DNA from: an uncultured Gammaproteobacteria bacterium | GTDB taxonomy: Bacteria; Myxococcota_A; UBA796; JAJRTE01 | NCBI GenBank assembly: GCA_964418585.1 | Contig: CAYQMG010000089.1 | Location: 95,185 to 159,184, forward strand | Reading direction: 5' to 3' | DNA length: 64,000 bases | In this document: one piece after another, positions 1 to 64,000 of the stretch | Layout of the letters: every line of letters starts with the position of its first letter | How positions within the stretch are numbered: position 1 is the stretch's first letter | Notes under the pieces: model-generated | The model's input: the letters and a program-made list of their open reading frames with translations, nothing else | Databases searched by the model: none | What the model was told of the DNA's origin: nothing | Position numbers and translations under genes: made by a program

Positions 1-386
1 TCCGGGAGGCCAACGACGACTTGCTCGAGATCATGGATCGGGCGGGCGCATGGGCGCACCCGGTGGTCATTCACTGCTTCTCCAGCGACTGGCCGTTCGC
101 CCGCCAGTGCCTCGACAGGGGCGCCACCCTGGGTATCTCCGGTATCGTCACTTTCAAGAACGCGCTCGAGGTCAAGGAGGTCGCGGCACGCGCGCCTGTT
201 GAACGGTTGATCCTGGAAACAGACAGCCCCTATCTGGCCCCGGTGCCTTTCCGAGGTCAGAGGAACGAGCCTGCCCATGTCCACGCCGTCGCCCGCGAGG
301 TGGCAACCTTGAAGGAAATCGATCCTGCGGCCCTCGCCGCTGTCACCACACGCAACGTTCAGAATCTCTTCGCGATCGGGGCGTGA
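1..386 (+). CDS. TatD-family metal-dependent hydrolase, C-terminal part (5'-truncated at window edge)
   Basis: Frame open from window start; translation ...HCFSSDWPFARQCLDRGATLGISGIVTFKNA...ETDSPYLAPVPFRGQRNEPAHV resembles TatD/YabD C-terminal motifs (ETDxPY, NEPA). Track ORF 21..386 is the same frame. Confidence 0.75.
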   Translation, partial: REANDDLLEIMDRAGAWAHPVVIHCFSSDWPFARQCLDRGATLGISGIVTFKNALEVKEVAARAPVERLILETDSPYLAPVPFRGQRNEPAHVHAVAREVATLKEIDPAALAAVTTRNVQNLFAIGA

Positions 387-889
387 GTCTGCCTGGCCCG
401 CTTCGGGCGCGTGCAAATCAGACGACACACCCAATCCCCTCGCGACAGCACCCCGTCCGAGATCATCCCCTCGGACGACCGCCGTGCGTGTGAGTCACCC
501 GCTGTGCGTCGAATCAAGGGTGGTCAGGACGCGGATTCTTCCGGATGGATCGGGAACGGGGGGGTTGAACCATACTTCCGGAGCTTCCTTCGCCGATCCT
601 TCCCGCACCTGCGCCGCGCACGCTTTCGAATGGTCTCCGTCTTCTTCGTATTGGACGCCATACCTCTGTCCCTTGTCGGTGTGCCCGAGCCTCACGGAAA
701 GGCCCGGCCTGTCAAGTCGGATCTGGAAACCCCGGTAAGGTAGTCGCATCAGGAGAGGTTGTCAACCGGAATTCGTGCGATGACCCCTTCGGAGAACCCG
801 TCGGCCTTCACCAACGGGTCCCCCGCAACGGGCATCAAAACCGGTGCGCAGGAAGGGCCGACAGGTCCCGTCCGCCCCGTCGATCCCCA

Positions 890-1261
890 TCAGCCGGCCT
901 GAACCGCAATCTCACGCGGCCGCAGCGAGTCGTGCTTCGGCAGATGGATGGTCAGCACGCCGTTCTTCAACTCCGCAGAGATCCGGTCGGGATCGATTCC
1001 GCCGGGAACCACGAACTTGCGGACATACACGAACCCCTCGTCCTTGTCGTAGTCCTTCAGACAGGTACAGGACCCCTCCATCGTCAGTTGGTTCTTCTCA
1101 AAGTTGATCTTCACCTCGTCGAGCGTCACCCCGGGCATGTCCGCGAACATCAGGATCTCCTCGCTGTTCTCGAAAATGTCCACTGCCGGGGCATAGGTCC
1201 GCCGACGCTCTATCCGCTCGACATCCGTCTGCTCTCGCTTGGCAACGTTCTTGTCGTTCAT
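890..1261 (-). CDS. Hsp20/alpha-crystallin family small heat-shock protein
   Basis: 123 aa; alpha-crystallin domain signature (...PAVDIFE...VKINFEKNQLT...GVLTIHLPK); tandem with a second hsp20. Confidence 0.9.
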   Translation of the reverse strand: MNDKNVAKREQTDVERIERRRTYAPAVDIFENSEEILMFADMPGVTLDEVKINFEKNQLTMEGSCTCLKDYDKDEGFVYVRKFVVPGGIDPDRISAELKNGVLTIHLPKHDSLRPREIAVQAG

Positions 1262-1312
1262 CGTCTCTCTCCTCCCTGATCCTGGAATCCCTCGTGCCGA
1301 CCTCGTCCCACA

Positions 1313-1765
1313 TCAGTTGGACGTGACCTGGATCTGACGCGGCTGGCTCTCCGGCGCCTTGGGCAGCTTGATCGTCAAGATGCCGTTCTTGGCCACCGCC
1401 GTCGTCTTCTCCAGATCCACCTTGCACGGCAGCGCGAAACTCCGCGAGAACTTCACGGACGGCCGCTCGTGCCGGTGCGTCTGGTACCCCTCGGGAATCG
1501 TGGTCTTGCGCTCACCGCTCACCGTCAGCACATCCTGATTCACCGACACGTTGAAGTCCTTCTCGGACAACCCGGGAACCTCGGCCACCAGCACCAGCTC
1601 CTTGCCCATGTCCACGAACTGCATCCTCGGCCACCCGCTCGTCCACTGCGTCAGGGCCGGCGTGTCCCCGCCTTCGGTCATCCGCCGAACCCACTGGTCC
1701 ATTTCTCGGCGAGCCTCGTCCAGGAGTGCGAATGCATTGTCGATGTCATTCCAACGGATCAGCAT
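1313..1765 (-). CDS. Hsp20/alpha-crystallin family small heat-shock protein
   Basis: Track ORF 1313..1849 trimmed to internal ATG at 1765 (MLIRWNDIDNAF...) preceded by GGGAGGAAGGAATC; alpha-crystallin motifs (VAEVPGLSEKDFNVSV...GILTIKLPK). Confidence 0.85.
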   Translation of the reverse strand: MLIRWNDIDNAFALLDEARREMDQWVRRMTEGGDTPALTQWTSGWPRMQFVDMGKELVLVAEVPGLSEKDFNVSVNQDVLTVSGERKTTIPEGYQTHRHERPSVKFSRSFALPCKVDLEKTTAVAKNGILTIKLPKAPESQPRQIQVTSN

Positions 1766-2000
1766 GATTCCTTCCTCCCGTGACAGGTGATTGCCTCCAT
1801 GGTCGCCTGAATCTTCGTTCAGGACGCACGACAACCCACGATATGTCACTACAAATGCTTGCTAGTTCTATCTGCCAAGATAAGCACCCGTGCCCTGTCG
1901 TCAAGGGGATCGCCTGTATGAAACTTTTCGCTTTCGATCCAGCAGGTTAGGTGCCTTTGGCCTTGCATCGTCAATACTAAGCGCACAGATCGCGGTGGCA

Positions 2001-2125
2001 AGGGGGGAAAGTGCGCTCGGCGAAGGAGACTACACAATTGTGGGGTTGTGGGGGTGTGGGGTCCCTGGTGTGGGGCCTGGGTGGGTGGGCGGTGCGGCTT
2101 GTGGGGTTTTGGGGAGGGTGGTCCG
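2001..2125. repeat. G-tract repeat region (reiterated GTGGGG/GGGTGGG units; C-rich on minus strand)
   Basis: Read directly: aaggggggaaag ... gtggggttgtgggggtgtggggtccctggtgtggggcctgggtgggtgggcgg...gtggggttttggggagggtgg, inside a lower-GC intergenic region between hsp20 and the KH gene. Confidence 0.6.
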
Positions 2126-2281
2126 AATGTGTGTAGTAGCCCAGAAAAGCAGATGATATGTACTGCATTTGCTTGCAAAGGTCGCGGTGGTGTGTTATTG
2201 GAATAGTCAATTGGAGGAAGTTGTCGCGCCCCGACCAGAAGCTGTTCCCGGTGGGGTGAAGAACTTGGAAGGAGGTCTGCT

Positions 2282-2539
2282 ATGGATCCGGTGCAGGAAA
2301 CGGCTAGTCTGATGGAGTTGATGGTGAAGGCGCTGGTGGACTTGCCCGAGGCGGTCCGAATCCACGTGGTTTCGGGGACTCAGGCGGTCATTTACGAGGT
2401 CGCGGTGGACCCGGTGGATGTGCGACGGGTGATTGGACGGCGAGGTCGCACGGCGGATGCACTTCGTGAGATTTTGACCAACCTGGGGTCCAAGGCTGGG
2501 AGGCGTTTCATGCTGGAGATTGTGGAGCCCGAGCGGTGA
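2282..2539 (+). CDS. KH-domain RNA-binding protein (UPF0109/YlqC-like), paralog 1
   Basis: 85 aa; ATG at 2282 preceded by GGAAGGAGG; VIGRRGRTADALREIL core typical of small KH proteins; paralogous to the CDSs at 45921 and 46655. Confidence 0.8.
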   Translation: MDPVQETASLMELMVKALVDLPEAVRIHVVSGTQAVIYEVAVDPVDVRRVIGRRGRTADALREILTNLGSKAGRRFMLEIVEPER

Positions 2540-2814
2540 CGAGGGAGGCTGGGCCGATCTCGGTGTGACCAGGTGCCCATCATTTTCCCCCCGGGCGGTT
2601 CTTGCGACCGGGTGCCTGCCTGACGTTTTACCTGCCTGGCCTGGACCTGTCGATAGCGGGTGAAGAAAAAGCTCATGTGAAGCCGTCGAAGTGCCGATAA
2701 CCTTGCGACGCGACCGGCGACTGTCAGAAACGGCAGATTGTGGAGGTTGGGGATATGGAACGGTTTCAGTCAGGCTATCCGTGCTGAAACATTTTTGAAC
2801 CTGTACGACGGAGC

Positions 2815-2833
2815 ATGCAAAAGACGTTTGCAT
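2815..2833. promoter_or_regulatory. Perfect inverted repeat ATGCAAA-N5-TTTGCAT, candidate operator
   Basis: Sequence atgcaaaagacgtttgcat about 70 bp upstream of the MORN-repeat gene start; AT-rich palindrome, not terminator-like. Confidence 0.3.
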
Positions 2834-2902
2834 TTTCGGGCATGGTTGGGAAAAGTGGTAAGAAGCCGGCCATTGTGGCTGAGCAGCTTGGGAGGAAGAC
2901 CG

Positions 2903-3508
2903 ATGAGCAAGACCGTCGACAAGGTGAAACGATCTTCTGATGGGCGCGGTTGGGTGGGACGATTTCTGGTTTTGTGTGCCCTGGTGACGGCGAACTGGGC
3001 CATGGCGGGTCAAAAGACCGGCGTCGAGGCCGGTCCTGCCGGGGAGGACGGGTGCTGGTACCAGGTGGAGTACTACTCGAGTGGACAGGTGAAGAGTCGT
3101 GTGGGCTTCATGACCGGGCAGACCGGCGAGCCGGTCCTGGGGTGCAAGACCACCGTGTACTACGAGAGTGGGAAGGTGGCCATGGAGCAGGAATTCAAGA
3201 ACGGGTTGCCCCATGGAATCTACCGGACGTTTTATGAAAACGGTCAAAAGGAGATGGAGTACGCCTACGATATGGGGACGCCCGACGGACCGGTCACCTA
3301 CTGGTACGAGAACGGGAAGATGAAGGCGCAAGGGACGTTGCACGAGGGATTGAAGGAGGGGGCGTGGACCACGTGGCATGAAGATGGGTCCATCGAGTCT
3401 CAGGGCGAGTATGCCCAGGATCGGAAAGTCGGTACCTGGTTTTATCAGAAGGCCGATGGGGTGACGACGCGGGTGATGGACTACACCTGCGGGACCGAGA
3501 CGCAGTAG
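2903..3508 (+). CDS. MORN-repeat (YwqK-like) secreted/lipoprotein
   Basis: Track ORF 2738..3508 trimmed to ATG 2903 (MSKTVDKVK...) with GGGAGGAAG RBS; signal-peptide-like N-terminus; repeated YYxSGxxxxxxxFxNG / YENGK / WHEDG units typical of MORN/YwqK repeats. Confidence 0.65.
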   Translation: MSKTVDKVKRSSDGRGWVGRFLVLCALVTANWAMAGQKTGVEAGPAGEDGCWYQVEYYSSGQVKSRVGFMTGQTGEPVLGCKTTVYYESGKVAMEQEFKNGLPHGIYRTFYENGQKEMEYAYDMGTPDGPVTYWYENGKMKAQGTLHEGLKEGAWTTWHEDGSIESQGEYAQDRKVGTWFYQKADGVTTRVMDYTCGTETQ

Positions 3509-3561
3509 CCGTCGGGCCGTGATGTGGTCGATGTCCCCAACCGAGGTACCAGGAGGAGATC

Positions 3562-4740
3562 ATGACCGTTCGAGAGACCAAGCGTGGAAAAAGGCAGAGC
3601 GTGAGTATCCGGCGTCGTCCTGTGGTGATGGCCGGGAGTGCCCTGGTCGCCCTGGTGGCCACCGCCACAGCGTGGGCGTTTTTCGAGGAGCCTGAACTGC
3701 CCGACGACCGCAACGAGTCCACGATTCACTATTCTCTGTTGGGTGCGCTTGCCACCTGTGCCGGGTACGAGGACCTGGCCTGGGAGCTTGCCACCTACGA
3801 CCAGCTCACGGATCTGGGCACGGATCCCGCTTACGACGGGACCCTGTGTGAGGGGTGGGTGCCTGCGCCGCCTCCCAATCCGGTCGCCGCTGCCGCCGAC
3901 GGCGCCGTTCTGACAGACCTCGTGGAGGGCGTGGTCAATGGGTGTGCCAGCTACGTGCCCCTGACGTTCCCGAATGACGAAAAAGGGCATGACCCCGCCT
4001 GTTTCACGAATCGGTTCCGGGGGACGGCTCACTTCTTCCATTTCCCCAACGAGGATCGGCTCGAGCGGATTCGTGACTGGGCGTTCACCCCCGGCGCCCT
4101 CCTCTACGGGGACATCTATGCGGCCTACGGTGGATTCACGGCACTGCCTCTCACCTGGCGTTGTGTGGCCGAGTGGCGGGAACAGGTCATCGATACCGGC
4201 CCGATTGAAGGGGGAACCATTGAGGCATTCGGGATCTATCTCCACTCCCTGGCGGACCACGCTTCACACTTCGATTGCATCGCTCATACAGAAAGCGACG
4301 AGATCGCATTGAACATCCCCACGCACTATGGGCAGTGGGGCTCGAGCTACTGCTCCTTCTTCGAGCACTACCAGGAACTGGAGACGGACGAATCCGAACT
4401 CGAGGAGGCACCCCTGTCGCGAACTCTGGAATCGGCCGTGGGGCACGAGGTGATGGAGTGGTTGTACGATGGCGAGGTGCCGCACGATTATCCTTACGAT
4501 TTCAAGGGGATCTATGGCGAACTTCTCGAATGGCGCGATGCGCATCCCGAGCTGTTCGTGGGGAAGCCTGCTCCGATCCCGGCGGACCTGGACAACCTGG
4601 ACTACCAGGAAATCATGGAAATGGTCCAGGGCATGATCGTGGGCAACGCGGGTGAGGGGGGACGCTACAACGGCATGTACCGCATCGAGGATGCCAACGA
4701 CATTGCGGCCTTCTGCCATGCCATTCAGTCCACTCCGTGA
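3562..4740 (+). CDS. Secreted protein, zinc-dependent phospholipase C / S1-P1 nuclease-like
   Basis: 392 aa; AGGAGGAG RBS before ATG 3562; signal peptide; motifs HFFHFPNED and GIYLHSLADHASH resemble the His-rich zinc ligand motifs of Zn-dependent phospholipase C; recalled from memory, not searched. Confidence 0.55.
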   Translation: MTVRETKRGKRQSVSIRRRPVVMAGSALVALVATATAWAFFEEPELPDDRNESTIHYSLLGALATCAGYEDLAWELATYDQLTDLGTDPAYDGTLCEGWVPAPPPNPVAAAADGAVLTDLVEGVVNGCASYVPLTFPNDEKGHDPACFTNRFRGTAHFFHFPNEDRLERIRDWAFTPGALLYGDIYAAYGGFTALPLTWRCVAEWREQVIDTGPIEGGTIEAFGIYLHSLADHASHFDCIAHTESDEIALNIPTHYGQWGSSYCSFFEHYQELETDESELEEAPLSRTLESAVGHEVMEWLYDGEVPHDYPYDFKGIYGELLEWRDAHPELFVGKPAPIPADLDNLDYQEIMEMVQGMIVGNAGEGGRYNGMYRIEDANDIAAFCHAIQSTP

Positions 4741-4879
4741 CGCTCGTCACGGTGGCCCAGCCGGAGTGGGGCGGCCTTCTCTTCACGAACGTTTCCAGGG
4801 ATTCCTCTCCCTCGCTGTTCTGCGTGCACGCTTGTGACCCGTTCGTTGCATTCTGCGAGTGCTGGTTTGTTTGCACGGA

Positions 4880-7282
4880 TCACCAGGAATCTCCGGCGGA
4901 TCGAAAAGCCGGGACGAACAGGTCACCTCCGGCCTCCGGTGTCGTACGGTCGGAATCCAGGGCGAGGTAGGCATACACTCCGACGCAGGCGCACGGGGAA
5001 GGTTGGTAACGGAGTTCGAGGCGGCGGGTCAAGGGCCGTGGTGTGTCGGTCAGGCTGAAGCTGGTGTGGGCCGCAATCGAGAGTCCATCCGGGATCGGTT
5101 TGGCGACCAGGCCGGGGAGAAGAGCAAGATCCAGAGAAGCCTGGAGGTCGACGAACGCTCCCCGGTGTTCAGGGGTGGGATAGTGCCCGGCCGGCGGAAC
5201 TGGAGTCCTGTCCGGGTTCAACCAGCCGACCCCATACTGGAAGTCGAAGCCCTGGAACCTGATCCCACCTTGCGCGAAGGCCCAGGAGGCGGTGTGGAGA
5301 TCCGGGGCCAGGAGCAAGGAAAGAGAGAACCGGGTGGGTTGCTGGGCTTCGAGATGTATTTCCCAGTCGGACCACTGTCCAGCGGCCTCCACATTCTTGC
5401 CCAGGGCCACCTCGAGGGTTCCTATCTCGAGCACGCGCATGGCTCCATGTGGGTCGGTCCGGGCACCGAACAGGTGTTGTGACAGGTTGAGGACCATGCG
5501 GCGTGTGGTGGTTCCCGGGTCACCCAGTGGGGGGAGGAATCCGGGGTCGGTTCGGGTCCAGGCGTCGTAGAGGAGACGGATGTGCGGGGTCACTTCGTGG
5601 TCGAGCAGGGACCAGGTGTGCCCGGGACGCTCGAACGTGCGGCCCATGATAGTCCCCATTTCGGCCGAGAGCGGTATGCGATGGCGGACCGGGAAGAGGG
5701 GGTGGGCCGAGTCCGAAGGTGCGGACGGATAGGACACCTGGATCGCGTAGGCGGCTTCTCCTGTCAGGAACGCGGCGTGTCCGATCTGGCCTGTCCATTC
5801 CAGGCGGGTGGTGGAAGCGGCGTGAACACGCGCCTCCTCGTTGGGGGCTCCAGGGACAGGGAATCTGGTATCGTTGCCCAGGGCCTGGCGGAATGCGGAC
5901 CAGTCGAGGCGCAATCGGGCGGTTCCCCCGGCCATCCGGCGGGGGGGGCTGGAGTATGCGCCGAGCACCTCCGGAACCCTGCCAGCGTGTGAGAAGGTGC
6001 CCTCCCGGGTGGAGATCTGTTCCCGAAGCCCTGTCGAGAGGAACCAGGGACCCGGTGCCGTTTCCACTGCCAGCCTGGAAAGGTGGCGGGCGTCCACGCG
6101 GGCCGACACGGAATTCCCAAAGTCGGCGAGGAAATTCGGGTCTCCGGGAAGGTCGAGGTCGAGGTGCATTCCCAGGAGGCGACCCGCCGGACGGTCGTGA
6201 CGCCAGGTGAGTGCCCACCGGGCGGGTGGTGTGTCCGGCATGCGGTCCCCGTGGACGACCAGCCGGGCCTCGCCCTCACCGACCCCCCCCCGGTAGTCGG
6301 CCCCGCCATTCACCCACGGCCCTCGGCGCTGGAGCCACCCGACCTCCAGGGCCAGTTTCTGTTCACCGTGGGTGCGCCAGACCCAGGGGAACGCGATGTC
6401 GACCCCATCCTGGTTACGGGAGACTCGAGGTGCTCGGGGCCCGGAGTAGCTTCCCGGCTCGAGGGGGACGTGCCAGCCGGGGAGGTAGAGAACTGGAACA
6501 CCCAGGACCCGAACCACGCTCGATTTGAGCCGGAGGCGGGGGGAAGCCGCCGCTTCTTTGTGCTCCCCTGGACTCGCGTCGAGGGGAGAAAGCAGGGCGC
6601 TTCGTGCGGTGACGGAGAGGAACGGCCGGCGTACCCGTCCCCCGCCTTTCTCGGGGCTGGAACGGCTTGAGGGAAGGCAGCCGCAGGGAACAAGGCGAAT
6701 GTCGGACAGGCACAGACCGGTCCCGGGTGCCCAGCGTCCCCCGGCGGCTCCGAGGCGTATCCCGGCTCGAGGCCACTCCAGGCGACAGGATGTGAGGGAA
6801 ATCTGGCCGACCTCGAGGTCAAGGGTGGCACCCGAGGCTTGGACCAGGAGCGCTCCCGAGTCCCATCGGACAGGTCCCTGGAGTCTTGCGAGGCCTCTGT
6901 CCAGATCGATGACGGCGGAAGAGGCGCTCAGCGCGTGGGCCCCCCACTCGATCCAGGTCCCTGCGTGACTCTCGACGCGATGGGACGCTGGGTCCAAGGT
7001 GATGGTGCCGGCCCGAAGCTCGAAACAGGAAGGCGACGTGTTCCGGGCCGTGCTGACCGAAGTCGGGTCGGCGTGCTGAGAGCCAGCCGGGTTCTGCGCA
7101 TGGACCGGGAAGTACAAGAGCGTGCTGAGGACCGCCAGGAACGAGGCGATCCCGGGCGGGCAAGAGTGCAACAATCGGCCGGGACCTCGAGTCGGGTCGT
7201 GCTGCCGCGGGTCGCTGCACGGGCAGTCCTTCCGGACGTGGAGCACGGCCGGCCGGCGGTCAGGAGGGGGGGCAAGGGTCAT
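4880..7282 (-). CDS. lptD: LPS-assembly outer-membrane protein LptD (OstA family)
   Basis: Track ORF 4880..7990 trimmed: upstream part overlaps folC in another frame. OstA-like N-terminal region and barrel motif ...RVLGVPVLYLPGWHVP. ATG at 7282 shares one base with the folC stop (TGATG); true start may be a downstream TTG near 7165 just before the signal peptide. Confidence 0.75.
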   Translation of the reverse strand: MTLAPPPDRRPAVLHVRKDCPCSDPRQHDPTRGPGRLLHSCPPGIASFLAVLSTLLYFPVHAQNPAGSQHADPTSVSTARNTSPSCFELRAGTITLDPASHRVESHAGTWIEWGAHALSASSAVIDLDRGLARLQGPVRWDSGALLVQASGATLDLEVGQISLTSCRLEWPRAGIRLGAAGGRWAPGTGLCLSDIRLVPCGCLPSSRSSPEKGGGRVRRPFLSVTARSALLSPLDASPGEHKEAAASPRLRLKSSVVRVLGVPVLYLPGWHVPLEPGSYSGPRAPRVSRNQDGVDIAFPWVWRTHGEQKLALEVGWLQRRGPWVNGGADYRGGVGEGEARLVVHGDRMPDTPPARWALTWRHDRPAGRLLGMHLDLDLPGDPNFLADFGNSVSARVDARHLSRLAVETAPGPWFLSTGLREQISTREGTFSHAGRVPEVLGAYSSPPRRMAGGTARLRLDWSAFRQALGNDTRFPVPGAPNEEARVHAASTTRLEWTGQIGHAAFLTGEAAYAIQVSYPSAPSDSAHPLFPVRHRIPLSAEMGTIMGRTFERPGHTWSLLDHEVTPHIRLLYDAWTRTDPGFLPPLGDPGTTTRRMVLNLSQHLFGARTDPHGAMRVLEIGTLEVALGKNVEAAGQWSDWEIHLEAQQPTRFSLSLLLAPDLHTASWAFAQGGIRFQGFDFQYGVGWLNPDRTPVPPAGHYPTPEHRGAFVDLQASLDLALLPGLVAKPIPDGLSIAAHTSFSLTDTPRPLTRRLELRYQPSPCACVGVYAYLALDSDRTTPEAGGDLFVPAFRSAGDSW

Positions 7283-8577
7283 CACAACAGCCGCGTTTTC
7301 GGTAGGGTCCGCTCCACCGCCTGTTCTGCTTCCTGGACCACCGAGAGGGAACCGCACAGGAGGTTTACCCCGGCAGGGTTGTATCCGAATTCCGACACCG
7401 CGTCCGCGATGGTGGGCATGGTGCGAATCTGCGGTTTTTCTGCACCGGGAGGGATCACTTCTTGAGCCACCTCGTGCGCCAGGCGGGCGAGGGCTTCCGG
7501 TGGGACGCACCGAGGGGCCGAACTCCGGGTGCACAGGATCCGGTCCGTACCGGGGAGCAGCGCTTCGAGGAATCCCTTGATATCCTTGTCCGAATAGATG
7601 GCAATGGCCACCCAGCGAGGACCGGATTGCCAGTGCGTTTTCAGCGTCCGGGCCAGGGCCGATGCCGCGTCCGGGTTGTGTCCCCCGTCCACAAGGAAAC
7701 GGTATCCTTCCGGGTGCACGAACCATTCGAGTCGACCACGGACCGCAGCCGCGCGGAGACCTTCCCGGACGGCCTCGGGGGAGATGGCGAAGCCCATGTG
7801 ATTGAGGCGTGATGTCGCCTGTACAGCGAGCGCGGCGTTGTGCCGCTGGTGCACACCGAGGAGTCCGATACGCAGTCCCTCGATCCGGATTTCCCGGTTG
7901 GTGAAGACGAGGTTGTCGTCGGCGCCCTGAAGATGGAAGTCCTCGTCGAGGACATCGAGCGGGGATGCCCGGTTGGTAATTTCCGGACAAAGCAGCCGTC
8001 TCGCAGCTCCGTCGGCGCCGGTGATCAGGGGACGCCCCGGGCGGCCGATGGCGGCTTTCTCGAGGGTAATGGATGCCACGCTCCCCCCCAATTCCTGCAC
8101 GTGGTCCATGGACACGCTGGTGAGGATGGAGAGTATGGGCTCACACACATTGGTGGCGTCGTGGCGTCCGCCCATTCCCACTTCGACGATGGCGATGTCC
8201 GGGCGCTCATGGGCGAAGGAGAGGAACGCCATGGCAGCGGCGCTTTCGAACAGGGTAAGGGGCTCCCGGGCGGCCTGTTTGATTTTTTTTGCCCATGCCT
8301 CACTGTCCCGGGCGGTGATGGGCCGGCCCTGGAGGCGGATCTGTTCGTTGAAGTGGGACAGCGCAGGTGAGGTAAACGTCCCGGTTCGGTAGCCGGCGGC
8401 CCGGAAGATGGTCTCGAGGAAGGCCACGGTGGACCCTTTTCCGTTGGTGCCGCCCACCAGGATGGTGGGCACGGCCCGTTCGGGGTGGCCCATCCGGTCG
8501 AGCGCGCGGCGGAATGGTCCGGTCGTCTGACGTTGTCCAGGAGTTATCCAGTTGGCGAGGTAGTCGGGAGTCTGCAT
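7282..8577 (-). CDS. folC: Bifunctional folylpolyglutamate synthase / dihydrofolate synthase
   Basis: 431 aa; P-loop VGGTNGKGST and Mur-ligase-like layout; conserved accD-folC synteny. Confidence 0.9.
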   Translation of the reverse strand: MQTPDYLANWITPGQRQTTGPFRRALDRMGHPERAVPTILVGGTNGKGSTVAFLETIFRAAGYRTGTFTSPALSHFNEQIRLQGRPITARDSEAWAKKIKQAAREPLTLFESAAAMAFLSFAHERPDIAIVEVGMGGRHDATNVCEPILSILTSVSMDHVQELGGSVASITLEKAAIGRPGRPLITGADGAARRLLCPEITNRASPLDVLDEDFHLQGADDNLVFTNREIRIEGLRIGLLGVHQRHNAALAVQATSRLNHMGFAISPEAVREGLRAAAVRGRLEWFVHPEGYRFLVDGGHNPDAASALARTLKTHWQSGPRWVAIAIYSDKDIKGFLEALLPGTDRILCTRSSAPRCVPPEALARLAHEVAQEVIPPGAEKPQIRTMPTIADAVSEFGYNPAGVNLLCGSLSVVQEAEQAVERTLPKTRLL

Positions 8578-8598
8578 GGTCTGCCACCCTGTATCGAG

Positions 8599-10683
8599 TC
8601 AGTGATACAACATGGCATAGATATTGGCAACCACTCGACGCATCTCCTTGCGTTCCACGATCATGTCCACCATGCCGTGCTCGAGCAGATATTCGGCCCG
8701 CTGAAACCCTTCTGGTAGTTTCTGGCGGATGGTCTGCTCGATCACGCGGGGACCGGCGAACCCGATGAGTGCGCCTGGCTCGGCGATGTTGACATCACCG
8801 AGCATGGAGAAGCTTGCGGCCACGCCGCCGGTGGTGGGATGACAGAGGAGGGAGATATACGGGAGGCGTGCGTCCTTGAGCCTGGCCAGGGCGGCGCAGG
8901 ATTTGGCCATCTGCATGAGCGAGAGGACGCCTTCCTGCATGCGAGCGCCTCCTGAGGCGGCGATGAGGATGGCGCCTGTTCCAGCTTCCCGGGCGCGTTC
9001 GAACATGCGGGTGACCTTTTCTCCCACGACCGATCCCATGGAGCCGCCCAGGAATGTGAAGTCGAACACGCCGATATGGACCGGCAGGTCATCGATTCGG
9101 GCGGAGCCATAGAGGAATGCGTCCCGGACGCCCAACTTTTTCTGAACCGCCTGAAGCCGCTCCCGGTAGGTTTTCGAGTCCTTGAACTCGAGGGGGTCGT
9201 CGGGGACGATGTTGGCGTCCAGTTCGACGAAGGTGCCGGGGTCCACCATCATTTCGACGCGGCGAGGCGCCGGCAGGTAGTGGTGGAAGCCGCAGCGGGT
9301 GCACACGTTGAGGTTTTGTTCGAAGTCGGGGCGGTAGATGATTTCCCGGCAGCTCTTGCACTTGAACCAGATGGCCTCGAGGGGCCTGCTGGCCTGGGGC
9401 GGCACGTTGTCGAGGGACTCGCCTTGCGTGTCCGTGGCCGGGACCCATTGAGGCACCACCCCCTGTTGTCCGGGTACGGCGGTGGGGCCGGCGTTGCTGA
9501 CCAGTTCTTCGAACAGGCGGCTTCCCGGTGGGGCATGGCGTTCTGGGACGAGTTGTTCCATCACCAGGTCGTGGAGGATGGGTCGGAACTGTGCGATTTT
9601 TTCGTTGTCGCGTGAGGGATGGACCCGGTTGGTCAGCAAGATGACGATGATTTCCCGGGCCACGTCGATCCACAGGGAAGTGCCCGTGAATCCGAGGTGG
9701 CCGACACTCAGGCCGCTGAAATGCTTGCCGGCGGCGGAGCCTTCTCGAGCAGGGACATCCCAGCCGTAGGCGCGCATGGTGCCGTTGGGAAACACGCGCC
9801 GACGCCAGAATTCCCGGACCACGTCGGGGCCGAAGACGAGCCCCCGTTCGCCGTGATAGGCCCTGAGCATGGTGACCGCGAGTGCGTGGATCTCCTCGGC
9901 GCAGGAGAACAGGCCTGCGTGTCCGGACACGCCGCCCATCGCGTGTGCATTGTCGTCGTGGACTTCTCCGGTCAGGTACCGGTCCAGGCGCTTGTTGTAC
10001 TCGGTGGTGGCGAAGGCCTCGAGGGGGAGTCCACGCCGAGGTGGGCGTTCATCCAGGGGGAGGAAGAATGTACGAGTCAGGCCGAGGTGGCGGTAGATGT
10101 GTTCTTCGCAGAACCGGTCGAGCCGTTCCCCGGTGTTTCGTTCGATGGCCTCGGTCAGGAGGATGAAGCCGAGGTCGCTGTAGATGGCCGTCTCACCCCT
10201 GGGTTTCGCCTGGGGGGAATTCATCACCTCGGCGATGATGGCCGCGCGCGCTTCCGGCGTTCCGGGTTCGAGTCGGCCGTGGGCCGGGTTGTGGACGATC
10301 TCCTCGTGAAAGGGGCGCCAGGCAGGCAACCCGGCCCCGTGCACCAGGAGGTCCGAAATGAGGATGCGGTCCTTCCAACCTCCGCGATATTCCGGGATGT
10401 GCCGTGACACCGGATCTTCGAGCGACATGCGGCCGCGTTCGGTCAGGCTCATCACGGCCGGGGTGGTGGCCAACACCTTGGTCAGTGACGCCAGGTCGAA
10501 GATGGTGTCCGGGGCCATCTCCCGCGTCTCCGGCAATCGTTGAGCGAGGCCGTATGCCTTGAAGTGGCGAATCACGCCACCCGCAGAGACCAGCACGACC
10601 GCTCCAGGGAATACTCCATCGCCCACCGCGTCTTCGACGCACCGATCCACCCGGGGCGACAGGCTCTTCTCACCACTCTCCAT
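8599..10683 (-). CDS. accD: Beta-lactamase-fold serine hydrolase fused in frame to acetyl-CoA carboxylase carboxyltransferase beta subunit (AccD)
   Basis: Single 694-aa ORF with no in-frame stop. N-terminal ~380 aa carry SxxK (FDLASLTKV), YSD and HLGFTGT motifs of class C beta-lactamase/esterase fold; C-terminal ~270 aa are clear AccD (Zn-ribbon CKSCREII...CTRCGFHH, then ...LGGSMGSVVGEK...PTTGGVAASF). Confidence 0.85.
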   Translation of the reverse strand: MESGEKSLSPRVDRCVEDAVGDGVFPGAVVLVSAGGVIRHFKAYGLAQRLPETREMAPDTIFDLASLTKVLATTPAVMSLTERGRMSLEDPVSRHIPEYRGGWKDRILISDLLVHGAGLPAWRPFHEEIVHNPAHGRLEPGTPEARAAIIAEVMNSPQAKPRGETAIYSDLGFILLTEAIERNTGERLDRFCEEHIYRHLGLTRTFFLPLDERPPRRGLPLEAFATTEYNKRLDRYLTGEVHDDNAHAMGGVSGHAGLFSCAEEIHALAVTMLRAYHGERGLVFGPDVVREFWRRRVFPNGTMRAYGWDVPAREGSAAGKHFSGLSVGHLGFTGTSLWIDVAREIIVILLTNRVHPSRDNEKIAQFRPILHDLVMEQLVPERHAPPGSRLFEELVSNAGPTAVPGQQGVVPQWVPATDTQGESLDNVPPQASRPLEAIWFKCKSCREIIYRPDFEQNLNVCTRCGFHHYLPAPRRVEMMVDPGTFVELDANIVPDDPLEFKDSKTYRERLQAVQKKLGVRDAFLYGSARIDDLPVHIGVFDFTFLGGSMGSVVGEKVTRMFERAREAGTGAILIAASGGARMQEGVLSLMQMAKSCAALARLKDARLPYISLLCHPTTGGVAASFSMLGDVNIAEPGALIGFAGPRVIEQTIRQKLPEGFQRAEYLLEHGMVDMIVERKEMRRVVANIYAMLYH

Positions 10684-10704
10684 CGGGCTCTCCCCTCTGT
10701 TCCG

Positions 10705-11625
10705 CTATGTGACGGCAGGCTGAACGAGTTCCAGCTTGCCCGTATCCCCATCCAGCACCGCACGGGCACCAATGGGCAAGGTCAGGTTGTCCTCACCATG
10801 GCCGAAAGGAAACCCGGCCACCACCGGTCCCGGCACCTCACCGGCGTATTCCGCCACGATGTCCAGAATCGGTCGGCCTCCCCCGCCGGGTTCCCGGCAG
10901 TCCTTGAACTCTCCAATCACCAGCCCGGCGGCTTCCTGGAGTTTGCCTGCAAGGTGGAGCTGGGCCAGGAGCCGATCCACACGGTAGGGCCGCTCCCCCA
11001 CCTCCTCCAGGAGCAGAAGCTTGCTCCGGGTATCGATCTCGAAAGGCGTTCCCAGAGTCGCTGCCACCAGGGACAGATTGCCACCGCAAAGACGCCCGGC
11101 GGCTCGCCCCCCTCTCAGGCGCACCTGCGGTCCTCCTGACGAGACCAGGGGGTCCGGAATTCGCCCCGGCTGGGACAACAGACCGATCATCTGGTCCAGA
11201 CTCCTCCTTCCCGTCTTGCCCAGACCGGCCACAAGCGGTCCGTGAAAAGTGATGAGTCCCGCCTCCTGGGTGATCCAGTTGAGCAAGGGGGTCAGGTCCG
11301 AATGGCCGAGCACAACCCTTGGCCTCGAGACAAGGCCGTCGAGCCTGACCCTGCCCAGCAGGTGCATCAGTCCGAACCCGCCGCGCGCGAAGAGAATTGC
11401 TGCCAGATCCGGGGAATCCAACATCTCCTGCAACTCGGCCTCGCGCCGCGCCCGGGAACCTGCCAGGTAGTGATACCTCTCGTGAATGTCCTCCCGGTAA
11501 CGAACCTCGAACCCTTGCGCCCGCAGCCAGGCCACACCGGCCTCGAATGCCCTGCGATCGAATCCGCTCGAAGGGGCGGCGATGCCGATGACGTCACCCT
11601 GGTTCAAGGCTGGTGGAGCAATCAT
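10705..11625 (-). CDS. LD-carboxypeptidase (peptidase S66, LdcA-like)
   Basis: 306 aa; N-terminal GDVIGIAAPSS and overall S66 layout; downstream of accD cluster. Confidence 0.8.
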   Translation of the reverse strand: MIAPPALNQGDVIGIAAPSSGFDRRAFEAGVAWLRAQGFEVRYREDIHERYHYLAGSRARREAELQEMLDSPDLAAILFARGGFGLMHLLGRVRLDGLVSRPRVVLGHSDLTPLLNWITQEAGLITFHGPLVAGLGKTGRRSLDQMIGLLSQPGRIPDPLVSSGGPQVRLRGGRAAGRLCGGNLSLVAATLGTPFEIDTRSKLLLLEEVGERPYRVDRLLAQLHLAGKLQEAAGLVIGEFKDCREPGGGGRPILDIVAEYAGEVPGPVVAGFPFGHGEDNLTLPIGARAVLDGDTGKLELVQPAVT

Positions 11626-11735
11626 GCTGGCATGATGCGTGAACCTGGATCGCGATTCAACGAAATTCCATCCTGGTCATCCGATTCCCAGATGTGACCC
11701 AGGGCCGGATGGCCTTCTCGAGCCGAGGAGAGTCC

Positions 11736-12878
11736 TCATGAGGTGCAGAACGAGGTGTCGGAAGGGGGCCGGACCATTTCACACGCTTCCAGGTGAAGCC
11801 GCTCGAACGGGCAAGACGGGCAGTCCAGCTTCTCAACCCTTCCTGTCGGAGCACAGAGGGCCGTCGGCATGCCCCGGACAGGGTCGAGGAATCCTGCAGC
11901 AAGGCGGAGGAGCACATCGAGAGGAATCGCCGAGGGGGGCACGGTCGGGTTCTTGGGGCTTCCCTTGGACAGAATCTTGCCCGAGTCATGAAGGTACCAC
12001 CCCGCAACAGTCCCCACGTCGCGGAGACCCTCCTCTGGGACGGACTGGCCTCGTACCACGCATTCGGCGATTCGAACGGCTTCTGCCAGGGCGCCGAGAT
12101 GGAGTCGGCCGAGTTGCCCGTTGCTTCTCACCGTGATCCCGGTGTGCCCGCGGGAGTTGCGGTGCACGATGAGATCGGCCCGGTGCAGGCGGGCCACCTT
12201 GAGGGCTGCGGTGCTGTCCGACACCAGGGACACCACCCGGCTGCCGTCCGACAGTCGGAGGATCGTGGCGGTCTTCTTGAAATCGGTCCGTGCCCGGGTC
12301 CAGTCGCGCTCCGTCGCATAGGCCGCGTCATACAGGTCCATCATGATGTCCGTGACACGGTCAGGGCTGTCCGGGTGCACGATGTTGAGCCCCCGGATGA
12401 GATTCGGGAGACACACAAGGTGATCCATGGGATTCCGAGACGCGATCGACCGCGCCCGGGTCTCCTGGAGGCGAACGAACTCGAGAAGCTTGGTGAGTTC
12501 CGGTTCCTCGTTCACGCCCAGGTCCTTGGCCACGAGCCAGGACGCGGACTTGTCTTGCTTCGAACTGTCTCGAGCCCCCTGGTGTGCGTGGGTGTCGAGT
12601 CGCCCACCGCCTGTGTCGACGGCGAGAATGCCCCGATCTCGTTCCAGGGTGTCCGGGTCCAGGCCGTCAGGGAGTTGCCCGGCCGGTACGTAAAGGACCG
12701 GAACCTGGTCGATGCCCGGATACCGATCCCGTCCGAATCGGCGCAGGAGCCAGATACAGAGCGTGTTGTCCAGGTCAGGATTCTCGTGGGTCAAGATCGC
12801 TTTCACGGATTGTTTCCTGTCGGTTGCCATGGGCGATTTCTGGCGGTCGGTGCCGGTGACCACGATGACAACCTCCAT
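11736..12878 (-). CDS. Hypothetical protein with DHH-phosphoesterase-like N-terminal motif
   Basis: 380 aa; HENPDLD near N-terminus resembles DHH motif I and LDTHAH a degenerate motif III; C-terminal CPSCP. Start could also be ATG 12830 (MATDRKQ). Confidence 0.4.
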   Translation of the reverse strand: MEVVIVVTGTDRQKSPMATDRKQSVKAILTHENPDLDNTLCIWLLRRFGRDRYPGIDQVPVLYVPAGQLPDGLDPDTLERDRGILAVDTGGGRLDTHAHQGARDSSKQDKSASWLVAKDLGVNEEPELTKLLEFVRLQETRARSIASRNPMDHLVCLPNLIRGLNIVHPDSPDRVTDIMMDLYDAAYATERDWTRARTDFKKTATILRLSDGSRVVSLVSDSTAALKVARLHRADLIVHRNSRGHTGITVRSNGQLGRLHLGALAEAVRIAECVVRGQSVPEEGLRDVGTVAGWYLHDSGKILSKGSPKNPTVPPSAIPLDVLLRLAAGFLDPVRGMPTALCAPTGRVEKLDCPSCPFERLHLEACEMVRPPSDTSFCTS

Positions 12879-12985
12879 GCCCCGGCTCCGGCACGGAGGC
12901 GCGCACTCCGCCCGGGTGCACGAGCGCGCTACTCTAGTCGATGTTTAGGGAAACTGTCAAGGAGCTTTTCCGCCGACACATGGGG

Positions 12986-15820
12986 TCAGGCAAGGGTCCG
13001 CGCACACCGGAACCCGGCTACCCCCTTGGAAAGCACTGGATCAAGGAAGGAACGGCTGGCGCAGCGCATGTACCGGTCCGTGTCCACCCAGGCACCGCCC
13101 TTGAGCACACGGAGGCCCTGCGACTCGTTGTACCAGTCATCGCACCATTCGCGCACACCTCCCGCCATGTCCCGGACACCGTAGGGCGAGATGTCTTCTG
13201 GAAAACTCTTGATGGGCTCGGGCTCCGGTGCCCAAGGGCGGGAAAGCCGGGACTTGCAGAATGTGGGGTCGAACTGGTTGCCCCACGGAAACACACGCTC
13301 GTCCGCTCCCCGACCCGCCTTCTCCCATTCCACCTCGGTGGGCAGCCGGAACTCCATGCCCGATATCTCCGATTGCCAGGCGCAATAAGCTTCGGCAAAT
13401 TCGAATTCGACGCCAAAAATGGGCACGTCGTAGGCCATTCCGGGACGGCCCAGAGCACGTCCTTCCGGCCCAATCAGGTCCGGGATCGGCTCGTACCCGT
13501 TGGGCCCCAGCACCACCAGGGGAAGCCCCTCGTCCAGCCTCGGCTTGAGCCGCTCCGCTTCCGCTGGATCCACCTCGAGCCAGGCGTTCAGGAACTCGAT
13601 GTACTTGCGAAACGTGACTGGGAACTCCTGGATGGCAAAGCTCGCCACCAGTTTTTTCTCCTTCGGGTAGCCGTCAATGGCCTCCCGGTCGCCCCCGAGA
13701 AAGACCTCGCTCTCCGGAACATAGACGAATCCATCCCCGATTTCGGCATGGGTCCGCATCTTGATGGCAGCCCGGCACGTTTCCTGTCGTTCCAGCTTTA
13801 CCGGGTAGTAGACATCGCGGTATCCGGCTGCTCGAAGCACGATGAGGTAGCTTCCTTGGGGCAGGGCCACCTCCTCCACGGGGGTGTAGCCGAGCATGCG
13901 CGCGTCCACAGGTCGCAACACCCGGTCGCGTTCCTCATACCGGTAGAACCACACCTCTGCACCGGCTGGTTGGGAGGAGACCGAGAGGGTCCCCTCACCC
14001 TTGAGGAACGCTGCGTACCGTTTGACGGTGTACTGCCTCACCATGGATTCGCAGTAGATGGCTTCCGAGCGGTCGCCTTCTCGAATGGCCTTGCGATACT
14101 GGCTGACGAACAGGTCGGCCAGGCCTTCGCGTGCGTCCCGGTTGGAGGGGTCGTGGGCCAGGGCCTGACTGAAACGAGCGACGGCCTCCCCGAACGTGGT
14201 GAGAATCTTGGCCTCGATTTCGGCGACGCGATCCCACGTGGCCCAGACGCCGCGCTTGCGTTCGATGGGCTCCCATCCCTGGATTCCGTGTCCTGCGCGC
14301 CGGGCCACGTTCTTGGCCATCAGCAGGTCCTGTTGAAGCTGCTGGTGCTGCTTCACCAGTTCCTGCGCTTCCACGATCTTCTTTTGGGCCTCTTCCCGCC
14401 GCTTGGTTCCCTCCAGATAGGCCTCGAGTTCCTGCTGAAGGTCCTTGACACTCTGGAACCGTTCGTCCGGGTTCTTGGCCAGGCACCGCATGCAGATTTG
14501 CTCGAGTTCCTCTGGAACCTGATTCTGGGGGGCCATGATGGAGGGGCGGACCGGCATCTCAATGGGGACCCGCCGGAGCACTTCCTTGACATCACCCCGG
14601 AAAGGCGGGCGGTAGGTCAGGATCTCGTACAGGATCGCACCCAGCGCATACACGTCGGTACGCTCATCGATTTCGTCATTCCGGCCTCGAGCCTGCTCCG
14701 GCGCCATGTATGCTGGTGTGCCCTCGATCGCGCCGACCAGGGTGTCCTCGGGCGACCCGTGGCGGACGAGCTTGACCACGCTGAGCCCTTTTTCCCGGGC
14801 CTTCTTGGCAGCGTCCGGGCGCAGTCGGGCGACGCCCCAGTCGAGCACGGTCACCTCACCGTAGCTTCCCAGCATGATGTTGGATGGCTTCAGGTCCCGG
14901 TGGATGACCCCGCGGTCGTGGGCATAGGCAACGGCCTGGCATACCTGGAGTAGAATGGAGATGAGGCGCACCGGGCCGTACTGGAGCCGGAGAAGGGGAT
15001 TCTTTTTGCGAAGCCCCACGATGACGTTTTTGAGCGTTCGCCCCTCGATCTTTTTCATCGTGTAGTAGGGCAGTCCATTCTCCAGTCTTCCCAGTTCGTG
15101 CACCGGTATGATGATCGGGTGCTCGAGCTGCCCCGTGATCTGGGCTTCATCGTAGAACTTCCGCACCTGGCGGGCATCGCTCAGGCCCTTGCGCAACAGT
15201 ACCTTCAGCGCGATGGGCCGACCGATGAAGTCGTCCACCGCATGCAGGATGCGTCCCTGTCCTCCCCGATTGAGTTCGCCAAGAACCCGGTAGCGCCCCC
15301 AGCGGGTCGGCACCACGTCGTCAGGAGGAGCCAGTTCAGGGTCGAGCGCCGGGCCCGGGGCCACTCCGCCACCGATTCCGCTCGAGGAGGGATTTCCGCC
15401 CGAAGGCGTGCCGGTGGCCGAACGCACGCCCGAGCCGCCGCTGGCACTCCGCTCATGACCTCCGCCGCTCCCCATCGCCCCGGAGCCCTGGGCCGGCCCC
15501 CTTTCCCTCGAGGCGTCCGCCGTGCGAGAGTCCGCCTCCGATATGTCCTCGAGCTGGACCGATTCGATCACCGAGGAACTCAGGGCGTCCGAGACCATGG
15601 CTTCCAGGTCGATCTCTTCCTCGACGCTCCGGTCGACCTGCGTGACCTCCCCTTCGGAAGCGGTGTCCTCCGGGCCGGTCTGGGCCACCGCCCCGAACAC
15701 GTCGGACAGGAGGCCGGCCTGAAGGGCTTCAGGAGAAATCGGTTCGGAACCGTGACGCTGGAGAAACCGCTCCAGCGCCTCCTTCACCTGTTCGGGAGTC
15801 AACTGTTTCTGCCGCCCCAC
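12986..15820 (-). CDS. Ser/Thr protein kinase fused to PEGA-like and FGE-sulfatase (SUMF1-like) domains
   Basis: 944 aa; Hanks kinase motifs (HRDLKPSNIML, DWGVAR, GTPAYMAPE); C-terminal ...RVLKGGAWVDTDRYMRCASR...GFRCARTLA typical of FGE-sulfatase domain. Confidence 0.85.
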   Translation of the reverse strand: MGRQKQLTPEQVKEALERFLQRHGSEPISPEALQAGLLSDVFGAVAQTGPEDTASEGEVTQVDRSVEEEIDLEAMVSDALSSSVIESVQLEDISEADSRTADASRERGPAQGSGAMGSGGGHERSASGGSGVRSATGTPSGGNPSSSGIGGGVAPGPALDPELAPPDDVVPTRWGRYRVLGELNRGGQGRILHAVDDFIGRPIALKVLLRKGLSDARQVRKFYDEAQITGQLEHPIIIPVHELGRLENGLPYYTMKKIEGRTLKNVIVGLRKKNPLLRLQYGPVRLISILLQVCQAVAYAHDRGVIHRDLKPSNIMLGSYGEVTVLDWGVARLRPDAAKKAREKGLSVVKLVRHGSPEDTLVGAIEGTPAYMAPEQARGRNDEIDERTDVYALGAILYEILTYRPPFRGDVKEVLRRVPIEMPVRPSIMAPQNQVPEELEQICMRCLAKNPDERFQSVKDLQQELEAYLEGTKRREEAQKKIVEAQELVKQHQQLQQDLLMAKNVARRAGHGIQGWEPIERKRGVWATWDRVAEIEAKILTTFGEAVARFSQALAHDPSNRDAREGLADLFVSQYRKAIREGDRSEAIYCESMVRQYTVKRYAAFLKGEGTLSVSSQPAGAEVWFYRYEERDRVLRPVDARMLGYTPVEEVALPQGSYLIVLRAAGYRDVYYPVKLERQETCRAAIKMRTHAEIGDGFVYVPESEVFLGGDREAIDGYPKEKKLVASFAIQEFPVTFRKYIEFLNAWLEVDPAEAERLKPRLDEGLPLVVLGPNGYEPIPDLIGPEGRALGRPGMAYDVPIFGVEFEFAEAYCAWQSEISGMEFRLPTEVEWEKAGRGADERVFPWGNQFDPTFCKSRLSRPWAPEPEPIKSFPEDISPYGVRDMAGGVREWCDDWYNESQGLRVLKGGAWVDTDRYMRCASRSFLDPVLSKGVAGFRCARTLA

Positions 15821-16019
15821 AACGTGCTCCTGTGCTTTGGTCGGCCCGGCCGCACACGGCCCAGGCCCCGGGACTTCTCGGCGGGACTGGACCTTTTACT
15901 CTACCACGGTCCGAACACCGCATCCAGGGAGAAGCGCCGCTGCGCCACGGCGCCCCGCGCCTTGATAACGCAGACCCATCGGTTCGTTGGGGAGGGTGCG
16001 TGCCTTGCCGCCAAAGCTA

Positions 16020-16047
16020 TTGACGGCCCCGGACCGGGCGGTAAGAT
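16020..16047 (+). promoter_or_regulatory. Candidate sigma70-type promoter for dnaE (TTGACG-16 nt-TAAGAT)
   Basis: attgacggccccggaccgggcggtaagatg about 100 bp upstream of dnaE ATG; by eye only. Confidence 0.3.
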
Positions 16048-16149
16048 GAAACGCACGGTCCGGCCGGGCACAGGGGCTCCGGCCGTTCCACAGGCGTCCG
16101 GGAAAAGCCTGGTGTCACCTCGAGACCCATCCGCTCACAAGGGGAACGT

Positions 16150-19698
<3,549 letters not shown>

Positions 19699-19749
19699 TG
19701 AACCCGAACCGTTCGAGCCTGAGCGGCGCTGGGGTGGCGACAGTCTTTC

Positions 19750-22700
19750 TCAGCCGACCCCGTTCGTCTCGGTCCCGTGGAGCCGTTGGATCCAGAACGA
19801 GGCGATGCGACTCGAGAGGTGGTCCACGAGGGTGTAGGCGAGCGGGACGATGATCAGGGTGAACAGGGTGGCGGCGAAGAGTCCTCCGATCACGGTGAGC
19901 GCCAGGGGCGACATGGTTTCGGAGCCTTCCCCTTTGCTGATCGCCATGGGCAGCATGGCGGTAATGGTGGTGAGCGATGTGATGAGGACGGGGCGCAGGC
20001 GGGTGGAAGCCCCTTCGATCACGGCCTGGCGCATCGCCAACCCTTGCTGACGCAGTTGATTGATGTAGTCCACCATGACGATGCCGTTGTTGACCACGAT
20101 ACCCGCAAGCATGATCACGCCCAGGAACGAAGGCACGGAAAGGGTGGTGCCGGTGAGGAAGAAGATCCATATCACCCCCATGAATGCGAGGGGCATGGTG
20201 AACATCACGGTGAATGGATGGGAGAGGCTTTCGAACTGGCTGGCCATGACCATGTACACCATCAGCACGGCCAGGATCATGGCCTCGAGAAGCTGGATGA
20301 AGGCATCGATCATGTCGGCGAACTCTCCACCGAATTCCACCATGTATCCCTGGGGAAGCTGATGGATCAAGGGGGCGATGGCCTCTTGCACCAGCCCCAT
20401 GGCCTCGTTCAGATTCGTGTCCGCAATGTCTGCTGTGATGGAGACGACCCGTGACTGGTTTTCTCGGGAGATTTTCACCGGGCCTTCACCCACCTCGATG
20501 CGGGCCACCTGCCCAAGGGGGATCGTACCGCCTGTGGGCAGGCTGAGCAGGATTTGCTCGAGGGCGCGGCGGTCGGCGCGATAGGGTTCGGCATACCGCA
20601 CGCGAACGTCGATCTCCTTCCCCGATTCCCGGAAACGGGTGGCCACCGTGCCCAGGGTCGCCGTCTTGATGGTATTGGCAATCTGGCCGACCGTGAGCCC
20701 GTAGGTCGCCGCCTTGTCCCGGTCGATCACGATGTGCTCCTCGGGCTTGGCCACCCGCATGGTGGTGTCCACGTCCACCAGCAAGGGGGCGTTCGAACTT
20801 TCGGATTCGACTCCGAACAGCGCCTTGATTCGCTCGAAAAACGTTGGTGGTTTCGGGATACGGGAGATGGTGTCGGCAACGCGCTCCGACCACAATTTGA
20901 GCTTGTCGAAGTCCGCCCCGAACAGCTTGATGTCGATGGGCCGGTTGCTTCCGCCCCCCATGTTCGACGCCATGTCGATGAACTCGAATTCGACCTGGTC
21001 GAGTTCGGGCAACGCTTCCCGGATCTTGGCCTGAAGTCGCTTGTTCCCGGGGATCTTGCGCTGACCCTTCTCCTTCAGTCGAGCCCACAGCATCGCCTCG
21101 TGCACGCCTGTGTTCGACGTTTGGGACATCCCGGCGCCCACGTCGTTCTCGTCCACGCCCAGCATGGTTCCCACCACGAGCACGTCGTCGAATTGCTCGA
21201 ACACCCGCTCCACACGCCTCGCCACTCGAGAGGTTTCTTCGAGCGGCGTGCCCACGGGCAGGCTGAGCTTGGCGACGAGGATGGGGCGTGACTCGTCGGG
21301 CATGAACTCGGCCCCGACCATGAACGCCATGCCCACGGTGAGGAGGAAGAGGGCACCGAGCGCGCCGAAGGTGGCCTTGCGGTGGTCCAGGCACCAGGCG
21401 AGGACCTGTTGATACCGGGATTTGAACCGTTCGAACCGCCCACCCGCCCTGGTGCGCAAGGTGCTTCCGGAGGAGAAGAAGATCGAGGCGAGAGATGGCA
21501 CGATGGTCAGGGCCACGAAAAGAGAGGAGAACAGCGCCGCCGCAACGGTAATGGCCAGGCCTCGAGCCAGTTGGCCGGCCAGTCCCTGGCTGAACAGGAT
21601 GGGCAGGAACACGACCATGGTCGTGAACGTGGACGCTGAGATGGCCATGCCGACCTCGCCGGCTCCTCGCTTGGCCGCAGTCCGGCGATCTTCTCCTTTT
21701 TCCAGGTGACGAAAGATGTTCTCGATCACCACCACGGCGTTGTCCACCAGCATCCCGATGCCGAGCACCAGGCCTCCCATGGTCATCATGTTGAGCGTCT
21801 CACCCATGAAGTACATCGGGATGAAGGTGGTGAGCAGACTCAGCGGAATCACCACAGCGATCGTGGCCGTGGGCCGGGCGTTCCGAAGGAACAGGTACAT
21901 GATCACCACGGCCAGGAGTGCACCCACGATCCCGTTTTGTGTGACTGAATCGGCGAGCAATTCGATGACTCGTCCGGTGTCCATCAGCAGGTCGAAGTGG
22001 ATCTCCTTGGGGAGCAGTTCCTTCAGTTTCTCCAACTCCTCCATGTAGGCGCGCCGGACCCGGAGCGGATTGGCGCCCGATTCCTTCATGATCATCATCA
22101 TGAGAGATTCGAGACCACCGACGCGCACCATGCTCCGGACATCCTTGGTCGTGCGCTTGACATCGGCAATGGTGCGAAGGTAGATGGGGGCGCCGGTCCT
22201 GGGCGACATCCCGACTGCGGTCTTCTTGATGTCCTCGAGGCTTTTGAACATCCCCACGGTGCGGAGGAGGTATTCCTTTCTCCCTGCTACCTGTCGGCCG
22301 GCAGGCAGGTTCATGTTCTGGGCAGCCAGGGCCATGAGCACCCTGTCCGGGGAGATACCCGAACCCGCCAGTGCGGTCCGGTCGAGGTTGACCTGGATCT
22401 CCTCGGTGCGTCCTCCCAAGAATGCGGCCTGTGCCACCCCTGGGAGACGCTCGAGCCGGCTTTGCACCGTGTCCTTCATCAGGTCGCGCAGGGCAATGGT
22501 GTCCTTCATCCCGGACACGGCGTAGACCGCGGAAGGAAAGGAGGAAAGGTTGAACTTGATGACGATCGGATCCTCCACGTCCGGAGGCATGTAGGGCTCG
22601 ATCAGCGCGACCGCTTCCCGAATGTCTGCTGCTGCCGCGTCCAGGTCGGTCCCCCACACGAAATCGAGCATCAGATAGCAGACATCCTCCTGGGACACCG

Positions 22701-22944
22701 AGCGGATGCTCTCCAGGTTGTCGATCGAGGCCAACGCAGCCTCGTAGTTGCGTGTGACCAGACTCTCGATTTCCTGGGATGGCGCGCCTGGATAGCGCAC
22801 CATGACCGACAGGGTGGGATAGTCCACGTCCGGAAGCATGTCGATGCCCAGTCGGGTAAAGGCGATGCCTCCCAGGACGAGCACGATCAGCACCAACATG
22901 GTGATGGAAACGGGACGTTCGACCGAGAAGTCCGTGACCTTCAC
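19750..22944 (-). CDS. RND family efflux transporter permease (AcrB/HAE1-like)
   Basis: 1064 aa; 12-TM RND architecture with two large periplasmic loops; last gene of regulator-OMF-MFP-RND operon. Confidence 0.95.
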   Translation of the reverse strand: MKVTDFSVERPVSITMLVLIVLVLGGIAFTRLGIDMLPDVDYPTLSVMVRYPGAPSQEIESLVTRNYEAALASIDNLESIRSVSQEDVCYLMLDFVWGTDLDAAAADIREAVALIEPYMPPDVEDPIVIKFNLSSFPSAVYAVSGMKDTIALRDLMKDTVQSRLERLPGVAQAAFLGGRTEEIQVNLDRTALAGSGISPDRVLMALAAQNMNLPAGRQVAGRKEYLLRTVGMFKSLEDIKKTAVGMSPRTGAPIYLRTIADVKRTTKDVRSMVRVGGLESLMMMIMKESGANPLRVRRAYMEELEKLKELLPKEIHFDLLMDTGRVIELLADSVTQNGIVGALLAVVIMYLFLRNARPTATIAVVIPLSLLTTFIPMYFMGETLNMMTMGGLVLGIGMLVDNAVVVIENIFRHLEKGEDRRTAAKRGAGEVGMAISASTFTTMVVFLPILFSQGLAGQLARGLAITVAAALFSSLFVALTIVPSLASIFFSSGSTLRTRAGGRFERFKSRYQQVLAWCLDHRKATFGALGALFLLTVGMAFMVGAEFMPDESRPILVAKLSLPVGTPLEETSRVARRVERVFEQFDDVLVVGTMLGVDENDVGAGMSQTSNTGVHEAMLWARLKEKGQRKIPGNKRLQAKIREALPELDQVEFEFIDMASNMGGGSNRPIDIKLFGADFDKLKLWSERVADTISRIPKPPTFFERIKALFGVESESSNAPLLVDVDTTMRVAKPEEHIVIDRDKAATYGLTVGQIANTIKTATLGTVATRFRESGKEIDVRVRYAEPYRADRRALEQILLSLPTGGTIPLGQVARIEVGEGPVKISRENQSRVVSITADIADTNLNEAMGLVQEAIAPLIHQLPQGYMVEFGGEFADMIDAFIQLLEAMILAVLMVYMVMASQFESLSHPFTVMFTMPLAFMGVIWIFFLTGTTLSVPSFLGVIMLAGIVVNNGIVMVDYINQLRQQGLAMRQAVIEGASTRLRPVLITSLTTITAMLPMAISKGEGSETMSPLALTVIGGLFAATLFTLIIVPLAYTLVDHLSSRIASFWIQRLHGTETNGVG

Positions 22945-24056
22945 TTCGCCACCTCGACCAGTGCACCATCGACCAGACCGAATCCGCCCTCCACGACCAC
23001 GGATTCGCCCCCTTTCAGACCCTCCAGAACCTCCACCCCGCTGTCCCCCTCGAGTCCTGTTCGCACCGGGACCTTGCGCACGCGACCTCCTTCAACCACC
23101 ATGACGTAGCGGTCGCCTTCCTCGCCCAGGAGCGCGGACGCCGGAATCTGAATCGCTCGATCCCGCCGCTCGAGCACGAGGCGCACCCGGGCGTGCATGC
23201 CGACCAGGATGGTTTCATCGGGATTCTCCGCCTGGACACGGACCGGAAAGGTACGGGACGCCGGGTCGGCTGCCTTGCCCACGTACTCGACCCGACCCTC
23301 CACACCTTGAGGCGGTAGCCGGTCGGCCAGAACATCCACGAAGATACGGGCCGGCATGCCTTCCTCGATGTGGGCCACATCCGTGTCCGAGACCTGAAGG
23401 TCGATCCGGATGGTGTGCATGTCCACAATGCTGACAAGCCCGGGGGGCTTCCCGATGCTCATGGACATCGGGTTGAAGTTCTCGTCCTCTTCGCAAGCTA
23501 CCCAGGTCACAACGCCGTCGAACGGTGCCACCACCTTGCCCCCCGCCTGCTGCCGCTTTGCCAGAGCCTGGGCGGCTCGAGCCTGGGCAAGTTGAAGCTT
23601 CGCCATCTCCAGCCCGGTCTGGGCTTGCTCGAACTGCTGCTTGGGCATGGACCCGGAACGGTACAGACCTTCGGCCCGCGCAAACTCCCTTTTCGCTGCT
23701 TCGAGCTGAAGGGTGGCCAGCTTGACGCCCGCCTCCGCTTGACGCATTTGCAGGTCGACCAGGTCGGTGTCGAGTTCCGCAAGGACCTGCCCTTGCTTGA
23801 CGCGATCCCCCACGTGCACGTCCAGACGCCTGACCCGCCCGGGCATGTCCGGCACCAGGTCCGCGGCTCGACCCGCTTCCACCGTACCGGTCAACTCCAG
23901 TGTCCGCTCCAGGGGACTCACCACCACCTCGGCCGTCTCCACGTAGGCCTTGAGCGCCTCTGACACGCCTCCTTCGGTGCTCGTCGTGGTGCATGCGGGG
24001 ACCACCAGGCTCCCCACCAGGAGCAGCAGGCCCGCTCTCGCCATGGTTCGCATCAT
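22941..24056 (-). CDS. RND efflux periplasmic adaptor (membrane fusion protein, HlyD/AcrA family)
   Basis: Track ORF 22941..24659 trimmed to ATG 24056 (MMRTMARAGLLLLVGSLVVPAC, lipobox) with GGAGGT RBS; coiled-coil and beta-barrel MFP layout; stop overlaps RND start (ATGA). Confidence 0.9.
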   Translation of the reverse strand: MMRTMARAGLLLLVGSLVVPACTTTSTEGGVSEALKAYVETAEVVVSPLERTLELTGTVEAGRAADLVPDMPGRVRRLDVHVGDRVKQGQVLAELDTDLVDLQMRQAEAGVKLATLQLEAAKREFARAEGLYRSGSMPKQQFEQAQTGLEMAKLQLAQARAAQALAKRQQAGGKVVAPFDGVVTWVACEEDENFNPMSMSIGKPPGLVSIVDMHTIRIDLQVSDTDVAHIEEGMPARIFVDVLADRLPPQGVEGRVEYVGKAADPASRTFPVRVQAENPDETILVGMHARVRLVLERRDRAIQIPASALLGEEGDRYVMVVEGGRVRKVPVRTGLEGDSGVEVLEGLKGGESVVVEGGFGLVDGALVEVAK

Positions 24057-25516
24057 TCGTTCACCTCCGGATCGAGTCCCGCGGCCTTGCGCAGGGCAGC
24101 ATAGGAAATCCGCATGCGCGCCTGGGCTTGCAACAGGTTCAGCTTGGCTCCGGCCAGCGCCGTCTGTGCCGAGAGAAGCTGAACGTTGTTGACCACCCCG
24201 TACTTGAATCGCTCGTGCTCCAGCCGGTAGGCCTCCTCGGCCTGTGCCAGGCCCACCCGGGCCACCTCGATCTCCCGCATCGCCTCGTCGAACGAGGCAA
24301 GGGCCGACTCGAGTTCCACGCCCATCATCTCTGCCAGCAAATCCCGTTGGTGCCGAAGCTGCAACAGGGCGGCACGGGTCGCCCGATGTTTCTCCAGCGC
24401 CACCCCGCGATCCCACAGGTTCCAGCTCGCCGCCACCGTCAGATCCGCACTCCGGTACCAGACCGGCTCCAGCGAGTAGTTCGGGTTCCGCCAGTTCAGA
24501 TTCCCGCGTATCATCAGGGACGGTAGCCACGACCCCCAGGTCGCACGGCTCAGGTGCTCCATCGCCGCCAAATTCGCATCCAGCGTGGCCAGATCCGGCC
24601 GCCTTGCGCGCGCCTTGGCCAGGAGATCCTCCTTGCTCGCTTCCAGATCCGCCTCCCACGCTTCATCCATCTGTAGCTCGAGCACTTCGTCGCGAGGTAG
24701 TCCCAGAGACACCTTGAACGCCTGTTCGGCCAGTTCCGCCGCATGCTCGCTCCGAATCGCGTCCAGCCGAGATTGACTCTCCTTGGCTCGAGCCGCCATC
24801 AGGTCCGCCTGGCTCGCTACACCGGCTTCCACCAGATTCGAAAGATCCTTCACGTAAGCAGAGACCGTCTCCAGCGCTTCCCGGGAAACTCGAGCTGCGT
24901 CACGGGCAAGTACAAGCTGGTAGAAGGCCTGGGCCGTGTTGTACGCCACCGTCTGCCGCGCAGACCGAACCTGCTGCTGGCTCGCACGATGAAACGCCCG
25001 AGACGCCTGGTAGGATTGCCACAGTGCTCCACCCGCAAACAGGACTTGCTCCACCGTCCCGGTGACGAAGTAGTTGTCCTGAACCCCCATGTCGATCCGC
25101 GTCACCGTGTCCTCCGACGTGTCCACCGTCATCCACCCGAGGATCATGGTGCACATCGATTGCGCCATCTCCAGCGTCCACCCGGGAGGCAGGGTGTCCG
25201 GATCGATGTCGGCACAGGGATCCGTCGTCCCCGTCGTTCCGGTCATCTCACTCATGTCGAACTCGACATACGGAACCTGGTCCAGACGGGTGTACCCGGC
25301 CGTAAACCCAACACGCGGAAACAGGGCGAGAAACGCCTGCCGGAGTTCCGCCCTCGCCTTCTGCTCCCCGGCCGCCGCCGCCCGGATACTTCGATCGCGC
25401 TCCAACGCCAGTCGCGTCGCATCCTCCACCGTCAACGTCACCCCCGACGCGACCCAGGGACGAGAGCAAAGAACCGTCAGTGCCAAAAGAAAACAGAAGA
25501 ACACTTTCCTGAACAT
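24053..25516 (-). CDS. Outer-membrane efflux protein (TolC/OMF family)
   Basis: Track ORF 24053..25636 trimmed to ATG 25516 (MFRKVFFCFLLALTVLCS signal peptide); two-repeat OMF architecture; stop overlaps MFP start. Confidence 0.85.
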   Translation of the reverse strand: MFRKVFFCFLLALTVLCSRPWVASGVTLTVEDATRLALERDRSIRAAAAGEQKARAELRQAFLALFPRVGFTAGYTRLDQVPYVEFDMSEMTGTTGTTDPCADIDPDTLPPGWTLEMAQSMCTMILGWMTVDTSEDTVTRIDMGVQDNYFVTGTVEQVLFAGGALWQSYQASRAFHRASQQQVRSARQTVAYNTAQAFYQLVLARDAARVSREALETVSAYVKDLSNLVEAGVASQADLMAARAKESQSRLDAIRSEHAAELAEQAFKVSLGLPRDEVLELQMDEAWEADLEASKEDLLAKARARRPDLATLDANLAAMEHLSRATWGSWLPSLMIRGNLNWRNPNYSLEPVWYRSADLTVAASWNLWDRGVALEKHRATRAALLQLRHQRDLLAEMMGVELESALASFDEAMREIEVARVGLAQAEEAYRLEHERFKYGVVNNVQLLSAQTALAGAKLNLLQAQARMRISYAALRKAAGLDPEVNE

Positions 25517-25520
25517 CGCT

Positions 25521-26066
25521 TCATCCCGAGTTGTTTCCCCGTCCTTCGTCCGAACCGGGAACTTCTCTCGAACGCCTCTGCCGCTCCTCTTCCCACCGCT
25601 CCAGGAGCCTCGGCATCTCCCGCTCGAAAAACGCATGGAATTCGTACAACTCCCGCAGTCGCTGATTCTCCTCCGTACTCCTCCACGAAAACGTCTTCAG
25701 CCCGTCCTCGGCCAGTTGGCGGATGGCGGTCACGTTCGGGAGCCCGGTCCTGAACATTCGGGTGGCTGCATCCTCCGGAATCCGATAGTAGGCACTGCGC
25801 TCCCCGGGAAACGTGATCCTGTCCACAAGGCCCTTGTCCAGGAGCCCTCGAACGATCGTGTGAACCGCGCTCACACTGGCCTTCAGCGCCCTGGCAAGCT
25901 GGGCCGTGGTCTGGTGCGGCGGCTCACACACCATCAACCACCCCACAACACGCCCCAACATGCGAGGATGACCGTGGTGCTCGGCCAGACGGCCCATCCG
26001 CTCCGAAAAATCCAGCGCTGGCACTCGCCAGTCGTCTGAACCGCTCTGTTCTGATTCCATCTTCAT
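25521..26066 (-). CDS. Winged-helix transcriptional regulator (MarR/GbsR-like), probable efflux-operon regulator
   Basis: ~180 aa; HTH-like segment TTAQLARALKASVSAVHTIVRGLLDKGLV; sits 5 bp upstream of the TolC-like gene. Start approximate. Confidence 0.55.
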   Translation of the reverse strand: MKMESEQSGSDDWRVPALDFSERMGRLAEHHGHPRMLGRVVGWLMVCEPPHQTTAQLARALKASVSAVHTIVRGLLDKGLVDRITFPGERSAYYRIPEDAATRMFRTGLPNVTAIRQLAEDGLKTFSWRSTEENQRLRELYEFHAFFEREMPRLLERWEEERQRRSREVPGSDEGRGNNSG

Positions 26067-26149
26067 CTGTTCCGATCTCCAGGTGGCAGGAGGTTGGCGC
26101 GGCCATCTGTCCCGCACCGGCGCAAGTTCTCATGCTTCCGGGTGCAACG

Positions 26150-26246
26150 GCGCCCGCGTGCACCACTATCAGCTTCCGGGTGTGGTGTCAATACATAAAT
26201 TTCAGTAAATTCCGAAAATCGAGCAGAAAGAACATCACACCGGGCA
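26150..26246 (-). promoter_or_regulatory. AT-rich island with candidate promoter/operator for the regulator-efflux operon
   Basis: gtgtcaatacataaatttcagtaaattccgaaaatcg: minus-strand TTGACA and direct TAAATT repeats in an otherwise GC-rich genome. Confidence 0.3.
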
Positions 26247-29200
26247 TCAGGAGAGGTCGATGTAGCAGTAGACGGGGAAGGGAGAGGCCGGGCGGATTCG
26301 CCAGGAGGTGGTGTGCAGCGTGTGCGCCTGGTTCACCGGGTGCTGATTGAAGTCGAAGCGAGGGTCGTGAACGGAGAAGAAGGCCACGCCCTGGTCCAGT
26401 CGGAGGGTGAGGCGTCGGTTCGGGTTGGACCACAGGATTTCGAGGGTGCGGTGGTGAGCGAGTTTTCGAGGGTGGTCTACCAGTTGGACCTGTGTCTTGG
26501 GGCGGAGGGTTGCGAGGAGGGAGGAGAGGACCTTTTCCTGGGTGGTTGGATTGGTCCAGTCATGGTGGATGAGTCTTGGGGAACGCCAGCCATCCTGCTG
26601 GACGGCGGTGGTGATGATTGAGAGGATGGTATCGGACGAGAGGGTGCCGAGTTTTTCGAGTCCCTGAAGGAGGAGGAACAGGCCGAGCGTGGAGAGTGGG
26701 CTTTTGACGTACCGGTCGGAGTAGGTGACCCGGCGTGCCGGGCCGGCCTGGAGTGCTCTGGCGGTACCGGGGTGAGTTTGTTGGACGAGTTTCCAGAAGT
26801 GGTGAGCGAACCGGGTACGGTTGTGGAACATGGGGTTGTCGTGGTTGATGACGAGTTCGTGCACGGTGCCCGGATCGGGGGGTTGGAGCTGGTCGGGGGA
26901 GAGTGGAGAGAGGTCGTCCGGGAGTGTCGGTGAGTTCAGGGTTGCGTGCACATTGGTGGCGTCCTGGCGTGTGTCGAGCCATGCGGGGCCTGGGAGGAGG
27001 GCGGCGTGGTCGTCGGTGGCGAAGGCGGTGACGGTGTCGTCGTGGTGGAGTTCTGCATAGGTTATTGTGGGGCTGTCGTTTTTCTGGTTGTGTTGGAGGA
27101 AGAGGTGCAACCTGGCGAATTCTGCGAGGTTGGCGAGTTGCCGACGGGTTTGCCAGTCGGCCTGGTCGAGGGCGGATGGGGGGAGGAGGAGGTCCACCTG
27201 GGTACCGGATTCGGCCATGTGGAGGAGGACGTGTCGTGCGTTCCAGGCGCCGAGGTCCCAATCGGCAGGGTTTCCCTGGAGTACGAACCGTGCTCGAGTC
27301 AAGGGGTGGCGCAGTACGACGCGCTGGATGGCCTGAATGGGGGATTGCCATTCCACGGTGGTGGCGTCTCCAAAGCACTTCAAGTCCTGAGGGAGTTCCA
27401 GCGCATGGAGCAACCGTTCGGAGAGGAATGTACGCGCTCGGTGCCGGTTGAGTTGTTTTCTTTCGTGCTGGGTATCGTGTCCGAGGAGGCAGGCGTGGCA
27501 GGCGGCGTCGCAGTGGTTGGGGCAGTCGAGGCGAGCGCGTGCGGCCTTGAGCAGGTGTGTGAGCATGGCCGGTGCCTCGGCGCAGAATCCGGCGCCGCCG
27601 TCGGCGGTGTCGTAGAGGATGACGGCCAGACAGGTGTGTGCTCCCTCGCGCCCGTGTGCCACGGTGCAGCCGATTTCCTCCTCCTCGACGCCCAGGGTTT
27701 CGGCGAGCGCGAGTTTCAGGGCCACGGCGATGGTGATGGCCTCCGATTCCTCCTGGAGCGGCATGCCGGTATGTGGGTTGAGGAAATGGAGTTCGAGCAC
27801 GTCGGTGATGGTGGTGGAGCCCAGGGCCAGGTGTCGCTTGATGGCGAACGGTTCCCCGTTGCCCTCGCAGAGGATTTCGGGGCCTTTTCTTCCGGACGAG
27901 TCGCGTCCTCCTCGCAGGCGTTTGTGCTGGCGCATGGCCTCGGGCAGTTCGGCCGAAGCCGGATTTTCAGGGTCCCAGGGCTCGGAGACGGTTCGACCGC
28001 ACCGGAGGCAGACGGCATAGCCGTGGCCGTGGGCACCGTGGCTGAGGTGGATGAGTTTGCCGTTGGGCGCGTGACGGAGGCGCACGACAGGGGGAGAACC
28101 GAACGGGACGAACGGGTTTTCTCCTGATGAGATCCAGGATTCCAGGGGGGGCATCCAGGGTTTGGCGCCCAGTTCCGTGCTTGCCTTGGAACGGATGTCG
28201 ACGGCAAAGCCGGAGGGGATGAGGAACTGGCGGTGGTGCAGGTTGGAGGAACCGCAGCAGGGGCAGGATTCCACCCAGGTGCGGCCAGCGGTGACCCATC
28301 CACACTGGAGGCAACGGGAACCCACCTGCAGGTCCTGGAGTTCGTTGATCAGATTCTCTGTGGCCTCTGGCGGGATGTGCCAGTTGAGGGTGACTCCCGC
28401 CGACCGATAGGCTCGACCGTCCAGCACCACTTCGAGCCCCGGTGCATATTCGTTCAAGGCCATTCGGAGTTCACGAGTGGGATAGCCGCGCAGGAGCGCC
28501 AGGTTGTCCTCTCGTTTTTCTGACGTTCGTTCCGGCCTGCTCGGGCGCCGACCTCTCTTCCTTCGCACCGCGAGTTCCTCGGCGGTGGTGGTGACGAAGG
28601 GGACCACGTTGGTGGGGAAACCATATCCAGGAAGGAACTGCCGTGTGGCAAGGTAGCCCAGGAGATACTCTTCCCGGTGGCGTTTCAATTGGCGCTGGAT
28701 GGCCAAGGCCACCGGTGAGCCATCCCGGTCTTCGGGTTCCAGCGCGTTCCATTCGGTTTGGAGCCCTTCCAGCGTGTTCAGGTATCCCCTTCGGGCCGCG
28801 TGCATGGATTCGGCCACGTCTTCCAGAAGGTCCTCGATGCGCGTTCTCTCCTTTATCGACCGCCTTCGCAGCACCTCGAGCCGGTATTGCAACTCGTCAC
28901 GAGCCGGTGCGGTTGCCTGGAGATACTCGAAAAACCGGTCGCATACGGAAGGGGCTTCTGAGTCGGCCTCGAAGAACCAGCCGCAATGAAGCTTTGGGAT
29001 GGCCTTGTCTCCGGCCGCCTGGTACTGAAGAAGGAAGTCGGTGAGACAGACCGCGTTCACGTGTCGCTGCACGATGGGTCCACTGTCCAGGCATACGTCG
29101 GTGACGTGGAGCGGCGTGGTGAAGGGCCACAGGGGATTGCGGAATACGGCCTGGTCGTGGGGAAGGTTGCGGCACACGGTCACGCTCACCGCTGTTCGTT

Positions 29201-32200
29201 CGCCTCGACGACCGGCCCGACCCACCCGTTGGAGGAAGTTGGCCGGGTTCGGGGGGGCGTTGTTCATCGACACCGCGGACAACCCACCGATGTCCACTCC
29301 GAGTTCCATGGTGGTGGAACAACTCAGCACATTGATGGAGCCGGCCTTGAACTCACGTTCGTAGCCCTGCAACGTCCCTGCAGGAAGCTGGGCAGAATGC
29401 TCGGCGACCCGAAAATAAAACCACCCCTCCACGATTCGGTCGGTAACCTCGTGCCACACACCGGCGCTCCGGAGTTGCCGCACCTGTTCGTCTTGGGCCA
29501 GCCATGCCCGGATTTGTTCGAGGCTCCAGGGCGTTCCGTCAAAAGCCCGTTTGAAGGCGAACGGGGGGCGGGGCATGGTGACCTTGACACACCGGGTGTC
29601 GTACGCCCAGGGGTCATTGGGTTGGAGCGGTGTGTGCCCTCGCAACGTCGTATCCAGGAGTTGGCCGGTCAGTGGGCAGATCCACGCCTCCTGGATCGGC
29701 TCGAGACATGCCTGTCGTTCCAGGTCGAGCTGGTATCCATCCTGGGTCTGGTGCAGGAGTCGGCGGATGGCTTGCCAGGCTTCGTGGAGAATCTCGTTCA
29801 CCTCCTCGCGGGTTTCCCTGTCGGAACCGAGACCGAAAGCCTGAACCAGGAGGGCGGCGAGGCGCGGTGGCCGGGCGGCCGTCATCCACTGGGGCCACGG
29901 TGTCCGGTGCCGCTCTCGTTTCTCGCCCTGGGGCAGGAGGTAGCTGGGACGGATCCGAGTCCCCATCCAGCGGAACAGCGCCGGTTCCATGGTGAGCGCG
30001 GTGTTGGCCCGAACGAAGAAGTCGAGACAGAGTTTCAGGAAATCCCGCCATGTCTGGAGTGTCTCGCCTCGAGCTTTCCAGGCAGCCGGAACACGGGTGA
30101 TCCGGGTGAGGCCGGGGTAGGTGAGTTTCACGAGTCCCAGGGTCTCCAGTGCGCGTCGGCGGGAAGGTCTCCGGGCGAACTCCCGCACGACCAGGCCTCG
30201 CGCCAGTGCTTGATGGTCCAGGTCGAAGGGATCGTAGGTGCTGCGCGCTGCGTGCATCCAGGAGATCTCCCGTGTTTTCGAAAGTTCCTGGATGGCGGTT
30301 CGGAAGCAGAGAGGTTCGGTCTGGGACAGGCTGTCAATCTCCTGGCGGAGTCGCTCGATGGTTTGGTCGAGCACCGTTCCACGGTCGCCCAGTTCTCGCT
30401 GGAGGGCGAGGAGGCGTCCGAGTTCCGCCTCTTTTTCCTCTCTTTTTTCCTGTTGGTCCGCCTGAGAGGTCCCAGACGTCGCAATGACCTGGGCGTAAAG
30501 AAAACTCCGAACGTAGTTGCGTTCCGAATCCCGCTGGGCCGCCGCTGCAAATCGGGCTGTGCCCTGGCGGCTGTCCGAGAACGTGATGAGTCGCCGACCG
30601 TCGGCGGGGCACCCGTTCCCGGTACGGTCGGCCGGGACCCATTCGAGCAGCCCAGGAAGGACCACGCTCTGGGTGAACTGGATGGCGTTTCGGAACGTTT
30701 TCCAGAAAGGGCGGAGGGACGGGCCCTTGTGGAGGCATCGCGGGCACTGAAGAGGTTCGGAGGCGGATTCCAAAGATTCGAGCACCAGGAAACGGGGGCC
30801 CGGGGTTCCCAGCTCCCCTGTTTTTGGATCGAGTGTTTCCAGGTCCGGAGAGGAGGGGTCTGGGGGCGGTGCGAGCAGGGCCGTGGCGTGGTGTTGGAGC
30901 GGAAAGTGCAATTCGGTACCCATTGGAGTGTCGGCAGGGTGTTCCGGTGCGGGGGACTCGTCGTCTTCTGGAGCGAACGGATCTTCCTCGTCGTCGGTGG
31001 CCGTGTCGCCCCGGTCCGGTGGGGGGCTGTTTGGAGGAAGGAAGCGGTCGGTGGCGTCCTGCTGCACCACGGTTCCTGCCAGGAAGATCTGGCTGCAGGT
31101 GTTGCACAGGACCAGTTCATACACGAGCGAGCCACAGGCCTTGCAGGTGTGGCGTTCGTTGAAGTAGACCGTTCCAAAAGGCCATTCCGAGGACTGGAGC
31201 GGGCGGTGCGTTTTCCCCGGGCACGCCGGGTTGATACAGGCCCAGAGCCCGGGCTGGGTCCGGGCAAACAGGTGCAAGCGTAGAGGCAGGAACGGGGTGC
31301 CATCCGGGCCTGTCGCGCTGCTCAACAGGTCCAGGAACCGGACGGTCTGCTTTCGGGCCTCGGTTTGCTGTCGTGCCGAAGGGCCGAACAGGGTCTGCGT
31401 CAGGTCCGAGAGGCGGGCGGGTCCTCGGGAGACGAAAGCGCTTCGAACCGTCCGTGCTGGGAGGGAGGAACAGAGTTTCTCGTAGCGTTCGTCCTGGGTA
31501 AGCGCGGAGAGGGCGTCCAGGTCCGGGAACGTGGTCTCGAGCGGGTCTTTGTCGGGTAGCCTCGGAATGTCGTGCCGACCCAGCACCACGTGGACCTGAT
31601 GATCCGGTTGGCCCGATACCGAAGCCAGGAAGCGCCGCAGCGCCTCTTCCGGGGTTCTCCCGTGGCGATCCTTGCCCTGGGACGCGATGGTGGCCGAGGT
31701 GGCGATGAACCGGACGTTCTCGGCCCGGACTTCGAAGGCGGTGAGCACACGACGAAGCAGGAGCGCCAGTTCCGCGGCCTGTGACCCCAGGTAGGTGTGC
31801 GCCTCGTCGATGACCACGTATTTGAGTCGGCCCCGGGAAAGCTCGAGGATCGGATGGTCGGCTGGACGAACCAGCATGTATTCGAGCATGGTCGCATTGG
31901 TGAGGAGGATGGGAGGAGGCGCTTTTCTGAGCGACTTGCGGTCCAGCACCTCCTCGGGCCGGTGGCGCTTCTCCGATTCCGGCAAATGGTCCGGGGTGTT
32001 GCCGTTGTAAAGGCAGAACCGAACCGTGCCGTCGAAGCCTCGAGTCCAGGCTGCCAGCCTGTCCTGCTGGCTGTTGATGAGCGCGTTGAGTGGGTAGAGA
32101 AACAGAGCCTGGACTCCGACCAGCGGCCGTCGCCGGTGCCTCGCCTGGAGGGCGAGATCGTTGAGAATCGGGATGAGGAAGCACTCGGTCTTCCCGCTAC

Positions 32201-32621
32201 CCGTGCCTGCACTCACGACCACTGACCGGGGCGGGTCACTCATCAGGTGTCGCCAGGCCTCCCGTTGGTGCAGGTAGGGGTGGATCGATCGCGCCAGTCG
32301 CTGCTCCCGCAGCGTTTCCGGCGGGCTGTCCAGGTAGGAGACCAGGGTGGCATCGAGTTCTCCCGTGTCGGCGAGGTCCTGGAGTGTTTCCGGGCCGGTC
32401 CGGTGGCCGAACTTGGCCTCGAACACCGGGTCGGAGAAGAGCGCGTTCTCGGTCCCGGGCGCGTGTTCGTAGGTGTCGGCGAGGAACTCCCTTAGGGGGC
32501 GGTTTCTGGGCGATAGATAGCTCAGCAAGGCCCGTCCGTACCGAGTGGTCAGGTTGTCCAGCAGGATGTTGAACTCGTTGGAACGCGATCGTTCGGAAGA
32601 AGGGAGATCTGGATTCGTCAT
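26247..32621 (-). CDS. Giant DExH-box SF2 helicase with Zn-ribbon insertions and DUF1998-like (MrfA-type Zn-binding) module; DruE-like
   Basis: Track ORF 26247..32666 (TTG) trimmed to ATG 32621 (MTNPDLPSS) preceded by AAGGAGAG. Motifs: Walker A SAGTGSGKTE, Ia YPLNALINSQ, II VVIDEAHTY, III ATSAT, VI QRVGRAGRRGE about 850 aa downstream; Cys clusters CINPACPGK...HTCKACG...CNTCSQ, CLQCGW...CPCCG, CLRCG, CPNHCDAACHAC; LPGYGFP and ILYDTADGGAGF as recalled for DUF1998. Confidence 0.85.
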   Translation of the reverse strand: MTNPDLPSSERSRSNEFNILLDNLTTRYGRALLSYLSPRNRPLREFLADTYEHAPGTENALFSDPVFEAKFGHRTGPETLQDLADTGELDATLVSYLDSPPETLREQRLARSIHPYLHQREAWRHLMSDPPRSVVVSAGTGSGKTECFLIPILNDLALQARHRRRPLVGVQALFLYPLNALINSQQDRLAAWTRGFDGTVRFCLYNGNTPDHLPESEKRHRPEEVLDRKSLRKAPPPILLTNATMLEYMLVRPADHPILELSRGRLKYVVIDEAHTYLGSQAAELALLLRRVLTAFEVRAENVRFIATSATIASQGKDRHGRTPEEALRRFLASVSGQPDHQVHVVLGRHDIPRLPDKDPLETTFPDLDALSALTQDERYEKLCSSLPARTVRSAFVSRGPARLSDLTQTLFGPSARQQTEARKQTVRFLDLLSSATGPDGTPFLPLRLHLFARTQPGLWACINPACPGKTHRPLQSSEWPFGTVYFNERHTCKACGSLVYELVLCNTCSQIFLAGTVVQQDATDRFLPPNSPPPDRGDTATDDEEDPFAPEDDESPAPEHPADTPMGTELHFPLQHHATALLAPPPDPSSPDLETLDPKTGELGTPGPRFLVLESLESASEPLQCPRCLHKGPSLRPFWKTFRNAIQFTQSVVLPGLLEWVPADRTGNGCPADGRRLITFSDSRQGTARFAAAAQRDSERNYVRSFLYAQVIATSGTSQADQQEKREEKEAELGRLLALQRELGDRGTVLDQTIERLRQEIDSLSQTEPLCFRTAIQELSKTREISWMHAARSTYDPFDLDHQALARGLVVREFARRPSRRRALETLGLVKLTYPGLTRITRVPAAWKARGETLQTWRDFLKLCLDFFVRANTALTMEPALFRWMGTRIRPSYLLPQGEKRERHRTPWPQWMTAARPPRLAALLVQAFGLGSDRETREEVNEILHEAWQAIRRLLHQTQDGYQLDLERQACLEPIQEAWICPLTGQLLDTTLRGHTPLQPNDPWAYDTRCVKVTMPRPPFAFKRAFDGTPWSLEQIRAWLAQDEQVRQLRSAGVWHEVTDRIVEGWFYFRVAEHSAQLPAGTLQGYEREFKAGSINVLSCSTTMELGVDIGGLSAVSMNNAPPNPANFLQRVGRAGRRGERTAVSVTVCRNLPHDQAVFRNPLWPFTTPLHVTDVCLDSGPIVQRHVNAVCLTDFLLQYQAAGDKAIPKLHCGWFFEADSEAPSVCDRFFEYLQATAPARDELQYRLEVLRRRSIKERTRIEDLLEDVAESMHAARRGYLNTLEGLQTEWNALEPEDRDGSPVALAIQRQLKRHREEYLLGYLATRQFLPGYGFPTNVVPFVTTTAEELAVRRKRGRRPSRPERTSEKREDNLALLRGYPTRELRMALNEYAPGLEVVLDGRAYRSAGVTLNWHIPPEATENLINELQDLQVGSRCLQCGWVTAGRTWVESCPCCGSSNLHHRQFLIPSGFAVDIRSKASTELGAKPWMPPLESWISSGENPFVPFGSPPVVRLRHAPNGKLIHLSHGAHGHGYAVCLRCGRTVSEPWDPENPASAELPEAMRQHKRLRGGRDSSGRKGPEILCEGNGEPFAIKRHLALGSTTITDVLELHFLNPHTGMPLQEESEAITIAVALKLALAETLGVEEEEIGCTVAHGREGAHTCLAVILYDTADGGAGFCAEAPAMLTHLLKAARARLDCPNHCDAACHACLLGHDTQHERKQLNRHRARTFLSERLLHALELPQDLKCFGDATTVEWQSPIQAIQRVVLRHPLTRARFVLQGNPADWDLGAWNARHVLLHMAESGTQVDLLLPPSALDQADWQTRRQLANLAEFARLHLFLQHNQKNDSPTITYAELHHDDTVTAFATDDHAALLPGPAWLDTRQDATNVHATLNSPTLPDDLSPLSPDQLQPPDPGTVHELVINHDNPMFHNRTRFAHHFWKLVQQTHPGTARALQAGPARRVTYSDRYVKSPLSTLGLFLLLQGLEKLGTLSSDTILSIITTAVQQDGWRSPRLIHHDWTNPTTQEKVLSSLLATLRPKTQVQLVDHPRKLAHHRTLEILWSNPNRRLTLRLDQGVAFFSVHDPRFDFNQHPVNQAHTLHTTSWRIRPASPFPVYCYIDLS

Positions 32622-32669
32622 CGTTCTCTCCTTTTCTGCGAGGAGACGGCCGGGTGAAAGGCGCAAGGG

Positions 32670-35600
32670 TCAGTCCGCCGCTGAACCGGAAGGGTAAGAT
32701 TTCTTTCGGCGCGTTCGTTTGTGCACCGCCACCGGACCCGCCCCAGCGCGTGCAGCGCTTGCTGGTTTGAAAGGACTCGGCTCGTTTTCCCACGGGGTTT
32801 CGGAGGGGAACGGAGGCAATTTCTCCTGGAACGCGGGCCATGGGCTTTTCCACCGTTCCCTGGCCAGCAGGATCAAGGCGAGTTGATATGCGGTTTCGAA
32901 GTATTCCGGATCGAATTCCTTGAACTCGCGGAGAAAGAAGATGACCCGGCGCTCGAGCCGTGTTCCGGAGACGGCCGCGGAGGCTGCCGCGGCCGGAGCG
33001 AAGACCACGGGCCTGGTGTAGCCGGGGACCAGATTCTTGTCGGTGAAGGGGGACAAGGGACTTTTCCCCAGCGGACCGTGTATGGCCTCTGTTTTCAGCG
33101 TGGTGAAAACCGGGCCGGCCGGGCAGCAGGGCCACTGGTCGGAAGCGTGGCGTTCGCGGAGTTCACGGACGGTATCCCGCAGCGAATCGTAGATGGGTTC
33201 CACCGGTCCGACACCACGGGCCGACAACACCTCGTTTTTCCGGCAGGGTGAATGCTGGATTCCCTCCTGTTCCGCCCACCTGCAGAATGGGATGGTCACC
33301 GTGGGAAGGAGGTTCTCCACCCGCTTGACGCCGTGGGTCAGGGTGCGCTCCACCAGGGTGGCCATCCCCGCGTCCCGGGCGTGCATGGCGGGTAGACAGG
33401 ATCGGTGGTATTGCTCGAAAGCGTTCTCCCAGGCGCCCAGGGGGACGAGTTCCCACATGAACGGGAAGCGCTCGAACAGGTCCCAGATGGCCTCGAAGTC
33501 AGGTTCGTGCATGGATCGAACCGCGGCCATGGCCACCACGTCGGGCATGTAGCTCATGCAGCGCAACACGTCGAACGTGGCGGGTGGGATGTCGGCGGCC
33601 ACCTCGAGGAACCCTGTGACGACGCGCCAGTCCTCGTCTCTCGGGTTGGCTGCCAGGGACCGGAGGGCCAGGGCGATGTGGTCCCAACGGGTTCTGGCAG
33701 GGTGTTGCTCCATGGCCGCAACCAAGGCACTGTCGACCCGGTCCAGGGTCTGTGAGACCCGGCCTGGAGGTTCGTCGACCGTCCAGGCGAGGGTGCGGCC
33801 TCGGTGCCACGCGCCATCTCGAGCCGTGATCAGCCAGGTGCCGGGTTCTCGTGATTCCGGTGCGAATCGCCAACGCGGTGTTCCGGCAGCGTCGTGTCCG
33901 ATGAATGGGAGCGTTTCCGTCTTGCTCACATTTTTCAGTGGTCGTGCCTCCACGGTCACCTCGTCGAGCGGTTGCCCGGTTGCGCCTGTCAGCACCACCT
34001 CCCCGCGGCTCGTGTCTCGTTGAAGGACCCAGTCGTATCGCCGGACCCGGATGCTGGTTCCTTGACCTGGCGTGCTGCCAACCTCGAACACCTGGAGGCG
34101 CACATCGGTGTCGTAGGTATCGCTCATTGCAAGCAGTCGCTCCACTGCCGGGAGCACGTGCCGGAGGGGGAGTTCGTGGAATCCCTCTCGGACTCGAGGC
34201 ACCGGTTGGGTGGTTTCCAGCCTGGTGCTGAGATCGGAACTGGACGCGGACAGGTAGTACCGTCCTGTGGTCGAGGGGGTGATGATTCGGAGGCGATGGC
34301 GTCCCAGTCTGGAGATGTGGATGGGGTGATCATGAGGGAGGGGGTCCGACTTTGCCGATTCGAACGAAGCCCGCTCCACAGGCCAGGGCAGACAAAGGTC
34401 GACCTCGGTCCCGAAATCGAGGCGCAGGTGAAGGTGCGGAAGGTGGGGTGCGACACAGGGCACGTGGACGGTGTGGCCCTCGTTGGTACGGGAGATGTAC
34501 ACGCCCTCGGCCGCGCGAACCAGGCCGACCCTTCGGAGAAAGCGGCTGGAGAGTGTGATTGCGCCGTCCCTCTCCCGGTCACCCACGGTCATGGTCCACC
34601 TGAAATCGGGAGGAAGAACGGTCAACCTATTCTCCCACGCCACCTCCTCCCTCTCTCCGTAGAGACGAAACCGGAGCGTCCCGAACAGGGTTTCGTCCCA
34701 CGGGCGCCAGGATCCATCGGGGTGCCGGACCCGGATCCTCTGGGTGTTCACCGGCGCACGTCGGGCCGAACTCAGGGTTCGATACAGGTCGGGCAGCCCC
34801 AACCAGAGAGTGCTTGAGGTGTCCGGAAGGTCGAGTCGCGCCCCGGAGAAGCTGTACTCCCCTTCTTCGGCTTCGGCCGCAGTGCGAACCCTCACCTGGT
34901 CTCCATTCCGGTGAAAGGTCACGTCCCCCTGGACACGGTAAGCCGTCCTGTCCAGGGGGGCGCCCATGAAGGATGCACCGACCCCCTGGTACGTCTTCGG
35001 AGACCAGTCTGCGCCGGCCAGCACCAGGACCTCCTCCGAGCGCACCTTGCAACTCCCCGTGGCAAGAAGCTCCCACGCTCCCGGTGCTTGCGTATCCTGG
35101 CGGAAGGTCCAGGGAAGGTCAGGGAGTGCCGAGGCCCCCTCGAGCCCGGCGACCTTGGCCAGCACCTCGCTGCCACTGGAAATCTCGAGCAGAATCTCGC
35201 CTGTTTCCTCGAGAACCAGCCCACGTGCTCCGGTGGTGGTCAAGATCCAGTAGGGATTGCCCTGCTCGTGTCGACGGAGGAGCCGGCCGTATGCAGCGAC
35301 CTCGGAGTGTTCTGGAGAGTACATACGGAGTCCCAGGCGTCGCGAGCCAGGGTCCAGCTTTGTGCCGAGAAAGGACTCGAGCACGGCCGGCTCGATGCGT
35401 CGCGCGGCCGACAGGCGTCGTTCGAGGTGCCACTTACCGTTGCGCTCCACCAACCAGGTCGCCATGCGAATCCGGTCCTTCGCCCCGCGCGCCACGTCGC
35501 TCGCCGTGGATACGAGGCCGCGCAGAAACGCCAGGGCCGTGTCGTTTTCGAGCAGAATGGGCATGGTGTCCCGCCAGGCGGGATCATGGAGGTCCAACCA

Positions 35601-36242
35601 GGCGACCGGGTCCTGCTTGTCGTCCAGGGGGTAACGGGAGCGGAGGGACCAGACCTGGGCTACCAGGTCAGCCGCCAGCGCCTCGGTCTCCTCGCTTCGA
35701 AGGGATACCGGCAGCAGGTGCGCGCGGTCCGCCGCCACCTGGAACAGCTCCTCAGACGATTCGGTCCCGCCGTATCCGTACACGCGGAAATCTTCCATGA
35801 TCGCGCGGAAGTAGGCGTGTAGCTTCGACCCCTCCTGTTGGAGCAGCTTCAGGGGCATGCCGCCCTCGCATGCGATGGTCACCAGGTAGAGTTGCCTTCC
35901 GTTTCGGGACAGGACAGGCCTGTCCCACCGTTCGAGCCCGGTCCGGATCACGGCAACCAGTGTGCTCCAGTTCCATTGCTCCTTGCCAATGCTGCATTTG
36001 AGTCCATCCCAGGACCATGCACCGTGCTCATGACGTCGTCGCCACCACTCGGCACCCGCGAGACAGATCATGGCCGCCTCGTCAGGTGAGATCCGGGTGG
36101 AGGGCAGGGAAGACAGCCGCGCACGCAGTCCGGCCAGGATGGCGTGCCATTCTTCCCGGGTACACCGGTAGGCATAAAGCGGACGCCCGTCCGGTTCGGG
36201 TGGTCTGTCCACGTGTCGCTCCAGAAACTCTCTCAGCTTCAT
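32670..36242 (-). CDS. Giant (~1190 aa) protein of unknown function, operon partner upstream of the helicase; DruH-like by position and size
   Basis: Track ORF 32670..37925 trimmed: its upstream 560 codons are antisense to the aldehyde dehydrogenase gene. ATG 36242 (MKLREFLERH) preceded by AAGGAGGGAG; alternative ATG 36374 (MQVLSAG) also has GAGGAG. No recognisable catalytic motifs. 48-bp gap to helicase start. Confidence 0.65.
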   Translation of the reverse strand: MKLREFLERHVDRPPEPDGRPLYAYRCTREEWHAILAGLRARLSSLPSTRISPDEAAMICLAGAEWWRRRHEHGAWSWDGLKCSIGKEQWNWSTLVAVIRTGLERWDRPVLSRNGRQLYLVTIACEGGMPLKLLQQEGSKLHAYFRAIMEDFRVYGYGGTESSEELFQVAADRAHLLPVSLRSEETEALAADLVAQVWSLRSRYPLDDKQDPVAWLDLHDPAWRDTMPILLENDTALAFLRGLVSTASDVARGAKDRIRMATWLVERNGKWHLERRLSAARRIEPAVLESFLGTKLDPGSRRLGLRMYSPEHSEVAAYGRLLRRHEQGNPYWILTTTGARGLVLEETGEILLEISSGSEVLAKVAGLEGASALPDLPWTFRQDTQAPGAWELLATGSCKVRSEEVLVLAGADWSPKTYQGVGASFMGAPLDRTAYRVQGDVTFHRNGDQVRVRTAAEAEEGEYSFSGARLDLPDTSSTLWLGLPDLYRTLSSARRAPVNTQRIRVRHPDGSWRPWDETLFGTLRFRLYGEREEVAWENRLTVLPPDFRWTMTVGDRERDGAITLSSRFLRRVGLVRAAEGVYISRTNEGHTVHVPCVAPHLPHLHLRLDFGTEVDLCLPWPVERASFESAKSDPLPHDHPIHISRLGRHRLRIITPSTTGRYYLSASSSDLSTRLETTQPVPRVREGFHELPLRHVLPAVERLLAMSDTYDTDVRLQVFEVGSTPGQGTSIRVRRYDWVLQRDTSRGEVVLTGATGQPLDEVTVEARPLKNVSKTETLPFIGHDAAGTPRWRFAPESREPGTWLITARDGAWHRGRTLAWTVDEPPGRVSQTLDRVDSALVAAMEQHPARTRWDHIALALRSLAANPRDEDWRVVTGFLEVAADIPPATFDVLRCMSYMPDVVAMAAVRSMHEPDFEAIWDLFERFPFMWELVPLGAWENAFEQYHRSCLPAMHARDAGMATLVERTLTHGVKRVENLLPTVTIPFCRWAEQEGIQHSPCRKNEVLSARGVGPVEPIYDSLRDTVRELRERHASDQWPCCPAGPVFTTLKTEAIHGPLGKSPLSPFTDKNLVPGYTRPVVFAPAAAASAAVSGTRLERRVIFFLREFKEFDPEYFETAYQLALILLARERWKSPWPAFQEKLPPFPSETPWENEPSPFKPASAARAGAGPVAVHKRTRRKKSYPSGSAAD

Positions 36243-36506
36243 CCCACTCCCTCCTTGGACGGCACGCGCCTCGACCACCCCGGGACCGGTCCGGGCCGGG
36301 GGGGCTGAAGGCGGGAAAGCGTGGTATTCCCCACCACCTTGCGCCCTGACCGGTCCCGCGGACAAGACCTGCATGGTCTCCTCTTTCAGGTATTGGCGAT
36401 CAGCAACGAGGAACTGACATCGACCGGCGCACCAACTCGAGTTTGACATCCCGGAGCAGGCTGACGAGAATAGCGAAGCGTGCTCGTGTGAAAGGAGGCC
36501 TCCGTC

Positions 36507-37946
36507 ATGTTGAAGGAATCGTATCCGTGCTACGTGGCCAACCAGCCGGTGACTCCGAACCAGGACCTCGAGGTACGAGACAAGTACTCCGGCCAGACCG
36601 TGACTCGGGTCCCCCTGGCCGGACCGGATCTCATCGAAACCGCCATCGGGAAGGCAGCAGCAGCCGTCCCGGCGATGCGGGAACTGCCTGCCTATCGTCG
36701 GGCCAGTGTCCTGAACCACTGTCTCCAGAGGTTCGAGGAGCGCTTCGACGAACTCGCCATCGCACTCTGTGTGGAAGCCGGAAAGCCCATCCGGGACGCC
36801 CGCGGTGAAGTGACACGGCTCATCGACACCTTCCGGATTGCGGCCGAGGAAGCTGTGCGGCTCAACGCTGATTTCCTCCCTCTGGACATCTCGCCTCGAG
36901 CCGATGGCTACGAGGGCATCACCCGCCGTGTGCCGGTCGGGGCCTGCGCGTTCATCAGCCCATTCAACTTCCCTCTCAACCTCGTCGCCCACAAGGTCGC
37001 TCCCGCAATCGCCGTGGGATGCCCGTTCGTGCTCAAGCCCGCCTCGTTCACCCCGGTCGGGGCCTTGATCATCGGCGAAATCCTCGCAGAGACCGACCTC
37101 CCTGAAGGCGCATTCAGCATCCTCCCCGCGCGGCGACAGGACGCATGGCCGCTGGTCACCGACGACCGGTTGAAACTCCTCTCCTTCACCGGATCCCCGG
37201 AGGTCGGCTGGTCCCTCAAGGCCCAGGCGGGCAAGAAAAGAGTCGTCCTCGAACTCGGGGGGAACGCCGGGTGTATCGTTGACGAGGGCGCAGACCTGGA
37301 ACGGGTCGCGGATCGGATTACCTTCGGCGCTTTCTACCAGTCCGGACAGTCTTGCATCAGTGTCCAGCGCATCCTGATCCACGATTCCCTCTACGATGAC
37401 CTCGTCCCCATGCTCGTGGAACGGGCACGCGCATTGAAACCTGGAAACCCTCAGCACGAATCGGTCTCCCTCGGCCCCATCATCAGCGAGGCGGACGCAA
37501 TCCGTATCGCAACCTGGATCGACGAGGCTGTACAACACGGGGCACGGATCCTCTGTGGCGGTCACCGAAACGGCTCGTTCGTCGAGGCCACGCTCCTCGA
37601 AAACGTCGACCCCAAGGACAAGGTGAGCTGCGCCGAGGTCTTCGGTCCCGTCGCCACAGTCCAGCGGTTCTCCAACTTCCAACAGGCCGTCCAGATCGTC
37701 AATGACAGCAGGTACGGACTCCAGGCCGGCGTCTTCACTCGAGACCTGAACCGGGCCTTCTACGCATGGAACCATCTCGAGGTCGGAGGCGTCGTCATCA
37801 ACGACATCCCGTCCATGCGCGTGGACAGCATGCCTTACGGCGGCGTCAAGGACAGCGGGCTGGGCCGGGAAGGGGTCCCCTACGCCATGGAGCACATGAC
37901 CGAGACCCGCCTGATGGTGCTCCATCGAGCGGGCCGACTGTCGTAA
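36507..37946 (+). CDS. NAD(P)-dependent aldehyde dehydrogenase family protein
   Basis: 479 aa; AAGGAGG RBS; ALDH signatures (FTGSPEVG, ELGGNAG, catalytic Cys in QSGQSCISVQR). Confidence 0.9.
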   Translation: MLKESYPCYVANQPVTPNQDLEVRDKYSGQTVTRVPLAGPDLIETAIGKAAAAVPAMRELPAYRRASVLNHCLQRFEERFDELAIALCVEAGKPIRDARGEVTRLIDTFRIAAEEAVRLNADFLPLDISPRADGYEGITRRVPVGACAFISPFNFPLNLVAHKVAPAIAVGCPFVLKPASFTPVGALIIGEILAETDLPEGAFSILPARRQDAWPLVTDDRLKLLSFTGSPEVGWSLKAQAGKKRVVLELGGNAGCIVDEGADLERVADRITFGAFYQSGQSCISVQRILIHDSLYDDLVPMLVERARALKPGNPQHESVSLGPIISEADAIRIATWIDEAVQHGARILCGGHRNGSFVEATLLENVDPKDKVSCAEVFGPVATVQRFSNFQQAVQIVNDSRYGLQAGVFTRDLNRAFYAWNHLEVGGVVINDIPSMRVDSMPYGGVKDSGLGREGVPYAMEHMTETRLMVLHRAGRLS

Positions 37947-38007
37947 GAGAGGGGGGGGAGCGTGCGGTGCTCTGGAGGCTTGTGGCGAGGAAAGGAGGGG
38001 GGGCGCC

Positions 38008-38035
38008 CTTGACGCTCAGAAAAGTATGCATATAT
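38008..38035 (+). promoter_or_regulatory. Candidate sigma70-type promoter for thioredoxin gene (TTGACG-16 nt-TATATA)
   Basis: cccttgacgctcagaaaagtatgcatatatag in an AT-rich stretch about 60 bp upstream of ATG 38095. Confidence 0.35.
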
Positions 38036-38094
38036 AGTGATGAAAGCAATCAGCCATTTTTTATTGACCTCAAGCAAGAAAGGGAGATGACATC

Positions 38095-38493
38095 ATGGCG
38101 CTCGGTCAACTGACCAACTCGAACGTGGAAAAGCTGATAAAAGACAGCGACATCCTGGTGATCGATTTTTGGGCGAGCTGGTGTGCCCCGTGTCGGATGT
38201 TCGCGCCGACGTTCGAGAAGGCCGCGAAGAAGCACACGGACATGACCTTTGTGAAGTGCAACACGGAGGAGCAGCCTGAAGTTGCGGCGATGTTCGGGAT
38301 CCGGTCGATTCCGACGTTGGCGATTTTCCGCGAAGGTATTCTGGTGTTCATGCAGCCTGGTGCGCTTCCTCCGGATGTTTTGGAGGACATTCTCCAGAAG
38401 GTGAAGGCGCTGGACATGGACGATGTGCGGAAGAAGGTGGCGGAGGAGGAGAAGAAGCTTCGGGCTTCGAAGGGAGCCTCGGCCACTGCGTAG
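38095..38493 (+). CDS. trxA: Thioredoxin (CxxC motif WCAPC)
   Basis: 132 aa; DFWASWCAPCRMFAP active site and thioredoxin fold; Lys/Glu-rich C-terminal tail. Confidence 0.85.
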   Translation: MALGQLTNSNVEKLIKDSDILVIDFWASWCAPCRMFAPTFEKAAKKHTDMTFVKCNTEEQPEVAAMFGIRSIPTLAIFREGILVFMQPGALPPDVLEDILQKVKALDMDDVRKKVAEEEKKLRASKGASATA

Positions 38494-38513
38494 GCGACGT
38501 TCGGGACGATCGA

Positions 38514-38548
38514 GCCGGGTCGGGCGAGGGGTTTGGGTCTGACCCGGC
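38514..38548 (+). terminator. GC-rich hairpin downstream of thioredoxin gene (weak terminator candidate)
   Basis: gccgggtc-N19-gacccggc, 8-bp stem about 20 nt after the stop; no U-tract, large loop. Confidence 0.2.
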
Positions 38549-38683
38549 GGAGGGCCTCCCGGGCGTGGCGAGCGGTTCCGGCTGTTGCAAAAGGCCTGAC
38601 AGTGCTGCCTGTTCTGTGCTATAGGGACGGCAACGGTCTGTGGAGGCTGGAAGGCGCCGCTCATCTCCTGGTAGGGTCTCGAC

Positions 38684-39538
38684 GTGAACCGCTTGCACCT
38701 GTCTGTTGTCATTCCGGCGCTCAATGAGGAGCGCAATCTGCCCTCGACCCTGTCTTCTCTCACCCGCACGCTGGACGAGGAAGGGATACCGTTCGAGATC
38801 ATCGTGGTGAACGATTGCAGCACGGATCGGACCGCGGAGGTGATCCGTGAGTGGTCGGACCGGGATGGTCGGATTCGAGGGGTGTTTCGGTCACCGCCGG
38901 CCGGTTTTGGCCGCTCGGTGCGTGAAGGAGTGGAGGCGGTTCGTGGGGACGTGGTCATCGTGTTCATGGCGGACGGTTCTGACGATCCGGCGGACGCGGT
39001 GGCGTGTTACCGCAAGATCGAGGAGGGGTACGACTGCGTTTTCGGGTCGCGTTTCATGCGGGGCAGTCGTGTGGATCACTATCCACCGGTGAAGTTGGTG
39101 GTGAACCGGGTGGTGAACAAGACCATCCAGCTTCTTTTCTGGTGTCCTTTCAATGATCTGACCAATGCCTTCAAGGCCTATCGCACGCATGTGGTGCGGG
39201 ATTGTGGTCCTTACCGTGCGTGTCACTTCAACATCACGATCGAAATGTCTCTTGGGGCGTTGATCCGGCGATATCAGATCGCACAGATTCCCATTTCCTG
39301 GACCGGGCGTACCTGGGGGAGTTCCAACCTGGACATCCGGGACATGGGTCGGCGATACCTGAGCACCTTGCTCAAGGTGCTTGCCGAGCGATTCCTGATC
39401 GAGGACGATCTGATTGCGGACCGTGTGTCCCGGCAGGCGTTTTACGAGGAGCAGGTGTCCGTGCTTCGTCGTCGACTGGATGATCTCGAGCGTCGTGTGG
39501 ACGAACTCGCGGCCTCGTCTTCGGAACGGGCTGACTGA
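38684..39538 (+). CDS. Family 2 glycosyltransferase (polyprenol-phosphate sugar synthase-like)
   Basis: 284 aa; GTG start; LSVVIPALNEE...IIVVNDCSTDRT...FMADGSDDP motifs of GT2 (Dpm1/GtrB-like). Confidence 0.8.
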   Translation: MNRLHLSVVIPALNEERNLPSTLSSLTRTLDEEGIPFEIIVVNDCSTDRTAEVIREWSDRDGRIRGVFRSPPAGFGRSVREGVEAVRGDVVIVFMADGSDDPADAVACYRKIEEGYDCVFGSRFMRGSRVDHYPPVKLVVNRVVNKTIQLLFWCPFNDLTNAFKAYRTHVVRDCGPYRACHFNITIEMSLGALIRRYQIAQIPISWTGRTWGSSNLDIRDMGRRYLSTLLKVLAERFLIEDDLIADRVSRQAFYEEQVSVLRRRLDDLERRVDELAASSSERAD

Positions 39539-39744
39539 CCCCAGTTGATGATCGTCCGGTCAAGTTCCTTTCGTATCTGGCCATCTTTCATGCGGAATCC
39601 ACTGTTTCTGGTTGCCTGAAATGGCATCTGGCGGTATGCTGTCCCTGTCGAAAGCTGCATGGCATGGTTGGGAGCGGGATGCCGGGAACACGGGGACGAC
39701 GGTGCGTCACTGTCTCGTGCCGGGGTGCCCAGGGGCCGTTCAGG

Positions 39745-41430
39745 ATGGCGGAGTATTGGGACAGCTTGCGAGATTCCGGGTGGACAGCGGGGGTGCTGTG
39801 TGCGTGGCTGGTCGTGCTCCTGCTACTTCCGGAGGCTGTCGGCGCGGCTTCGACCGGGGGAGGGGACCTGGAGATCATCGACTTGACCGGGGGTAGTGCT
39901 CGAGACCGTGCGGTCCGTAAGCTCGTCCGCATGCTCCCCCGGCGTGGAGTGGTGCTTCCTCCTGACGATACGTTGCTGGATGCGTGTCGTTGGGTGTCGG
40001 AAGAGGATACGCTGGCCTGCGCGGACCTCAAGGAGGTGCTCCTGGAGCGGATCGCCCGGGGCCGATGGGTGGTCGCGCCTCTTGGGCGGACGGTTCTGTT
40101 CGAAACCCTGGTACTTCAAGCCGAGGAGCAGCTCGCCTTCCTCGATCTGGACGGCGCACTGGAGACCGCAGCCTGGGTGCGCGAGTGGCTTCCGTGTGAG
40201 CAATCCCTCCTGTCTCACGAGGACATTGTTCGCTTCTTTCTGGTGACAGCTCTGGCGCACCTGTACCGTGGCGACGACGAGGCGGTCGACGCCTTCTTGC
40301 AGTTGTTGGTTGTGGAACCTGGGTTCCGTCTGCCGGGTGAAGTGCGAACTCGGGAAGCGCAAACCGCGTTGGCCAAGGCGCGGGCGCGGGTGGAGGCTCT
40401 GGAGCGGGTTCGGGTGGTGGTGGCTGACGGGGGTGGTGAGGTGGTCTGGGATGGTCGTGCCCGGACCGAACTCTACCCGGGGAAGCATGTGGCGCAGTTG
40501 AAGGCCGCCCATGGCGAGGTGAGAACGCGCTGGGTGGTGGTGGAGGATCCGGGCGGGGGGAGGTTCGAGGTGGATTTCGGGCTTCCTTCGAGGGAAGAGG
40601 CGCGGGCGCGTCTGGCCCGGCGGGTGGGCCGGGGCGACCTGGGCGAGCCGACTGCGGCCCTGCTCGCCTGGTACATGGGCCGACGGGGGCAGCGGGAGCT
40701 TTTTTTTCTGGCGCGTGATGCATGGACCGGCGAACTCGGCCTGTGGCGTTTCTCGCGAGAAGGAGGGCTTCAGCCGGTCGAGGAAGTGGTGGAAAAGGGA
40801 TTGCCGGGCACCGAGCTGACTCCTGGCGGCGAGGCCGGGCAACGGACAGCTTCTTCCTGGCGGATCGGTCTCGAGGCAGGAGCCGTGGCCCTTCTGGGCG
40901 GGGGGGTGGCCTTCCTGGCGGCCGACCGGGAGGCAGGGTTCTCCCTGGGGGTGGCCCGGCTGGGACCGCCTGTCACCATTGAGCTTCGGGGGGGATGGCG
41001 CCCCTATCGGATTGCAGCGGGAGCTTCCTCGAGTTCCTGTCCCCCCGCCCCTGGGACCGCGGAAGCAACCGACATCGCAGCGGTGGTCGCTTGCCTCGAG
41101 TCTCGAGCCGTTGCCGAACTGGGGCTGGGCGTTGGTCGTGCCCTGGCGGAGTCCGCTCGGATCCGGTTTGAGCCGGCCCTGTTTCTCGACCTGGCTCGAG
41201 TTCCGAATGTGGTGGTTGCCGACCCCTCCGGGGGACCCGTGTTGGTTGGAGATGCGGTCATGGGCGGGGCTTCTCTCCGATTCCGTTGCACGTTTGCCGT
41301 CTTTCGCAGACCCGGCTCTCCGGAGGTGGGGGTTGACGTTTCCGTTGGGGGGCTGTGGACGACGGCACAGGACCTGAACCTGGTCGCGACCACCGTGGGT
41401 TTGGCGGCGGTCGTGGACGTTCCTTTTTGA
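39745..41430 (+). CDS. Hypothetical secreted protein
   Basis: Track ORF 39664..41430; ATG 39745 (MAEYWDSL...VLCAWLVVLLLLPEAVGAAS) gives a plausible signal peptide; no recognisable domains. Start uncertain. Confidence 0.4.
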   Translation: MAEYWDSLRDSGWTAGVLCAWLVVLLLLPEAVGAASTGGGDLEIIDLTGGSARDRAVRKLVRMLPRRGVVLPPDDTLLDACRWVSEEDTLACADLKEVLLERIARGRWVVAPLGRTVLFETLVLQAEEQLAFLDLDGALETAAWVREWLPCEQSLLSHEDIVRFFLVTALAHLYRGDDEAVDAFLQLLVVEPGFRLPGEVRTREAQTALAKARARVEALERVRVVVADGGGEVVWDGRARTELYPGKHVAQLKAAHGEVRTRWVVVEDPGGGRFEVDFGLPSREEARARLARRVGRGDLGEPTAALLAWYMGRRGQRELFFLARDAWTGELGLWRFSREGGLQPVEEVVEKGLPGTELTPGGEAGQRTASSWRIGLEAGAVALLGGGVAFLAADREAGFSLGVARLGPPVTIELRGGWRPYRIAAGASSSSCPPAPGTAEATDIAAVVACLESRAVAELGLGVGRALAESARIRFEPALFLDLARVPNVVVADPSGGPVLVGDAVMGGASLRFRCTFAVFRRPGSPEVGVDVSVGGLWTTAQDLNLVATTVGLAAVVDVPF

Positions 41431-41437
41431 GCTTTCC

Positions 41438-43501
41438 ATGCGAGCGCACGTCCGACAACGTGGCTACGCCGCCCTTGCCTTGCTTCTGTCTGCATGTGTT
41501 CTGGACCCCGTCCCCCTGTTCGACCAGGACCGGGACGGCCTGCCCCTTGCCGAGGATTGCGACGATCAAGACCCGACCGTGGGCACCCGGTACCTGGACC
41601 AGGACGGTGACGGCCACGGCGACCAGAACGCCCGTCTCGAGTGCTCTCCTTCCTCGAGCGCCCTGGTGGCGGACGACTGCAACGACCAGGATCCGGCTGT
41701 GTACCCGGCTGCCGAGGAGGTGTGCAACGGTGTGGACGACGATTGTGACGGGCTCGTGGACGAGTCTCTGACGTTCGAGACCCTGTACCTGGACGAGGAC
41801 GGCGATGGGCACGGCGATCCGGAAACCGGCATCGAGACCTGTGGCGCTGTCGGTGATCGGGTCGAGGATGGAACCGACTGCGACGACGGTGATCCACTGG
41901 TGTACCCCGGTGCCGAGGAGGTGTGCAACGGAGTGGACGATGACTGTGACGGCAGGACCGACGAGGGCGTGATCGAGACCTACTATCCGGACGCGGACGG
42001 AGACGGATACGGGAAGGAAGGCGGGAGGCCCGTTCCGGCCTGTGCGCCGCCCGCAGGCCATGTCCAGGACGCCAGCGACTGCGACGATGCGTCGCCCACC
42101 ACCTATCCTGGGGCGGAGGAAGTGTGCAACGGTGTGGACGACGACTGCGACGGGGTGGTGGACGAGGAAGGAACCAGCGTTTACTACCAGGACCTCGATG
42201 GGGACGGTTATGGCGATCCCAACGTTTCAGTAGCCGCCTGTGACACTCCGTCTGGGTTCGTCTCCGACGCAAGCGATTGTGACGACACCCGGGCACTGGC
42301 ATATCCCGGCGCCAGCGAGACCTGCAACGATGCCGACGACGACTGCGACGGGTACGAGGATGAAGATGTGGCCATCGTGGCGGTTTCCGGGGGTATTTTC
42401 CACACGCTGGCGCTCTGCTCCGACGGAACCGTGTGGGCCTGGGGCAACAACGACCAGGGTCAGCTTGGGGACGGGACCCGGGAGGACCGTTCCTGGCCGG
42501 GTCGGGTGGAAGGATTGGACCACGTGGTGGCTGTAGCCGCGGGGGGGTACCATTCCCTGGCCTTGCGGCGAACCGATCAGGGGGAGACGTCGGTTTGGGC
42601 CTGGGGAAGCAACGATCACGGACAGATCGGGGAGGGGTGGGGTGAAGCAGCCGCCTATCCCGTCGAGTTGGAAGGTCTGGACGGCGTGGAAGCGGTGGCT
42701 GCCGGCGATGGATTCAGTCTGGTCTTGCGTACTCGAGCAGCCGGTGGCGCAGGTGAGGTTTGGGGTTGGGGGCGGAACGACCGCGGTCAACTCGGGGATG
42801 GAACCGGGCGGGATCAGGCTGCCCCGGTGCTGGTGGAGGGGCTTGTCGGCGTCGCCCGTATCCGTGCTGGGTCGGTTCACGTGCTGGCGCTCACCGGGCC
42901 GGACTCGGCTTTGCCGGGCCGAGTTTGGGCCTGGGGAGGGAACGATCACGGGCAAGTGGGCGATGGCACGGCCGAGGACCGGTGGCAGCCCGTCCAGGTT
43001 TCCGGTCCGGAGGGGGTGCTGTCGCTTGCCGCCGGGGGAGAACACAGTCTGGCCGTTGCGGGCGGGGAGGGGGATGGCGGCGTGTTGTGGGCCTGGGGGG
43101 ACAACACCTACGGTCAGCTCGGCGATGGGACCACGGTGGCGCGTCTCCGGCCGGCCCGGGTGGAAGGCGTCTCGCCTTTCCTGTTCGTCGCAGCAGGCTA
43201 CCACCATTCGCTCGGAATCGTTCTGGACGATACCGGGGCGACATCCCTCCTGGCCTGGGGGGGCAATAGCGAGGGACAGCTCGGCACCGGGACCACTTCG
43301 AGCAGTGACGTGCCCGTCCCGGTGCTTCTCGATGCGGGCGTGACGGTGCTGGCTGTCGGAGCGGCCCACAGCCTGGCGGTGGCTGACCCTGATGGGGGTG
43401 GGGCCGGGGGTCTGTGGAGTTGGGGAAGCAACGGTTACGGGCAACTGGGAGACGGCACCCGGGAGAACCGGCTCGAGCCGGTGGTCGTTGCTGGAATCTA
43501 G
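41438..43501 (+). CDS. Lipoprotein with tandem Cys-rich putative metal-binding repeats followed by RCC1-like repeats
   Basis: 687 aa; lipobox LLLSAC; about six repeats of CxDxDPxVYPGAEEVCNGVDDDCDG; then repeated WAWGxNxxGQLGDGT units typical of RCC1 beta-propeller blades. Confidence 0.8.
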   Translation: MRAHVRQRGYAALALLLSACVLDPVPLFDQDRDGLPLAEDCDDQDPTVGTRYLDQDGDGHGDQNARLECSPSSSALVADDCNDQDPAVYPAAEEVCNGVDDDCDGLVDESLTFETLYLDEDGDGHGDPETGIETCGAVGDRVEDGTDCDDGDPLVYPGAEEVCNGVDDDCDGRTDEGVIETYYPDADGDGYGKEGGRPVPACAPPAGHVQDASDCDDASPTTYPGAEEVCNGVDDDCDGVVDEEGTSVYYQDLDGDGYGDPNVSVAACDTPSGFVSDASDCDDTRALAYPGASETCNDADDDCDGYEDEDVAIVAVSGGIFHTLALCSDGTVWAWGNNDQGQLGDGTREDRSWPGRVEGLDHVVAVAAGGYHSLALRRTDQGETSVWAWGSNDHGQIGEGWGEAAAYPVELEGLDGVEAVAAGDGFSLVLRTRAAGGAGEVWGWGRNDRGQLGDGTGRDQAAPVLVEGLVGVARIRAGSVHVLALTGPDSALPGRVWAWGGNDHGQVGDGTAEDRWQPVQVSGPEGVLSLAAGGEHSLAVAGGEGDGGVLWAWGDNTYGQLGDGTTVARLRPARVEGVSPFLFVAAGYHHSLGIVLDDTGATSLLAWGGNSEGQLGTGTTSSSDVPVPVLLDAGVTVLAVGAAHSLAVADPDGGGAGGLWSWGSNGYGQLGDGTRENRLEPVVVAGI
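41549..42368 (+). repeat. Tandem coding repeats (Cys-rich CNGxDDDCDG units) within the lipoprotein gene
   Basis: Repeated ...gaggaggtgtgcaacgg(t/a)gtggacga(c/t)ga(c/t)tg(c/t)gacgg... segments; coordinates approximate. Confidence 0.6.
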
Positions 43502-43526
43502 GCTGTCCGTGGGAGGGCTCGCCAGC

Positions 43527-45665
43527 ATGCAAGATACCCCGTCGATGAAACCCGGCCGCCGGTTCGGCCGATACCAACTGCTCGAACCGCTTGGGTCGGG
43601 CGGCATGGCCGATGTCTACAAGGCCGAACTCGAGGGCGTGGGCGGGTTCGGCAAGATCGTGGCCCTGAAAGTGTTCCGGGAGCACCTCTCCAGGGACCCC
43701 CAGTTCGCCCGGACCTTTGTGAGCGAGGCACGCCTCGGCGGGTTCCTCGACCATCCAAACATCATCGCCACGCTCGACTTCGGCCGCCAGGACGGTCGTC
43801 TGTTCATGGCCATGGAGTATGTTCGCGGTATCACGCTCCAGCAGGCGATTCTCGAGCACCGGCGGGCCGGACAACCGCTCCCCGTCCCCCTCGTACTGGA
43901 ACTGTTCCGGCAGGTGTGTGACGCGCTCGAGTACGCCCACGGGGCCACGGACCACGGGGGAAACCCGCTCCGGATGGTGCACCGGGATCTCAAGCCCTCC
44001 AATCTCCTCATCGACCTGCTTGGCACGGTCAAGGTCGCAGACTTCGGCGTGGCCCGGGCCGAGAGCAATGTCGATCAGACCCTGGTGCCGGGAACGCTCA
44101 AGGGCACGGTCCGATACATGTCCCCGGAGCAGGCTCGAGGCGGAACCGATATCGACCGCCGAAGCGACATCTTCGCCCTGGGACTCGTGCTGTACGAGTG
44201 TGTCGCGCTCCGCCCTTGTTACGATGGAACCACGCTCGAGCAAATCCTGGCGCAGGCCCAGGAGGCTCGAGTGGAGGCCCGGCTGGCCGCGCTCCCGGAG
44301 ATTCCTGGTCGAGACGCGGTCCTGGCTGTCCTCGCCCGGGCCGTGGCACGAGACGTGTCCCGTCGCTTTCAAACCTGTGGAGAGATGCGTGCCGCCCTGG
44401 TGGCCGCCCTTCAGCGGTTCGGTCCCCGGCCCGACGTGGCCGCCTGGGTGAAGACACGCACCGGCCTCGTCCCGACCACGCAGGGCCCGCTCGAGGCGAG
44501 GCACCATGCGACCACCGTGGCCCGGCCATTCCCCCCGGCCGGAAACCCACCAGGAGACGAGGTGCTCGAGCCGACCGCGCTCTCTCCTGCGCCCGGGGCC
44601 GGTGCCGCAGGAGACCCGACCGTGCGCGTCGACCCCAACAGGACCGTGGTGAGCAGAAAAAGGGGGTCTCCGGCACAAGCTCGAGAAACGGTGGTGCGTC
44701 CCTATTTTCCAGCGCTTGGTCATCCCACCCGGATTGATCGGCCCTGGACCATGGACAACACCCTCCGGCAGGAGGTGGGGGCCAATCAATCCGCTCTCAC
44801 CCCGACCGCCGGCGTTCCTCCCGCCACACTCCCGGCTGCCCCTCCGCTCGACCCCACGGTTCCGCTGGCTCGCCGAAATGCTCCCGGCAGTGTCGATGTG
44901 TTTCAGAATGCAACCGTTGTCATGGGGGGGCGACGAATGGGGCCGGAAACAGGGGCCGGGCTCCCATCCGACTCCTCCACGGCCGCCTCTGTCTCCCCGG
45001 GAGGGCCTCGCCAGGGCCGTATCAACGAGTCGCGGGGACGCCGGTGGTTCTTTTGGGGCGCCCTTCCACTCGTCCTGGTCGCCCTGCTTTTCTGGGGCCG
45101 CTTTTCCAGTAGGCCGGGCGGTCCGGCACTTCGGGAAACAGGAGGAGCGTCCACCGAGGCCTCGACAGGGTCCGGGCCCGGTGCGTTCCTGGAGGCGGAT
45201 GAGGCTCCGTCCGAAACCCCGGAGGCATTGGAGCCCGGTGATCGTACCGGGCAACCGAGGGGGCCGGAGAGGTCCTCCTTGCATGGCCGGACCGGAACTG
45301 ACCCGAACCAGCGGGCTGTCATCGGCCGCAGTCATCGAACCGAGGGGGCATCGAGCGGATCAACCCGGACCGCGAGCAAGCCGGAGGAACCGGTGCGACC
45401 CCCAGGGCCTGCGCCCGTGCCCGGACCCGGCGCGTCGGGGACCCTCTATCTCTCGTCACGTCCTCCCGCACGGATCACCATCGACGGGCAGGCTGCGGAA
45501 CGTTTTCCCGTCCAGGATCTGCCGGTGGAGCCGGGGGCGCACCGTATCGAGTTTGCCTGGCCTGACAGCACCAGGGACGAGCACGTCGTCCAGGTGGAGG
45601 CTGGTCGAACGGTGCGGTGTGTGGCGGAGCAGGCGTCGGGGCGGATTCGGTGTCGGAGTGATTGA
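43527..45665 (+). CDS. Ser/Thr protein kinase with Pro/Gly-rich linker, TM segment and C-terminal beta-rich domain
   Basis: Track ORF 43392..45665 trimmed to ATG 43527 (MQDTPSMKPGRRFGRYQLLEPLGSGGMADVYKA); Hanks motifs HRDLKPSNLLI, DFGVAR; TM WFFWGALPLVLVALLFW; C-terminal YLSSRPPARITIDGQ...PGAHRIEF looks PEGA-like. Confidence 0.85.
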   Translation: MQDTPSMKPGRRFGRYQLLEPLGSGGMADVYKAELEGVGGFGKIVALKVFREHLSRDPQFARTFVSEARLGGFLDHPNIIATLDFGRQDGRLFMAMEYVRGITLQQAILEHRRAGQPLPVPLVLELFRQVCDALEYAHGATDHGGNPLRMVHRDLKPSNLLIDLLGTVKVADFGVARAESNVDQTLVPGTLKGTVRYMSPEQARGGTDIDRRSDIFALGLVLYECVALRPCYDGTTLEQILAQAQEARVEARLAALPEIPGRDAVLAVLARAVARDVSRRFQTCGEMRAALVAALQRFGPRPDVAAWVKTRTGLVPTTQGPLEARHHATTVARPFPPAGNPPGDEVLEPTALSPAPGAGAAGDPTVRVDPNRTVVSRKRGSPAQARETVVRPYFPALGHPTRIDRPWTMDNTLRQEVGANQSALTPTAGVPPATLPAAPPLDPTVPLARRNAPGSVDVFQNATVVMGGRRMGPETGAGLPSDSSTAASVSPGGPRQGRINESRGRRWFFWGALPLVLVALLFWGRFSSRPGGPALRETGGASTEASTGSGPGAFLEADEAPSETPEALEPGDRTGQPRGPERSSLHGRTGTDPNQRAVIGRSHRTEGASSGSTRTASKPEEPVRPPGPAPVPGPGASGTLYLSSRPPARITIDGQAAERFPVQDLPVEPGAHRIEFAWPDSTRDEHVVQVEAGRTVRCVAEQASGRIRCRSD

Positions 45666-45920
45666 AACATGGTCGGTCAGACCCACAGCGGGCCGTGGGA
45701 AGGACCCGTATGGGTTTCAGGTTCACCCGGGAAATGACAGAATAGACATCGTATGTTGATAGAGTTATAGTATGGTTGCGATTGTTCCGTTCATGGATAC
45801 GCGGAACGCGTGGCTGTCGTTGTCCGCAAGTGGCCGCGTCGGAGTTCGGAAGGAAGTCGTGGCATGCCCCACGGGAGAGTGCTGAACATCATAGCTCCAT
45901 TTCGAGTGAGGAGAAAGAAG

Positions 45921-46175
45921 ATGGAATCGAACGAGTTGAGCGACATTGGGACTCTTGTGCTCACGCTGGTCCGTGCCCTGGTCGATCGGCCGGAAGAGGT
46001 GGTCGTCAATGAAATCGAAGGCTCGCAGGCGACCGTTCTCGAGGTTCGGGTTGCGAAGAGCGACCACGGCAAGCTGGTTGGCAGGCGAGGAAGAACGGCC
46101 AATGCAGTCCGGGAGTTGTTGACCGGATATGGCGGCAAGCGCAACAGGAGGTATCTGCTGGAGATCATCGAGTAG
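45921..46175 (+). CDS. KH-domain RNA-binding protein (UPF0109/YlqC-like), paralog 2
   Basis: Track ORF 45810..46175 trimmed to ATG 45921 with GAGGAG RBS; 84 aa; highly similar to paralog 3. Confidence 0.8.
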   Translation: MESNELSDIGTLVLTLVRALVDRPEEVVVNEIEGSQATVLEVRVAKSDHGKLVGRRGRTANAVRELLTGYGGKRNRRYLLEIIE

Positions 46176-46654
46176 TTCCTACCTGGAATTTCTTTCCACG
46201 AGCAGCGTGTCGCGACCCCCGGGACTTTTGTGGTGCAGGACCGCGGAGGGCTCGGGGCGTGACGTATTGAGGACAGGTCGGTTCGCCCTGGCGGCGGGCT
46301 CGAGGTCTGGGCAAGACCAGGGGGGGGCCGTGCGATTCGGCGCGGGACGAGGTGGTTGTCCTGTCGAGTTCGTTCGATTGGGAGCAGGGGAGAGGTGTGG
46401 CCTGGCGGACCTGCCCAGGGGGAGAGGCGGTTGGGCATCGGATTCCAGAATTCTTTGGCTTTTTGATCGCATGTTCCACTGGATCTCAACTCGAGATCCC
46501 GGTATGGTGTGCCCAGTGCTTGTGTTCAGCCCGCGGCCCTCCGGGAGTCGTCGCCGGTATCCCCGGGTCCTTTGGCCGGCGTCGGACGACTGGAGCGGGA
46601 GGAGGTGCCTGTCGGGATTGACAATCACCCAACGGCCAAAGGAGAACGGAAGCC

Positions 46655-46909
46655 ATGCAAGAGAGAACGCTGAGTGACATTGGAATGTTGATGATGACGC
46701 TGGTTCAGGCCCTGGTAGATCATCCGGGCGAAGTGGTAGTCAATGAAATAGAGGGGACGCAGTCCACGGTGATCGAGGTCCAGGTGGCCAGGTCGGATCA
46801 CGGGAAGCTCATCGGACGGAAGGGTCGTACTGTGGCTGCGATTCGAGAACTTCTTGTGGACATGAGTGGAAAGCGGCGTCGTAGGTTCATGCTTCAGATA
46901 CTGGAATAG
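46655..46909 (+). CDS. KH-domain RNA-binding protein (UPF0109/YlqC-like), paralog 3
   Basis: 84 aa; AAAGGAG RBS; highly similar to paralog 2 (LSDIG.L..TLV.ALVD.P.EVVVNEIEG.Q.TV.EV.VA.SDHGKL.GR.GRT). Confidence 0.8.
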   Translation: MQERTLSDIGMLMMTLVQALVDHPGEVVVNEIEGTQSTVIEVQVARSDHGKLIGRKGRTVAAIRELLVDMSGKRRRRFMLQILE

Positions 46910-47230
46910 TGTCGGTGGCGTCGGGACGGGTCCTGTCCGGTCGGGGAGGCTTCGGCTTGTTCGGGGAGAACCGGGGGTCGGAGGGGGGATGGCGGACGGG
47001 ACGCGGTGCCGGTTGAGACCGGCGCCTGCCCCTTCCGGGCGCCCTCGAGGCGCCCGATTTTCCCTGTCTTTTGCGAACGCCACTGGTTTCGATGTTCGAG
47101 CCGGGTCCTTGCGTTCCATCCTGACAAGAGACGGTATCGGCCACTGCCGCCCGGCAGCAGGTTGCCTCGAGGGGTCTGGGGCGAAAGCTTGCTGATCCAC
47201 GGAGCACTTTCCTTGACAATCGTGGGACGG

Positions 47231-48229
47231 ATGGGTATGAGAGTCTACGGTTTGTCTACCCACCGCCATCACGGGGAGTTGCCGGCCTTGACCAGAGCGG
47301 GAAAGAAGCGCGACAGCCGAACAGGCGACAGCAGCACGACGTTGCTTCCGGCGCCTGCCACGTCTCAGGCAATCGTCGCCCAGGATCTCTTGTCCCGGTA
47401 CATGGCGGAGATACGCAAGTATCCACTCCTCGATGCCAAGGAAGAGCAGAAGCTCACCATGGCCTACAAGGAGACCCGGGATCCCAAGATAGGCTACCGG
47501 CTCATCACGGCCAATCTCAGGCTGGTGGTCAAGATCGCATTTGAATACCGTCGCTCCTGGACCAACGTGCTCGATCTGATCCAGGAAGGCAACATGGGGC
47601 TGGCCCAGGCGCTGGAGAAGTTCGATCCCATGCGCGGGATTCGGTTCACCAGCTATGCCCAGTACTGGATCCGGGCCTACATCCTCCAGTACATCATGAA
47701 CAATATCAGCCTGGTGCGGATTGGAAGCACCCGGTCAGGGCGGAAGCTCTTCTACCAGCTTCAGAAGGAGCGAAAGAAGTTGCTTGCCCAGGGGATCAAT
47801 CCAGCCCCCAAGTTGCTCGCCGAACGGCTCGATGTGCCGGAGGAAGAGGTGGAGTGGGTGAGCGCTCGTATCTCCAACCGTGACATTTCCCTCGACGCTC
47901 CGGTTGGTACCGATTCCGACGGTCGGTCCGTGTCGGAACTTATTTCCGACGAGGACCATGCCGACCCGGAGTCCGAGGTGGGGACCAAGGAGGCGGCTGA
48001 GAAACTCCGGTTGGCCCTCGAGGCCTTTGGAGACACCTTGACCGATGAGCGGGACAAGACCATCTGGACCAGGCGGCTTCTGAGCCAGGACCCGGTCAGC
48101 CTGGCGGAGCTGGGCCAGCAGTTCGGAGTCAGCAAGGAGCGTATTCGACAGCTCGAGGAGCGGCTCAAGAACCGGGCGCGAGCCTTCCTGCTCGATGCAC
48201 TCGGAGACGAGGTGACCATCCAGTTCTGA
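47231..48229 (+). CDS. rpoH: RNA polymerase sigma-32 factor (RpoH family)
   Basis: Sigma70 regions 2-4 (DLIQEGNMGL, FTSYAQYWIRAYI) and RpoH box GRKLFYQLQKERKKL. Start uncertain: track ORF starts at 47006; candidates are ATG 47231/47237, TTG 47342 or ATG 47402. Confidence 0.75.
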   Translation: MGMRVYGLSTHRHHGELPALTRAGKKRDSRTGDSSTTLLPAPATSQAIVAQDLLSRYMAEIRKYPLLDAKEEQKLTMAYKETRDPKIGYRLITANLRLVVKIAFEYRRSWTNVLDLIQEGNMGLAQALEKFDPMRGIRFTSYAQYWIRAYILQYIMNNISLVRIGSTRSGRKLFYQLQKERKKLLAQGINPAPKLLAERLDVPEEEVEWVSARISNRDISLDAPVGTDSDGRSVSELISDEDHADPESEVGTKEAAEKLRLALEAFGDTLTDERDKTIWTRRLLSQDPVSLAELGQQFGVSKERIRQLEERLKNRARAFLLDALGDEVTIQF

Positions 48230-48298
48230 TTCCCGGCCAGGGCCGAATCGGCAGACACGCAAGGCGCTCCATCGACAGGGCGGCCACCACCCTCGCCG

Positions 48299-50065
48299 TC
48301 ACCAGGGCAGCAGGGACACCGCTGGGAGCCGCACCGCTTCCCCTGGAGCAGGCAGGGCGAATGGTCGAGCCCCTTCCCGAGACCAGTGCAGCCACCGATA
48401 CCGCCTGTCCTCCAGGGAGTGGGTGAAACGAAAGGCGACCCGGGCCGGCCGGCCGTCCGAAGTCACCTCCCGCACCGTCGCCTCGAAGTCAGGGCATCTC
48501 ACCGTCTCGCCAGCCTCGAAGGGAGACGCTGGATCGCGCAGCAACCAGTCGATGGGATCTTTGAGAAAACCCGCCTCCGGAGTCAGGACCAGGGTCCGGT
48601 CGTCCTCCCGCAATATCTCCACCTCACGGGAAATACTCGAGAGCAGTCCGATCCGTCGAGGCGCCGGAGCGTCGCCCTCCACCTGCCGGATGATTTGCAA
48701 GTAGGTCACTGGAAACTCCTGCCCGTTTACGAACAGAAACGTCTGCTCCGGGACGGCGGAGTCCGCCGGTGCTGTGCGTGCCCCCAAGGCGAACAGGCTC
48801 CCAAACAGCACCGCAAGGGTCCCTGTCCGGGCAGCGAGTGTCAGGCCTGCCAGGGGGCCGTGGAGGACCAGAAGTCCTCCCAGCAGGGAGCGCCGACCCA
48901 TCCCCCGGCGTCCGTCGGTCCGTTCCGGCCGATACGCCTCGACCAGGGCCATGACCAGGAGGGGGAACGCGCCTATCCCGCAGAAAAGCAACAACCGATC
49001 CATTGGGAAGGCGGCACACAGGGGTATCAAGGACAGAACCATCCCCGTTCCCCAAAATCGGGCTTCCCGCCGCGTGGCCAGGACAGGGTACAGCAGCACC
49101 GCGATCCCCACCGCTGCAGCCACCGATACGACCGTCAACACCGGAACCCACGGCGTCGGCAGCATCAGCACCAGGTCCACCGGAGCCTGCAACCATTGCC
49201 CCGCCATCAGCACGGGCCACCGCTGCACCACCGCCTCGAGGAACCGGAACGGGTGCTGACCGGGGTCGATGTAGAGGCCGGTCGCCGACGTCCCGTAGCC
49301 AAGCCCATCGTAAACCAGGCGCCACAAACCCACCAGCACCCCGTAGGGGACCAGGGCCAGCACCCGGTGCTTCCAGGGGCCGCCGTCCATCGCCAACTGC
49401 CACGCCACCAGGTAGGCTGCCGCTCCAAGCGCTGCCTCCCCGGCAAGCAAACCCACGGTCAACGACACACACGCGCCGCCCAGCCACCACACGCCACGGC
49501 CCGCTCGCCACCGCACGTGACACAGCAAGGCCGTCAGGCCGAGCACACCCGATATCAGCGCGTGCCGGTTCGCCACCCATCCTGCAGGCATCGCGTGCGC
49601 GTCCTCCATCGCAAAAAGTAGCACCGCCACGCCCGCCACCAGGCCCGCTCCGTGCACTCGTTGGTAAACCCGGCCCACCATCCAGATCAACAGCCCGTAC
49701 CAAAAAAGACTGTGCAGGTGGTGCAGCCAGAACGTGTCCCCCCACAGCGCATGATCCAGAAGATGCGTGAGCACGGCGACCGGCCGGAACAGCGATACCT
49801 TCACCCCCCGATCGGCCCACCAGGTCACCAGCCCCGCTTCCATCAGCGGTTCCTGCGCCTCCCCCGACGGCATCAGCGTGAAGAAATCCAAAATCGGTTC
49901 CCTGTCCTGGCCAACCGCTCCCACCCCGAGCAGGATGGCCCGATGATAGTAGTCGTCACCGACCCGGCCCGTCCAGACCGCAGGCAGCGCCAGCACCACC
50001 CCCACGATGACCGCCACCACCGTGGCACGGCGACTGCTCAACATGCCTGTGGTCCACGCTCTCAT
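48299..50065 (-). CDS. Polytopic membrane protein with C-terminal soluble domain (possible GT-C-type glycosyltransferase)
   Basis: Track ORF 48299..50413 trimmed to ATG 50065: the upstream part overlaps clpB on the other strand. Ten or more hydrophobic helices then a ~200-aa hydrophilic C-terminal region. Function not recognised. Confidence 0.45.
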
Positions 50066-50267
50066 GCTTGTCCCCAATCCTTGTGAATCGACCAGCAATT
50101 CGGTCGACTTTTTGCCACGGTACCACGGAACGGGATGGTTGGACAAGGGAGGGCTCGTGACAGGAGCGCTTGACGGAGTTGCGCTGGTGTCTACGTTGAT
50201 AGACGGATACATCAAGACAGACATAACGACACATTGTGATATCAGTGTGCCTGAAAGAGGGGATACG

Positions 50268-52874
<2,607 letters not shown>

Positions 52875-53247
52875 CCCACTTCGAACGGATCCTTCCCCTG
52901 CCGTTTCCTCCCGCGGCAGCGCCCCCGCCCCGCGCCCGCCGGTTCCGAGGGTGAGAAACCCTGCTCACCAGGCGTCATCCACACCAAACCCAACTCCTCT
53001 GCCATGAACCGCTGCGCCTGGTGTCCCGCGCTTCGCGCAAACTCCGCCTCTCGGCGGCAGGCCCACGGCCTACGCCGCCGAAAAAGGATCACGCCTGGCT
53101 CGAGCACGAGGATCGTTGACGGAGGTGCGGAAGTCGGCTACGCTGCAACCCTTCCATGGACCGGCGGAGCCGGGGAATTGGTTCCGGCCGCCGGTATTGT
53201 TGGCAGTCGTGCGGACAGAGGGCCGACAGCAGCGAGGCGGGCATATC

Positions 53248-54540
53248 ATGAGCAGATCCAAGGTGGCGATTCTGAAGACTTCTCCCCGAACGGTGCTTCG
53301 AGACTATCACGAACTCATGAATCTGGCCGGCTACCAGGAGGTGGTGGACCGGACCGTGGACACGGCACTCAAGGTCAACATTTCGTGGCATTTCTTCTTC
53401 CCCGGGTCCTCGACGGTGCCCTGGCAGCTCGACGGAGTGATCCGCGCAATGCTCGCCGACGGGTACAGCAGTGATCTGATTCATGCCTGCCACAATCGGA
53501 CCGTGGTGATCGATGCGCACCTTGGGGAGCGGGAGAATAAGCAACTGGATGTGGTGGAAGCGCATGGTTTGCGGAACATCCATCTGTACGAGGGGGAGGA
53601 GTGGATCGACATCCGGGACGCCGTGGGCGACCTGGTTCGGAAGTTTTTGTGTCTCAACCAGGTATATCCGAAGGGGTTTTCCATACCGCGGCGTTTTCTC
53701 GGCGAGAACATCATCCATCTGCCCACGGTCAAGACGCACGTGTTTACGACCACGACCGGCGCGATGAAGAACGCATTTGGGGGGCTTCTCAACGAGCACC
53801 GGCACTGGACGCACCCGGTGATCCACGAGACACTCGTGGACCTGCTGATGATCCAGAAGCAGATTCATCGGGGGGTGTTTGCGGTGATGGACGGGACCTT
53901 TGCCGGAGACGGGCCTGGTCCGCGGTGCATGATTCCGCACACCAAGAACGTGATTCTGGCGTCCTCGGATCAGGTGGCGATCGATGCCGTGGCCGCGCGT
54001 TTGATGGGGTTCGACCCGCTCAAAGATCTGAAGTACATACGGTTGGCTCACGACCTGGAGTTGGGGTGTGGTGACGTGCGGGAGATCGAGCTTGTGGGGG
54101 ATGTAGCCGCGGCCGAGGAGAACTGGCATTTCGAGGGTCCGTATCGGCACATGACCTTTGCCGCCCGCAACCAGCATCGTATCTACTGGGGGCTGCTGAA
54201 GAAGCCCGTGGAATGGTCGCTCAAGACCTGGTTGGCCCCCTGGGCCTATGTGGCGTCTGTGATCTATCACGACATGTTTTGGTACCCGGTTCATGCCCCG
54301 GAACGGATTGCCCAGGTGATGGACAGTGAGTGGGGGCGTCTGTTTGCGAATTGGGGAAAGGTCCCTGTGGACGAGCAAGGGTTCCTGGAAGTGGGGGAAG
54401 CGGGCGTGGAGGTGAAGCGCGCCGGGCTTGAGCAGTTCAAGGAGGGCCTCCGGTTGCTCGGCATGGCGGTGGTGGAGTCGCCCGAGTTCCTTTCGCATCG
54501 CCGGAGGCACGGCCACCCGCGGGGTCATGGAGGCGAGTAG
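53248..54540 (+). CDS. DUF362 domain-containing protein
   Basis: Track ORF 53116..54540 trimmed to ATG 53248 (MSRSKVAILKT...); layout recalled as DUF362-like; family assignment from memory only. Confidence 0.5.
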   Translation: MSRSKVAILKTSPRTVLRDYHELMNLAGYQEVVDRTVDTALKVNISWHFFFPGSSTVPWQLDGVIRAMLADGYSSDLIHACHNRTVVIDAHLGERENKQLDVVEAHGLRNIHLYEGEEWIDIRDAVGDLVRKFLCLNQVYPKGFSIPRRFLGENIIHLPTVKTHVFTTTTGAMKNAFGGLLNEHRHWTHPVIHETLVDLLMIQKQIHRGVFAVMDGTFAGDGPGPRCMIPHTKNVILASSDQVAIDAVAARLMGFDPLKDLKYIRLAHDLELGCGDVREIELVGDVAAAEENWHFEGPYRHMTFAARNQHRIYWGLLKKPVEWSLKTWLAPWAYVASVIYHDMFWYPVHAPERIAQVMDSEWGRLFANWGKVPVDEQGFLEVGEAGVEVKRAGLEQFKEGLRLLGMAVVESPEFLSHRRRHGHPRGHGGE

Positions 54541-54599
54541 GGAAGGGTCCGGGCCGGCGGTTCCGGCCCCGGGGGCGAATTTCCCGGGAGGAGGTGACC

Positions 54600-56756
54600 A
54601 TGAGACCATTCGCATTCAGGCGCTCCGGGCGCTCGAGCGTGCCGGCATTCGAGGTCGGGTGGGGATTGTGTGCCTTCTGGATGGCCTGCCTGATGGCGGG
54701 TGTGGTGGAGGTCTTCGCCGCGGCCGTGCCGCCGGGGTCGGAGGCTCCCGAGGAAGGTAAGGAGGTCGTCATGAGCGAGGCAGCTTCCCGGGCCATCGAA
54801 GCGTTGGTTCAACGCCATGGCGAATCTCAACGGTCGGTGATCGAGCGGGGGGTTCATCAGGTTCTCACCTTCTGGAGGCAGGAGGACGGGGGTGCGGACG
54901 TGCTCGAGGCGTTCGTGGTGCGGAACTATGCCGGCAGTCCCGCCGTTCGGGACGCCCTGTTCGAGCGGTTCGAATTCGCCCTTGAGCAGCTTGATGGACA
55001 TCTTCTGGAGATCTCCCGGGCGTTTCGCAGGCAGTCGGACCTGGACCTGGGACCGCTCCTGCCGCTGGACGAGATGATGGCGGGATACGATCCCGGAGCG
55101 CACGTGAGCGACGATTTCTTTGCGAACAAGATTGCCTTTGTGGCGCTCCTCAATTTTCCACTGACCACCCTGGAGGTCCGGCTGGAAGAGGGACCGGCCT
55201 GGGATCGTCGGACCTGGGCAGAAGTCCGCCTTGCCCAGCGGTTTTCCCGGCGGGTGCCTGCCGAGGTGGCCCAGGCCGCCGGGCGTGCCGAGGCGGCCAC
55301 GGAACAGTACATTGCCGGATACAATATCTGGATGCATCACCTGGTGGACCAGGAGGGGCGTCGCCTGTTTCGGCCGGGGCTGCGCCTGATCTCTCACTGG
55401 AACCTTCGCGACGAACTCAAGGCCGCCTACAGCGACCCGGACGGGTTGGAGCGACAGCGCATGATCCAGGTCGTGATGGACCGTATCGTGCGCCAGACGA
55501 TTCCCCGGGTGGTGATCGACAACCCGTTCGTGGACTGGAATCCGTACACGAACGAGGTCTGGGCGAGCGATGTGCGGGATCACGATCGGGCTGAGCCGGA
55601 TTCCCTGGCGATTTCGGGGGAGCGGGAGCCGGATACGCGGTATGCCATGATCCTCGAGCGGTTTCATGCCGCACGTCTCGAGGATCCCTATTCCCCGCTC
55701 AATCCCACGCTGCTCGACCGGAAGTTCAACGAGGAGCGCGAGATACCGGAAACCCGTGTGGTCGAACTTCTCGAGGCGGTCCTGACTTCACCTCAGGCGG
55801 TGGAGGTGGCTCGACTCATTCGTGATCGGCTCGGCCGGCCTCTGGAGCCGTTCGACGTCTGGTACAGCGGATTTCGTCCTCGAGGCACGCATACCGAGGA
55901 GGCGTTGGATCGACTGGTGAAGGCGCGCTATCCCGGGCGTGAGGCATTCCAGGCGGATTTGCCGAACCTTTTGGTCGCCATCGGTTTTTCGTCGGATCAG
56001 GCTGCCTATCTGGCGGAGAACATTGTGGTGGATCCTTCTCGAGGCGCGGGTCATGCGATGGGCGCAGCGTGGCGGGGGGATCGAGTGCACCTGCGCACGC
56101 GGATCGGGCCGGACGGAATGAACTACAAGGGGTTCAACGTGGCCGTGCACGAACTGGGGCACAACGTGGAGCAGGTCTACTCCCTCAAGAAGGTGGATCA
56201 CGTGTTGCTGAGCGGTGTCCCGAACTCGGCGTGCACCGAGGCCATCGCGTTCCTGTTTCAGGCCCGGGACCTCGAGTTGCTCGGACTCGCCCGTCCGGAC
56301 ATGCGGGCCCGTGCGTTCGAGGTGCTGGATGACTTCTGGCAGACCTACGAGATAGCGGGCGTGGCCATGGTGGACATTGGCGTGTGGCGTTGGATGTACG
56401 CGCATCCCGATGCGACCCCGGGTGAGCTTCGGGAGGCCACCATCGGAATCGCAAAGGAAGTGTGGAATCGCTACTATGCACCGGCGTTTCATATTGAGGA
56501 CGTGGCGCTTCTTGCCATCTATTCTCACATCGTGGATGCCATGCTCTACACGCCGGACTACCCCATCGGGCACCTCATCGCGTTCCAGCTTCGGGAACAC
56601 ATCGAGAAAAGTGGGCACGTGGGGGAAGAGGTTGAGCGGATTGCCCGTATCGGGCGCCTGACGCCGGACCTGTGGATGATTGAAGCCACCGGGCAGCCCA
56701 TCAGCGCCCAGCCCCTGCTTGAAGCCACGTCTCGAGCCGTCGCCGAGTTGAGATGA
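54600..56756 (+). CDS. Secreted zinc metallopeptidase (HEXXH zincin)
   Basis: Track ORF 54594 (GTG); ATG 54600 preceded by GGGAGGAGG; signal peptide; HEXXH motif VAVHELGHNVE; family not assigned. Confidence 0.55.
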   Translation: MRPFAFRRSGRSSVPAFEVGWGLCAFWMACLMAGVVEVFAAAVPPGSEAPEEGKEVVMSEAASRAIEALVQRHGESQRSVIERGVHQVLTFWRQEDGGADVLEAFVVRNYAGSPAVRDALFERFEFALEQLDGHLLEISRAFRRQSDLDLGPLLPLDEMMAGYDPGAHVSDDFFANKIAFVALLNFPLTTLEVRLEEGPAWDRRTWAEVRLAQRFSRRVPAEVAQAAGRAEAATEQYIAGYNIWMHHLVDQEGRRLFRPGLRLISHWNLRDELKAAYSDPDGLERQRMIQVVMDRIVRQTIPRVVIDNPFVDWNPYTNEVWASDVRDHDRAEPDSLAISGEREPDTRYAMILERFHAARLEDPYSPLNPTLLDRKFNEEREIPETRVVELLEAVLTSPQAVEVARLIRDRLGRPLEPFDVWYSGFRPRGTHTEEALDRLVKARYPGREAFQADLPNLLVAIGFSSDQAAYLAENIVVDPSRGAGHAMGAAWRGDRVHLRTRIGPDGMNYKGFNVAVHELGHNVEQVYSLKKVDHVLLSGVPNSACTEAIAFLFQARDLELLGLARPDMRARAFEVLDDFWQTYEIAGVAMVDIGVWRWMYAHPDATPGELREATIGIAKEVWNRYYAPAFHIEDVALLAIYSHIVDAMLYTPDYPIGHLIAFQLREHIEKSGHVGEEVERIARIGRLTPDLWMIEATGQPISAQPLLEATSRAVAELR

Positions 56757-56956
56757 CCTCCTGGAACGCACCTGCCGAGCAAGACCGCGTCGGGTCCCCG
56801 CCTGCTCGACGTTGAGCGAAGTCGTTGAAACCTTTTCGTTCTTGTCCCGTTGGTATCTCCGCGGGCATCCGTGCGAGGGTTGGCTTGCACCCCCTTGCGG
56901 GAGTGGTATAATGACCACTGTCGATGCGATGGCTTCTGCACTGGAGGCGGAGAGCG

Positions 56957-57907
56957 ATGAGCGCGTGGAAAGCGAGGAAAGCGGACAGGGCGGCCGGGTG
57001 GGTCATGGCGGCCGTGGTGTGGCTGGTCGCGTCGTGGAGCAGTGCCGGGTGCCTGCAGCAGGAGGACCTCTCCGCGGACGTGCTGACCTCTTTCGAGGAG
57101 CCGAGCCCGGGCACGGCCGGGGCTTCCGGGGCGGCCGAGCATGTGACCGTGGCGCACCACCCCATGCCGGCCGGAGCAGCCGCCAATGCCGCCATCGAGG
57201 GGGTGGAGCCTGGCGCGTCCGGGAATGCGGAGGAGGCGAAGAAGGCAGAAGAGGGGGAGGGGGCGGAGGCGCAGGAGGCGGGGACCGGCTCGGCGGAGAA
57301 CATGGCCGGGGCGGAAGCGGGAGCCGATGCGTCGGGTGAAGGGGGGTCTGTGGCCGCCGCCGAGGCAGGGGCCAGCGAACCGGCGGTGGGGGTCCCCGAG
57401 TTTCACCCGCACCGGGAGATGCCGCCGGGCTATGGAAGCAGCCTGCCGCCGGACCCTCATCCCGAGGAAGTGCCGCCGCCGGCCGCCGAGGAAGCCCCCC
57501 CGGGCGCCGGTGCTCCGGGGGAACCCGAGAAGGTGAAGCCAGCGGTGTTGACGCCTTTTGAGCGCGATTTTGCCGGCCAGAAGTTCATCACCGTGAGTGG
57601 CACGATTCAGTACGAAGGAGAGCGGACCGCCACGGTGGACATCGACTGCTTCGTGACCGACACCTCGACCCGGGCGGGGCGCAAGCTCGTCAACAAGGTG
57701 AAGGTGGAAGGTCCGGGTCCCTACACCATGAAGGTCCCTGCCGACTACGGCGAATTGCACGTCACCGCGTTCATGGATCTGGAGAACGACGGGCCTGACA
57801 GCAAGGATCCACAGGGCAGCTACGAGCACAACCCCCTCGTCATCAAGGACGAGGATATCGAGAATGTGGACATCGTGCTCAAGCGTCGCACGGGCGCCGG
57901 GCAATGA
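56957..57907 (+). CDS. Lipoprotein with low-complexity Ala/Glu/Gly-rich linker and C-terminal beta-rich domain
   Basis: Track ORF 56924..57907 trimmed to ATG 56957 (GGAGG RBS); lipobox SSAGC; stop overlaps start of next gene. Confidence 0.45.
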   Translation: MSAWKARKADRAAGWVMAAVVWLVASWSSAGCLQQEDLSADVLTSFEEPSPGTAGASGAAEHVTVAHHPMPAGAAANAAIEGVEPGASGNAEEAKKAEEGEGAEAQEAGTGSAENMAGAEAGADASGEGGSVAAAEAGASEPAVGVPEFHPHREMPPGYGSSLPPDPHPEEVPPPAAEEAPPGAGAPGEPEKVKPAVLTPFERDFAGQKFITVSGTIQYEGERTATVDIDCFVTDTSTRAGRKLVNKVKVEGPGPYTMKVPADYGELHVTAFMDLENDGPDSKDPQGSYEHNPLVIKDEDIENVDIVLKRRTGAGQ

Positions 57908-59727
57908 CGGTGGGAGAAGTAGGCGTCGGCCCCTCGTCGGCAGGCCGTCTGGCCCGTGTCCGTTCCGTACTCCGCAAACCCGGACCCCTGGTCCTGCTCT
58001 ACACTTTCTACCTGTTCCTGGCCACCGGCTGCTTCCTCCCGGCGTTGGATCGGATCGGGACCGGCCTGATCGGCAAGCCCGGCAGTGATGTACTCCGGAA
58101 CGTCTGGGGCTTCTGGTGGTTCAAGGCCATGCTGCTGGAACGCTTCCGGTTCCCCGCATTCACCACCTACCTGAACTTCCCACGCGGCATGACCATCCTG
58201 GTCATCGACCCGCTCAACTGTTTCCTCAGCATTCCTCTCCAGGTCGTCTTCGGGCTGCCCACGGCCTACAACCTTTTCCTCATCGCGGTGGTGGCGTTCA
58301 ACGCTTTTGCTGCATTCCTGTTCGCGCGCCATGTGTCTGGATCCGCCCCGGCAGGAATCGTTGCCGGGGCCATCTACGGGTTTGCCCCTTATGTGCTTTC
58401 CGGCACCATCGCAGGGAACTCGGAGGTGGTGAACGTCGGCTGGATTCCACTGTTCTTCCTCTTCTTTCATCGCGCGTTGACCCGCGCAAGGCCTCGAGAC
58501 GGGTGGCTGGCCGGGCTCTTCCTGGTCTGCACCACAGCCACAAGCTGGTACTACGGATACATCGCAAGCGTGTTTTCCGCCCTGTACCTGGTGGGCTTCC
58601 TCGTGATTCGGGGCGTGCGGCGGCAGCCTGTTGGGCCGTCCATCCGGGTGCTCGCACGGGGTGTCCTCCTGTTCGCGATCTTCAGCCTGGTCATGTTTCT
58701 TCTCTATCGCGACATCCTGCCCAGTGTGCACCGGAGCACCGTTCAGGCGGAATACGATCGCATGACCACCCTGGCGGGGAACGCTGTGAACCTGTGGGAA
58801 GTCTGGCAACCGGCGCCGGACCGGTGGGATCGCCCCTCGTTGTACCATCTGCCCGTCATGGTCCTGGTGGCCTGGTTGCCGGCCCTGGCCCTTGGGTTCA
58901 GACGCGCCTGGTCCTGGGCTCTTCTCGGCGTTGTCGCCCTGATCCTGGCCATGTCGGTCAAGGTCCAGACCTATCCACCCGAGTGGCAAAAGGAGATGTG
59001 GCAGGTATTCGAGATCCTTACGTCCGTCAGTGCGGCGGCGTACCATCTGTTCCTGAAGCTGCCGCTCAGCGGTATGCTGAGGTTCCCGGCCCGATTCATC
59101 GTCATCACCAACTTGATGGTGTCGGTGGTGGTCGCCTGTGGTCTCGCCCGCCTGTTCGTGGCCAGGAAGAAGGTCGTTCCGGTCTGGATCGCCCTGGCGC
59201 TGGTGGGTTCCTGGTGGCTCACCCGGCGCTCGCTCACCATCTCGCGGTTTCACGAAATGTTTGCCATGACGGAGACGGCCTGTCCCGACTATGTGAAGGC
59301 GATCGCTGAGGACCCGGACTGGGTGGGAGTGGCCAACCTGCCCACGAACCTTCAGGGGGGAATGCAGCTCTACTATCAGACGGTCCACGAGAAACCGGTG
59401 ATCAACTATGTGGATTTCGTCACGTCCCGGCTCTACTTCATCAACGAGCACCAGATCCCGCTGTCCCTGTCGGACGGGTTGTACAGCATGCACCTGCGCG
59501 GGTTCGATCGGGCCACCGGGCGCTATCCGGACAAGGTGCCGGACTGGCCCACCCGGGAGAAGCTGGCGCAGGAGATGGCGCTCTGGAAGCGTTTTGGGCT
59601 GCGGTACATCGTGGTGGAGCGGACCTTGTTCAAGGAGGAGAGCTTGTCGGAGTTCGAGTCCCTGTTTTCGCCGTTCGTGGAAGCAGTGATACGGACGGAC
59701 ACCGTGGATCTCTATCGGCTTCGTTGA
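57904..59727 (+). CDS. Polytopic membrane protein, paralog A (possible GT-C-type glycosyltransferase)
   Basis: 607 aa; ATG overlaps upstream stop (ATGA); multiple TM helices; first loop motif GSDVLRNVWGFWWFK; hydrophilic C-terminal domain. Confidence 0.5.
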   Translation: MTVGEVGVGPSSAGRLARVRSVLRKPGPLVLLYTFYLFLATGCFLPALDRIGTGLIGKPGSDVLRNVWGFWWFKAMLLERFRFPAFTTYLNFPRGMTILVIDPLNCFLSIPLQVVFGLPTAYNLFLIAVVAFNAFAAFLFARHVSGSAPAGIVAGAIYGFAPYVLSGTIAGNSEVVNVGWIPLFFLFFHRALTRARPRDGWLAGLFLVCTTATSWYYGYIASVFSALYLVGFLVIRGVRRQPVGPSIRVLARGVLLFAIFSLVMFLLYRDILPSVHRSTVQAEYDRMTTLAGNAVNLWEVWQPAPDRWDRPSLYHLPVMVLVAWLPALALGFRRAWSWALLGVVALILAMSVKVQTYPPEWQKEMWQVFEILTSVSAAAYHLFLKLPLSGMLRFPARFIVITNLMVSVVVACGLARLFVARKKVVPVWIALALVGSWWLTRRSLTISRFHEMFAMTETACPDYVKAIAEDPDWVGVANLPTNLQGGMQLYYQTVHEKPVINYVDFVTSRLYFINEHQIPLSLSDGLYSMHLRGFDRATGRYPDKVPDWPTREKLAQEMALWKRFGLRYIVVERTLFKEESLSEFESLFSPFVEAVIRTDTVDLYRLR

Positions 59728-59807
59728 CCGTGTGGGAGTCGGGGGGGCGAACGGTCTCCCGGAGCCTGGAGTCCATCCGCTTGCGGGCGTCGTGCGGTGA
59801 GGGTGCC

Positions 59808-61847
59808 ATGTTGTCGTGGGGAGACGCAAATCGACGGAAGCGGCTGCGAGTGGGACTGGTCCTGGCCGGTCTCTATGGCCTGCTGGGGTGTGCTGCCCTC
59901 TATCCGGTCCCTTTGGATCCTACCGACCGGATCGTGGGCGGCGGCGAGTTGGGCGGTTGGCTTTGGCGCTACTGGTTCATGAAGCTCGAGCTGGCTGCGC
60001 TTTGGGCCGAGACGTGGAAACATCCGGTGACGTTTCTGCTCCAGGTGATCTCGTTGGGGAGGTTTCCGGAAACCGGGAACATAGCGGATTTGTACCTGAT
60101 TTCGCTTCCTCTCGAAGCCCTGTTCGGCCATCCAGCCTATTACAACATCAAGTGCCTGCTGATCCTGGTGGCCAACGGTCTGGCCGGGTATGCGTTGGCC
60201 CGCCACTTCACCCCGTCGCGAACTCTGGGGTTTCTTGGCGGAACGGTGGCGGCGTTCAACAGTTTCGTGTTTCTCGAACTCTACCAGTCCGGGCTTCGGC
60301 AGGCCATTCTCTGGTGGCTGCTTCTCTCGGTGCTCTTTCTGGAACGTGTGCTCGAGAAGGGAGAAACCCGGGACGGGGTTCTGGCCGGGGTGTTTTTCGG
60401 CATGACCGCGGCGTTCTACTGGTTTTACGGGCTGTTCCTGGCCATGTTTTCGGTCGTCCGCGGGCTGACGGCTGTTCCCGGGTTGGTCCAGTCGGAGCGG
60501 AGGCGGCGCGTCTTGGCATCCGCAGCGATCCTGATTCTGGTCGGACTCGCCATCGCCTATGTCTTTGCTTACCCTTACATCTACATCAAAACCGACCACA
60601 CCGGTGCGTTGCCCGAGGTTCAGTGGTTCGCCCCGTTCCCTCCACTGGACAGGTTGCTTGATGCCCCGATGACGCCCCACACGTTGGAGGAAAACCTGCT
60701 CGCCTCTCTCGCCCGGGTGCTCGTCAGTTCCTGGACCCTCGATTATCTCTGGAATCCCCTGCATCCGCGGAATGTGCCCATCATGCTTGGTCTGCTGGCC
60801 CTTGGGCTGGGTCTCGTCAGGATCCGCAAGGAGTGGTTCTGGCTCGCAGTCACCCTCTTCTTCTGGCTTCACACCGGGGGGCCTTACCTTCAGACCGCCT
60901 TGCATGGAGGAGAGCGGACCTACTTCATGCTGGGGGATGAGCCGCTCAAGTTGCCCTACTACTACACGTTTCAGGTCGTGCCGTTGATGAGCCGTCTGTT
61001 CGCGCCCTACCGATCGGCGGCCATGGTCTGGATCGGGCTCGCCGTGCTCCTGGTTCGCAACCTCGAGGCGCTTCGAGTCCGGTTTTCGAGCCATGAGCGG
61101 GCCGTGGCCCTGGTGCTTGGGGCCCTGGTTCCGGTCTACCTGGGTCAGTACTTCCTGGATGGTGCCATCGTGGCGTGGCTGGAACCGGATGAGCAGGGCT
61201 TGTCGGGGCGCGGTCTGCCTGTGGACAGCAGTATCATGCGGGTTCATCCTTTCTATCATGCCCTGGCCCGGGAGCCGGGAAGGATCGGGATCATTGAGGT
61301 CCCTGTTCGCGAGCAGCAGGACCTGGTCAACTACTACCAGGTGATCCACCAGAAAAAGCTTTTTCGCGGATGGGCACTCCCGGGGGCGCTGCCGCCGGTG
61401 CTTCGGTACAAGCACCGGTCGACCCTCCCCGAAACCAGGCGCCTGATGTGGATCGTGGAGCCGGATACCCCGGCCCCCAACTCGTTCGCGGACGCCCTGG
61501 AACGGATGAATCAGCCTCCTTACGTGCTGCGTGACTACACCGTTTCGGACCGGGACGAGCTGGGTCGAAGGGGGTTCAAGTACCTGATCCTGCACGAACG
61601 AGGGTGCTACGTGCTCCTGCCTTCCAGGGGAACCGCGCTCTACGAGACGTTGAAACGACGACTGGCAAAGCACCTGGGCGAGCACAAGGAGTTCGTGGAA
61701 CTGGTCGCCCCGGACGATCCCGAGTTCGGTCAGATCGATGCCGGCGTGCTCGGTGAGTGGGCGTCCAGTGCACTGCCCGGCGGGGGTCCTCGCCCCACCC
61801 GGTTCCGGATGACCGTGTTTCGAATGCCCGGATATCAGGGACCGTGA
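59808..61847 (+). CDS. Polytopic membrane protein, paralog B (possible GT-C-type glycosyltransferase)
   Basis: Track ORF 59724 (TTG overlapping upstream stop) or ATG 59808 (MLSWGD...); same architecture as paralog A (GGELGGWLWRYWFMK loop motif). Confidence 0.5.
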   Translation: MLSWGDANRRKRLRVGLVLAGLYGLLGCAALYPVPLDPTDRIVGGGELGGWLWRYWFMKLELAALWAETWKHPVTFLLQVISLGRFPETGNIADLYLISLPLEALFGHPAYYNIKCLLILVANGLAGYALARHFTPSRTLGFLGGTVAAFNSFVFLELYQSGLRQAILWWLLLSVLFLERVLEKGETRDGVLAGVFFGMTAAFYWFYGLFLAMFSVVRGLTAVPGLVQSERRRRVLASAAILILVGLAIAYVFAYPYIYIKTDHTGALPEVQWFAPFPPLDRLLDAPMTPHTLEENLLASLARVLVSSWTLDYLWNPLHPRNVPIMLGLLALGLGLVRIRKEWFWLAVTLFFWLHTGGPYLQTALHGGERTYFMLGDEPLKLPYYYTFQVVPLMSRLFAPYRSAAMVWIGLAVLLVRNLEALRVRFSSHERAVALVLGALVPVYLGQYFLDGAIVAWLEPDEQGLSGRGLPVDSSIMRVHPFYHALAREPGRIGIIEVPVREQQDLVNYYQVIHQKKLFRGWALPGALPPVLRYKHRSTLPETRRLMWIVEPDTPAPNSFADALERMNQPPYVLRDYTVSDRDELGRRGFKYLILHERGCYVLLPSRGTALYETLKRRLAKHLGEHKEFVELVAPDDPEFGQIDAGVLGEWASSALPGGGPRPTRFRMTVFRMPGYQGP

Positions 61848-61866
61848 GCGGGGTGGCTCCGGTGAT

Positions 61867-62457
61867 TTACGCCCGGGTGCGGTGGGGGATTTGCTGAAGG
61901 ATCGCCTCGAGCACGGTCTCGGGACGGTCGCCGACGATCAGTCGTGCCAGGTTGTGCGCCTTGATGAATCCCTGTGATACCCCGTGGTGGAGGAACTCGA
62001 GCAACGGGTCGTAGAAACCCCGTACATTCAGCAGGGCCACGGGGCGTCGGTGCAGCCCGAGTTGGCGCCAGGTGAGGGCCTCGAACAATTCCTCGAGGGT
62101 CCCGAGTCCGCCTGGGAGGGCCAGAAAGGCGTCCGACCGGGCGGCCATGAGGGCCTTTCTCGCATGCATGTCCTCGACCTGGTGCAGCCGTGTCAACTCC
62201 GTCTCGAACACCTGACCGGGAAACAGGCCTCGAGGCACCACGCCCTCGACCTGTCCTCCGGAAGCCAGGCAGGCCCGGGCCACGCTCCCCATCATGCCCG
62301 TGGAACCCCCGCCGTAAACCAGGCCCACCCCTCGCCGGGCCAGGTGCATACCCACGAGGCGCGCGGCCTCGAGGTATTCCGGAAGCACCCCTTCGTGGGT
62401 CCCGCAATAGACGCAGATACGAATCCCGCTCGAACCGGTGGAGGTGACCTGTGCCAT
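61867..62457 (-). CDS. LOG family protein (cytokinin riboside 5'-monophosphate phosphoribohydrolase-like, TIGR00730)
   Basis: 196 aa; GGGSTGMMG and PGGLGTLEE motifs characteristic of the LOG/YvdD family. Confidence 0.85.
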   Translation of the reverse strand: MAQVTSTGSSGIRICVYCGTHEGVLPEYLEAARLVGMHLARRGVGLVYGGGSTGMMGSVARACLASGGQVEGVVPRGLFPGQVFETELTRLHQVEDMHARKALMAARSDAFLALPGGLGTLEELFEALTWRQLGLHRRPVALLNVRGFYDPLLEFLHHGVSQGFIKAHNLARLIVGDRPETVLEAILQQIPHRTRA

Positions 62458-62489
62458 GATCTTGCCTCGAGTTGAGATCGCAACCTCGA

Positions 62490-63140
62490 TCAGGGGAGCA
62501 ATCGGGGGCCGGATTCGTTGCTCGCGCCAGGAATTACGATACCGGCGGACATGATCAGCTTGACCCCATCCTCCACACTCATGTCCAGCACCCTCACGTC
62601 GGTCCGGGGAACCATGACAAAGTAACCGGAAGTGGGGTTTGGCGATGTGGGAAGAAATACCGAGATCAGCCCCTCGGTCACGGATTGGCCCTCCGAAGTG
62701 AGGACGGTGGGTTCGTCACGGGTCAGAAACCCGACCGTGAACATCTCCCGCCGGGGATACTCCACCAGCACCACCTTCTTGAACGACGACGCACTGCTGC
62801 TCACCGTGATGGCGTTCACGATCTGCTTGGAGGAAGTGTAGATACTCTTCACCAGGGGCACCCGGGCGAACAGGCTTTCGAAATACCGCAAAATCGATTT
62901 GCCCACGATGTTCTTGGTCAGCAGTCCAATCCCGATGACGGCCGCGACGGTGACGATGAAGCCGAGCCCCCAGATCTTGCGGTCGATGACGGAATAGATG
63001 AAGCCTCCCAAGAGTCCGTCGACCATCTTGAACAGGAAGACCAGGATCCAGACCGTGACAATGATGGGAAGTAGAACGATGAGGCCGGCCGCAAAGGCGT
63101 TCCGCAGTTCCACCAGCAGGCGTTTCTTGTCGATTGGCAT
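62490..63140 (-). CDS. DUF502 domain-containing membrane protein
   Basis: 216 aa; two N-terminal TM helices and conserved ...GYFVMVPR... segment as recalled for DUF502. Confidence 0.7.
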   Translation of the reverse strand: MPIDKKRLLVELRNAFAAGLIVLLPIIVTVWILVFLFKMVDGLLGGFIYSVIDRKIWGLGFIVTVAAVIGIGLLTKNIVGKSILRYFESLFARVPLVKSIYTSSKQIVNAITVSSSASSFKKVVLVEYPRREMFTVGFLTRDEPTVLTSEGQSVTEGLISVFLPTSPNPTSGYFVMVPRTDVRVLDMSVEDGVKLIMSAGIVIPGASNESGPRLLP

Positions 63141-63217
63141 GAGAAATCCTCAGAATCGGATCACGACAACAACTAGGGACAACAACTGGAAGCAACAAAT
63201 CTGTCCTTGATTGGGCG

Positions 63218-64000
63218 CTACCACACCGCGCCCAGTTCCTGTTCCAGGAACGCCAGGGTGGAAGGTCGGGCCAGAACCCGGTAGGCAAGTTGCCCGAGAG
63301 CTTCCTGCAACTCGACGGGCGGGTCCGTCGCGAGCCCGAAGGCCATCAGCACCTCACGGATTTCTCGATCCGCCCACTGGGCATACACGGCCCGCACTAC
63401 CCGTTCGATCCGTTCCCTGTGTCCTTCCTCGCGCACCTGGTGAGCCGCCACGTGGCCTGCCAACGTGAGTTGCCGACGCACCTGGTCTGGAGAAGGGGGC
63501 GGTAGGAGTGAGGAGAGGGGGGCGTCCAGCAGCACGCGAAGGACGTGGAGTCGTGCTTCCTTGGCCAGGCGGGCTTGCTCCTCCCCCTCGAACAGAACCT
63601 CGCTGAGCGTCTGAACGGAGCGGTTCATGAATCCGGAAAGGAAGGGCTGCAACTGCTCCTCAAGCTGCTTGTAAAGTCCGCCACCCACGCCCTCGACCAG
63701 CGACTTCCCCGCACGGGCCGCGCGCTCGGCCCGGTGGGCCAGGCCGCGCCCAATGGTGCCCAGCACTCGCCCTCCCGGAACCTTCCGCGCTCCAAGGTTC
63801 GGACGCAGCCCTTGCAGAAACTGCTGGATTCCCCGCTGCACGAGATTCTTCAAGGCCTGCCGCACATAGGGCTGGTCCATCATCTGCTCGATCAGCTTCC
63901 GGTTCGGCCGGCCGCCCTGGGTCACATGGGTCTCCAGGTGCGCCACGGCGTCCGGACCGAGCAGGTCCCGCAGCTTCAATCCCGACGTGCGGAGTCCCTC
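63218..64000 (-). CDS. Hypothetical protein (N-terminus beyond window edge)
   Basis: Reading frame open from 63218 to the window end with no in-frame stop upstream of the track start at 63979; no recognisable motifs. Confidence 0.35.
   Translation of the reverse strand, partial: EGLRTSGLKLRDLLGPDAVAHLETHVTQGGRPNRKLIEQMMDQPYVRQALKNLVQRGIQQFLQGLRPNLGARKVPGGRVLGTIGRGLAHRAERAARAGKSLVEGVGGGLYKQLEEQLQPFLSGFMNRSVQTLSEVLFEGEEQARLAKEARLHVLRVLLDAPLSSLLPPPSPDQVRRQLTLAGHVAAHQVREEGHRERIERVVRAVYAQWADREIREVLMAFGLATDPPVELQEALGQLAYRVLARPSTLAFLEQELGAVW

Follow-up and report, generated by a model that had tools for sequence, protein, structure and literature searches.

An in-frame fusion of an S12-type serine hydrolase domain to the carboxyltransferase subunit AccD in uncultured bacteria

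The window analysed here, 64,000 nucleotides of a metagenome-assembled contig, carries an unusual long gene on its minus strand. The initial annotation had described a single 694-aa open reading frame without a stop codon, in which a serine hydrolase domain bearing SxxK, YSD and HLG motifs is joined to a complete AccD with its Zn ribbon. Re-analysis bore this out: the frame is ATG-initiated and uninterrupted, all three motifs were located, and the junction, placed by that annotation at about 9400-9500, lies close to the linker delimited here (Table 1). The Shine-Dalgarno (SD) sequence of the fusion pairs with the anti-SD at -8.3 kcal/mol, with all nine orthologous starts falling between -5.6 and -11.0 kcal/mol. 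Pfam matched the 694-aa protein with Beta-lactamase (PF00144, aa 12-363, 181.6 bits for a cutoff of 27), Zn_ribbon_ACC (aa 439-464) and Carboxyl_trans (aa 475-652), and the NCBIfam accD model TIGR00515 covered aa 431-692 (model positions 18-279 of 285) at 375.9 bits, above its equivalog cutoff of 317.45. In the structure prediction (AF2), the hydrolase and AccD domains were confidently folded, with pLDDT mostly >85 for AccD, and the linker (aa 381-435) had a pLDDT of 31-37.

Table 1. Position of the fusion gene, its domains and motifs, and the adjacent genes in the window
Feature	Coordinates	Strand	Remarks
Whole fusion gene	8599..10683	-	694-aa ORF; ATG 10681..10683, stop 8599..8601
Serine hydrolase domain, N-terminal, aa 1-380	9544..10683	-	beta-lactamase/PBP fold, S12-type motifs, signal peptide absent
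Motif 1, S66-L-T-K69	10477..10488	-	catalytic Ser and Lys; invariant in nine fusions and 108 family members
Motif 2, Y168-S-D170	10174..10182	-	YxN box with Asp for Asn; Y168 and D170 invariant in 108 sequences
Motif 3, H329-L-G331	9691..9699	-	equivalent of the KTG/HxG/WxG box; H329 invariant
Inter-domain linker, aa 381-435	9379..9543	-	predicted disordered; sequence and length variable, frame always kept
AccD carboxyltransferase beta subunit proper, aa 436-694	8602..9378	-	TIGR00515
AccD Cys4 zinc ribbon, aa 439-464	9292..9369	-	PF17848
Shine-Dalgarno AGGGGAG of the fusion	10690..10696	-	6 nt before the ATG
ldcA (S66 LD-carboxypeptidase)	10705..11625	-	PF02016 and PF17676; 21 nt upstream of the fusion; stop TAG 10705..10707
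380-aa gene upstream of ldcA	11736..12878	-	no Pfam/NCBIfam match
folC	7282..8577	-	TIGR01499, 295.6 bits; 21 nt downstream of the fusion
Divergent LptD-like gene, 800 aa	4880..7282	-	gene call in L004; overlaps the folC stop by 1 nt

The fusion gene is framed by envelope-related genes. The conserved accD-folC synteny noted previously holds, folC directly following the fusion and accD and folC being adjacent in stand-alone relatives; the presence of ldcA immediately upstream had not been noted. The possibility that the FolC call conceals an Mpl, the enzyme encoded after the hydrolase in stand-alone loci, was rejected, as the gene matched TIGR01499 and mpl was absent from the 18 NCBIfam families that it matched at E<=0.01. 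The next gene scored 27.6 bits with the NCBIfam LptD model and aligned with the LptD of the relative L094 at 22% identity over 303 columns (E 3e-7); we read it as completing the ancestral accD-folC-lptD order. On the other side of ldcA, the 380-aa gene is kept at 47-52% identity in the P0004 and P0008 loci, has tblastn matches in L001-L005 and has counterparts of similar size at the same position beside P0002 and P0003; it is absent from this position in L089 and L090. A TTGACA-18-TAGAGT arrangement upstream of it was given no weight, and the promoter and terminator scan of 7000..13200 returned matches at chance level only. No RNA family was detected in the window by Rfam, hence no riboswitch or taxonomic RNA marker near the fusion gene, and none of accA, accB and accC lies within the 64 kb.

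We then considered whether the fusion could be an artefact of sequencing, assembly or gene calling, or whether one genome had simply undergone a recent pseudogenising read-through. Its sequence basis consists of metagenome assemblies throughout, and high-GC DNA gives long spurious ORFs, of which the window contains many. Against this, the same architecture was found in nine protein clusters of 693-713 aa, 57-100% identical, which come from different samples and assemblers and from NCBI, JGI, ENA and Logan data, and an identical fusion protein occurs in separate ENA, JGI and NCBI records. All nine fusions lie upstream of folC, and ldcA lies upstream wherever the contig extends far enough (8 of the 9 clusters). 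The codon-position GC is that of a real gene along the whole ORF, the linker included (GC3 0.77-0.79). Among pairs of fusion orthologues (dS 1.0-2.4), the hydrolase had a dN/dS of 0.09-0.19 and AccD one of 0.03-0.15; both halves are under strong purifying selection. The artefact is thus effectively refuted already, and we give it next to no probability. The comparison of orthologous loci revealed no stop or frameshift between the halves, and the catalytic serine (S66) was invariant together with the other catalytic positions, so that the reading of the ORF as a genuine lineage-specific fusion, one of two offered by the initial annotation, is supported.

The dN/dS of the linker was 0.08-0.23 in close pairs and 0.46-0.59 in deep pairs, and only P411, T417 and G421 are invariant across the nine fusions. 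Six linker lengths were observed, every one in frame and free of stops and frameshifts; the chance that 31-41 extra linker codons stay stop-free is P 0.19-0.50 in each case. Concerning the distribution of the fusion, the DnaE proteins of the carriers form nine clusters at 64-100% identity, after which identity falls to 53% or less, which suggests that the carriers are a deep uncultured clade nearest to Desulfobacterota; its members appear to have the fusion in common. A scan of GTDB species representatives with a hydrolase-domain profile, whose listed loci were also used for the context analysis, gave stand-alone hydrolases only among the matches listed, at <=48% identity. With a fusion profile, HMMER retrieved no other two-domain protein among the best 150 matches from 1.84 billion representatives, a search in which the fusions themselves are unlisted, presumably absorbed into single-domain 50% clusters, and from which fusion lineages are therefore not countable.

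The hydrolase domain scores above the PF00144 gathering threshold and has the beta-lactamase/PBP fold. The catalytic positions S66, K69, Y168, D170 and H329 do not vary among the nine fusions or among 108 family members; G331 is likewise unchanged in every fusion and reaches at least 90% conservation in the family. In S12 enzymes the third motif takes the form HxG (PMC2651629). Position 1 of the Pfam model falls at residue 12, and because the domain starts there no room is left for a signal peptide. The neutral label of beta-lactamase-fold serine hydrolase given previously remains apt, the domain not being a beta-lactamase: the class C (AmpC-type) model bla_class_C scored 43.8 bits for a cutoff of 415, the third motif is HLG and not KTG, and a signal peptide is missing. 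PBP4B (E. coli YfeW, NF002968) was the best named NCBIfam model, yet it reached only 156 bits for a cutoff of 385. These "beta-lactamase" calls should hence not be read as antibiotic resistance.

The closest relatives of the domain are stand-alone hydrolases, 41-48% identical to it over the full length. They form a PF00144 subfamily that has no name of its own and that source databases list as "CubicO group peptidase" or "serine hydrolase"; its members have the same invariant residues and an N-terminus that begins directly at the hydrolase domain without a signal peptide. The gene adjoins ldcA in 61 of the 80 stand-alone genome loci listed, with mpl nearby in 30 and mreB in 22; typical orders are ldcA-hyd-mpl and ldcA-hyd-mreBCD-pbp2-rodA, the hydrolase directly following ldcA. 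The neighbouring Mpl was identified at 410.7 bits (cutoff 388.7). The N-domain of the fusion is >40% identical to these proteins over the full length, has no signal peptide and is encoded next to ldcA on the same strand, the three features by which we define an LdcA-linked subfamily operationally. The difference lies at the C-terminus: the stand-alone proteins stop a median of 11 aa past His371 (around residue 382), to be followed by mpl or mreBCD-pbp2-rodA, whereas the fusion continues in frame into AccD. That the family is cytoplasmic and closely associated with ldcA, mpl and mreBCD goes beyond the initial annotation, and no characterised member was apparent in the literature searched.

From the absence of a signal peptide and the ldcA adjacency of the stand-alone homologues, the N-domain is therefore probably a cytoplasmic peptidoglycan-peptide recycling enzyme with S12 D-peptidase-type motifs. 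The best PDB match by profile was Pab87 of Pyrococcus abyssi (2QMI; E 9e-32), at about 19% identity and with homology over the protease domain only (profile aa 9-218). Unlike in the S12 D-peptidases (Pab87, the Streptomyces R61 DD-peptidase, D-amino acid amidase), motif 2 of the N-domain ends in Asp, not Asn. R61 is secreted, in contrast to the cytoplasmic LdcA-linked family. Pab87 has SxxK, YxN and HxG motifs and cleaves the terminal D-Ala off pentapeptide muropeptides; the CubicO (Pab87) family is defined by a C-terminal lipocalin domain and by the motifs YAEAF/L, FFYLN and ERY (PMC2651629). A CubicO self-compartmentalising protease was rejected, the fusion having AccD in place of the lipocalin domain, AIYSDLG(F) at the FFYLN position and no C-terminal ERY. 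"CubicO group peptidase", the label used by JGI, is a generic name in the COG style.

The fold itself counts against the recycling reading, whose substrate is deduced from context and motifs: the nearest solved structures are esterases and acyltransferases. The domain is 18-26% identical to family VIII carboxylesterases and acyltransferases (EstB 1CI8, EstU1 4IVI, EstG 7UDA, macrolactin acyltransferase 6KJH and LovD), and H329-L-G331 aligns with the W-G-G of EstB. A family VIII-type esterase, thioesterase or acyltransferase directed at lipids or acyl groups would have a direct metabolic link to AccD, for example through acyl or malonyl thioesters. The hallmark of family VIII carboxylesterases (EstB, EstU1) is a Trp-x-Gly third motif replacing KTG. 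In the fusion this motif is of the His type, not the Trp type, and the genomic context is peptidoglycan recycling, not ester metabolism; we rejected a family VIII carboxylesterase on these grounds and hold the broader acyl-directed reading to be very unlikely. B. subtilis AmiE, a MurNAc-L-Ala amidase, would be a precedent for an AmpD-like role if it had the beta-lactamase fold; the literature consulted on AmiE does not state its fold, and we did not use it as evidence.

The C-terminal 259 residues of the fusion correspond to full AccD, with the Cys4 ribbon and the accD-folC(-lptD) synteny. Compared with E. coli AccD (PDB 2F9Y and 8UXZ), the alignment (8uxz_D, 2f9y_B) reached 301 bits and was colinear with residues 15-276, with no large gaps; the four zinc-ribbon cysteines are kept in all nine fusions. 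Stand-alone AccDs of Desulfobacterota and Myxococcota share 60-65% identity with this half, and the nearest stand-alone AccDs measure 281-290 aa, in agreement with the usual size of about 300 aa assumed previously. The C-terminal half is most likely the cell's AccD and would pair with AccA for malonyl-CoA production, with the reservation that only contigs were seen and a second accD may lie elsewhere.

What distinguishes the fused form is its N-terminus. The AccD of E. coli has a free N-terminus, whereas that of the fusion carries a 380-aa enzyme and a 55-aa tether and is buried, a point absent from the initial annotation. In E. coli, AccD inserts its extreme N-terminus into the dimer of biotin carboxylase and so organises the active complex; the N-terminal segment with the MxW[FILV] motif docks onto biotin carboxylase and BCCP in the holoenzyme, and the motif is needed for activity (bioRxiv 10.1101/2024.05.28.596234). 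This motif was present in 101 of 114 stand-alone relatives, 21-26 residues before the zinc-ribbon Trp (22-25 residues in 98 of the 101), and at normal spacing in none of the nine fusions. A "WNV" stands 45 residues before the zinc-ribbon Trp in five of the nine, with nothing comparable in P0001. With the MxW motif missing, AccD may have to be freed by processing, or the holoenzyme may assemble in another way in the fusion clade. The linker stretch V-S-F-K-x-D-E-E-D of P0003-P0007 could possibly be a relic of the ancestral AccD N-terminus M-A-W-F-K-K-x-E-E; the stretch is short and of low complexity, and it is absent from P0001, P0002, P0008 and P0009.

The other option offered by the initial annotation was that one ORF yields two proteins, AccD being translated mainly from a start codon within the linker and acting as an ordinary free subunit, with the full-length read-through a tolerated by-product of the lost stop codon. 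Such an origin would provide the free N-terminus that E. coli AccD must insert into biotin carboxylase, and every linker contains an in-frame GTG or ATG. Five of the nine genes have a GTG at the WNV position, 43 codons ahead of the zinc-ribbon Trp, where P0008 carries an ATG; properly spaced SD-like sequences were found in P0005 (-11.5 kcal/mol) and P0008 (-7.1 kcal/mol). When candidate starts were scored by their SD duplex energies alongside controls, however, no start codon or SD for AccD was conserved in the linkers of the nine fusions, either in presence or in position. The candidate of P0005 is missing from its closest relative, P0007, and in the gene of the window the only possible starts are GTGs at aa 409, 410 and 427, which pair weakly (-3.2 to -5.3 kcal/mol). 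The linker candidates averaged -3.8 kcal/mol against a background of -3.1, the nine true starts lying at -5.6 to -11.0, and GTG is the commonest Val codon at 65% GC. A dispensable read-through should, moreover, gather stops and frameshifts at dS >1, of which there are none in any linker, and an AccD begun at those sites would still be without the MxWF N-terminus. We therefore regard internal initiation as the main source of AccD as unlikely; some free AccD could be made in some members, given the few linker codons with good SD-like sequences.

Taken as a genuine translational fusion, the gene would encode a bifunctional product of about 76 kDa with AccD and S12-type hydrolase moieties, maintained by selection as a clade trait, and on the comparative evidence we consider this probable. 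Stand-alone relatives have the order accD-folC-lptD, and therefore the fusion joined two envelope operons with the loss of one stop codon; the gene orders indicate that ldcA-hyd and accD-folC-lptD were ancestrally separate envelope-related blocks. The hydrolase stop was lost where the stand-alone homologues end (around residue 382), and translation now continues through a disordered tether of 55-70 residues into complete AccD; the product would be a cytoplasmic protein. The likeliest role of its N-terminal half would be D-stereospecific cleavage of the stem peptides of peptidoglycan, for instance as a DD-carboxypeptidase converting the pentapeptide to the tetrapeptide, the substrate of the LdcA encoded upstream. 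As an immediate effect, an enzyme of wall recycling and the first committed enzyme of lipid synthesis would be made in a 1:1 ratio and kept at the same place. Such a fusion is a Rosetta-stone hint that may point to a coupling of wall and membrane growth.

A bolder proposal is that the hydrolase is a built-in module of the acetyl-CoA carboxylase (ACC) holoenzyme, in which the binding or turnover of cell-wall peptides gates ACC assembly or activity. In the fusion clade, the AccD plug motif is gone and a flexibly tethered hydrolase is in its place. If true, the supply of malonyl-CoA and membrane lipid would be matched directly to the rate of cell-wall turnover, a hard-wired answer to the long-standing question of how bacterial wall and membrane growth are coordinated; we rate this proposal as improbable. 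Whatever its role, the clade offers a natural experiment on ACC assembly, as it caps the AccD N-terminus with a 42-kDa domain and no longer has the docking motif: either the ACC filament model from E. coli does not hold universally, or the hydrolase takes part in the complex.

For annotation, the 694-aa "beta-lactamase/AccD" call in these metagenome-assembled genomes is real and should be neither split nor flagged as a frameshift. The S12-type hydrolase, cytoplasmic and apparently uncharacterised, is widespread (Desulfobacterota, Myxococcota, Binatia, Nitrospirota, Verrucomicrobiota and others) and is a good candidate for a missing or alternative peptidoglycan-peptide recycling step outside the gammaproteobacterial model. 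AccDs with N-terminal extensions of 250-600 residues exist among known proteins, and those extensions examined contained no recognisable domain. In other fused ACC subunits, such as the long forms of AccD-AccA type and the BC-BCCP fusion of Chloroflexus (PMC11077971), ACC components are joined to each other, whereas here the partner is a complete enzyme of an unrelated pathway; the domain architecture is new and is built from known families.

The initial annotation had proposed that a serine hydrolase is joined in frame to AccD. This was confirmed: a single ORF carries the Pfam and NCBIfam domains of both partners, the SxxK, YSD and HLG motifs are all present, the AccD part is complete with its zinc ribbon and scores above the equivalog cutoff, and the accD-folC synteny is kept. 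The fusion start is preceded by a clear Shine-Dalgarno (SD) sequence (AGGGGAG, spacing 6 nt), and GC by codon position (0.67/0.45/0.79) follows the pattern of a real gene, linker included. The 380-aa gene directly upstream of ldcA had no match in Pfam or NCBIfam. A counterpart (47-52% identity) precedes ldcA at the loci of two related fusion clusters, P0004 and P0008, genes of 374-404 aa occupy the same position at P0002 and P0003, and an opposite-strand DUF6765 gene replaces it at P0005 and P0006; the 380-aa gene possibly belongs to the operon as well.

Features of the fusion gene, of the window around it and of stand-alone hydrolase (hyd) loci in other genomes
Feature	Position	Strand	Evidence or remark
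Fusion ORF, 694 codons, ATG start	8599..10683	-	ORF listing
Beta-lactamase PF00144	fusion residues 12-363		Pfam, 181.6 bits
Catalytic motifs	S66-L-T-K69, Y168-S-D170, H329-L-G331		
accD equivalog TIGR00515	fusion residues 431-692		NCBIfam, 375.9 bits vs cutoff 317.45
ACC zinc ribbon	fusion residues 439-464		Pfam
Carboxyltransferase domain	fusion residues 475-652		Pfam
folC	start 21 nt downstream of fusion		TIGR01499, 295.6 bits
ldcA (S66 LD-carboxypeptidase)	end 21 nt upstream of fusion		
380-aa gene	11736..12878	-	
LptD-like gene, 800 aa	4880..7282	-	start overlaps folC stop by 1 nt
944-aa Ser/Thr kinase	12986..15820	-	C-terminal FGE-sulfatase domain (precomputed Pfam)
dnaE	16150..19698	+	
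Druantia type III anti-phage defence pair	26247..37925	-	
DruE, 2139 aa	26247..32666	-	DruE3 2055 bits, full length; Pfam DEAD/Helicase_C/MZB
DruH, 1751 aa	32670..37925	-	PADLOC DruH3 306 bits
687-aa protein	41438..43501	+	four MopE-type metal-binding motifs, seven RCC1 repeats
Four consecutive ORFs (720, 327, 607, 707 aa)	54594..61847	+	tightly packed, coding-type GC3
Stand-alone hyd operon, example	L016:729-4215		
Stand-alone hyd operon, example	L030:5082-11884		
Two head-to-head hyd copies, Acidobacteriota MAG	L084:4712-7035	- and +	4712-5668 (-), 6001-7035 (+)

AlphaFold2, run on a 102-sequence alignment, predicted two confidently folded domains (pTM 0.60) joined by a linker (residues 381-435) with a pLDDT of 31-37, the pattern expected of two bodies linked by a flexible tether. 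In stand-alone hydrolases the chain stops near residue 382, at a median distance of 11 residues past the conserved His371, and thus the hydrolase in the fusion is complete and the tether starts at the position of the ancestral stop codon. The AccD part aligns colinearly with residues 15-276 of the E. coli protein (301 bits) and is 60-65% identical to the stand-alone AccDs (281-290 aa) of Thermodesulfobacteriota, Geobacteraceae and Myxococcaceae.

Among 5.8 billion proteins searched, nine clusters from NCBI, JGI, ENA and Logan assemblies share the three-domain architecture (693-713 aa, 57-100% identical); the next-best matches were stand-alone hydrolases of 380-430 aa. DNA was retrieved for all nine, and in each the fusion is one ORF followed by folC, with ldcA upstream in the eight clusters with enough contig (the P0007 gene starts 250 nt from a contig end). 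Four of the nine proteins recur identically in separate records. Residues S66, T68, K69, Y168, S169, D170, H329, L330 and G331 are invariant, which settles the conservation of the catalytic serine raised in the initial annotation, and all nine retain the four zinc-ribbon cysteines. Pairwise Nei-Gojobori estimates gave a dN/dS of 0.09-0.19 for the hydrolase region, 0.03-0.15 for the AccD region and, for the linker, 0.08-0.23 in close pairs and 0.46-0.59 in deep pairs. Since dS was 1.0-2.4 throughout, the fusion lineages have diverged by over one substitution per synonymous site. Linker length takes six distinct values, and every linker is in frame and without a stop; comparison with related accD loci, suggested by the initial annotation, thus uncovered neither stop nor frameshift. 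By chance, each stretch of 31-41 linker codons beyond the ancestral termini would lack a stop with P of only 0.19-0.50, and for five or six deep lineages with all indels multiples of three we arrive at a rough estimate of ~1e-5 if no selection kept the frame open. The same single ORF in nine clusters, the stop-free in-frame linkers and the low dN/dS bear out a genuine fusion, which is neither an artefact nor a one-off.

The initial annotation had also considered that AccD is made by internal initiation in the linker while the hydrolase reads through. Every in-frame ATG, GTG and TTG of the nine linkers was scored for anti-SD pairing, with the true starts of the same loci as controls. The fusion starts were ATG in all nine cases, with pairing of -5.6 to -11.0 kcal/mol, whereas the linker candidates averaged -3.8 kcal/mol, against a coding background of -3.1 kcal/mol, and no start position was conserved among the nine linkers. 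Strong SD-like sites do occur in P0005 (-11.5 kcal/mol) and P0008 (-7.1 kcal/mol), but sporadically, with none in close relatives such as P0007; the window's own candidates are GTG codons 409, 410 and 427 (-3.2 to -5.3 kcal/mol). Given the unconserved positions and weak pairing, internal initiation is not a conserved feature, although it may still occur. We consider it likely that the fusion itself is the functional product, a bifunctional tethered protein, and both halves are very probably active; our confidence in the specific substrate of the hydrolase half is lower.

The hydrolase half is not a beta-lactamase: the class C model gave 43.8 bits where its cutoff is 415, and the best named NCBIfam model, PBP4B, reached 156 bits but has a cutoff of 385. 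The N-domain begins too close to the start codon for a signal peptide to fit, and its stand-alone homologues likewise begin at the domain itself. Searching GTDB species representatives with an N-domain profile listed at least 80 loci, all stand-alone and 37-48% identical, from Binatia, Myxococcota, Desulfobacterota, Nitrospirota, Verrucomicrobiota, Spirochaetota and Acidobacteriota. Among the 80 listed loci, ldcA is directly adjacent on the same strand in 61, and accD never adjoins hyd. When neighbouring ORFs were clustered, two operons recurred: ldcA-hyd-mpl (30 loci) and ldcA-hyd-mreB-mreC-mreD-pbp2-rodA (~22 loci). An Mpl representative scored 410.7 bits (TIGR01081 cutoff 388.7), and the MreB and PBP2 assignments were as clear. 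Gene neighbourhood, which proved the informative line of evidence here, thus makes the family a cytoplasmic partner of LdcA and Mpl, the enzymes that salvage peptidoglycan peptides. One listed contig, L051 (CAMBZJ010000022.1), is titled 'MAG: Klebsiella pneumoniae' and carries a deltaproteobacterial-type ldcA-hyd-mpl locus with very Ala/Arg-rich ORF translations; since this is unlike Klebsiella, a binning or labelling error is probable. The double hyd locus of the Acidobacteriota MAG has no ldcA nearby.

The catalytic residues say more still. The S12 signature is SxxK/YxN/HxG (PMC2651629). In alignment with EstB, H329-L-G331 falls on the W-G-G box, so the third motif of this family is of the His type; motif 2 has Asp instead of Asn, a peculiarity of the family. 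The top PDB match of the family profile was Pab87 (E 9e-32), which cleaves the terminal D-Ala off pentapeptide muropeptides (PMC2651629). Context and motifs suggest D-stereospecific peptidase activity for the N-domain; the simplest case, a cytoplasmic DD-carboxypeptidase, would supply tetrapeptide to LdcA, whose tripeptide product would pass to Mpl. We found no description of the family in full-text literature searches. This widespread cytoplasmic PF00144/S12-type hydrolase appears to be uncharacterised; it is a candidate new step in the recycling of peptidoglycan peptides and arguably merits wider interest than the fusion.

Gene order is accD-folC-lptD in a Thermodesulfobacteriota relative and accD-folC in a Myxococcaceae relative. 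The 800-aa gene after folC had no Pfam match, a weak NCBIfam LptD match and 22% identity over ~300 residues (E 3e-7) to the LptD of the former; we read it as a highly divergent LptD in the conserved arrangement, and the block as ancestral and intact. An ldcA-hyd pair came to lie at the 5' end of this block and the stop codon of the hydrolase disappeared, so that ~30-40 codons of new linker and the old AccD leader now join the two. With the window's DnaE, nine clusters were obtained that form a tight group (P0241-P0249, 64-100% identity), followed by a sharp drop to at most 53% for Desulfuromonas, Geoalkalibacter, Geobacter and Deferrisoma (Desulfuromonadia, Geobacterales, Deferrisoma). This gap to all named bacteria places the window in a deep uncultured lineage, and because nine DnaE and nine fusion clusters have similar identity spreads, the data suggest that a deep uncultured clade closest to Desulfobacterota shares the fusion as a derived trait.

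The most interesting consequence of the fusion is the capped AccD N-terminus. According to a recent preprint, E. coli AccD contacts biotin carboxylase (BC) and BCCP through residues 2-23 and its zinc domain, Trp3/Ile4 enter a pocket between the subunits of the BC dimer, deletion of residues 1-23 nearly abolishes activity, and AccD N-termini are stated to be conserved (bioRxiv 10.1101/2024.05.28.596234). Stand-alone relatives bear this out: 101 of 114 have W-[FILVM], as MAWFKK or MTWFKK, 21-26 residues ahead of the zinc-ribbon Trp, with three exceptions at 22-25. In the nine fusions, W-[FILVM] never occurs at this spacing. Five carry 'WNV' 45 residues upstream; the window's protein has nothing comparable. 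With the docking motif missing from its usual position in all nine, one of three things must hold in this clade: acetyl-CoA carboxylase (ACC) assembly differs, the tether or hydrolase provides the contact, or AccD is freed post-translationally.

Fusions among ACC subunits themselves are known from several lineages, as a literature search showed, and AccDs with long N-terminal extensions exist in protein databases; five such extensions contained no recognisable domain. HMMER with a fusion profile found no other hydrolase-AccD protein among the best 150 representatives, a list that lacks the fusions themselves, presumably absorbed in single-domain 50% clusters, and full-text literature searches found no description of the architecture. 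The fusion is real, ancient and selectively maintained, and combines two known enzyme families in a new architecture. The mechanism we favour is a bifunctional tethered protein by which a peptidoglycan-peptide hydrolase is co-produced with AccD. That the capped N-terminus couples wall recycling to lipid synthesis in a regulatory manner strikes us as quite improbable. Fusions of adjacent genes are common and may mean little beyond co-expression. This one nevertheless concerns an N-terminus for which an essential role was recently claimed, and it draws attention to a family of recycling enzymes that has gone unstudied.

Elsewhere in the window, the four consecutive ORFs had no Pfam match at E<=1e-4 and may form an operon. 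The DruH models cover residues 564-1689 only, and a ~560-aa N-terminal extension lies outside them. The multidomain make-up of the 944-aa kinase and the 687-aa protein is unusual.

Follow-up and report, generated by a model that had tools for sequence, protein, structure and literature searches.

Type III Druantia has been a named anti-phage system since 2018. Biochemical work on it appeared in 2025–2026, and the Escherichia coli, Pseudomonas aeruginosa and Mycolicibacterium smegmatis systems were dissected structurally or functionally in 2026 studies. In P. aeruginosa, DruE consists of an N domain, RecA1, RecA2 with an INS/stalk, HTH, gate, DUF1998 and OB elements and two PLD domains, and DruH begins with a helical N-domain, continues through six Ig-like domains and ends in a helical C-domain that touches the DruE stalk (Loeff, Chanez and Jinek, 2026 preprint). 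The M. smegmatis system needs the DruH-DruE interaction and is reported to be triggered by a phage minor tail protein (Li and He, 2026). In E. coli, Druantia III lies beside Zorya II and ARMADA II on O-island 172. [quoted passage not shown] Neither the E. coli nor the P. aeruginosa system kills the host in defending it, in contrast to the abortive infection described in the M. smegmatis study. In the subdivision from the Koonin laboratory, type III-A is the form whose DruE ends in two PLD-like domains, with conserved pocket residues in the final one.

The window analyzed here is a stretch of 64,000 nucleotides from an uncultured, deltaproteobacteria-like lineage without known phages. Two of its genes, in the order druH-druE, very probably make up an intact anti-phage Druantia of type III (III-A-like) and are probably one transcription unit (Table 1). 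This assignment is based on full-length family matches, the adjacency and order of the genes, and conserved functional residues. DruE matched the PADLOC profile DruE3 (PDLC00037) end to end with 2054.6 bits (protein residues 14–2113, profile positions 3–2043 of 2055), scored far lower against the profiles of other types (DruE1 543, DruE2 368, DruE4 325 bits), and matched the solved E. coli DruE (PDB 9tu7) with E=0 and 1037 bits. DruH matched the PADLOC profile DruH3 (PDLC00049) over its full length (307.7 bits, residues 3–1128, the best of 13 matching DruH3 profiles), NCBIfam NF038336 (YjiT/STY4851-ECs_5259) with 544.5 bits against a cut-off of 150, and a solved DruH (PDB 9tud) with E 2.6e-34. 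Judged by these matches, the upstream gene encodes a genuine DruH of the YjiT/STY4851-ECs_5259 family. The first-pass annotation had proposed a candidate Druantia type III-like system in which the upstream giant was DruH and the downstream protein was a DruE combining a DExH core, Cys-cluster zinc ribbons and DUF1998. PADLOC, NCBIfam, Pfam and the solved structures agree on both proteins, and the DruE elements were recovered as the Pfam domains DEAD, Helicase_C and MZB (the former DUF1998, PF09369) and as invariant cysteines. The locus is thereby confirmed as an ordinary, divergent example of a described defence system and not a new one.

Table 1. Features of the druH-druE locus (positions are those of the window; residues are those of the encoded protein).
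Feature	Position	Strand	Basis or remark
druH (YjiT-family protein, 1190 aa)	32670..36242	-	Profiles, PDB match, same public gene call
druE (2124 aa; SF2 helicase of YprA/MrfA-like type, PLD-like domains at the C-terminus)	26247..32621	-	Profiles, PDB match
Shine-Dalgarno AAGGAGG of druH	36250..36256	-	Spacer of 7 nt to ATG 36242; read in the sequence
Shine-Dalgarno AAGGAG of druE	32628..32633	-	Spacer of 6 nt to ATG 32621; read in the sequence
druH-druE spacer, 48 nt	32622..32669	-	Without terminator-like site
Intergenic region of 264 bp separating the divergent druH and aldehyde dehydrogenase genes	36243..36506	.	
DruE RecA1, residues 118-314	31680..32270	-	Pfam DEAD, 82.4 bits
DruE RecA2, C-terminal part, residues 1069-1140	29202..29417	-	Pfam Helicase_C, 44.3 bits
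DruE MZB/DUF1998 zinc module, residues 1632-1712	27486..27728	-	Pfam PF09369, 42.5 bits
Two PLD-like domains at the C-terminus of DruE, residues ~1745-2124	26250..27389	-	Counterpart of E. coli DruE 1654-2097 in the alignment
DruH N-terminal helical domain, residues 1-253	35484..36242	-	AlphaFold2 model
DruH beta-rich, Ig-like repeat region, residues 259-822	33777..35468	-	AlphaFold2 secondary structure, Foldseek
DruH C-terminal helical domain, residues 839-1132	32847..33728	-	AlphaFold2 model
DruH disordered Pro-rich/basic tail, residues 1134-1190	32673..32843	-	pLDDT below 50

Both ORFs are uninterrupted across 10 kb and have kept strong ribosome-binding sites. Given that each matches its family over the full length and with high significance, homology indicates that they are not chance ORFs. 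In the ORF listing and translation, the ATG of druE gives a protein of 2124 aa, and the maximal ORF begins at TTG 32666. The druH frame is open upstream to 37925, for a total of 1751 codons, and this extension runs antisense to, and thus 'shadows', a plus-strand aldehyde dehydrogenase gene (36507–37946; Pfam Aldedh, 476 bits). The maximal ORF was rejected as druH because its upstream portion is antisense to that gene. An ATG at 36374 was also rejected, since it would add 44 low-complexity residues without homology. The profiles of the DruH family begin to match at residue 3–4 of the 1190-aa form, public gene calls on identical contigs have the same start and the same 1190-aa product, the aldehyde dehydrogenase shadow lies upstream, and AAGGAGG stands in front of the codon; on these grounds, ATG 36242 is the best choice. 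With this start, the length of ~1190 aa given in the first-pass annotation stands, and its end coordinate of 36374, which belongs to the alternative upstream ATG, does not. The ORFs and Shine-Dalgarno sites confirm its description of two co-directional minus-strand genes separated by 48 bp, each with a strong ribosome-binding site. Since the gap holds no terminator-like site, druH and druE are likely to be co-transcribed. The promoter region and the leader of druH are presumably located in the divergent intergenic region; the region upstream of druH contains an inverted repeat (36278–36296/36343–36361), and the fold of the leader has z = −2.3. A promoter scan for the operon found no consensus sigma-70-type site on the minus strand. 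No intrinsic terminator was found for the operon, terminator-like sites not being enriched over shuffles.

Residue conservation in DruE was evaluated in an alignment of 117 DruE sequences anchored on E. coli ECs_5260. The Walker A (T140-G-S-G-K144-T145) and DEAH (D272-E-A-H275) motifs of RecA1 fall in columns with little or no variation in this alignment, and the window DruE keeps both, together with the published ssDNA contacts (N179, R228, N242, Y248, R252) and 20 of the 20 invariant cysteines. Among the 293 columns conserved to 95% or more, it departs from the family at only 7. RecA1 is separated from RecA2 by a zinc-ribbon/stalk insertion of ~750 aa, and invariant Cys clusters are found at 462/467/493/496 and 506/509/626/629. 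The MZB cysteines C1700, C1704, C1708 and C1711 are invariant in all 117 sequences, and helicase motif VI (QRVGRAGRRG) is also present. With all of its helicase residues in place, DruE is predicted to be catalytically competent. The second PLD-like domain (PLD2) carries D1969-R1970-Y1971, H2056-x-R2058 and D2076-x-G2078. This motif is non-canonical, having H-x-R with an Asp 18 residues further on as opposed to HxK(x)4D. The pocket columns are nevertheless conserved in 112–117 of the 117 PLD-bearing sequences (96–100%), the window DruE included, which argues for selection on a functional site. By its pair of PLD-like domains and its conserved pocket residues, the window DruE would fall within type III-A.

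Modelled with AlphaFold2 (pLDDT 76), DruH shows the helical/Ig-like/helical plan of the published structures. In a Foldseek search of the PDB up to 8 April 2026, a set without any DruH structure, the model matched generic multi-Ig proteins only, among them DSCAM and ICAM-5; these matches back the Ig-like fold and not DruH family membership. Across 26 DruH sequences, an N-terminal cleft is conserved that comprises R20, R26, E65, R68, R69, W78, W106, L120 and T122 in the window protein, with R29, R35, E75, R78, R79, W88, W115, L129 and T131 as the E. coli counterparts. The positions mutated in the E. coli DruH study are E75 through T131. By motif-spacing mapping, the cleft residues kept in the window DruH would be those at which mutants of the P. 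aeruginosa and E. coli systems lose defence. In an alignment of ~18–25% identity, Y670, N672, H689, Y733, R1031, H1062, R1064 and K1067 of the E. coli DruH ATP/ssDNA pocket are placed opposite Y663, S665, T678, F719, a gap, P1073, Y1075 and P1078 of the window DruH, so that the positions aligned with R1031, H1062, R1064 and K1067 lack these residues. A family-conserved Arg (R1077 in the window protein) lies 1–2 positions off the pocket in the same alignment, and the pocket columns are variable across the 26 sequences. The C-terminal tail (residues 1135–1189) falls in columns with more than 70% gaps in other DruH sequences and is thus largely particular to the window protein; a sister MAG shares it only in part, the alignment stopping at residue 1153. 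Among 5.8 billion proteins, no other full-length DruH was found with more than 29% identity to the window DruH, which is 42% identical to a partial DruH of the sister MAG.

The closest comparison with a solved system is with EcDruIII of E. coli O157:H7 Sakai (DruH ECs_5259, DruE ECs_5260; PDB 9tu7–9tuc and 9tud), which shares the gene order and the full-length domain plan with the window pair. Walker A, DEAH, the ssDNA contacts, the zinc cysteines and the PLD2 D-R-Y, H-x-R and D-x-G motifs are present in both DruE proteins, although the identities are only 34% for DruE and 18.5% for DruH. The 48-nt gap corresponds to a one-base overlap in E. coli, and the E. coli dimer-interface residue Y191 lies inside an E. 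coli-specific insertion that is absent from the window DruE. The E. coli copy is located within the integrase-bearing SpLE6, whereas no mobile element or other defence system was found near the window pair. The architecture also agrees with the published plan of the P. aeruginosa system. When residues are matched by motif spacing, not by alignment, R22, K28 and E64 of PaDruH correspond to R20, R26 and E65 in the window, and D1917-R1918-Y1919, H1999 and R2001 of PaDruE correspond to D1969-R1970-Y1971, H2056 and R2058; T2004 and A2080 are the likely counterparts of PaDruE R1951 and S2022 by the same spacing. The M. smegmatis DruH-DruE, compared by description only, likewise has two components, belongs to type III and comes from a host of high GC.

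Housekeeping genes (dnaE, RND efflux, aldehyde dehydrogenase, clpB) surround the pair, which is located between marR-RND and the aldehyde dehydrogenase gene. GC content across the locus is 0.626–0.647, compared to 0.60–0.67 for the window, and the codon usage of the pair is within the range of the neighbouring housekeeping genes. The flanking ORFs matched RND efflux, MarR, DnaE, aldehyde dehydrogenase, thioredoxin and GT2 only in PADLOC and Pfam scans, which detected no methyltransferase, DrmB/C, MrfB, DruA-D/F/G/M or Dpd gene nearby. The window contains no tRNA or tmRNA gene and no Rfam match, and among the scanned ORFs (~130 aa or more) neither an integrase nor a transposase nor a further convincing defence protein was found. 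Searches for flanking direct repeats that might represent att-like sites returned only short, chance-level pairs. Ser/Thr kinases matching PADLOC PD-T4-6/mad6 were rejected as neighbouring defence genes, being generic kinase-domain matches at least 10 kb from the pair in proteins with PEGA/FGE-sulfatase domains. These scans and the base composition bear out what had been read from the letters alone: no adjacent methyltransferase, nuclease or defence gene among the flanking ORFs, no tRNA or integrase marks (for integrases, in ORFs of ~130 aa or more), and no GC shift.

The gene neighbourhood in relatives, which the first-pass annotation had suggested checking, shows DruH and DruE co-located. 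The druH-druE order recurs in the sister MAG (DruE 56% and DruH 42% identical), in Pseudenhygromyxa (40% and 26%) and in E. coli Sakai; druH is upstream of and co-directional with druE in the relative loci L003, L004 and L005 as well as in Sakai. The genes downstream of the pair differ in L004. Relatives are also represented by the assemblies GCA_024278455.1, GCA_027014035.1 and GCA_964516475.1. In the closest relatives, whose DnaE is 82–84% identical, the contigs end within the RND operon, short of the druHE site. Housekeeping genes of the sister genome are 78–87% identical to those of the window. Since the pair diverges far faster than these neighbours, it appears to evolve like a defence module and not like the core housekeeping locus that had been named as a contrary outcome.

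A mechanism for the window system can be proposed by homology with the 2026 work on E. coli, P. aeruginosa and M. smegmatis; what comes from the locus itself is family membership, adjacency, order and residue conservation. DruE would rest as a dimer and load on ssDNA exposed at duplex junctions or forks, arising from phage replication or recombination intermediates. It would then translocate 3'-to-5' with ATP, using Walker A K144 and DEAH 272–275, and unwind the duplex. Its partner DruH would sense infection, process ssDNA ends or do both, and may license DruE by contacting the DruE stalk at residues ~714–770. Phage DNA would be degraded, most likely via the PLD2 pocket (D1969/R1970/Y1971/H2056/R2058), or its replication would at least be blocked.

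The same system could also act without a nuclease, as in the E. coli model of Hu et al.: DruE unwinds phage DNA with 3' overhangs, DruH sequesters ssDNA as NTP falls, the PLD-like domains have a structural role and can be dispensed with, and the remaining work falls to host nucleases. DruE variants that lack the PLD-like domains do exist (~1690 aa, ending at residue ~1743 in window numbering) and are 44–45% identical to the window DruE, the same as PLD-bearing ones; the lack of a canonical HxK(x)4D in the window PLD2 is also consistent with this model. Nevertheless, the 96–100% conservation of the PLD2 pocket speaks against dispensability, and P. aeruginosa mutants at the mapped PLD2 positions lose both defence and nuclease activity. 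Moreover, the residues of the E. coli DruH ATP/ssDNA pocket appear unconserved in the window DruH and in most of the family sample, suggesting that the ATP switch may not apply to the window system. Taken together, a non-nucleolytic mode seems fairly unlikely here. The same lack of pocket residues at the aligned positions, the identity of at most 29% to any other full-length DruH and the unique tail could be read as signs that the window DruH is a functionally distinct type III sub-lineage with another trigger or regulation, for example without the ATP 'metabolic switch', and chromosomally fixed without a mobile element. We regard this as a rather unlikely extension of the type III assignment.

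Whether the pair still serves phage defence at all has to be weighed as well. Fragments of such a pair, yjiT/yjiV, have been described for E. coli K-12. A domesticated or decaying remnant, or recruitment to host DNA repair, would fit the housekeeping neighbours, the host-like codon usage and the lack of detected mobile-element marks. Repair would also fit the relationship of the helicase core to Bacillus subtilis MrfA/YprA (PDB 6znp), which has an SF2 core, an OB domain, an MZB/DUF1998 zinc module and 3'-5' polarity like DruE. However, the ORFs are uninterrupted with strong ribosome-binding sites, essentially all family-conserved residues are kept, and the divergence from the sister genome (56% and 42% versus 78–87%) is expected of an arms race, not of a repair gene; loss or change of function is therefore very improbable. 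MrfA differs from DruE in being a 751-aa protein that functions in repair with the MrfB exonuclease, and its match to DruE covers RecA1 only (E 7.7e-20); the ~1,400 extra residues of DruE make up zinc ribbons, the stalk, the gate and the PLD-like domains. The remaining alternative, an Lhr/MrfA repair helicase or another YprA-family system (DISARM, Dpd, ARMADA, Druantia I/II/IV) beside an unrelated large gene, is refuted by the profile scores and has almost no probability left. Weak partial matches to DpdJ, DrmA, BrxH, SngC, Cas3 and TIGR03817 arise through the common RecA domains, but they span 70–230 residues with 25–126 bits, compared to 2054.6 for DruE3, and DpdJ is far below its curated cut-off. 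The repair models are equally distant (TIGR03817, 126 bits against a cut-off of 874; TIGR04121, 87 against 850; the Lhr model PRK09751, 33 against 1496). Members of the repair families have ~750–1,500 aa and stand with an MrfB partner or in a ligase/Lhr context. No exonuclease partner is found among the flanking ORFs, the marker genes of the other systems are absent nearby, and the large upstream gene is identified as DruH by DruH3, NF038336 and 9tud. The first-pass annotation had set a best match to Lhr/MrfA without DUF1998 against its own proposal; MZB is present, and the repair models lie far below their cut-offs.

The type III Druantia assignment illustrates that a reading of sequence alone is able to spot such a system. 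The locus is otherwise an unexceptional case of a known type of defence; what it contributes is a DruH/DruE pair of very high divergence, from a lineage that has been sampled little. Such a pair is useful for comparison, as the 2026 papers differ on the PLD-like domains (nuclease versus dispensable) and also on DruH, for which the roles of exonuclease, sensor and ATP-gated ssDNA binder have each been put forward. Conservation of the PLD2 pocket and the DruH N-terminal cleft, but apparently not of the E. coli ATP/ssDNA pocket, points to which features may be family-wide and which may be specific to E. coli.

The locus is a divergent type III Druantia pair, a kind of system already known and well studied. 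ORF listing and translation of the window gave two long minus-strand frames, and the druH end at 32670 lies exactly 48 nt from the druE ATG. The two giant genes, the short gap and the strong ribosome-binding sites described in the first-pass annotation were thus borne out, as were its product lengths of ~1190 and ~2124 aa, but its upper boundary, 36374, was not. Starting at that position, an alternative druH ATG, would extend the protein by 44 low-complexity residues, and the length of ~1190 aa fits the best start, 36242. DruH family profiles match the latter form from residue 3-4 onward, and public metagenomic contigs (NCBI, ENA, Logan, JGI) carry gene calls for identical products of 1190 and 2124 aa. 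The druH frame stays open to 37925, 1,683 nt (36243-37925, minus strand) beyond the real start. We rejected the resulting mechanical ORF of 1751 codons as an artefact of high GC content: the extension is an antisense shadow of the plus-strand aldehyde dehydrogenase gene (36507-37946; Pfam Aldedh, 476 bits), and it had no family match in the profile scan. The druH leader (36230-36420, minus strand) contains a 19-nt inverted repeat (36278-36296/36343-36361, 89% complementary) and folds at -89.2 kcal/mol (z = -2.3), more stable than shuffled sequence; the Shine-Dalgarno sequence would be partly paired in the predicted structure.

Features of the druH-druE pair and predicted parts of DruH
Feature	Position	Strand	Basis or remark
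druE	26247-32621	-	ATG start, 2124 aa
druE Shine-Dalgarno, AAGGAG	32633-32628	-	read from sequence
druH start, ATG	36242	-	AAGGAGG in front
DruH helical domain	residues 1-253		AlphaFold2
DruH beta-rich region	residues 259-822		AlphaFold2
DruH helical domain	residues 839-1132		AlphaFold2
DruH disordered tail	residues 1134-1190		AlphaFold2

PADLOC profiles assign DruE to type III (PDLC00037, 2054.6 bits, residues 14-2113; the DruE profiles of types I, II and IV reach 543, 368 and 325 bits), and Pfam places DEAD (118-314), Helicase_C (1069-1140) and MZB, formerly DUF1998 (1632-1712), within it. A repair helicase or another YprA-family protein was rejected as its identity, since scores fall far under the curated cut-offs: 126 bits against 874 for the repair helicase TIGR03817, 33 against 1496 for Lhr PRK09751 and 80 against 800 for DpdJ. 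In the PDB, the protein matches E. coli DruE (9tu7, E = 0, 1037 bits). DruH matched 13 PADLOC DruH3 profiles (best 307.7 bits, residues 3-1128), NCBIfam NF038336, the YjiT/STY4851-ECs_5259 family (544.5 bits, cut-off 150), and the DruH structure 9tud (E 2.6e-34). It matched no family in the Pfam copy searched; the identical public protein carries YjiT_N and YjiT_2nd, from a newer, precomputed Pfam annotation. Overall, the observation in the first-pass annotation is confirmed and its interpretation supported: a helicase-DUF1998 protein not of the Lhr/MrfA type, preceded by a DruH, as type III Druantia.

The proteins were aligned with database homologues and with the E. coli O157:H7 Sakai references ECs_5259 (DruH) and ECs_5260 (DruE), to which they are 18.5% and 34% identical, respectively. 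The alignment of 117 DruE sequences shows that the window protein retains Walker A (T140-G-S-G-K144-T145), DEAH (272-275), the published ssDNA contacts N179, R228, N242, Y248 and R252, and all 20 family-invariant zinc-cluster cysteines; of the 293 columns with at least 95% conservation, it deviates in only 7. The E. coli dimer contact Y191 sits in an insertion found only in E. coli. The last PLD-like domain retains D1969-R1970-Y1971, H2056-x-R2058, D2076-x-G2078 and Q2098, positions at which 112-117 of the 117 sequences agree. Among the 26 aligned DruH sequences, R20, R26, E65, R68, R69, W78, W106, L120 and T122 are conserved. By motif spacing, these map to P. aeruginosa R22, K28 and E64 and to E. 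coli E75, R78/R79, W88, W115, L129 and T131, whose mutation abolishes defence. The E. coli nucleobase/ATP pocket (Y670, N672, H689, Y733, R1031, H1062, R1064, K1067), in contrast, does not recur at the aligned positions in the window protein or in most of the sample, although the region is weakly aligned and a conserved R1077 lies nearby. The DruH model (mean pLDDT 76) comprises four parts, and Foldseek matched it to multi-Ig proteins, as also reported for P. aeruginosa; the tail (1135-1189) has almost no counterpart in other DruH sequences.

Both PLD-like domains are present in the window DruE, which therefore fits the description of III-A, the type III subdivision with two such C-terminal domains. 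DruE variants of ~1690 aa (P0048, P0053, P0065, P0067) end at window residue ~1743, without either domain. These relatives share 44-45% identity with the window protein, so possession of the PLD-like domains varies among close DruE lineages.

For mechanism, the window locus can be read by homology. Studies from 2026 agree that DruE is an ATP-dependent 3'-5' helicase, that it forms a dimer and engages ssDNA at junctions with duplex DNA or at forks, and that defence needs both genes. Defence is described as direct, without host killing, for E. coli and P. aeruginosa; for M. smegmatis, abortive infection was reported instead, and the activator was a phage tail protein. In P. aeruginosa, DruH was described as a 3'-5' exonuclease that licenses the DruE PLD nuclease on forked DNA. 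One E. coli study found the PLD-like domains dispensable and DruH to be an ATP-inhibited ssDNA binder, and another study proposes that DruH senses late phage proteins and has dimer-dependent nuclease activity. Because the pocket of the last PLD-like domain and the DruH N-terminal cleft are conserved and the E. coli ATP pocket appears not to be, a helicase-nuclease mechanism seems somewhat more likely here than pure sequestration.

Downstream of druE, a 180-nt spacer (26067-26246) precedes a MarR-type regulator, an RND efflux operon (OEP, MFP, AcrB) and dnaE. The spacer is AT-richer and carries TTGACA at 26191-26186, followed by an inverted repeat, CACCAC...GTGGTG, ending at 26161. These elements may serve the MarR-RND operon as promoter and operator, suggesting that it is transcribed independently of druHE. 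Upstream of druH, on the opposite strand, lie aldehyde dehydrogenase, thioredoxin and GT2 glycosyltransferase genes; farther out are clpB, a sigma factor, a Mur ligase, an LD-carboxypeptidase, two Hanks-type kinases and an RCC1/MopE protein. As first described, the window shows no obvious GC shift (0.60-0.67 throughout) and no tRNA gene, and the ORFs scanned include no integrase or methyltransferase; nor did they include transposase, Zorya or ARMADA components. No tmRNA gene or Rfam match was found in the window, no flanking repeats stand out around the pair, and druH and druE codon usage lies within the range of neighbouring genes.

Several neighbours are noted in their own right. The Hanks-type Ser/Thr kinases (12986-15820, minus, with PEGA and FGE-sulfatase domains; 43392-45665, plus) match PADLOC PD-T4-6/mad6/MkoA with up to 239 bits; these matches are confined to the kinase domain, and we judged both generic rather than defence genes. 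A 694-aa ORF (8599-10683, minus) joins a beta-lactamase/transpeptidase-fold domain (12-363, 181.6 bits) to an AccD zinc ribbon and carboxyltransferase (439-652), an unusual-looking fusion, provided that the ORF is genuine. Four large plus-strand ORFs of 561-720 aa (39745-41430, 54594-56756, 57904-59727, 59724-61847) matched nothing in Pfam or PADLOC; the final three follow one another in the same direction. The 687-aa product of 41438-43501 (plus) has four putative metal-binding motifs of the MopE type alongside seven RCC1 repeats, a domain arrangement associated with myxobacteria-like genomes.

DnaE from the window is 82-84% identical to that of three MAGs and at most 53% identical to those of the named taxa among the matches listed (Desulfuromonas, Geoalkalibacter, Deferrisoma). 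One of the three, the sister MAG GCA_027014035.1, also has a druH-druE pair, followed by genes (323 and 772 aa) without counterpart in the window. The nearest full-length DruH homologue, P0002, is 29% identical; at its locus, L003, DruE is spread over about five consecutive ORFs (13705-20114; DEAD, YjiV_N plus Helicase_C, DUF7130, MZB and others), reflecting either a decaying system or assembly frameshift errors. Between the sister MAG and the window, DruE is 56% and DruH 42% identical, compared with 82% for DnaE, 87% for the neighbouring kinase and 78% for AcrB, a contrast that points to very fast divergence or independent acquisition. Faster divergence of DruH than of DruE, as seen here, has been reported in the literature. 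Other DruE relatives, at ~40% identity, are scattered across Alpha- and Gammaproteobacteria, Geobacter and myxobacteria. Judged from sequence comparison, this scatter and the low druHE identity relative to the housekeeping genes of the sister MAG follow the pattern of a defence module that evolves fast and is exchanged horizontally, rather than that of a housekeeping locus.

What the first reader, a model, noticed from the sequence alone, without database searches (positions are those of the whole stretch)
26247..32621. Helicase has split RecA lobes separated by about 850 residues of insertions, plus about 400 C-terminal residues of unknown function
Motifs I-III lie at residues ~155-325 but motif VI (QRVGRAGRRGE) is at ~1150. 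The intervening region has Zn-ribbon-like Cys clusters, a Pro/Asp/Glu-rich acidic linker and a probable coiled-coil (EKREEKEAELGRLLALQRELGDRG). After the DUF1998-like Cys cluster (~1720) a further ~400 aa lack any motif I recognise and may be an effector or sensor domain.
Basis: partly seen in the sequence, partly recalled or inferred. Interest (0 to 1): 0.6.

Follow-up and report, generated by a model that had tools for sequence, protein, structure and literature searches.

The report
Ordinary type III-A Druantia DruE helicase
This 2,124-residue protein is a typical DruE helicase of a two-gene DruH–DruE (type III-A Druantia) anti-phage system, and its "insertions" and "unknown" C-terminus are standard, already solved and named domains of that family.

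Summary
ORF 26247..32621 (-) encodes a 2,124-aa SF2 helicase. Motifs I-III lie at residues 139-311 and motifs V-VI at 1104-1141. In between are Cys clusters, an acidic Pro-rich loop and long helices. About 410 residues follow the MZB/DUF1998 zinc cluster.

None of this is unusual for the family:
- A PADLOC DruE3 profile matches end to end (2054 bits).
- The E. coli DruE cryo-EM structure 9TU7 aligns over residues 19-2111 (E=0).
- Over 5,600 homologues exist, and nearly all of the best 120 share the ~2,100-aa architecture.
- The upstream gene is DruH (YjiT family).

Every flagged feature maps to a published domain:
- The Cys clusters are the double zinc-binding domain.
- The acidic linker is its "lock" loop.
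- The coiled-coil is the dimerisation/stalk domain.
- The C-terminal ~400 aa are two PLD-like domains. Sequence homology shows this, and an AF2 model (pLDDT 90) hits PLD-superfamily structures.

A motif IV-like block (GRRLITFSDSRQGTARF, 675-691) shows that RecA2 is interrupted by insertions, rather than the two lobes simply being far apart.

One open point remains: preprints disagree on whether the PLD pocket is a required nuclease. In this protein its invariant residues are intact (D1969-R-Y, H2056-x-R, D2076).

Verdict: already known, low interest.

The parts
26247..32621 (-). druE coding sequence (2,124 aa plus stop), type III-A Druantia helicase
   Evidence: PADLOC DruE3 PDLC00037 matches 14-2113 to profile 3-2043/2055 at 2054 bits. 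PDB 9TU7 (E. coli DruE) gives E=0. The identical protein is in public collections at 2,124 aa.
32670..36245 (-). druH coding sequence (1,191 aa), the partner gene; its stop lies 48 nt upstream of the druE ATG
   Evidence: NCBIfam NF038336 YjiT_fam scores 544 bits against a cutoff of 150, end to end. PADLOC DruH3 gives 3.7e-92. PDB 9TUD 'DruH' gives 2.6e-34. The same adjacency is seen in L001 and L004-L006.
31632..32291 (-). RecA1 lobe (residues ~111-330): Walker A 139-146, DEAH 272-275, SAT 309-311
   Evidence: Pfam DEAD at 118-314, 82 bits. Motif positions. The window keeps 92% of family-conserved columns here.
31302..31619 (-). helical (winged-helix-like) domain, residues ~335-440
   Evidence: AF2 model helices at 368-435. 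Assigned to the WH domain of E. coli DruE by homology. Boundaries are approximate.
30702..31283 (-). double zinc-binding domain (dZBD / ZBM_L), residues ~447-640; Zn ligands C462/C467/C493/C496 and C506/C509/C626/C629
   Evidence: All eight Cys are invariant, or invariant in all but one, across 121 sequences. The AF2 model is beta-rich at 447-614. Published as dZBD or ZBM_L.
30747..31094 (-). acidic Pro-rich loop (residues 510-625) inside the dZBD; its first part (~532-552) aligns with the E. coli 'lock' loop
   Evidence: pLDDT is below 50 at 532-579. The loop is acidic across the family (24% D/E, median length 101 aa); the window's loop is the longest (116 aa) and has 18% Pro. Alignment to 9TU7 index 509-527. 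Lock function described. The residue mapping is approximate because this region is poorly conserved.
30522..30701 (-). first part of RecA2 (residues ~641-700), including the motif IV-like block GRRLITFSDSRQGTARF at 675-691
   Evidence: AF2 model helices at 685-717, 720-744 and 749-765. The position corresponds to E. coli PD/DD residues 678-759. The segment is 57 aa against a family median of 51.
29472..30311 (-). duplex-binding / Cap / INS domain inserted in RecA2 (residues ~771-1050)
   Evidence: Aligns to 9TU7 index 767-1050. Occupancy in 120 homologues is at least 0.92. Named DBD, Cap or INS.
29112..29471 (-). second part of RecA2 (residues ~1051-1170): motif V at 1104-1112, motif VI at 1131-1141
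   Evidence: Pfam Helicase_C at 1069-1140 matches profile positions 39-110 only. This is the most conserved stretch of the protein, mean top-residue frequency 0.88.
27402..29111 (-). MrfA-like module (residues ~1171-1740): extended WH/connector, OB-fold with Zn sites (C1437/1440/1453/1456; C1538/1541/1585), and the MZB domain (C1700/1704/1708/1711)
   Evidence: Pfam MZB at 1632-1712, 42.5 bits against a cutoff of 24.2. All listed Cys are invariant in 121 sequences. Aligns to 9TU7 index 1287-1718.
26877..27401 (-). PLD-like domain 1 (residues ~1741-1915), lacking a His motif
   Evidence: Homologous to 9TU7 index 1682-2097, E=3.7e-29. AF2 model has pLDDT 90. Foldseek hits are PLD-superfamily structures. 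The boundary with PLD2 is approximate.
26250..26876 (-). PLD-like domain 2 (residues ~1916-2124) with the family-invariant residues D1969-R1970-Y1971, H2056-x-R2058 and D2076-x-G2078
   Evidence: Invariant or nearly invariant in 116-117 full-length homologues. The DRY and HxR motifs match the pocket residues mutated in P. aeruginosa DruE: D1917/R1918/Y1919, H1999 and R2001.

Best explanation
This is DruE, the large YprA/MrfA-like SF2 helicase of a two-gene type III-A Druantia anti-phage system. Its partner druH lies immediately upstream on the same strand.

Shown here by sequence and structure comparison:
- An intact helicase core with motifs I, II, III, IV-like, V and VI.
- Five invariant zinc sites.
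- A helical stalk.
- An MrfA-like OB/MZB module.
- Two C-terminal PLD-like domains whose invariant pocket residues are intact.

Inferred from studies of E. coli and P. aeruginosa homologues:
- DruE loads on exposed single-stranded DNA at tails or forks of phage replication or recombination intermediates and unwinds 3'->5' using ATP.
- The double zinc domain and the inserted duplex-binding domain cradle the duplex.
- The acidic loop acts as a DNA-competitive 'lock'.
- The helical stalk mediates DruE dimerisation and/or docking of DruH.
- DruH binds or trims DNA ends and licenses DruE.

My preferred reading of the last step is that the PLD-like pocket (DRY / HxR / DxG) degrades the unwound strand. 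This step is contested in the literature.
For: Identity:
- PADLOC DruE3 matches end to end at 2054 bits, and DruH3 gives 3.7e-92.
- NCBIfam YjiT_fam scores 544 bits against a cutoff of 150.
- PDB 9TU7 (E. coli DruE) gives E=0 over residues 19-2111.
- PDB 9TUD (DruH) gives 2.6e-34.
- More than 5,600 homologues exist. Of the best 120, 116 are 2,025-2,126 aa long, mostly with 97-100% query coverage.
- druH lies directly upstream in three other lineages.

Intactness:
- All motifs and zinc ligands are present.
- The window keeps 80-92% of family-conserved columns in every domain.

C-terminus:
- The AF2 model has pLDDT 90, and Foldseek returns PLD-superfamily proteins: PssA, MITD1, SauUSI, PLD, Tdp1, F13 and PLD3.
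- D1969, H2056 and R2058 are invariant, and R1970, Y1971 and D2076 nearly so, in 116-117 homologues of ~40% identity.

Mechanism, from the literature:
- 3'-tail or fork loading and unwinding.
- Lock loop, DD and PD domains.
- Stalk-DruH contact, and loss of defence and of nuclease activity with D1740A, D1917A and R1918A.
Against: - Two E. coli studies found the PLD domains dispensable for defence. One found no nuclease activity and notes that the canonical HxK(x)4D motif is absent.
- The studies also disagree on whether the dimer is the active or the autoinhibited form, on which overhang polarity is preferred, and on what DruH does.
- Nothing about this particular protein has been tested experimentally.
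- It comes from a metagenome-assembled contig.
- It sits among housekeeping genes rather than in a defence island.
- The mapping of P. aeruginosa pocket residues other than DRY and HxR is tentative, because I could not obtain that sequence.
Confidence: 0.9

Rival explanations
1. It is the same DruE helicase, but the PLD-like domains are non-catalytic. They would be structural or regulatory, or serve only in cross-talk with other systems. Defence would then rest on unwinding and on displacing or recruiting other factors.
For: [quoted passage not shown] DruE 1-1723 restored protection and no reproducible nuclease activity was seen. About 3% of the closest homologues (4 of 120) lack the PLD region yet are still paired with DruH. 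The window has HxR rather than HxK.
Against: DRY, HxR and DxG are invariant or nearly so across 116-117 homologues at ~40% identity. That is hard to explain for a dispensable appendage. In P. aeruginosa DruE, point mutations in the same pocket abolish defence and ssDNA degradation. Another E. coli study reports DNA nicking and cleavage by DruE. This locus has no Zorya or ARMADA partner that the PLD domains could serve.
Confidence: 0.35
2. It is a housekeeping DNA-repair helicase of the MrfA/YprA type, not a defence protein.
Against: The MrfA match covers only the core. The end-to-end matches are to DruE3 profiles and to the DruE structure. The obligatory partner DruH is adjacent. No MrfB-like exonuclease is present. 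NCBIfam repair-helicase models score far below their cutoffs.
Confidence: 0.03
3. It is a decaying remnant, like the yjiT/yjiV pseudogenes of E. coli K-12, and no longer functional.
For: It is an isolated two-gene locus outside any defence island. Several family-conserved arginines in the PLD region are substituted: positions 1801, 1866, 1913, 1941, 1956, 1979 and 2028.
Against: Both ORFs are uninterrupted and full length. All helicase motifs, zinc ligands and PLD-pocket invariants are kept. Conservation is within the family range in every domain. The comparison with K-12 yjiT/yjiV rests on my own knowledge and was not tested here.
Confidence: 0.03

Closest known systems
E. coli DruE, type III-A Druantia (PDB 9TU7-9TUC; Wahl, Taylor and Nobrega/Patel lab preprints, May 2026)
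   Same: The length is nearly the same (2,108 vs 2,124 aa). The domain order is the same: NTR, RecA1, WH, double Zn domain with lock loop, RecA2 carrying an inserted dimerisation domain and duplex-binding/Cap domain, eWH, OB-Zn, MZB, PLD1, PLD2. The alignment covers residues 19-2111. The five zinc sites and all helicase motifs are shared. DruH is upstream.
   Different: The stalk segment is ~57 aa here against ~86 aa in the E. coli protein. The lock loop is longer and Pro-rich. The E. coli interface residue H1023 aligns with Phe here. The E. coli locus sits with Zorya II and ARMADA II, whereas this one stands alone.
P. aeruginosa DruE-DruH (Loeff, Chanez and Jinek preprint, 10.64898/2026.05.13.724313)
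   Same: INS and Stalk domains are embedded in RecA2. There are two MITD1-like PLD domains. The pocket residues DRY and HxR are both present here, at 1969-1971 and 2056-2058.
   Different: I could not obtain the P. aeruginosa sequence. Only DRY and HxR are mapped with confidence; D1740 is tentatively equated with D1789. The position aligned with the E. coli Ser after DxG is Ala here. The spacing from DRY to HxR is 87 residues here against 82.
MrfA/YprA (PDB 6ZNP/6ZNS), DNA-repair helicase of B. subtilis
   Different: MrfA is ~750 aa. It lacks the double Zn domain, stalk, Cap/DBD and PLD domains, which make up about 60% of DruE. It works with the MrfB exonuclease, not with DruH.
Canonical HKD phospholipase D-superfamily nucleases (Nuc, BfiI, the SauUSI nuclease domain)
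   Same: The two tandem domains adopt a PLD-like fold (Foldseek E from 3e-7 to 1e-3). A His-containing motif lies at the start of a beta-strand in domain 2.
   Different: The motif is H-x-R, followed ~18 residues later by D-x-G, rather than HxK(x)4D(x)6GSxN. Domain 1 has no conserved His. Whether the domains are catalytic is disputed.

Membership tests
DruE of type III Druantia | Full-length similarity to DruE type III profiles or structures, not just to the helicase core | tested here: met
   PADLOC PDLC00037 matches 14-2113 to 3-2043/2055 at 2054 bits. PDB 9TU7 gives E=0 over residues 19-713 and 771-2111.
DruE of type III Druantia | SF2 helicase core with Walker A, DEAH, and motifs III, V and VI | tested here: met
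   GTGSGKT at 139, DEAH at 272, SAT at 309, TMELGVDIG at 1104, QRVGRAGRRGE at 1131. Pfam DEAD scores 82 bits and Helicase_C 44 bits, both above cutoff.
DruE of type III Druantia | MZB (DUF1998) zinc-binding domain C-terminal to the helicase | tested here: met
   Pfam PF09369 at 1632-1712 scores 42.5 bits against a cutoff of 24.2. C1700/1704/1708/1711 are invariant.
DruE of type III Druantia | druH (YjiT family) encoded next to druE in the same orientation, with no other Druantia genes (druA-D, druM/F/G) | tested here: met
   ORF 32670..36245 (-) matches NF038336 at 544 bits against a cutoff of 150, DruH3 and 9TUD. The flanking genes are a MarR-like regulator with an efflux operon on one side and an aldehyde dehydrogenase on the other.
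Subtype III-A (as opposed to III-B) | Two C-terminal PLD-like domains after the MZB domain | tested here: met
   Homology to 9TU7 index 1682-2097, E=3.7e-29. The AF2 model has pLDDT 90 and its top Foldseek hits are PLD-superfamily structures. Homologues of ~1,690 aa end before this region.
DruE of type III Druantia | Helical dimerisation/stalk domain inserted in the RecA2-associated region | tested here: inconclusive
   Predicted helices at 685-717, 720-744 and 749-765 sit at the expected position. However, this segment did not align with E. coli residues 680-765 at sequence level and is ~29 aa shorter. Oligomeric state cannot be tested here.
DruE of type III Druantia | Confers phage defence together with DruH; ATP-dependent 3'->5' DNA unwinding | not testable with these tools
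   Known only for E. coli, P. aeruginosa and M. smegmatis homologues.
Canonical HKD PLD nuclease | HxK(x)4D(x)6G(S/G)xN catalytic motif, one per domain | tested here: not met
   The only invariant His motif is H2056-H-R2058, followed by D2076-Q-G2078. No HxK is present, and domain 1 has no conserved His.
Canonical HKD PLD nuclease | PLD-superfamily fold | tested here: met
   Foldseek hits include PssA 8yr5 (3e-7), MITD1 4a5z (2e-5), SauUSI 7clg, PLD 7e0m and Tdp1 6n0d.
YprA/MrfA-like helicase family | RecA1-RecA2 core plus an OB-connector-MZB array | tested here: met

The most novel reading that the evidence does not exclude
The non-canonical PLD pocket (DRY / HxR / DxG, without HxK) could be a genuinely catalytic, helicase-fed nuclease site of a new PLD subtype. 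It is invariant across more than 100 diverse DruE proteins and is intact here. Its reported dispensability in E. coli would then reflect redundancy with co-resident Zorya II and ARMADA II. On that reading, a stand-alone locus such as this one, which has no partner systems, would depend on the pocket absolutely. This would be a refinement within a known system, not a new system.
Probability: 0.4. Interest if true: 0.3.

Novelty: already known. Interest (0 to 1): 0.1.

Why it matters
The main value is as a correct annotation. The window carries a complete, apparently functional type III-A Druantia system (druH-druE) in a Myxococcota-like metagenomic genome. It stands alone among housekeeping genes.

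One point of wider relevance is modest. Current preprints disagree on whether the C-terminal PLD-like domains are a required nuclease. The near-invariance of DRY / HxR / DxG across 116-117 homologues, including this stand-alone system, argues that the pocket is under strong selection. A partner-free locus like this one would be a clean test case.

Tried and rejected
- I looked for the E. coli DruE sequence by blastn against E. coli genomes and fetched locus L003. It is a second druHE variant, yjiT plus a 2,114-aa helicase next to mcrBC/hsd. Its numbering does not match the papers: Walker A is at 127 and DRY at 1954. I therefore dropped it for residue mapping and used phmmer alignments to PDB 9TU7 instead. 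The 9TU7 sequence index equals the papers' numbering plus 4.
- The listing of cluster members gave no names or accessions for the protein or its closest relative. The organism is inferred only from context: many Ser/Thr kinases, FGE-sulfatase and RCC1/MopE proteins, and nearest named homologues from Myxococcota.
- I could not obtain the P. aeruginosa DruE sequence. Pocket residues H1830, R1951 and S2022 are therefore not mapped.
- I tested whether this protein is an outlier in any domain, for example through a drifting PLD region. It is not: 80-92% of conserved columns are kept in every domain, and it ranks 10th to 27th from the bottom of 117.
- I checked whether the locus lies in a defence island with Zorya or ARMADA. 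It does not. Neighbours are DnaE, an RND efflux operon, an aldehyde dehydrogenase, ClpB, a sigma factor and Mur-ligase/AccD-type genes. The PADLOC PD-T4-6 hits are generic kinase-domain matches.
- No tRNA genes were found, and promoter and terminator scans gave nothing above chance around the locus.

Full report
**1. The observation**

The ORF on the minus strand spans 26247..32666 at its maximum. The likely start is the ATG at 32621, which is preceded by AAAAGGAGAG. This gives 2,124 residues. Public gene calls for the identical protein, found on metagenomic contigs of up to 167 kb, give the same length. Third-position GC is 0.76, as in the neighbouring genes.

Numbered from the ATG, the features are as follows:
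- Walker A (GTGSGKT) at 139-145, DEAH at 272-275 and SAT at 309-311.
- Motif V (TMELGVDIG) at 1104-1112 and motif VI (QRVGRAGRRGE) at 1131-1141.
- The quoted helical sequence at 725-748.
- A stretch of 47-57% Pro/Asp/Glu at 521-580.
- CxxC pairs at 493, 506, 626, 1437, 1453, 1538 and 1708.

Otherwise the description is accurate.

Pfam finds DEAD at 118-314, only profile positions 39-110 of Helicase_C at 1069-1140, and MZB (formerly DUF1998) at 1632-1712. My Pfam copy finds nothing after that.

**2. What it is**

- A PADLOC DruE type III profile matches residues 14-2113 to profile positions 3-2043 of 2055, at 2054 bits.
- The upstream ORF's real start is at 36245, giving 1,191 aa. It matches DruH type III profiles, the NCBIfam YjiT family end to end at 544 bits against a cutoff of 150, and the solved DruH structure 9TUD.
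- The PDB holds a 2,108-residue E. coli DruE (9TU7-9TUC). It aligns to residues 19-713 and 771-2111 with E=0. The C-terminal 415 residues alone give E=3.7e-29.
- The protein database search found more than 5,600 relatives. Of the best 120, 116 are 2,025-2,126 aa long, mostly with 97-100% coverage. The other four are ~1,690 aa.
- In a MAFFT alignment of these 120, every 50-residue block of the 'insertion' and of the C-terminus has occupancy of at least 0.82, except the acidic loop at 0.66.
- Newer Pfam releases already contain families named YjiV_N (in DruE) and YjiT_N and YjiT_2nd (in DruH).
- In three other lineages druH sits directly upstream of druE with a 4-nt overlap: Pseudenhygromyxa, a contig whose protein a source names Thioalkalivibrio sp. 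HK1, and a TARA marine contig carrying a short form.

This is therefore a type III-A Druantia system.

**3. Mapping the flagged features to published domains**

Four independent preprints from May 2026 describe DruE structures, and the 2025 YprA-family survey also covers the family. Residue mapping used the phmmer alignments to 9TU7. The 9TU7 sequence index equals the papers' numbering plus 4.

- **Zn-ribbon-like Cys clusters.** These are the double zinc-binding domain (dZBD, also called ZBM_L). C462/467/493/496 and C506/509/626/629 are invariant in 121 sequences, apart from one substitution at C626. Three further sites are also invariant: C1437/1440/1453/1456, C1538/1541/1585 and C1700/1704/1708/1711. 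This matches the five zinc motifs reported for E. coli DruE.
- **Acidic linker.** It lies between the two halves of the second zinc site. It is predicted to be disordered at 532-579. It is acidic across the family (24% D/E, median length 101 aa). The window's loop is the longest at 116 aa and unusually Pro-rich at 18% against 7%. Its first part aligns approximately with the E. coli 'lock' loop. That loop adopts a DNA-competitive conformation and is required for defence.
- **Coiled-coil.** It falls in a run of long predicted helices at 685-717, 720-744 and 749-765. This is the position of the dimerisation domain, variously called PD, DD or Stalk. Its deletion abolishes dimerisation and defence in E. 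coli. It contacts DruH in the P. aeruginosa complex.

**4. The C-terminal ~400 residues**

An AlphaFold2 model of residues 1725-2124, built on 23 sequences, has mean pLDDT 90. Its top Foldseek hits in the PDB are PLD-superfamily proteins: phosphatidylserine synthase, MITD1, the SauUSI nuclease domain, bacterial PLDs, Tdp1, vaccinia F13 and PLD3. E-values run from 3e-7 to 1e-3.

The region is therefore two tandem PLD-like domains, as published. There is no canonical HxK(x)4D motif.

Among 116-117 full-length homologues of ~40% identity, D1969, P1975, H2056, R2058 and W1793 are invariant, and R1970, Y1971, D2076 and G2078 nearly so (at least 95%). Position 1789 is D or E in 107 of 117. DRY and HxR correspond to the P. 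aeruginosa pocket residues D1917/R1918/Y1919 and H1999/R2001. Alanine substitutions of D1740, D1917 and R1918 abolish defence, and D1740A also abolishes ssDNA degradation. All of these residues are intact in the window protein.

**5. How it most likely works**

*Shown here:* identity, domain composition, and intactness of all motifs, zinc ligands and pocket residues. Conservation is within the family range in every domain, at 80-92% of conserved columns.

*Inferred from homologues:*
- DruE loads on exposed ssDNA at tails or forks and unwinds 3'->5'.
- The dZBD and the inserted domain hold the duplex.
- The lock loop competes with the tracking strand.
- The stalk mediates dimerisation and/or DruH docking.
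- DruH binds or trims DNA ends.

*Contested:* whether the PLD pocket degrades DNA.
- Two E. coli studies found the PLD domains dispensable, and one of them saw no nuclease activity.
- The P. aeruginosa study and another E. coli study report nuclease activity, and pocket mutants lose defence.

The near-invariance of the pocket across the family favours a selected function. I put the nuclease reading at about 0.5-0.6 and the non-catalytic reading at about 0.35.

**6. Context**

The locus is not in a defence island.
- Downstream of druE lie a MarR-like regulator and an RND efflux operon (OEP, AcrB), then DnaE.
- Upstream, and divergently transcribed, is an aldehyde dehydrogenase.
- Further out are ClpB, a sigma-70 factor, AccD-like, Mur-ligase-like and LD-carboxypeptidase genes.
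- Ser/Thr kinases fused to FGE-sulfatase domains, RCC1/MopE repeat proteins and the nearest named homologues point to Myxococcota.
- No Zorya or ARMADA genes, tRNAs or obvious mobile-element signs were found.

**7. Verdict**

Novelty: already known. Interest: low, about 0.1. The only residual interest is that this partner-free system, with an intact invariant PLD pocket, would be a clean test of the disputed nuclease role.

Most of the mechanistic literature cited consists of preprints that are not yet peer-reviewed.

Noticed in passing
window 36246-37925 (-) versus 36507-37946 (+): The 1,751-codon ORF 32670..37925 (-) is about 560 codons too long. Its upstream part lies antisense to a well-supported aldehyde dehydrogenase gene (Pfam Aldedh 1e-142). 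druH really starts at 36245 (MKLREFLERH...), where the YjiT_fam profile begins.
   Followed up: yes
L003 (E. coli FDAARGOS_497, NZ_CP033850.1 2261441-2271088): E. coli carries a second druH-druE variant, yjiT plus a 2,114-aa helicase, in the immigration-control region next to mcrBC, symE and hsd. It differs in numbering from the solved 9TU7 protein and is only ~31% identical to the window protein. blastn with a 453-nt RecA2 probe found it in 285 of 5,426 complete genomes.
   Followed up: partly
window 30747-31094 (-), residues 510-625: The acidic 'lock' loop is the longest of 121 aligned DruE proteins (116 aa against a median of 101). It is also unusually Pro-rich (18% against 7%) and very poor in Lys/Arg (3%).
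   Followed up: partly
window 26250-27401 (-), residues 1741-2124: The invariant PLD-pocket residues are kept. However, seven positions that are Arg in 60-85% of homologues are substituted here: H1801, A1866, Q1913, H1941, A1956, L1979 and Q2028. This may mean a less basic PLD surface. I did not check whether the closest relative (56% identity) shares these substitutions.
   Followed up: partly
window 12986-15820 (-), 43392-45665 (+), 41438-43501 (+): Two Ser/Thr protein kinases are present, one fused to PEGA and FGE-sulfatase domains. There is also an RCC1-repeat protein with MopE metal-binding motifs, which is typical of Myxococcota. Their strong PADLOC 'PD-T4-6' and 'mad6' hits cover only the generic kinase domain and should not be read as defence systems.
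   Followed up: partly
window 8599-10704 (-): The stop-to-stop translation combines a beta-lactamase-fold domain (residues 19-370) with an AccD-type zinc ribbon and carboxyl-transferase domain (446-659). This is either a fusion protein or two adjacent genes in the same frame. I did not resolve which.
   Followed up: no
L006 (TARA contig, 21.1 kb): A short (1,699-aa) DruE lacking the PLD domains is still paired with DruH. It sits in a dense defence island with an Eco57I-like enzyme, two SNF2 helicases, an HNH protein, an RNase III-like protein and a ZorA-like gene. This contrasts with the isolated locus in the window.
   Followed up: no
PDB 9WAE (1,970-aa 'Helicase'): A second large solved helicase matches the window protein only weakly (E=2.6e-29, best over motifs V-VI). 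It is probably another Druantia type or a related YprA-family defence helicase. I did not identify it.
   Followed up: no

What the first reader, a model, noticed from the sequence alone, without database searches (positions are those of the whole stretch)
32670..36374. Upstream giant partner has no recognisable motifs and an ambiguous start; the track ORF is inflated by an antisense artefact
The 1751-aa track ORF runs antisense through the aldehyde dehydrogenase gene; realistic starts are ATG 36242 or ATG 36374, both with good RBS. The protein lacks P-loops, nuclease or methylase motifs that I can see. A ~1200-aa motif-less protein tightly coupled to a defence-type helicase is a good candidate sensor or effector.
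Basis: partly seen in the sequence, partly recalled or inferred. Interest (0 to 1): 0.6.

Follow-up and report, generated by a model that had tools for sequence, protein, structure and literature searches.

The report
Divergent DruH of a Druantia III system
The large "motif-less" protein is DruH, the known partner of the DruE helicase-nuclease in the type III Druantia anti-phage system; it starts at ATG 36242, and this copy is just a very divergent member of an already described family.

Summary
The 1751-aa ORF (32670..37925, minus strand) is inflated because its first ~560 codons run antisense through an aldehyde dehydrogenase gene (36507..37946, plus strand). The real gene is 32670..36242 (1190 aa), starting at ATG 36242. 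Family profiles, homologue N-termini, a Shine-Dalgarno site 7 nt upstream and existing public gene calls all agree on that start.

The protein is not an orphan. It is DruH (YjiT / STY4851/ECs_5259 family: NCBIfam NF038336 E=5e-163; PADLOC DruH E=3e-92; PDB 9tud "DruH" E=3e-34). The gene 48 nt downstream is a full-length DruE (PADLOC DruE3, 2055 bits). Together they form a two-gene type III-A Druantia defence system.

The predicted fold is an N-terminal helical domain, about 560 residues of beta/Ig-like repeats and a C-terminal helical domain, as in the 2026 cryo-EM structures. N-terminal residues whose mutation abolishes defence in E. coli and P. aeruginosa DruH are conserved. In 64 of 67 related genomic loci, druE lies directly downstream of druH.

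What is unusual is modest:
- identity to any relative is at most 29%;
- there is a 58-aa disordered basic C-terminal tail;
- the E. coli ssDNA/ATP pocket is poorly conserved.

Interest is low.

The parts
32670..36242 (-). druH coding sequence, 1190 aa plus stop codon (32670-32672); true start ATG 36242
   Evidence: NCBIfam NF038336 YjiT_fam E=5e-163, residues 4-1123 to profile 3-1090/1090. PADLOC DruH PDLC00049 E=3e-92. PDB 9tud_A DruH E=3e-34. hhalign to E. coli DruH: probability 100%, E=1e-114. An identical 1190-aa product is in public gene calls.
36250..36256 (-). Shine-Dalgarno AAGGAGG, 7 nt upstream of ATG 36242
   Evidence: Read directly from the sequence.
35487..36242 (-). [quoted passage not shown] It carries the family's most conserved residues: D18, R20, P21, Y23, Y25, R26, E65, R68, R69, W78, W106, L120, G127, G128.
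   Evidence: AF2 model secondary structure. Conservation and mapping to residues essential in E. coli and P. aeruginosa DruH. This domain has the highest identity to relatives: 33% against 22% for the rest.
33777..35468 (-). DruH central all-beta region (residues 259-822), about six Ig-like domains
   Evidence: AF2 model, strands only, pLDDT mostly 75-90. Foldseek PDB hits are to multi-Ig proteins such as DSCAM, leptin receptor and ICAM-5, and BFVD hits to Ig-repeat tail and BACON proteins. The published cryo-EM structures report six Ig-like domains.
32847..33728 (-). DruH C-terminal alpha-helical domain (residues 839-1132). In P. aeruginosa DruH this domain contacts the DruE stalk.
   Evidence: AF2 model. 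The DruE-contact role is taken from Loeff et al., not tested here.
32673..32846 (-). Lineage-specific 58-aa Pro/Ala-rich tail ending in a basic cluster (HKRTRRKK); predicted disordered
   Evidence: pLDDT 31-49. There are 75 residues after the last conserved motif, against a family median of 21 and a maximum of 72. No GC3 bias: 0.62/0.66/0.62.
32622..32669 (-). 48-nt druH-druE spacer holding the druE ribosome-binding site (AAGGAG)
   Evidence: Read from the sequence. Spacers in relatives are mostly 14-70 nt.
26247..32621 (-). druE, 2124 aa: SF2 helicase (GSGKT 141, DEAH 272), MZB/DUF1998 domain, and a C-terminal PLD-like region with invariant DRY 1969-1971 and HxR 2056-2058
   Evidence: PADLOC DruE3 PDLC00037, 2054.6 bits, profile 3-2043/2055. 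Pfam DEAD, Helicase_C, MZB. PDB 9tu7 E=0. Motifs.
36243..36506 (.). Divergent intergenic/leader region between druH and the aldehyde dehydrogenase gene. It contains the rejected ATG 36374 and an inverted repeat (36278-36296 / 36343-36361) built on the palindrome GGACCGGTCC.
36507..37946 (+). Aldehyde dehydrogenase gene. The antisense ORF through it inflates the 1751-aa track ORF. It is not part of the system.
   Evidence: Pfam PF00171 E=1e-142. Codon-position GC.

Best explanation
The gene at 32670..36242 (minus strand) encodes DruH, the subtype-specific partner protein of a two-gene type III-A Druantia anti-phage system. Its operon partner druE (26247..32621) encodes an MrfA/YprA-like SF2 helicase with a C-terminal PLD-like nuclease region.

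The most likely working, inferred from 2026 work on the E. coli and P. aeruginosa orthologues and not tested here, runs as follows. DruH is the upstream recognition and licensing component. It engages ssDNA-containing phage DNA intermediates such as 3' tails, forks and recombination-dependent replication intermediates, and possibly phage structural proteins through its Ig-like array. Through its C-terminal helical domain it recruits and activates DruE. DruE then translocates 3'-to-5', unwinds the invader DNA and degrades it, without killing the host.

Shown here: family membership, start codon, fold class, conserved N-terminal functional surface, operon linkage and co-inheritance with DruE. 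Inferred: every biochemical step. Whether DruH itself cuts DNA is disputed in the literature.
For: Family membership:
- PADLOC DruH E=3e-92 and DruE3 2054.6 bits.
- NCBIfam YjiT_fam 544.5 bits against a cutoff of 150, full length.
- PDB 9tud 'DruH' E=3e-34 and 9tu7 DruE E=0.
- hhalign to E. coli DruH: probability 100%, E=1e-114, over 1-1119 and 1-1128.

Fold: helical, ~560-residue beta, helical, mean pLDDT 76.6, with Ig-repeat structural neighbours. This matches the published architecture.

Conserved residues: positions whose mutation abolishes defence are conserved. P. aeruginosa R22/K28/E64 correspond to R20/R26/E65 by motif. E. coli E75, R78/R79, W88, W115, L129, G136/G137 correspond to E65, R68/R69, W78, W106, L120, G127/G128.

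Linkage: DruE lies directly downstream on the same strand in 64 of 67 independent related loci. DruH and DruE divergence are correlated, r=0.75.

DruE keeps Walker A, DEAH and the invariant C-terminal DRY and HxR motifs.

Mechanism comes from papers 10.64898/2026.05.13.724313, 10.64898/2026.05.12.722862, PMC13192584, 10.64898/2026.05.13.724758 and PMC13316683.
Against: - No experiment exists on this locus.
- Identity to the characterised proteins is only ~21%.
- The published mechanisms disagree. DruH is a 3'-5' exonuclease in Loeff et al. It has no nuclease activity and is an ATP-competed ssDNA binder in Hu et al. It is a dimerisation-dependent nuclease and protein sensor in PMC13192584.
- Of the eight E. 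coli ssDNA/ATP-pocket residues, only two are identical here, and R1031 falls in an E. coli-specific insertion.
- The locus sits among core chromosomal genes (an RND efflux operon on one side and the aldehyde dehydrogenase gene on the other, with DnaE further off), not in a recognisable defence island or mobile element.
Confidence: 0.88

Rival explanations
1. Same identity (DruH), but the protein is a non-catalytic ssDNA-binding module gated by ATP. At normal ATP levels a nucleobase pocket between Ig5 and the C-terminal domain is occupied by ATP. When ATP falls, or ssDNA made by DruE accumulates, DruH binds the ssDNA (model of Hu et al.).
For: Cryo-EM of E. coli DruH with ssDNA and with ATP, and no nuclease activity detected. 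Y663 and R1077 here match E. coli Y670 and R1064, and F719 is a conservative match to Y733.
Against: Five of the eight pocket residues are not conserved here (N672 to S, H689 to T, H1062 to T, K1067 to P, R1031 has no counterpart), and they vary across 162 relatives. The most conserved part of the family is instead the N-terminal domain. Two other groups report DruH nuclease activity.
Confidence: 0.25
2. Same identity, but DruH is mainly a protein sensor. Its Ig-like / baseplate-J-like array recognises a phage structural protein (baseplate or minor tail protein), and this triggers the system.
For: PMC13192584 reports J-like similarity, a weak pull-down of a gp7 homologue and positive selection in the Ig region. 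PMC13316683 reports activation by minor tail protein Gp25. Here the Ig region and the C-terminal domain are the fastest-evolving parts (22-23% identity against 33% for the N-terminal domain), and DruH diverges faster than DruE in 60 of 60 loci.
Against: In my viral fold search only generic Ig-repeat hits appear. A baseplate wedge protein shows up only at E=0.03 with TM below 0.12. The evidence in the papers is described by their authors as indirect.
Confidence: 0.3
3. The gene starts at ATG 36374 and encodes a 1234-aa protein with a 44-aa N-terminal extension.
For: In-frame ATG preceded by GAGGAG. A few family members have long N-termini.
Against: - Spacing between the Shine-Dalgarno-like sequence and the ATG is only 3 nt.
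- The extension is Gly/Pro/Ala-rich and has no homologue counterpart.
- The profile alignment starts at residue 4 of the short form.
- The DGR motif would lie at residue 62, beyond the family's 95th percentile.
- The stretch holds a 19-nt inverted repeat with a palindromic core, typical of a regulatory leader.
- Public gene calls use ATG 36242.
Confidence: 0.04
4. The pair is a decayed or domesticated remnant, like yjiT/yjiV in E. coli K-12, or a housekeeping MrfA-like DNA-repair module rather than an active defence system.
For: The chromosomal core context has no flanking integrase, tRNA or other defence genes. DruE is related to the repair helicase MrfA (PDB 6znp hit). The K-12 copy is truncated or a pseudogene.
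Against: Both ORFs are intact and full length against family profiles. Catalytic and essential residues are retained. The coding GC3 signature is normal. MrfA's partner MrfB is an unrelated exonuclease, and no such gene is here.
Confidence: 0.06

Closest known systems
DruH of type III(-A) Druantia (E. coli O157 ECs_5259 = PDB 9tud; P. aeruginosa PaDruH); YjiT / STY4851/ECs_5259 family (NCBIfam NF038336; Pfam PF27201 + PF27205)
   Same: - Full-length homology (hhalign E=1e-114).
- Same size class (1190 aa against 1119).
- Same helical / Ig-array / helical layout.
- Same conserved N-terminal residues.
- Same position directly upstream of druE.
   Different: - Only ~21% identical to the E. coli protein and at most 29% to anything in about 15 billion proteins.
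- The E. coli ssDNA/ATP pocket is largely not conserved.
- There is an extra 58-aa disordered basic C-terminal tail.
- The host is an uncultured high-GC bacterium, and the locus is outside any visible mobile element. In E. coli it sits in the SpLE6/OI-172 island next to Zorya II and ARMADA II.
DruE of type III-A Druantia (PDB 9tu7; PADLOC DruE3)
   Same: The partner gene here matches over its whole length. It has the helicase motifs, the MZB domain, and the C-terminal PLD-like region with invariant DRY and HxR motifs.
   Different: 38-41% identity at best to relatives. The druH-druE spacer is 48 nt, whereas in E. coli O157 the stop and start codons overlap.
MrfA-MrfB (B. subtilis mitomycin repair helicase plus 3'-5' exonuclease)
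   Same: DruE shares the MrfA helicase, MZB and OB core (PDB 6znp hit, E=8e-20). The logic of a helicase paired with an end-processing partner is similar if DruH is an exonuclease.
   Different: DruH has no sequence or fold relation to MrfB. DruE is three times longer and carries PLD-like domains. The function is defence, not repair.
DISARM (DrmA/DrmB/DrmC plus methyltransferase)
   Same: A related helicase core and a DUF1998/MZB module. Both are activated by ssDNA overhangs according to the literature.
   Different: Only weak DrmA hits (E about 1e-15, restricted to helicase motifs). There is no DrmC or methyltransferase, and the helicase and MZB are fused in one protein here.

Membership tests
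DruH (YjiT / STY4851/ECs_5259 family) | Full-length match to the family sequence profiles above curated thresholds | tested here: met
   NCBIfam NF038336 544.5 bits (cutoff 150), residues 4-1123 to profile 3-1090/1090. PADLOC DruH models, best E=3e-92. PDB 9tud_A E=3e-34. hhalign probability 100%. Precomputed Pfam PF27201/PF27205.
DruH (YjiT / STY4851/ECs_5259 family) | Architecture: N-terminal helical domain, tandem Ig-like domains (six in the solved structures), C-terminal helical domain | tested here: met
   AF2 model, pLDDT 76.6: helices 1-252, strands 259-822, helices 839-1132. Foldseek neighbours are multi-Ig proteins. The number of Ig domains was not counted from coordinates, and direct superposition on 9tud was not possible because that entry is not in the fold library.
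DruH (YjiT / STY4851/ECs_5259 family) | Conserved N-terminal surface required for defence (P. aeruginosa R22, K28, E64; E. coli E75, R78/R79, W88, W115, L129, G136/G137) | tested here: met
   R20, R26 (K/R column), E65, R68, R69, W78, W106, L120, G127 and G128 are all present. The P. aeruginosa numbering was mapped by motif spacing (DGR-PLYAY-K), not by aligning the P. aeruginosa sequence.
DruH (YjiT / STY4851/ECs_5259 family) | ssDNA/ATP nucleobase pocket of E. coli DruH (Y670, N672, H689, Y733, R1031, H1062, R1064, K1067). This is a feature of one characterised member, not shown to define the family. | tested here: inconclusive
   Two of eight are identical (Y663, R1077), one is conservative (F719), and the others differ or fall in an E. 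coli-specific insertion. The alignment of the C-terminal domain at ~22% identity is uncertain.
Type III Druantia system | druH immediately upstream of, and co-directional with, a druE gene (SF2 helicase plus MZB/DUF1998) | tested here: met
   druE at 26247..32621, 48 nt downstream on the same strand. The same arrangement is found in 64 of 67 related loci.
Type III Druantia system | No other Druantia genes (DruA-D of type I; DruM/F/G of type II) | tested here: met
   The neighbours are an aldehyde dehydrogenase gene and thioredoxin on one side, and a MarR-like regulator with an RND efflux operon on the other. No PADLOC hits in 10 other unannotated ORFs of the window.
Subtype III-A (versus III-B) | Long DruE retaining the C-terminal PLD-like domains (III-B lacks them, per 10.64898/2026.05.13.724758) | tested here: met
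   The 2124-aa DruE aligns to the end of the DruE3 profile (to position 2043 of 2055) and to 9tu7 residues 766-2097. Invariant DRY 1969-1971 and H2056-x-R2058. Equivalence to P. aeruginosa D1917/R1918/Y1919 and H1999/R2001 is inferred from spacing.
Type III Druantia system | Confers protection against phage infection; both genes required | not testable with these tools
   Shown for the E. coli, P. aeruginosa and M. smegmatis systems in the papers read. Not shown for this locus.
DISARM | Separate DrmA helicase, DrmB (DUF1998), DrmC (PLD) and a methyltransferase | tested here: not met
   Only weak DrmA hits confined to helicase motifs (E=1.8e-15). No methyltransferase or DrmC gene in the neighbourhood.

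The most novel reading that the evidence does not exclude
This lineage may show that the ATP-competed nucleobase pocket described for E. coli DruH is a clade-specific feature. The universally conserved N-terminal helical domain (DGRPLYAY[RK] ... AAE..RR ... W ... GG) would then be the true functional core of DruH. The lineage-specific basic disordered C-terminal tail (…HKRTRRKK…) could supply an alternative DNA contact. If so, comparing this divergent DruH with the E. coli protein would help settle the dispute over whether DruH is a nuclease, an ssDNA binder or a protein sensor.
Probability: 0.25. Interest if true: 0.4.

Novelty: new member of a known kind. Interest (0 to 1): 0.2.

Why it matters
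For annotation: the 1751-aa ORF should be replaced by a 1190-aa druH (32670..36242), and the two giant genes should be labelled as one type III-A Druantia defence system.

Biologically it adds one very divergent DruH-DruE pair, from an uncultured high-GC bacterium and in a core chromosomal setting. A sequence this divergent is useful for separating family-wide constraints (the N-terminal surface) from features specific to the E. coli model (the ssDNA/ATP pocket). That matters now, because several 2026 studies disagree on what DruH does. It does not reveal a new kind of system.

Tried and rejected
- Pfam-A scan of DruH: 0 hits. The local Pfam copy predates PF27201 and PF27205, which appear only in precomputed tables.
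- Single-protein scan of genome contigs: no relatives confirmed. The alignment-based scan worked.
- Second word-indexed homologue search with the alignment: no new proteins beyond the first 24. The exhaustive HMMER search gave the real family size, 2644 clusters at 50% identity.
- Foldseek against PDB: 9tud is not in that library (release cut-off April 2026), so only generic Ig-repeat hits with TM below 0.2. AFDB50 was unavailable. BFVD gave no convincing baseplate-J match.
- E. coli K-12-lineage YjiT (ECONIH1, 1096 aa) turned out to be a different DruH variant from PDB 9tud. The O157 Sakai ECs_5259 sequence was fetched instead, and it reproduces all residue numbers in Hu et al..
- Leader RNA fold of 36243-36400: z = -1.55, not significant.
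- Promoter scan: no sigma-70-like site on the minus strand, and one plus-strand site that fits the aldehyde dehydrogenase gene.
- Rfam and tRNA scans of the window: nothing.
- Flanking direct repeats that might mark an inserted element: only short chance-level matches.
- The organism was not identified. Gene content (Ser/Thr kinases fused to FGE-sulfatase, RCC1/MopE-repeat proteins) hints at Myxococcota, but this was not tested.


Full report
**1. The observation**

The window is about 63% GC. It contains a 1751-aa ORF at 32670..37925 on the minus strand, directly upstream of a 2139-aa ORF at 26247..32666 (translations). On the plus strand, 36507..37946 encodes a 479-aa aldehyde dehydrogenase (Pfam PF00171, E=1e-142).

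The first ~470 codons of the giant ORF therefore run antisense through that gene. Codon-position GC shows this. The antisense part has GC1/GC2/GC3 = 0.78/0.45/0.67, which mirrors the aldehyde dehydrogenase gene (0.67/0.44/0.79). From 36242 downstream the pattern is 0.67/0.51/0.76, the same as the helicase gene. The "inflated ORF" claim is correct.

**2. The start codon**

Two in-frame ATGs were proposed, at 36374 and 36242. All evidence points to 36242:
- NCBIfam NF038336 aligns profile positions 3-1090 of 1090 to residues 4-1123 of the 1190-aa form.
- The PADLOC DruH model begins at residue 47 of the 1234-aa form.
- In an alignment with 18 homologues, the extra 44 residues (MQVLSAGPVRAQGGGEYHAFPPSAPPARTGPGVVEARAVQGGSG) have no counterpart, while MKLREFLERH aligns with the family N-terminal helix.
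- Among 104 relatives, the DGRPLYAY-type motif starts at a median of residue 22 (5-95% range 17-49). It is at residue 18 from ATG 36242 and would be at 62 from ATG 36374.
- AAGGAGG lies 7 nt upstream of ATG 36242, whereas GAGGAG lies only 3 nt upstream of ATG 36374.
- The exact 1190-aa product is already called on three public contigs.
- The stretch between the two ATGs holds a 19-nt inverted repeat (36278-36296 / 36343-36361). It is built on the palindrome GGACCGGTCC, which occurs exactly only once in the 64-kb window. It looks like a leader or operator rather than coding sequence.

**3. What the protein is**

The protein is DruH:
- PADLOC: 13 DruH models, best E=3e-92 over residues 47-1172.
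- NCBIfam: YjiT_fam, "STY4851/ECs_5259 family protein", 544.5 bits against a cutoff of 150.
- PDB sequences: 9tud_A, deposited as "DruH", E=3e-34.
- Precomputed Pfam: PF27201 YjiT_N and PF27205 YjiT_2nd. The local Pfam copy lacks these models, which explains the empty result.

I fetched the E. coli O157 Sakai gene ECs_5259 (1119 aa). Over the stretch aligned (residues 26-950) it matches the 9tud sequence. It also carries every residue named by Hu et al. at the stated number. A profile of this window's clade aligns to it end to end with hhalign: probability 100%, E=1e-114, residues 1-1119 to 1-1128, 21% identity.

**4. The partner gene**

The downstream gene is DruE (ATG 32621, 2124 aa):
- PADLOC DruE3, 2054.6 bits, covering profile 3-2043 of 2055.
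- Pfam DEAD, Helicase_C and MZB/DUF1998.
- PDB 9tu7, E=0.
- Walker A GSGKT at 141 and DEAH at 272. In the C-terminal region, DRY (1969-1971) and H-x-R (2056-2058) are invariant in 38 aligned orthologues. By spacing these correspond to the putative PLD-like nuclease pocket of P. aeruginosa DruE (D1917/R1918/Y1919, H1999/R2001).

A long DruE with PLD-like domains defines subtype III-A. The two genes are separated by 48 nt, which contain an AAGGAG ribosome-binding site.

**5. Structure**

An AlphaFold2 model built from a 23-sequence alignment has mean pLDDT 76.6 and pTM 0.60. It has four parts:
- helices only in residues 1-252;
- strands only in 259-822;
- helices only in 839-1132;
- a disordered tail in 1134-1190.

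Foldseek against PDB returns multi-Ig-domain proteins (DSCAM, leptin receptor, CSF-1R, ICAM-5) with low TM-scores. BFVD returns Ig-repeat tail and BACON proteins. [quoted passage not shown] Both report no informative fold hits beyond ICAM/NCAM-type Ig domains. A direct structural superposition was not possible, because 9tud is absent from the fold library and AFDB50 was unavailable.

**6. Functional residues**

The N-terminal domain is the best conserved part: 33% mean identity to relatives, against 22-23% for the Ig region and the C-terminal domain.

Residues whose mutation abolishes defence are conserved here:
- P. aeruginosa DruH R22, K28 and E64 map by motif to R20, R26 and E65.
- E. coli DruH E75, R78/R79, W88, W115, L129, T131 and G136/G137 map to E65, R68/R69, W78, W106, L120, T122 and G127/G128.

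By contrast, the ssDNA/ATP nucleobase pocket of E. coli DruH is poorly conserved (for the pocket; for the mapping):

| E. coli DruH | This protein |
|---|---|
| Y670 | Y663 |
| N672 | S665 |
| H689 | T678 |
| Y733 | F719 |
| R1031 | none (E. coli-specific insertion) |
| H1062 | T1076 |
| R1064 | R1077 |
| K1067 | P1078 |

These positions also vary across 162 relatives. Given ~22% identity in that region, I rate this as inconclusive rather than as absence of a pocket.

**7. Family size, divergence and linkage**

An exhaustive HMMER search of 1.84 billion representatives finds 2644 clusters at 50% identity with E<=1e-3, and 1504 with E<=1e-30. Typical length is about 1130 aa, and this protein is its own cluster. 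Its nearest relative is 29% identical.

A scan of one genome per species returned 80 loci. They come from Gammaproteobacteria, Betaproteobacteria, Desulfobacterota, Acidobacteriota, Planctomycetota, Myxococcota and others.
- Of 67 independent loci with at least 1.5 kb downstream, 64 have druE directly downstream on the same strand. One more (L076) does too once a partial DruH match is allowed for. The exceptions, L067 and L069, carry interrupted or truncated druH.
- Identity to this window's proteins averages 25% for DruH and 38% for DruE. DruE is the more conserved of the two in 60 of 60 loci, and the two values correlate (r=0.75).
- This fits the published findings that DruH pairs strictly with DruE, that their trees are congruent, and that DruH diverges faster.

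**8. Context**

Ten kilobases on either side carry no other defence genes. On one side are the aldehyde dehydrogenase gene, thioredoxin, a glycosyltransferase, an RCC1/MopE-repeat protein and a Ser/Thr kinase. On the other are a MarR-like regulator and an RND efflux operon.

Further out are DnaE, ClpB, a sigma-70 factor, a Mur ligase and an LD-carboxypeptidase. There is no tRNA, no Rfam family, no integrase-like hit among the ORFs scanned and no flanking repeat. Ten unannotated ORFs have no PADLOC hit. GC content does not differ from the surroundings. So the system sits in core chromosome. The E. coli O157 copy, in contrast, lies in the phage-like element SpLE6.

**9. How it most likely works (inferred from the literature, not tested here)**

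All the 2026 studies read agree on three points. Both genes are needed. DruE is a 3'-to-5' SF2 helicase that loads on ssDNA-containing DNA. In E. coli and P. aeruginosa, defence clears phage without killing the host; the M. smegmatis study instead reports abortive infection.

They disagree on DruH:
- Loeff et al.: a Mg-dependent 3'-5' ssDNA exonuclease that trims 3' ends of forks. Through its C-terminal domain it recruits and un-dimerises DruE, which then degrades both strands with its PLD-like nuclease.
- Hu et al.: no nuclease activity; an ssDNA binder competed by ATP.
- PMC13192584: a likely phage-protein sensor with dimer-dependent nuclease activity and an N-terminal regulatory surface.
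- Himpich et al.: a monomer of unknown function that leaves DruE on infection.
- Li and He: DruH-DruE interaction is essential, activation is by a minor tail protein, and phage DNA circularisation and replication are blocked.

For this locus, the conserved N-terminal surface and the C-terminal helical domain fit a licensing or recruiting role upstream of DruE. That is the explanation I commit to. Whether DruH is catalytic remains open.

**10. What is particular to this copy**

- Extreme divergence.
- A 58-aa Pro/Ala-rich tail ending in HKRTRRKKSYPSGSAAD. It is the longest C-terminal extension among 128 sequences compared. It is predicted disordered and has no GC3 bias (0.62/0.66/0.62), so it may be a recent read-through into former spacer sequence.
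- Weak conservation of the E. coli pocket.
- A core-chromosome location.

None of these changes the classification.

**11. Verdict**

The object is a known system, type III-A Druantia, of which this is a new and very divergent member. Interest is low (0.2).

Noticed in passing
window 36278-36361 (druH leader, between the two candidate ATGs): A 19-nt inverted repeat (89% complementary, 46 nt between the arms) centred on the perfect palindrome GGACCGGTCC (36283-36292), with a 1-mismatch copy 64 bp away (36347-36356). The exact 10-mer occurs nowhere else in the 64-kb window. It may be an operator pair or a leader hairpin. The RNA fold z-score is only -1.55.
   Followed up: partly
window 32673-32846 (-): The 58-aa C-terminal tail of DruH (Pro/Ala-rich, ending HKRTRRKK) is predicted disordered. 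It is longer than in any of 127 relatives and lacks the GC3 bias of the rest of the gene. It may be a recent extension by stop-codon loss.
   Followed up: partly
window 54594-61847 (+): Four consecutive ORFs (720, 327, 607 and 707 aa) with strong coding GC3. The last three have overlapping stop/start junctions. None has any Pfam or PADLOC hit, so this is an operon of unknown function.
   Followed up: partly
window 8599-10683 (-): A single 694-aa ORF combines a beta-lactamase/PBP-like domain (residues 12-363) with an acetyl-CoA carboxylase zinc ribbon and a carboxyl-transferase (AccD-like) domain (439-652). This is either an unusual fusion or two genes merged by the mechanical ORF call.
   Followed up: no
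window 12986-15820 (-): A 944-aa Ser/Thr protein kinase fused to a PEGA domain and an FGE-sulfatase domain. Together with the RCC1/MopE-repeat protein and a second kinase near 41-46 kb, this hints at a Myxococcota-like host. The organism was not identified.
   Followed up: no
L067 10001-14179 and L069 5639-7042: These are the only two related genomic loci with ample downstream sequence but no druE. In L067 the druH match is stretched over 4.2 kb, which suggests an insertion. In L069 only the first ~490 residues are present. They look like decayed copies.
   Followed up: no
protein P0002 (alignment A1, columns 1-200): This DruH homologue carries a second, partial copy of the N-terminal motif region (…RPLYAYNISDTTYADL… followed later by DGRPLYAYKMSDTTYADL…). 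It is either a tandem duplication of the N-terminal domain start or an assembly artefact.
   Followed up: no
L003 6415-10856 (E. coli K-12 MG1655) versus L004 9001-18637 (E. coli ECONIH1): K-12 yjiT (505 aa) and pseudogene yjiV are the truncated remains of a DruH-DruE pair next to mcrBC. In ECONIH1, yjiT is full length (1096 aa) but druE is frameshifted. This K-12-lineage DruH is a different variant from the O157 ECs_5259 / PDB 9tud protein.
   Followed up: partly
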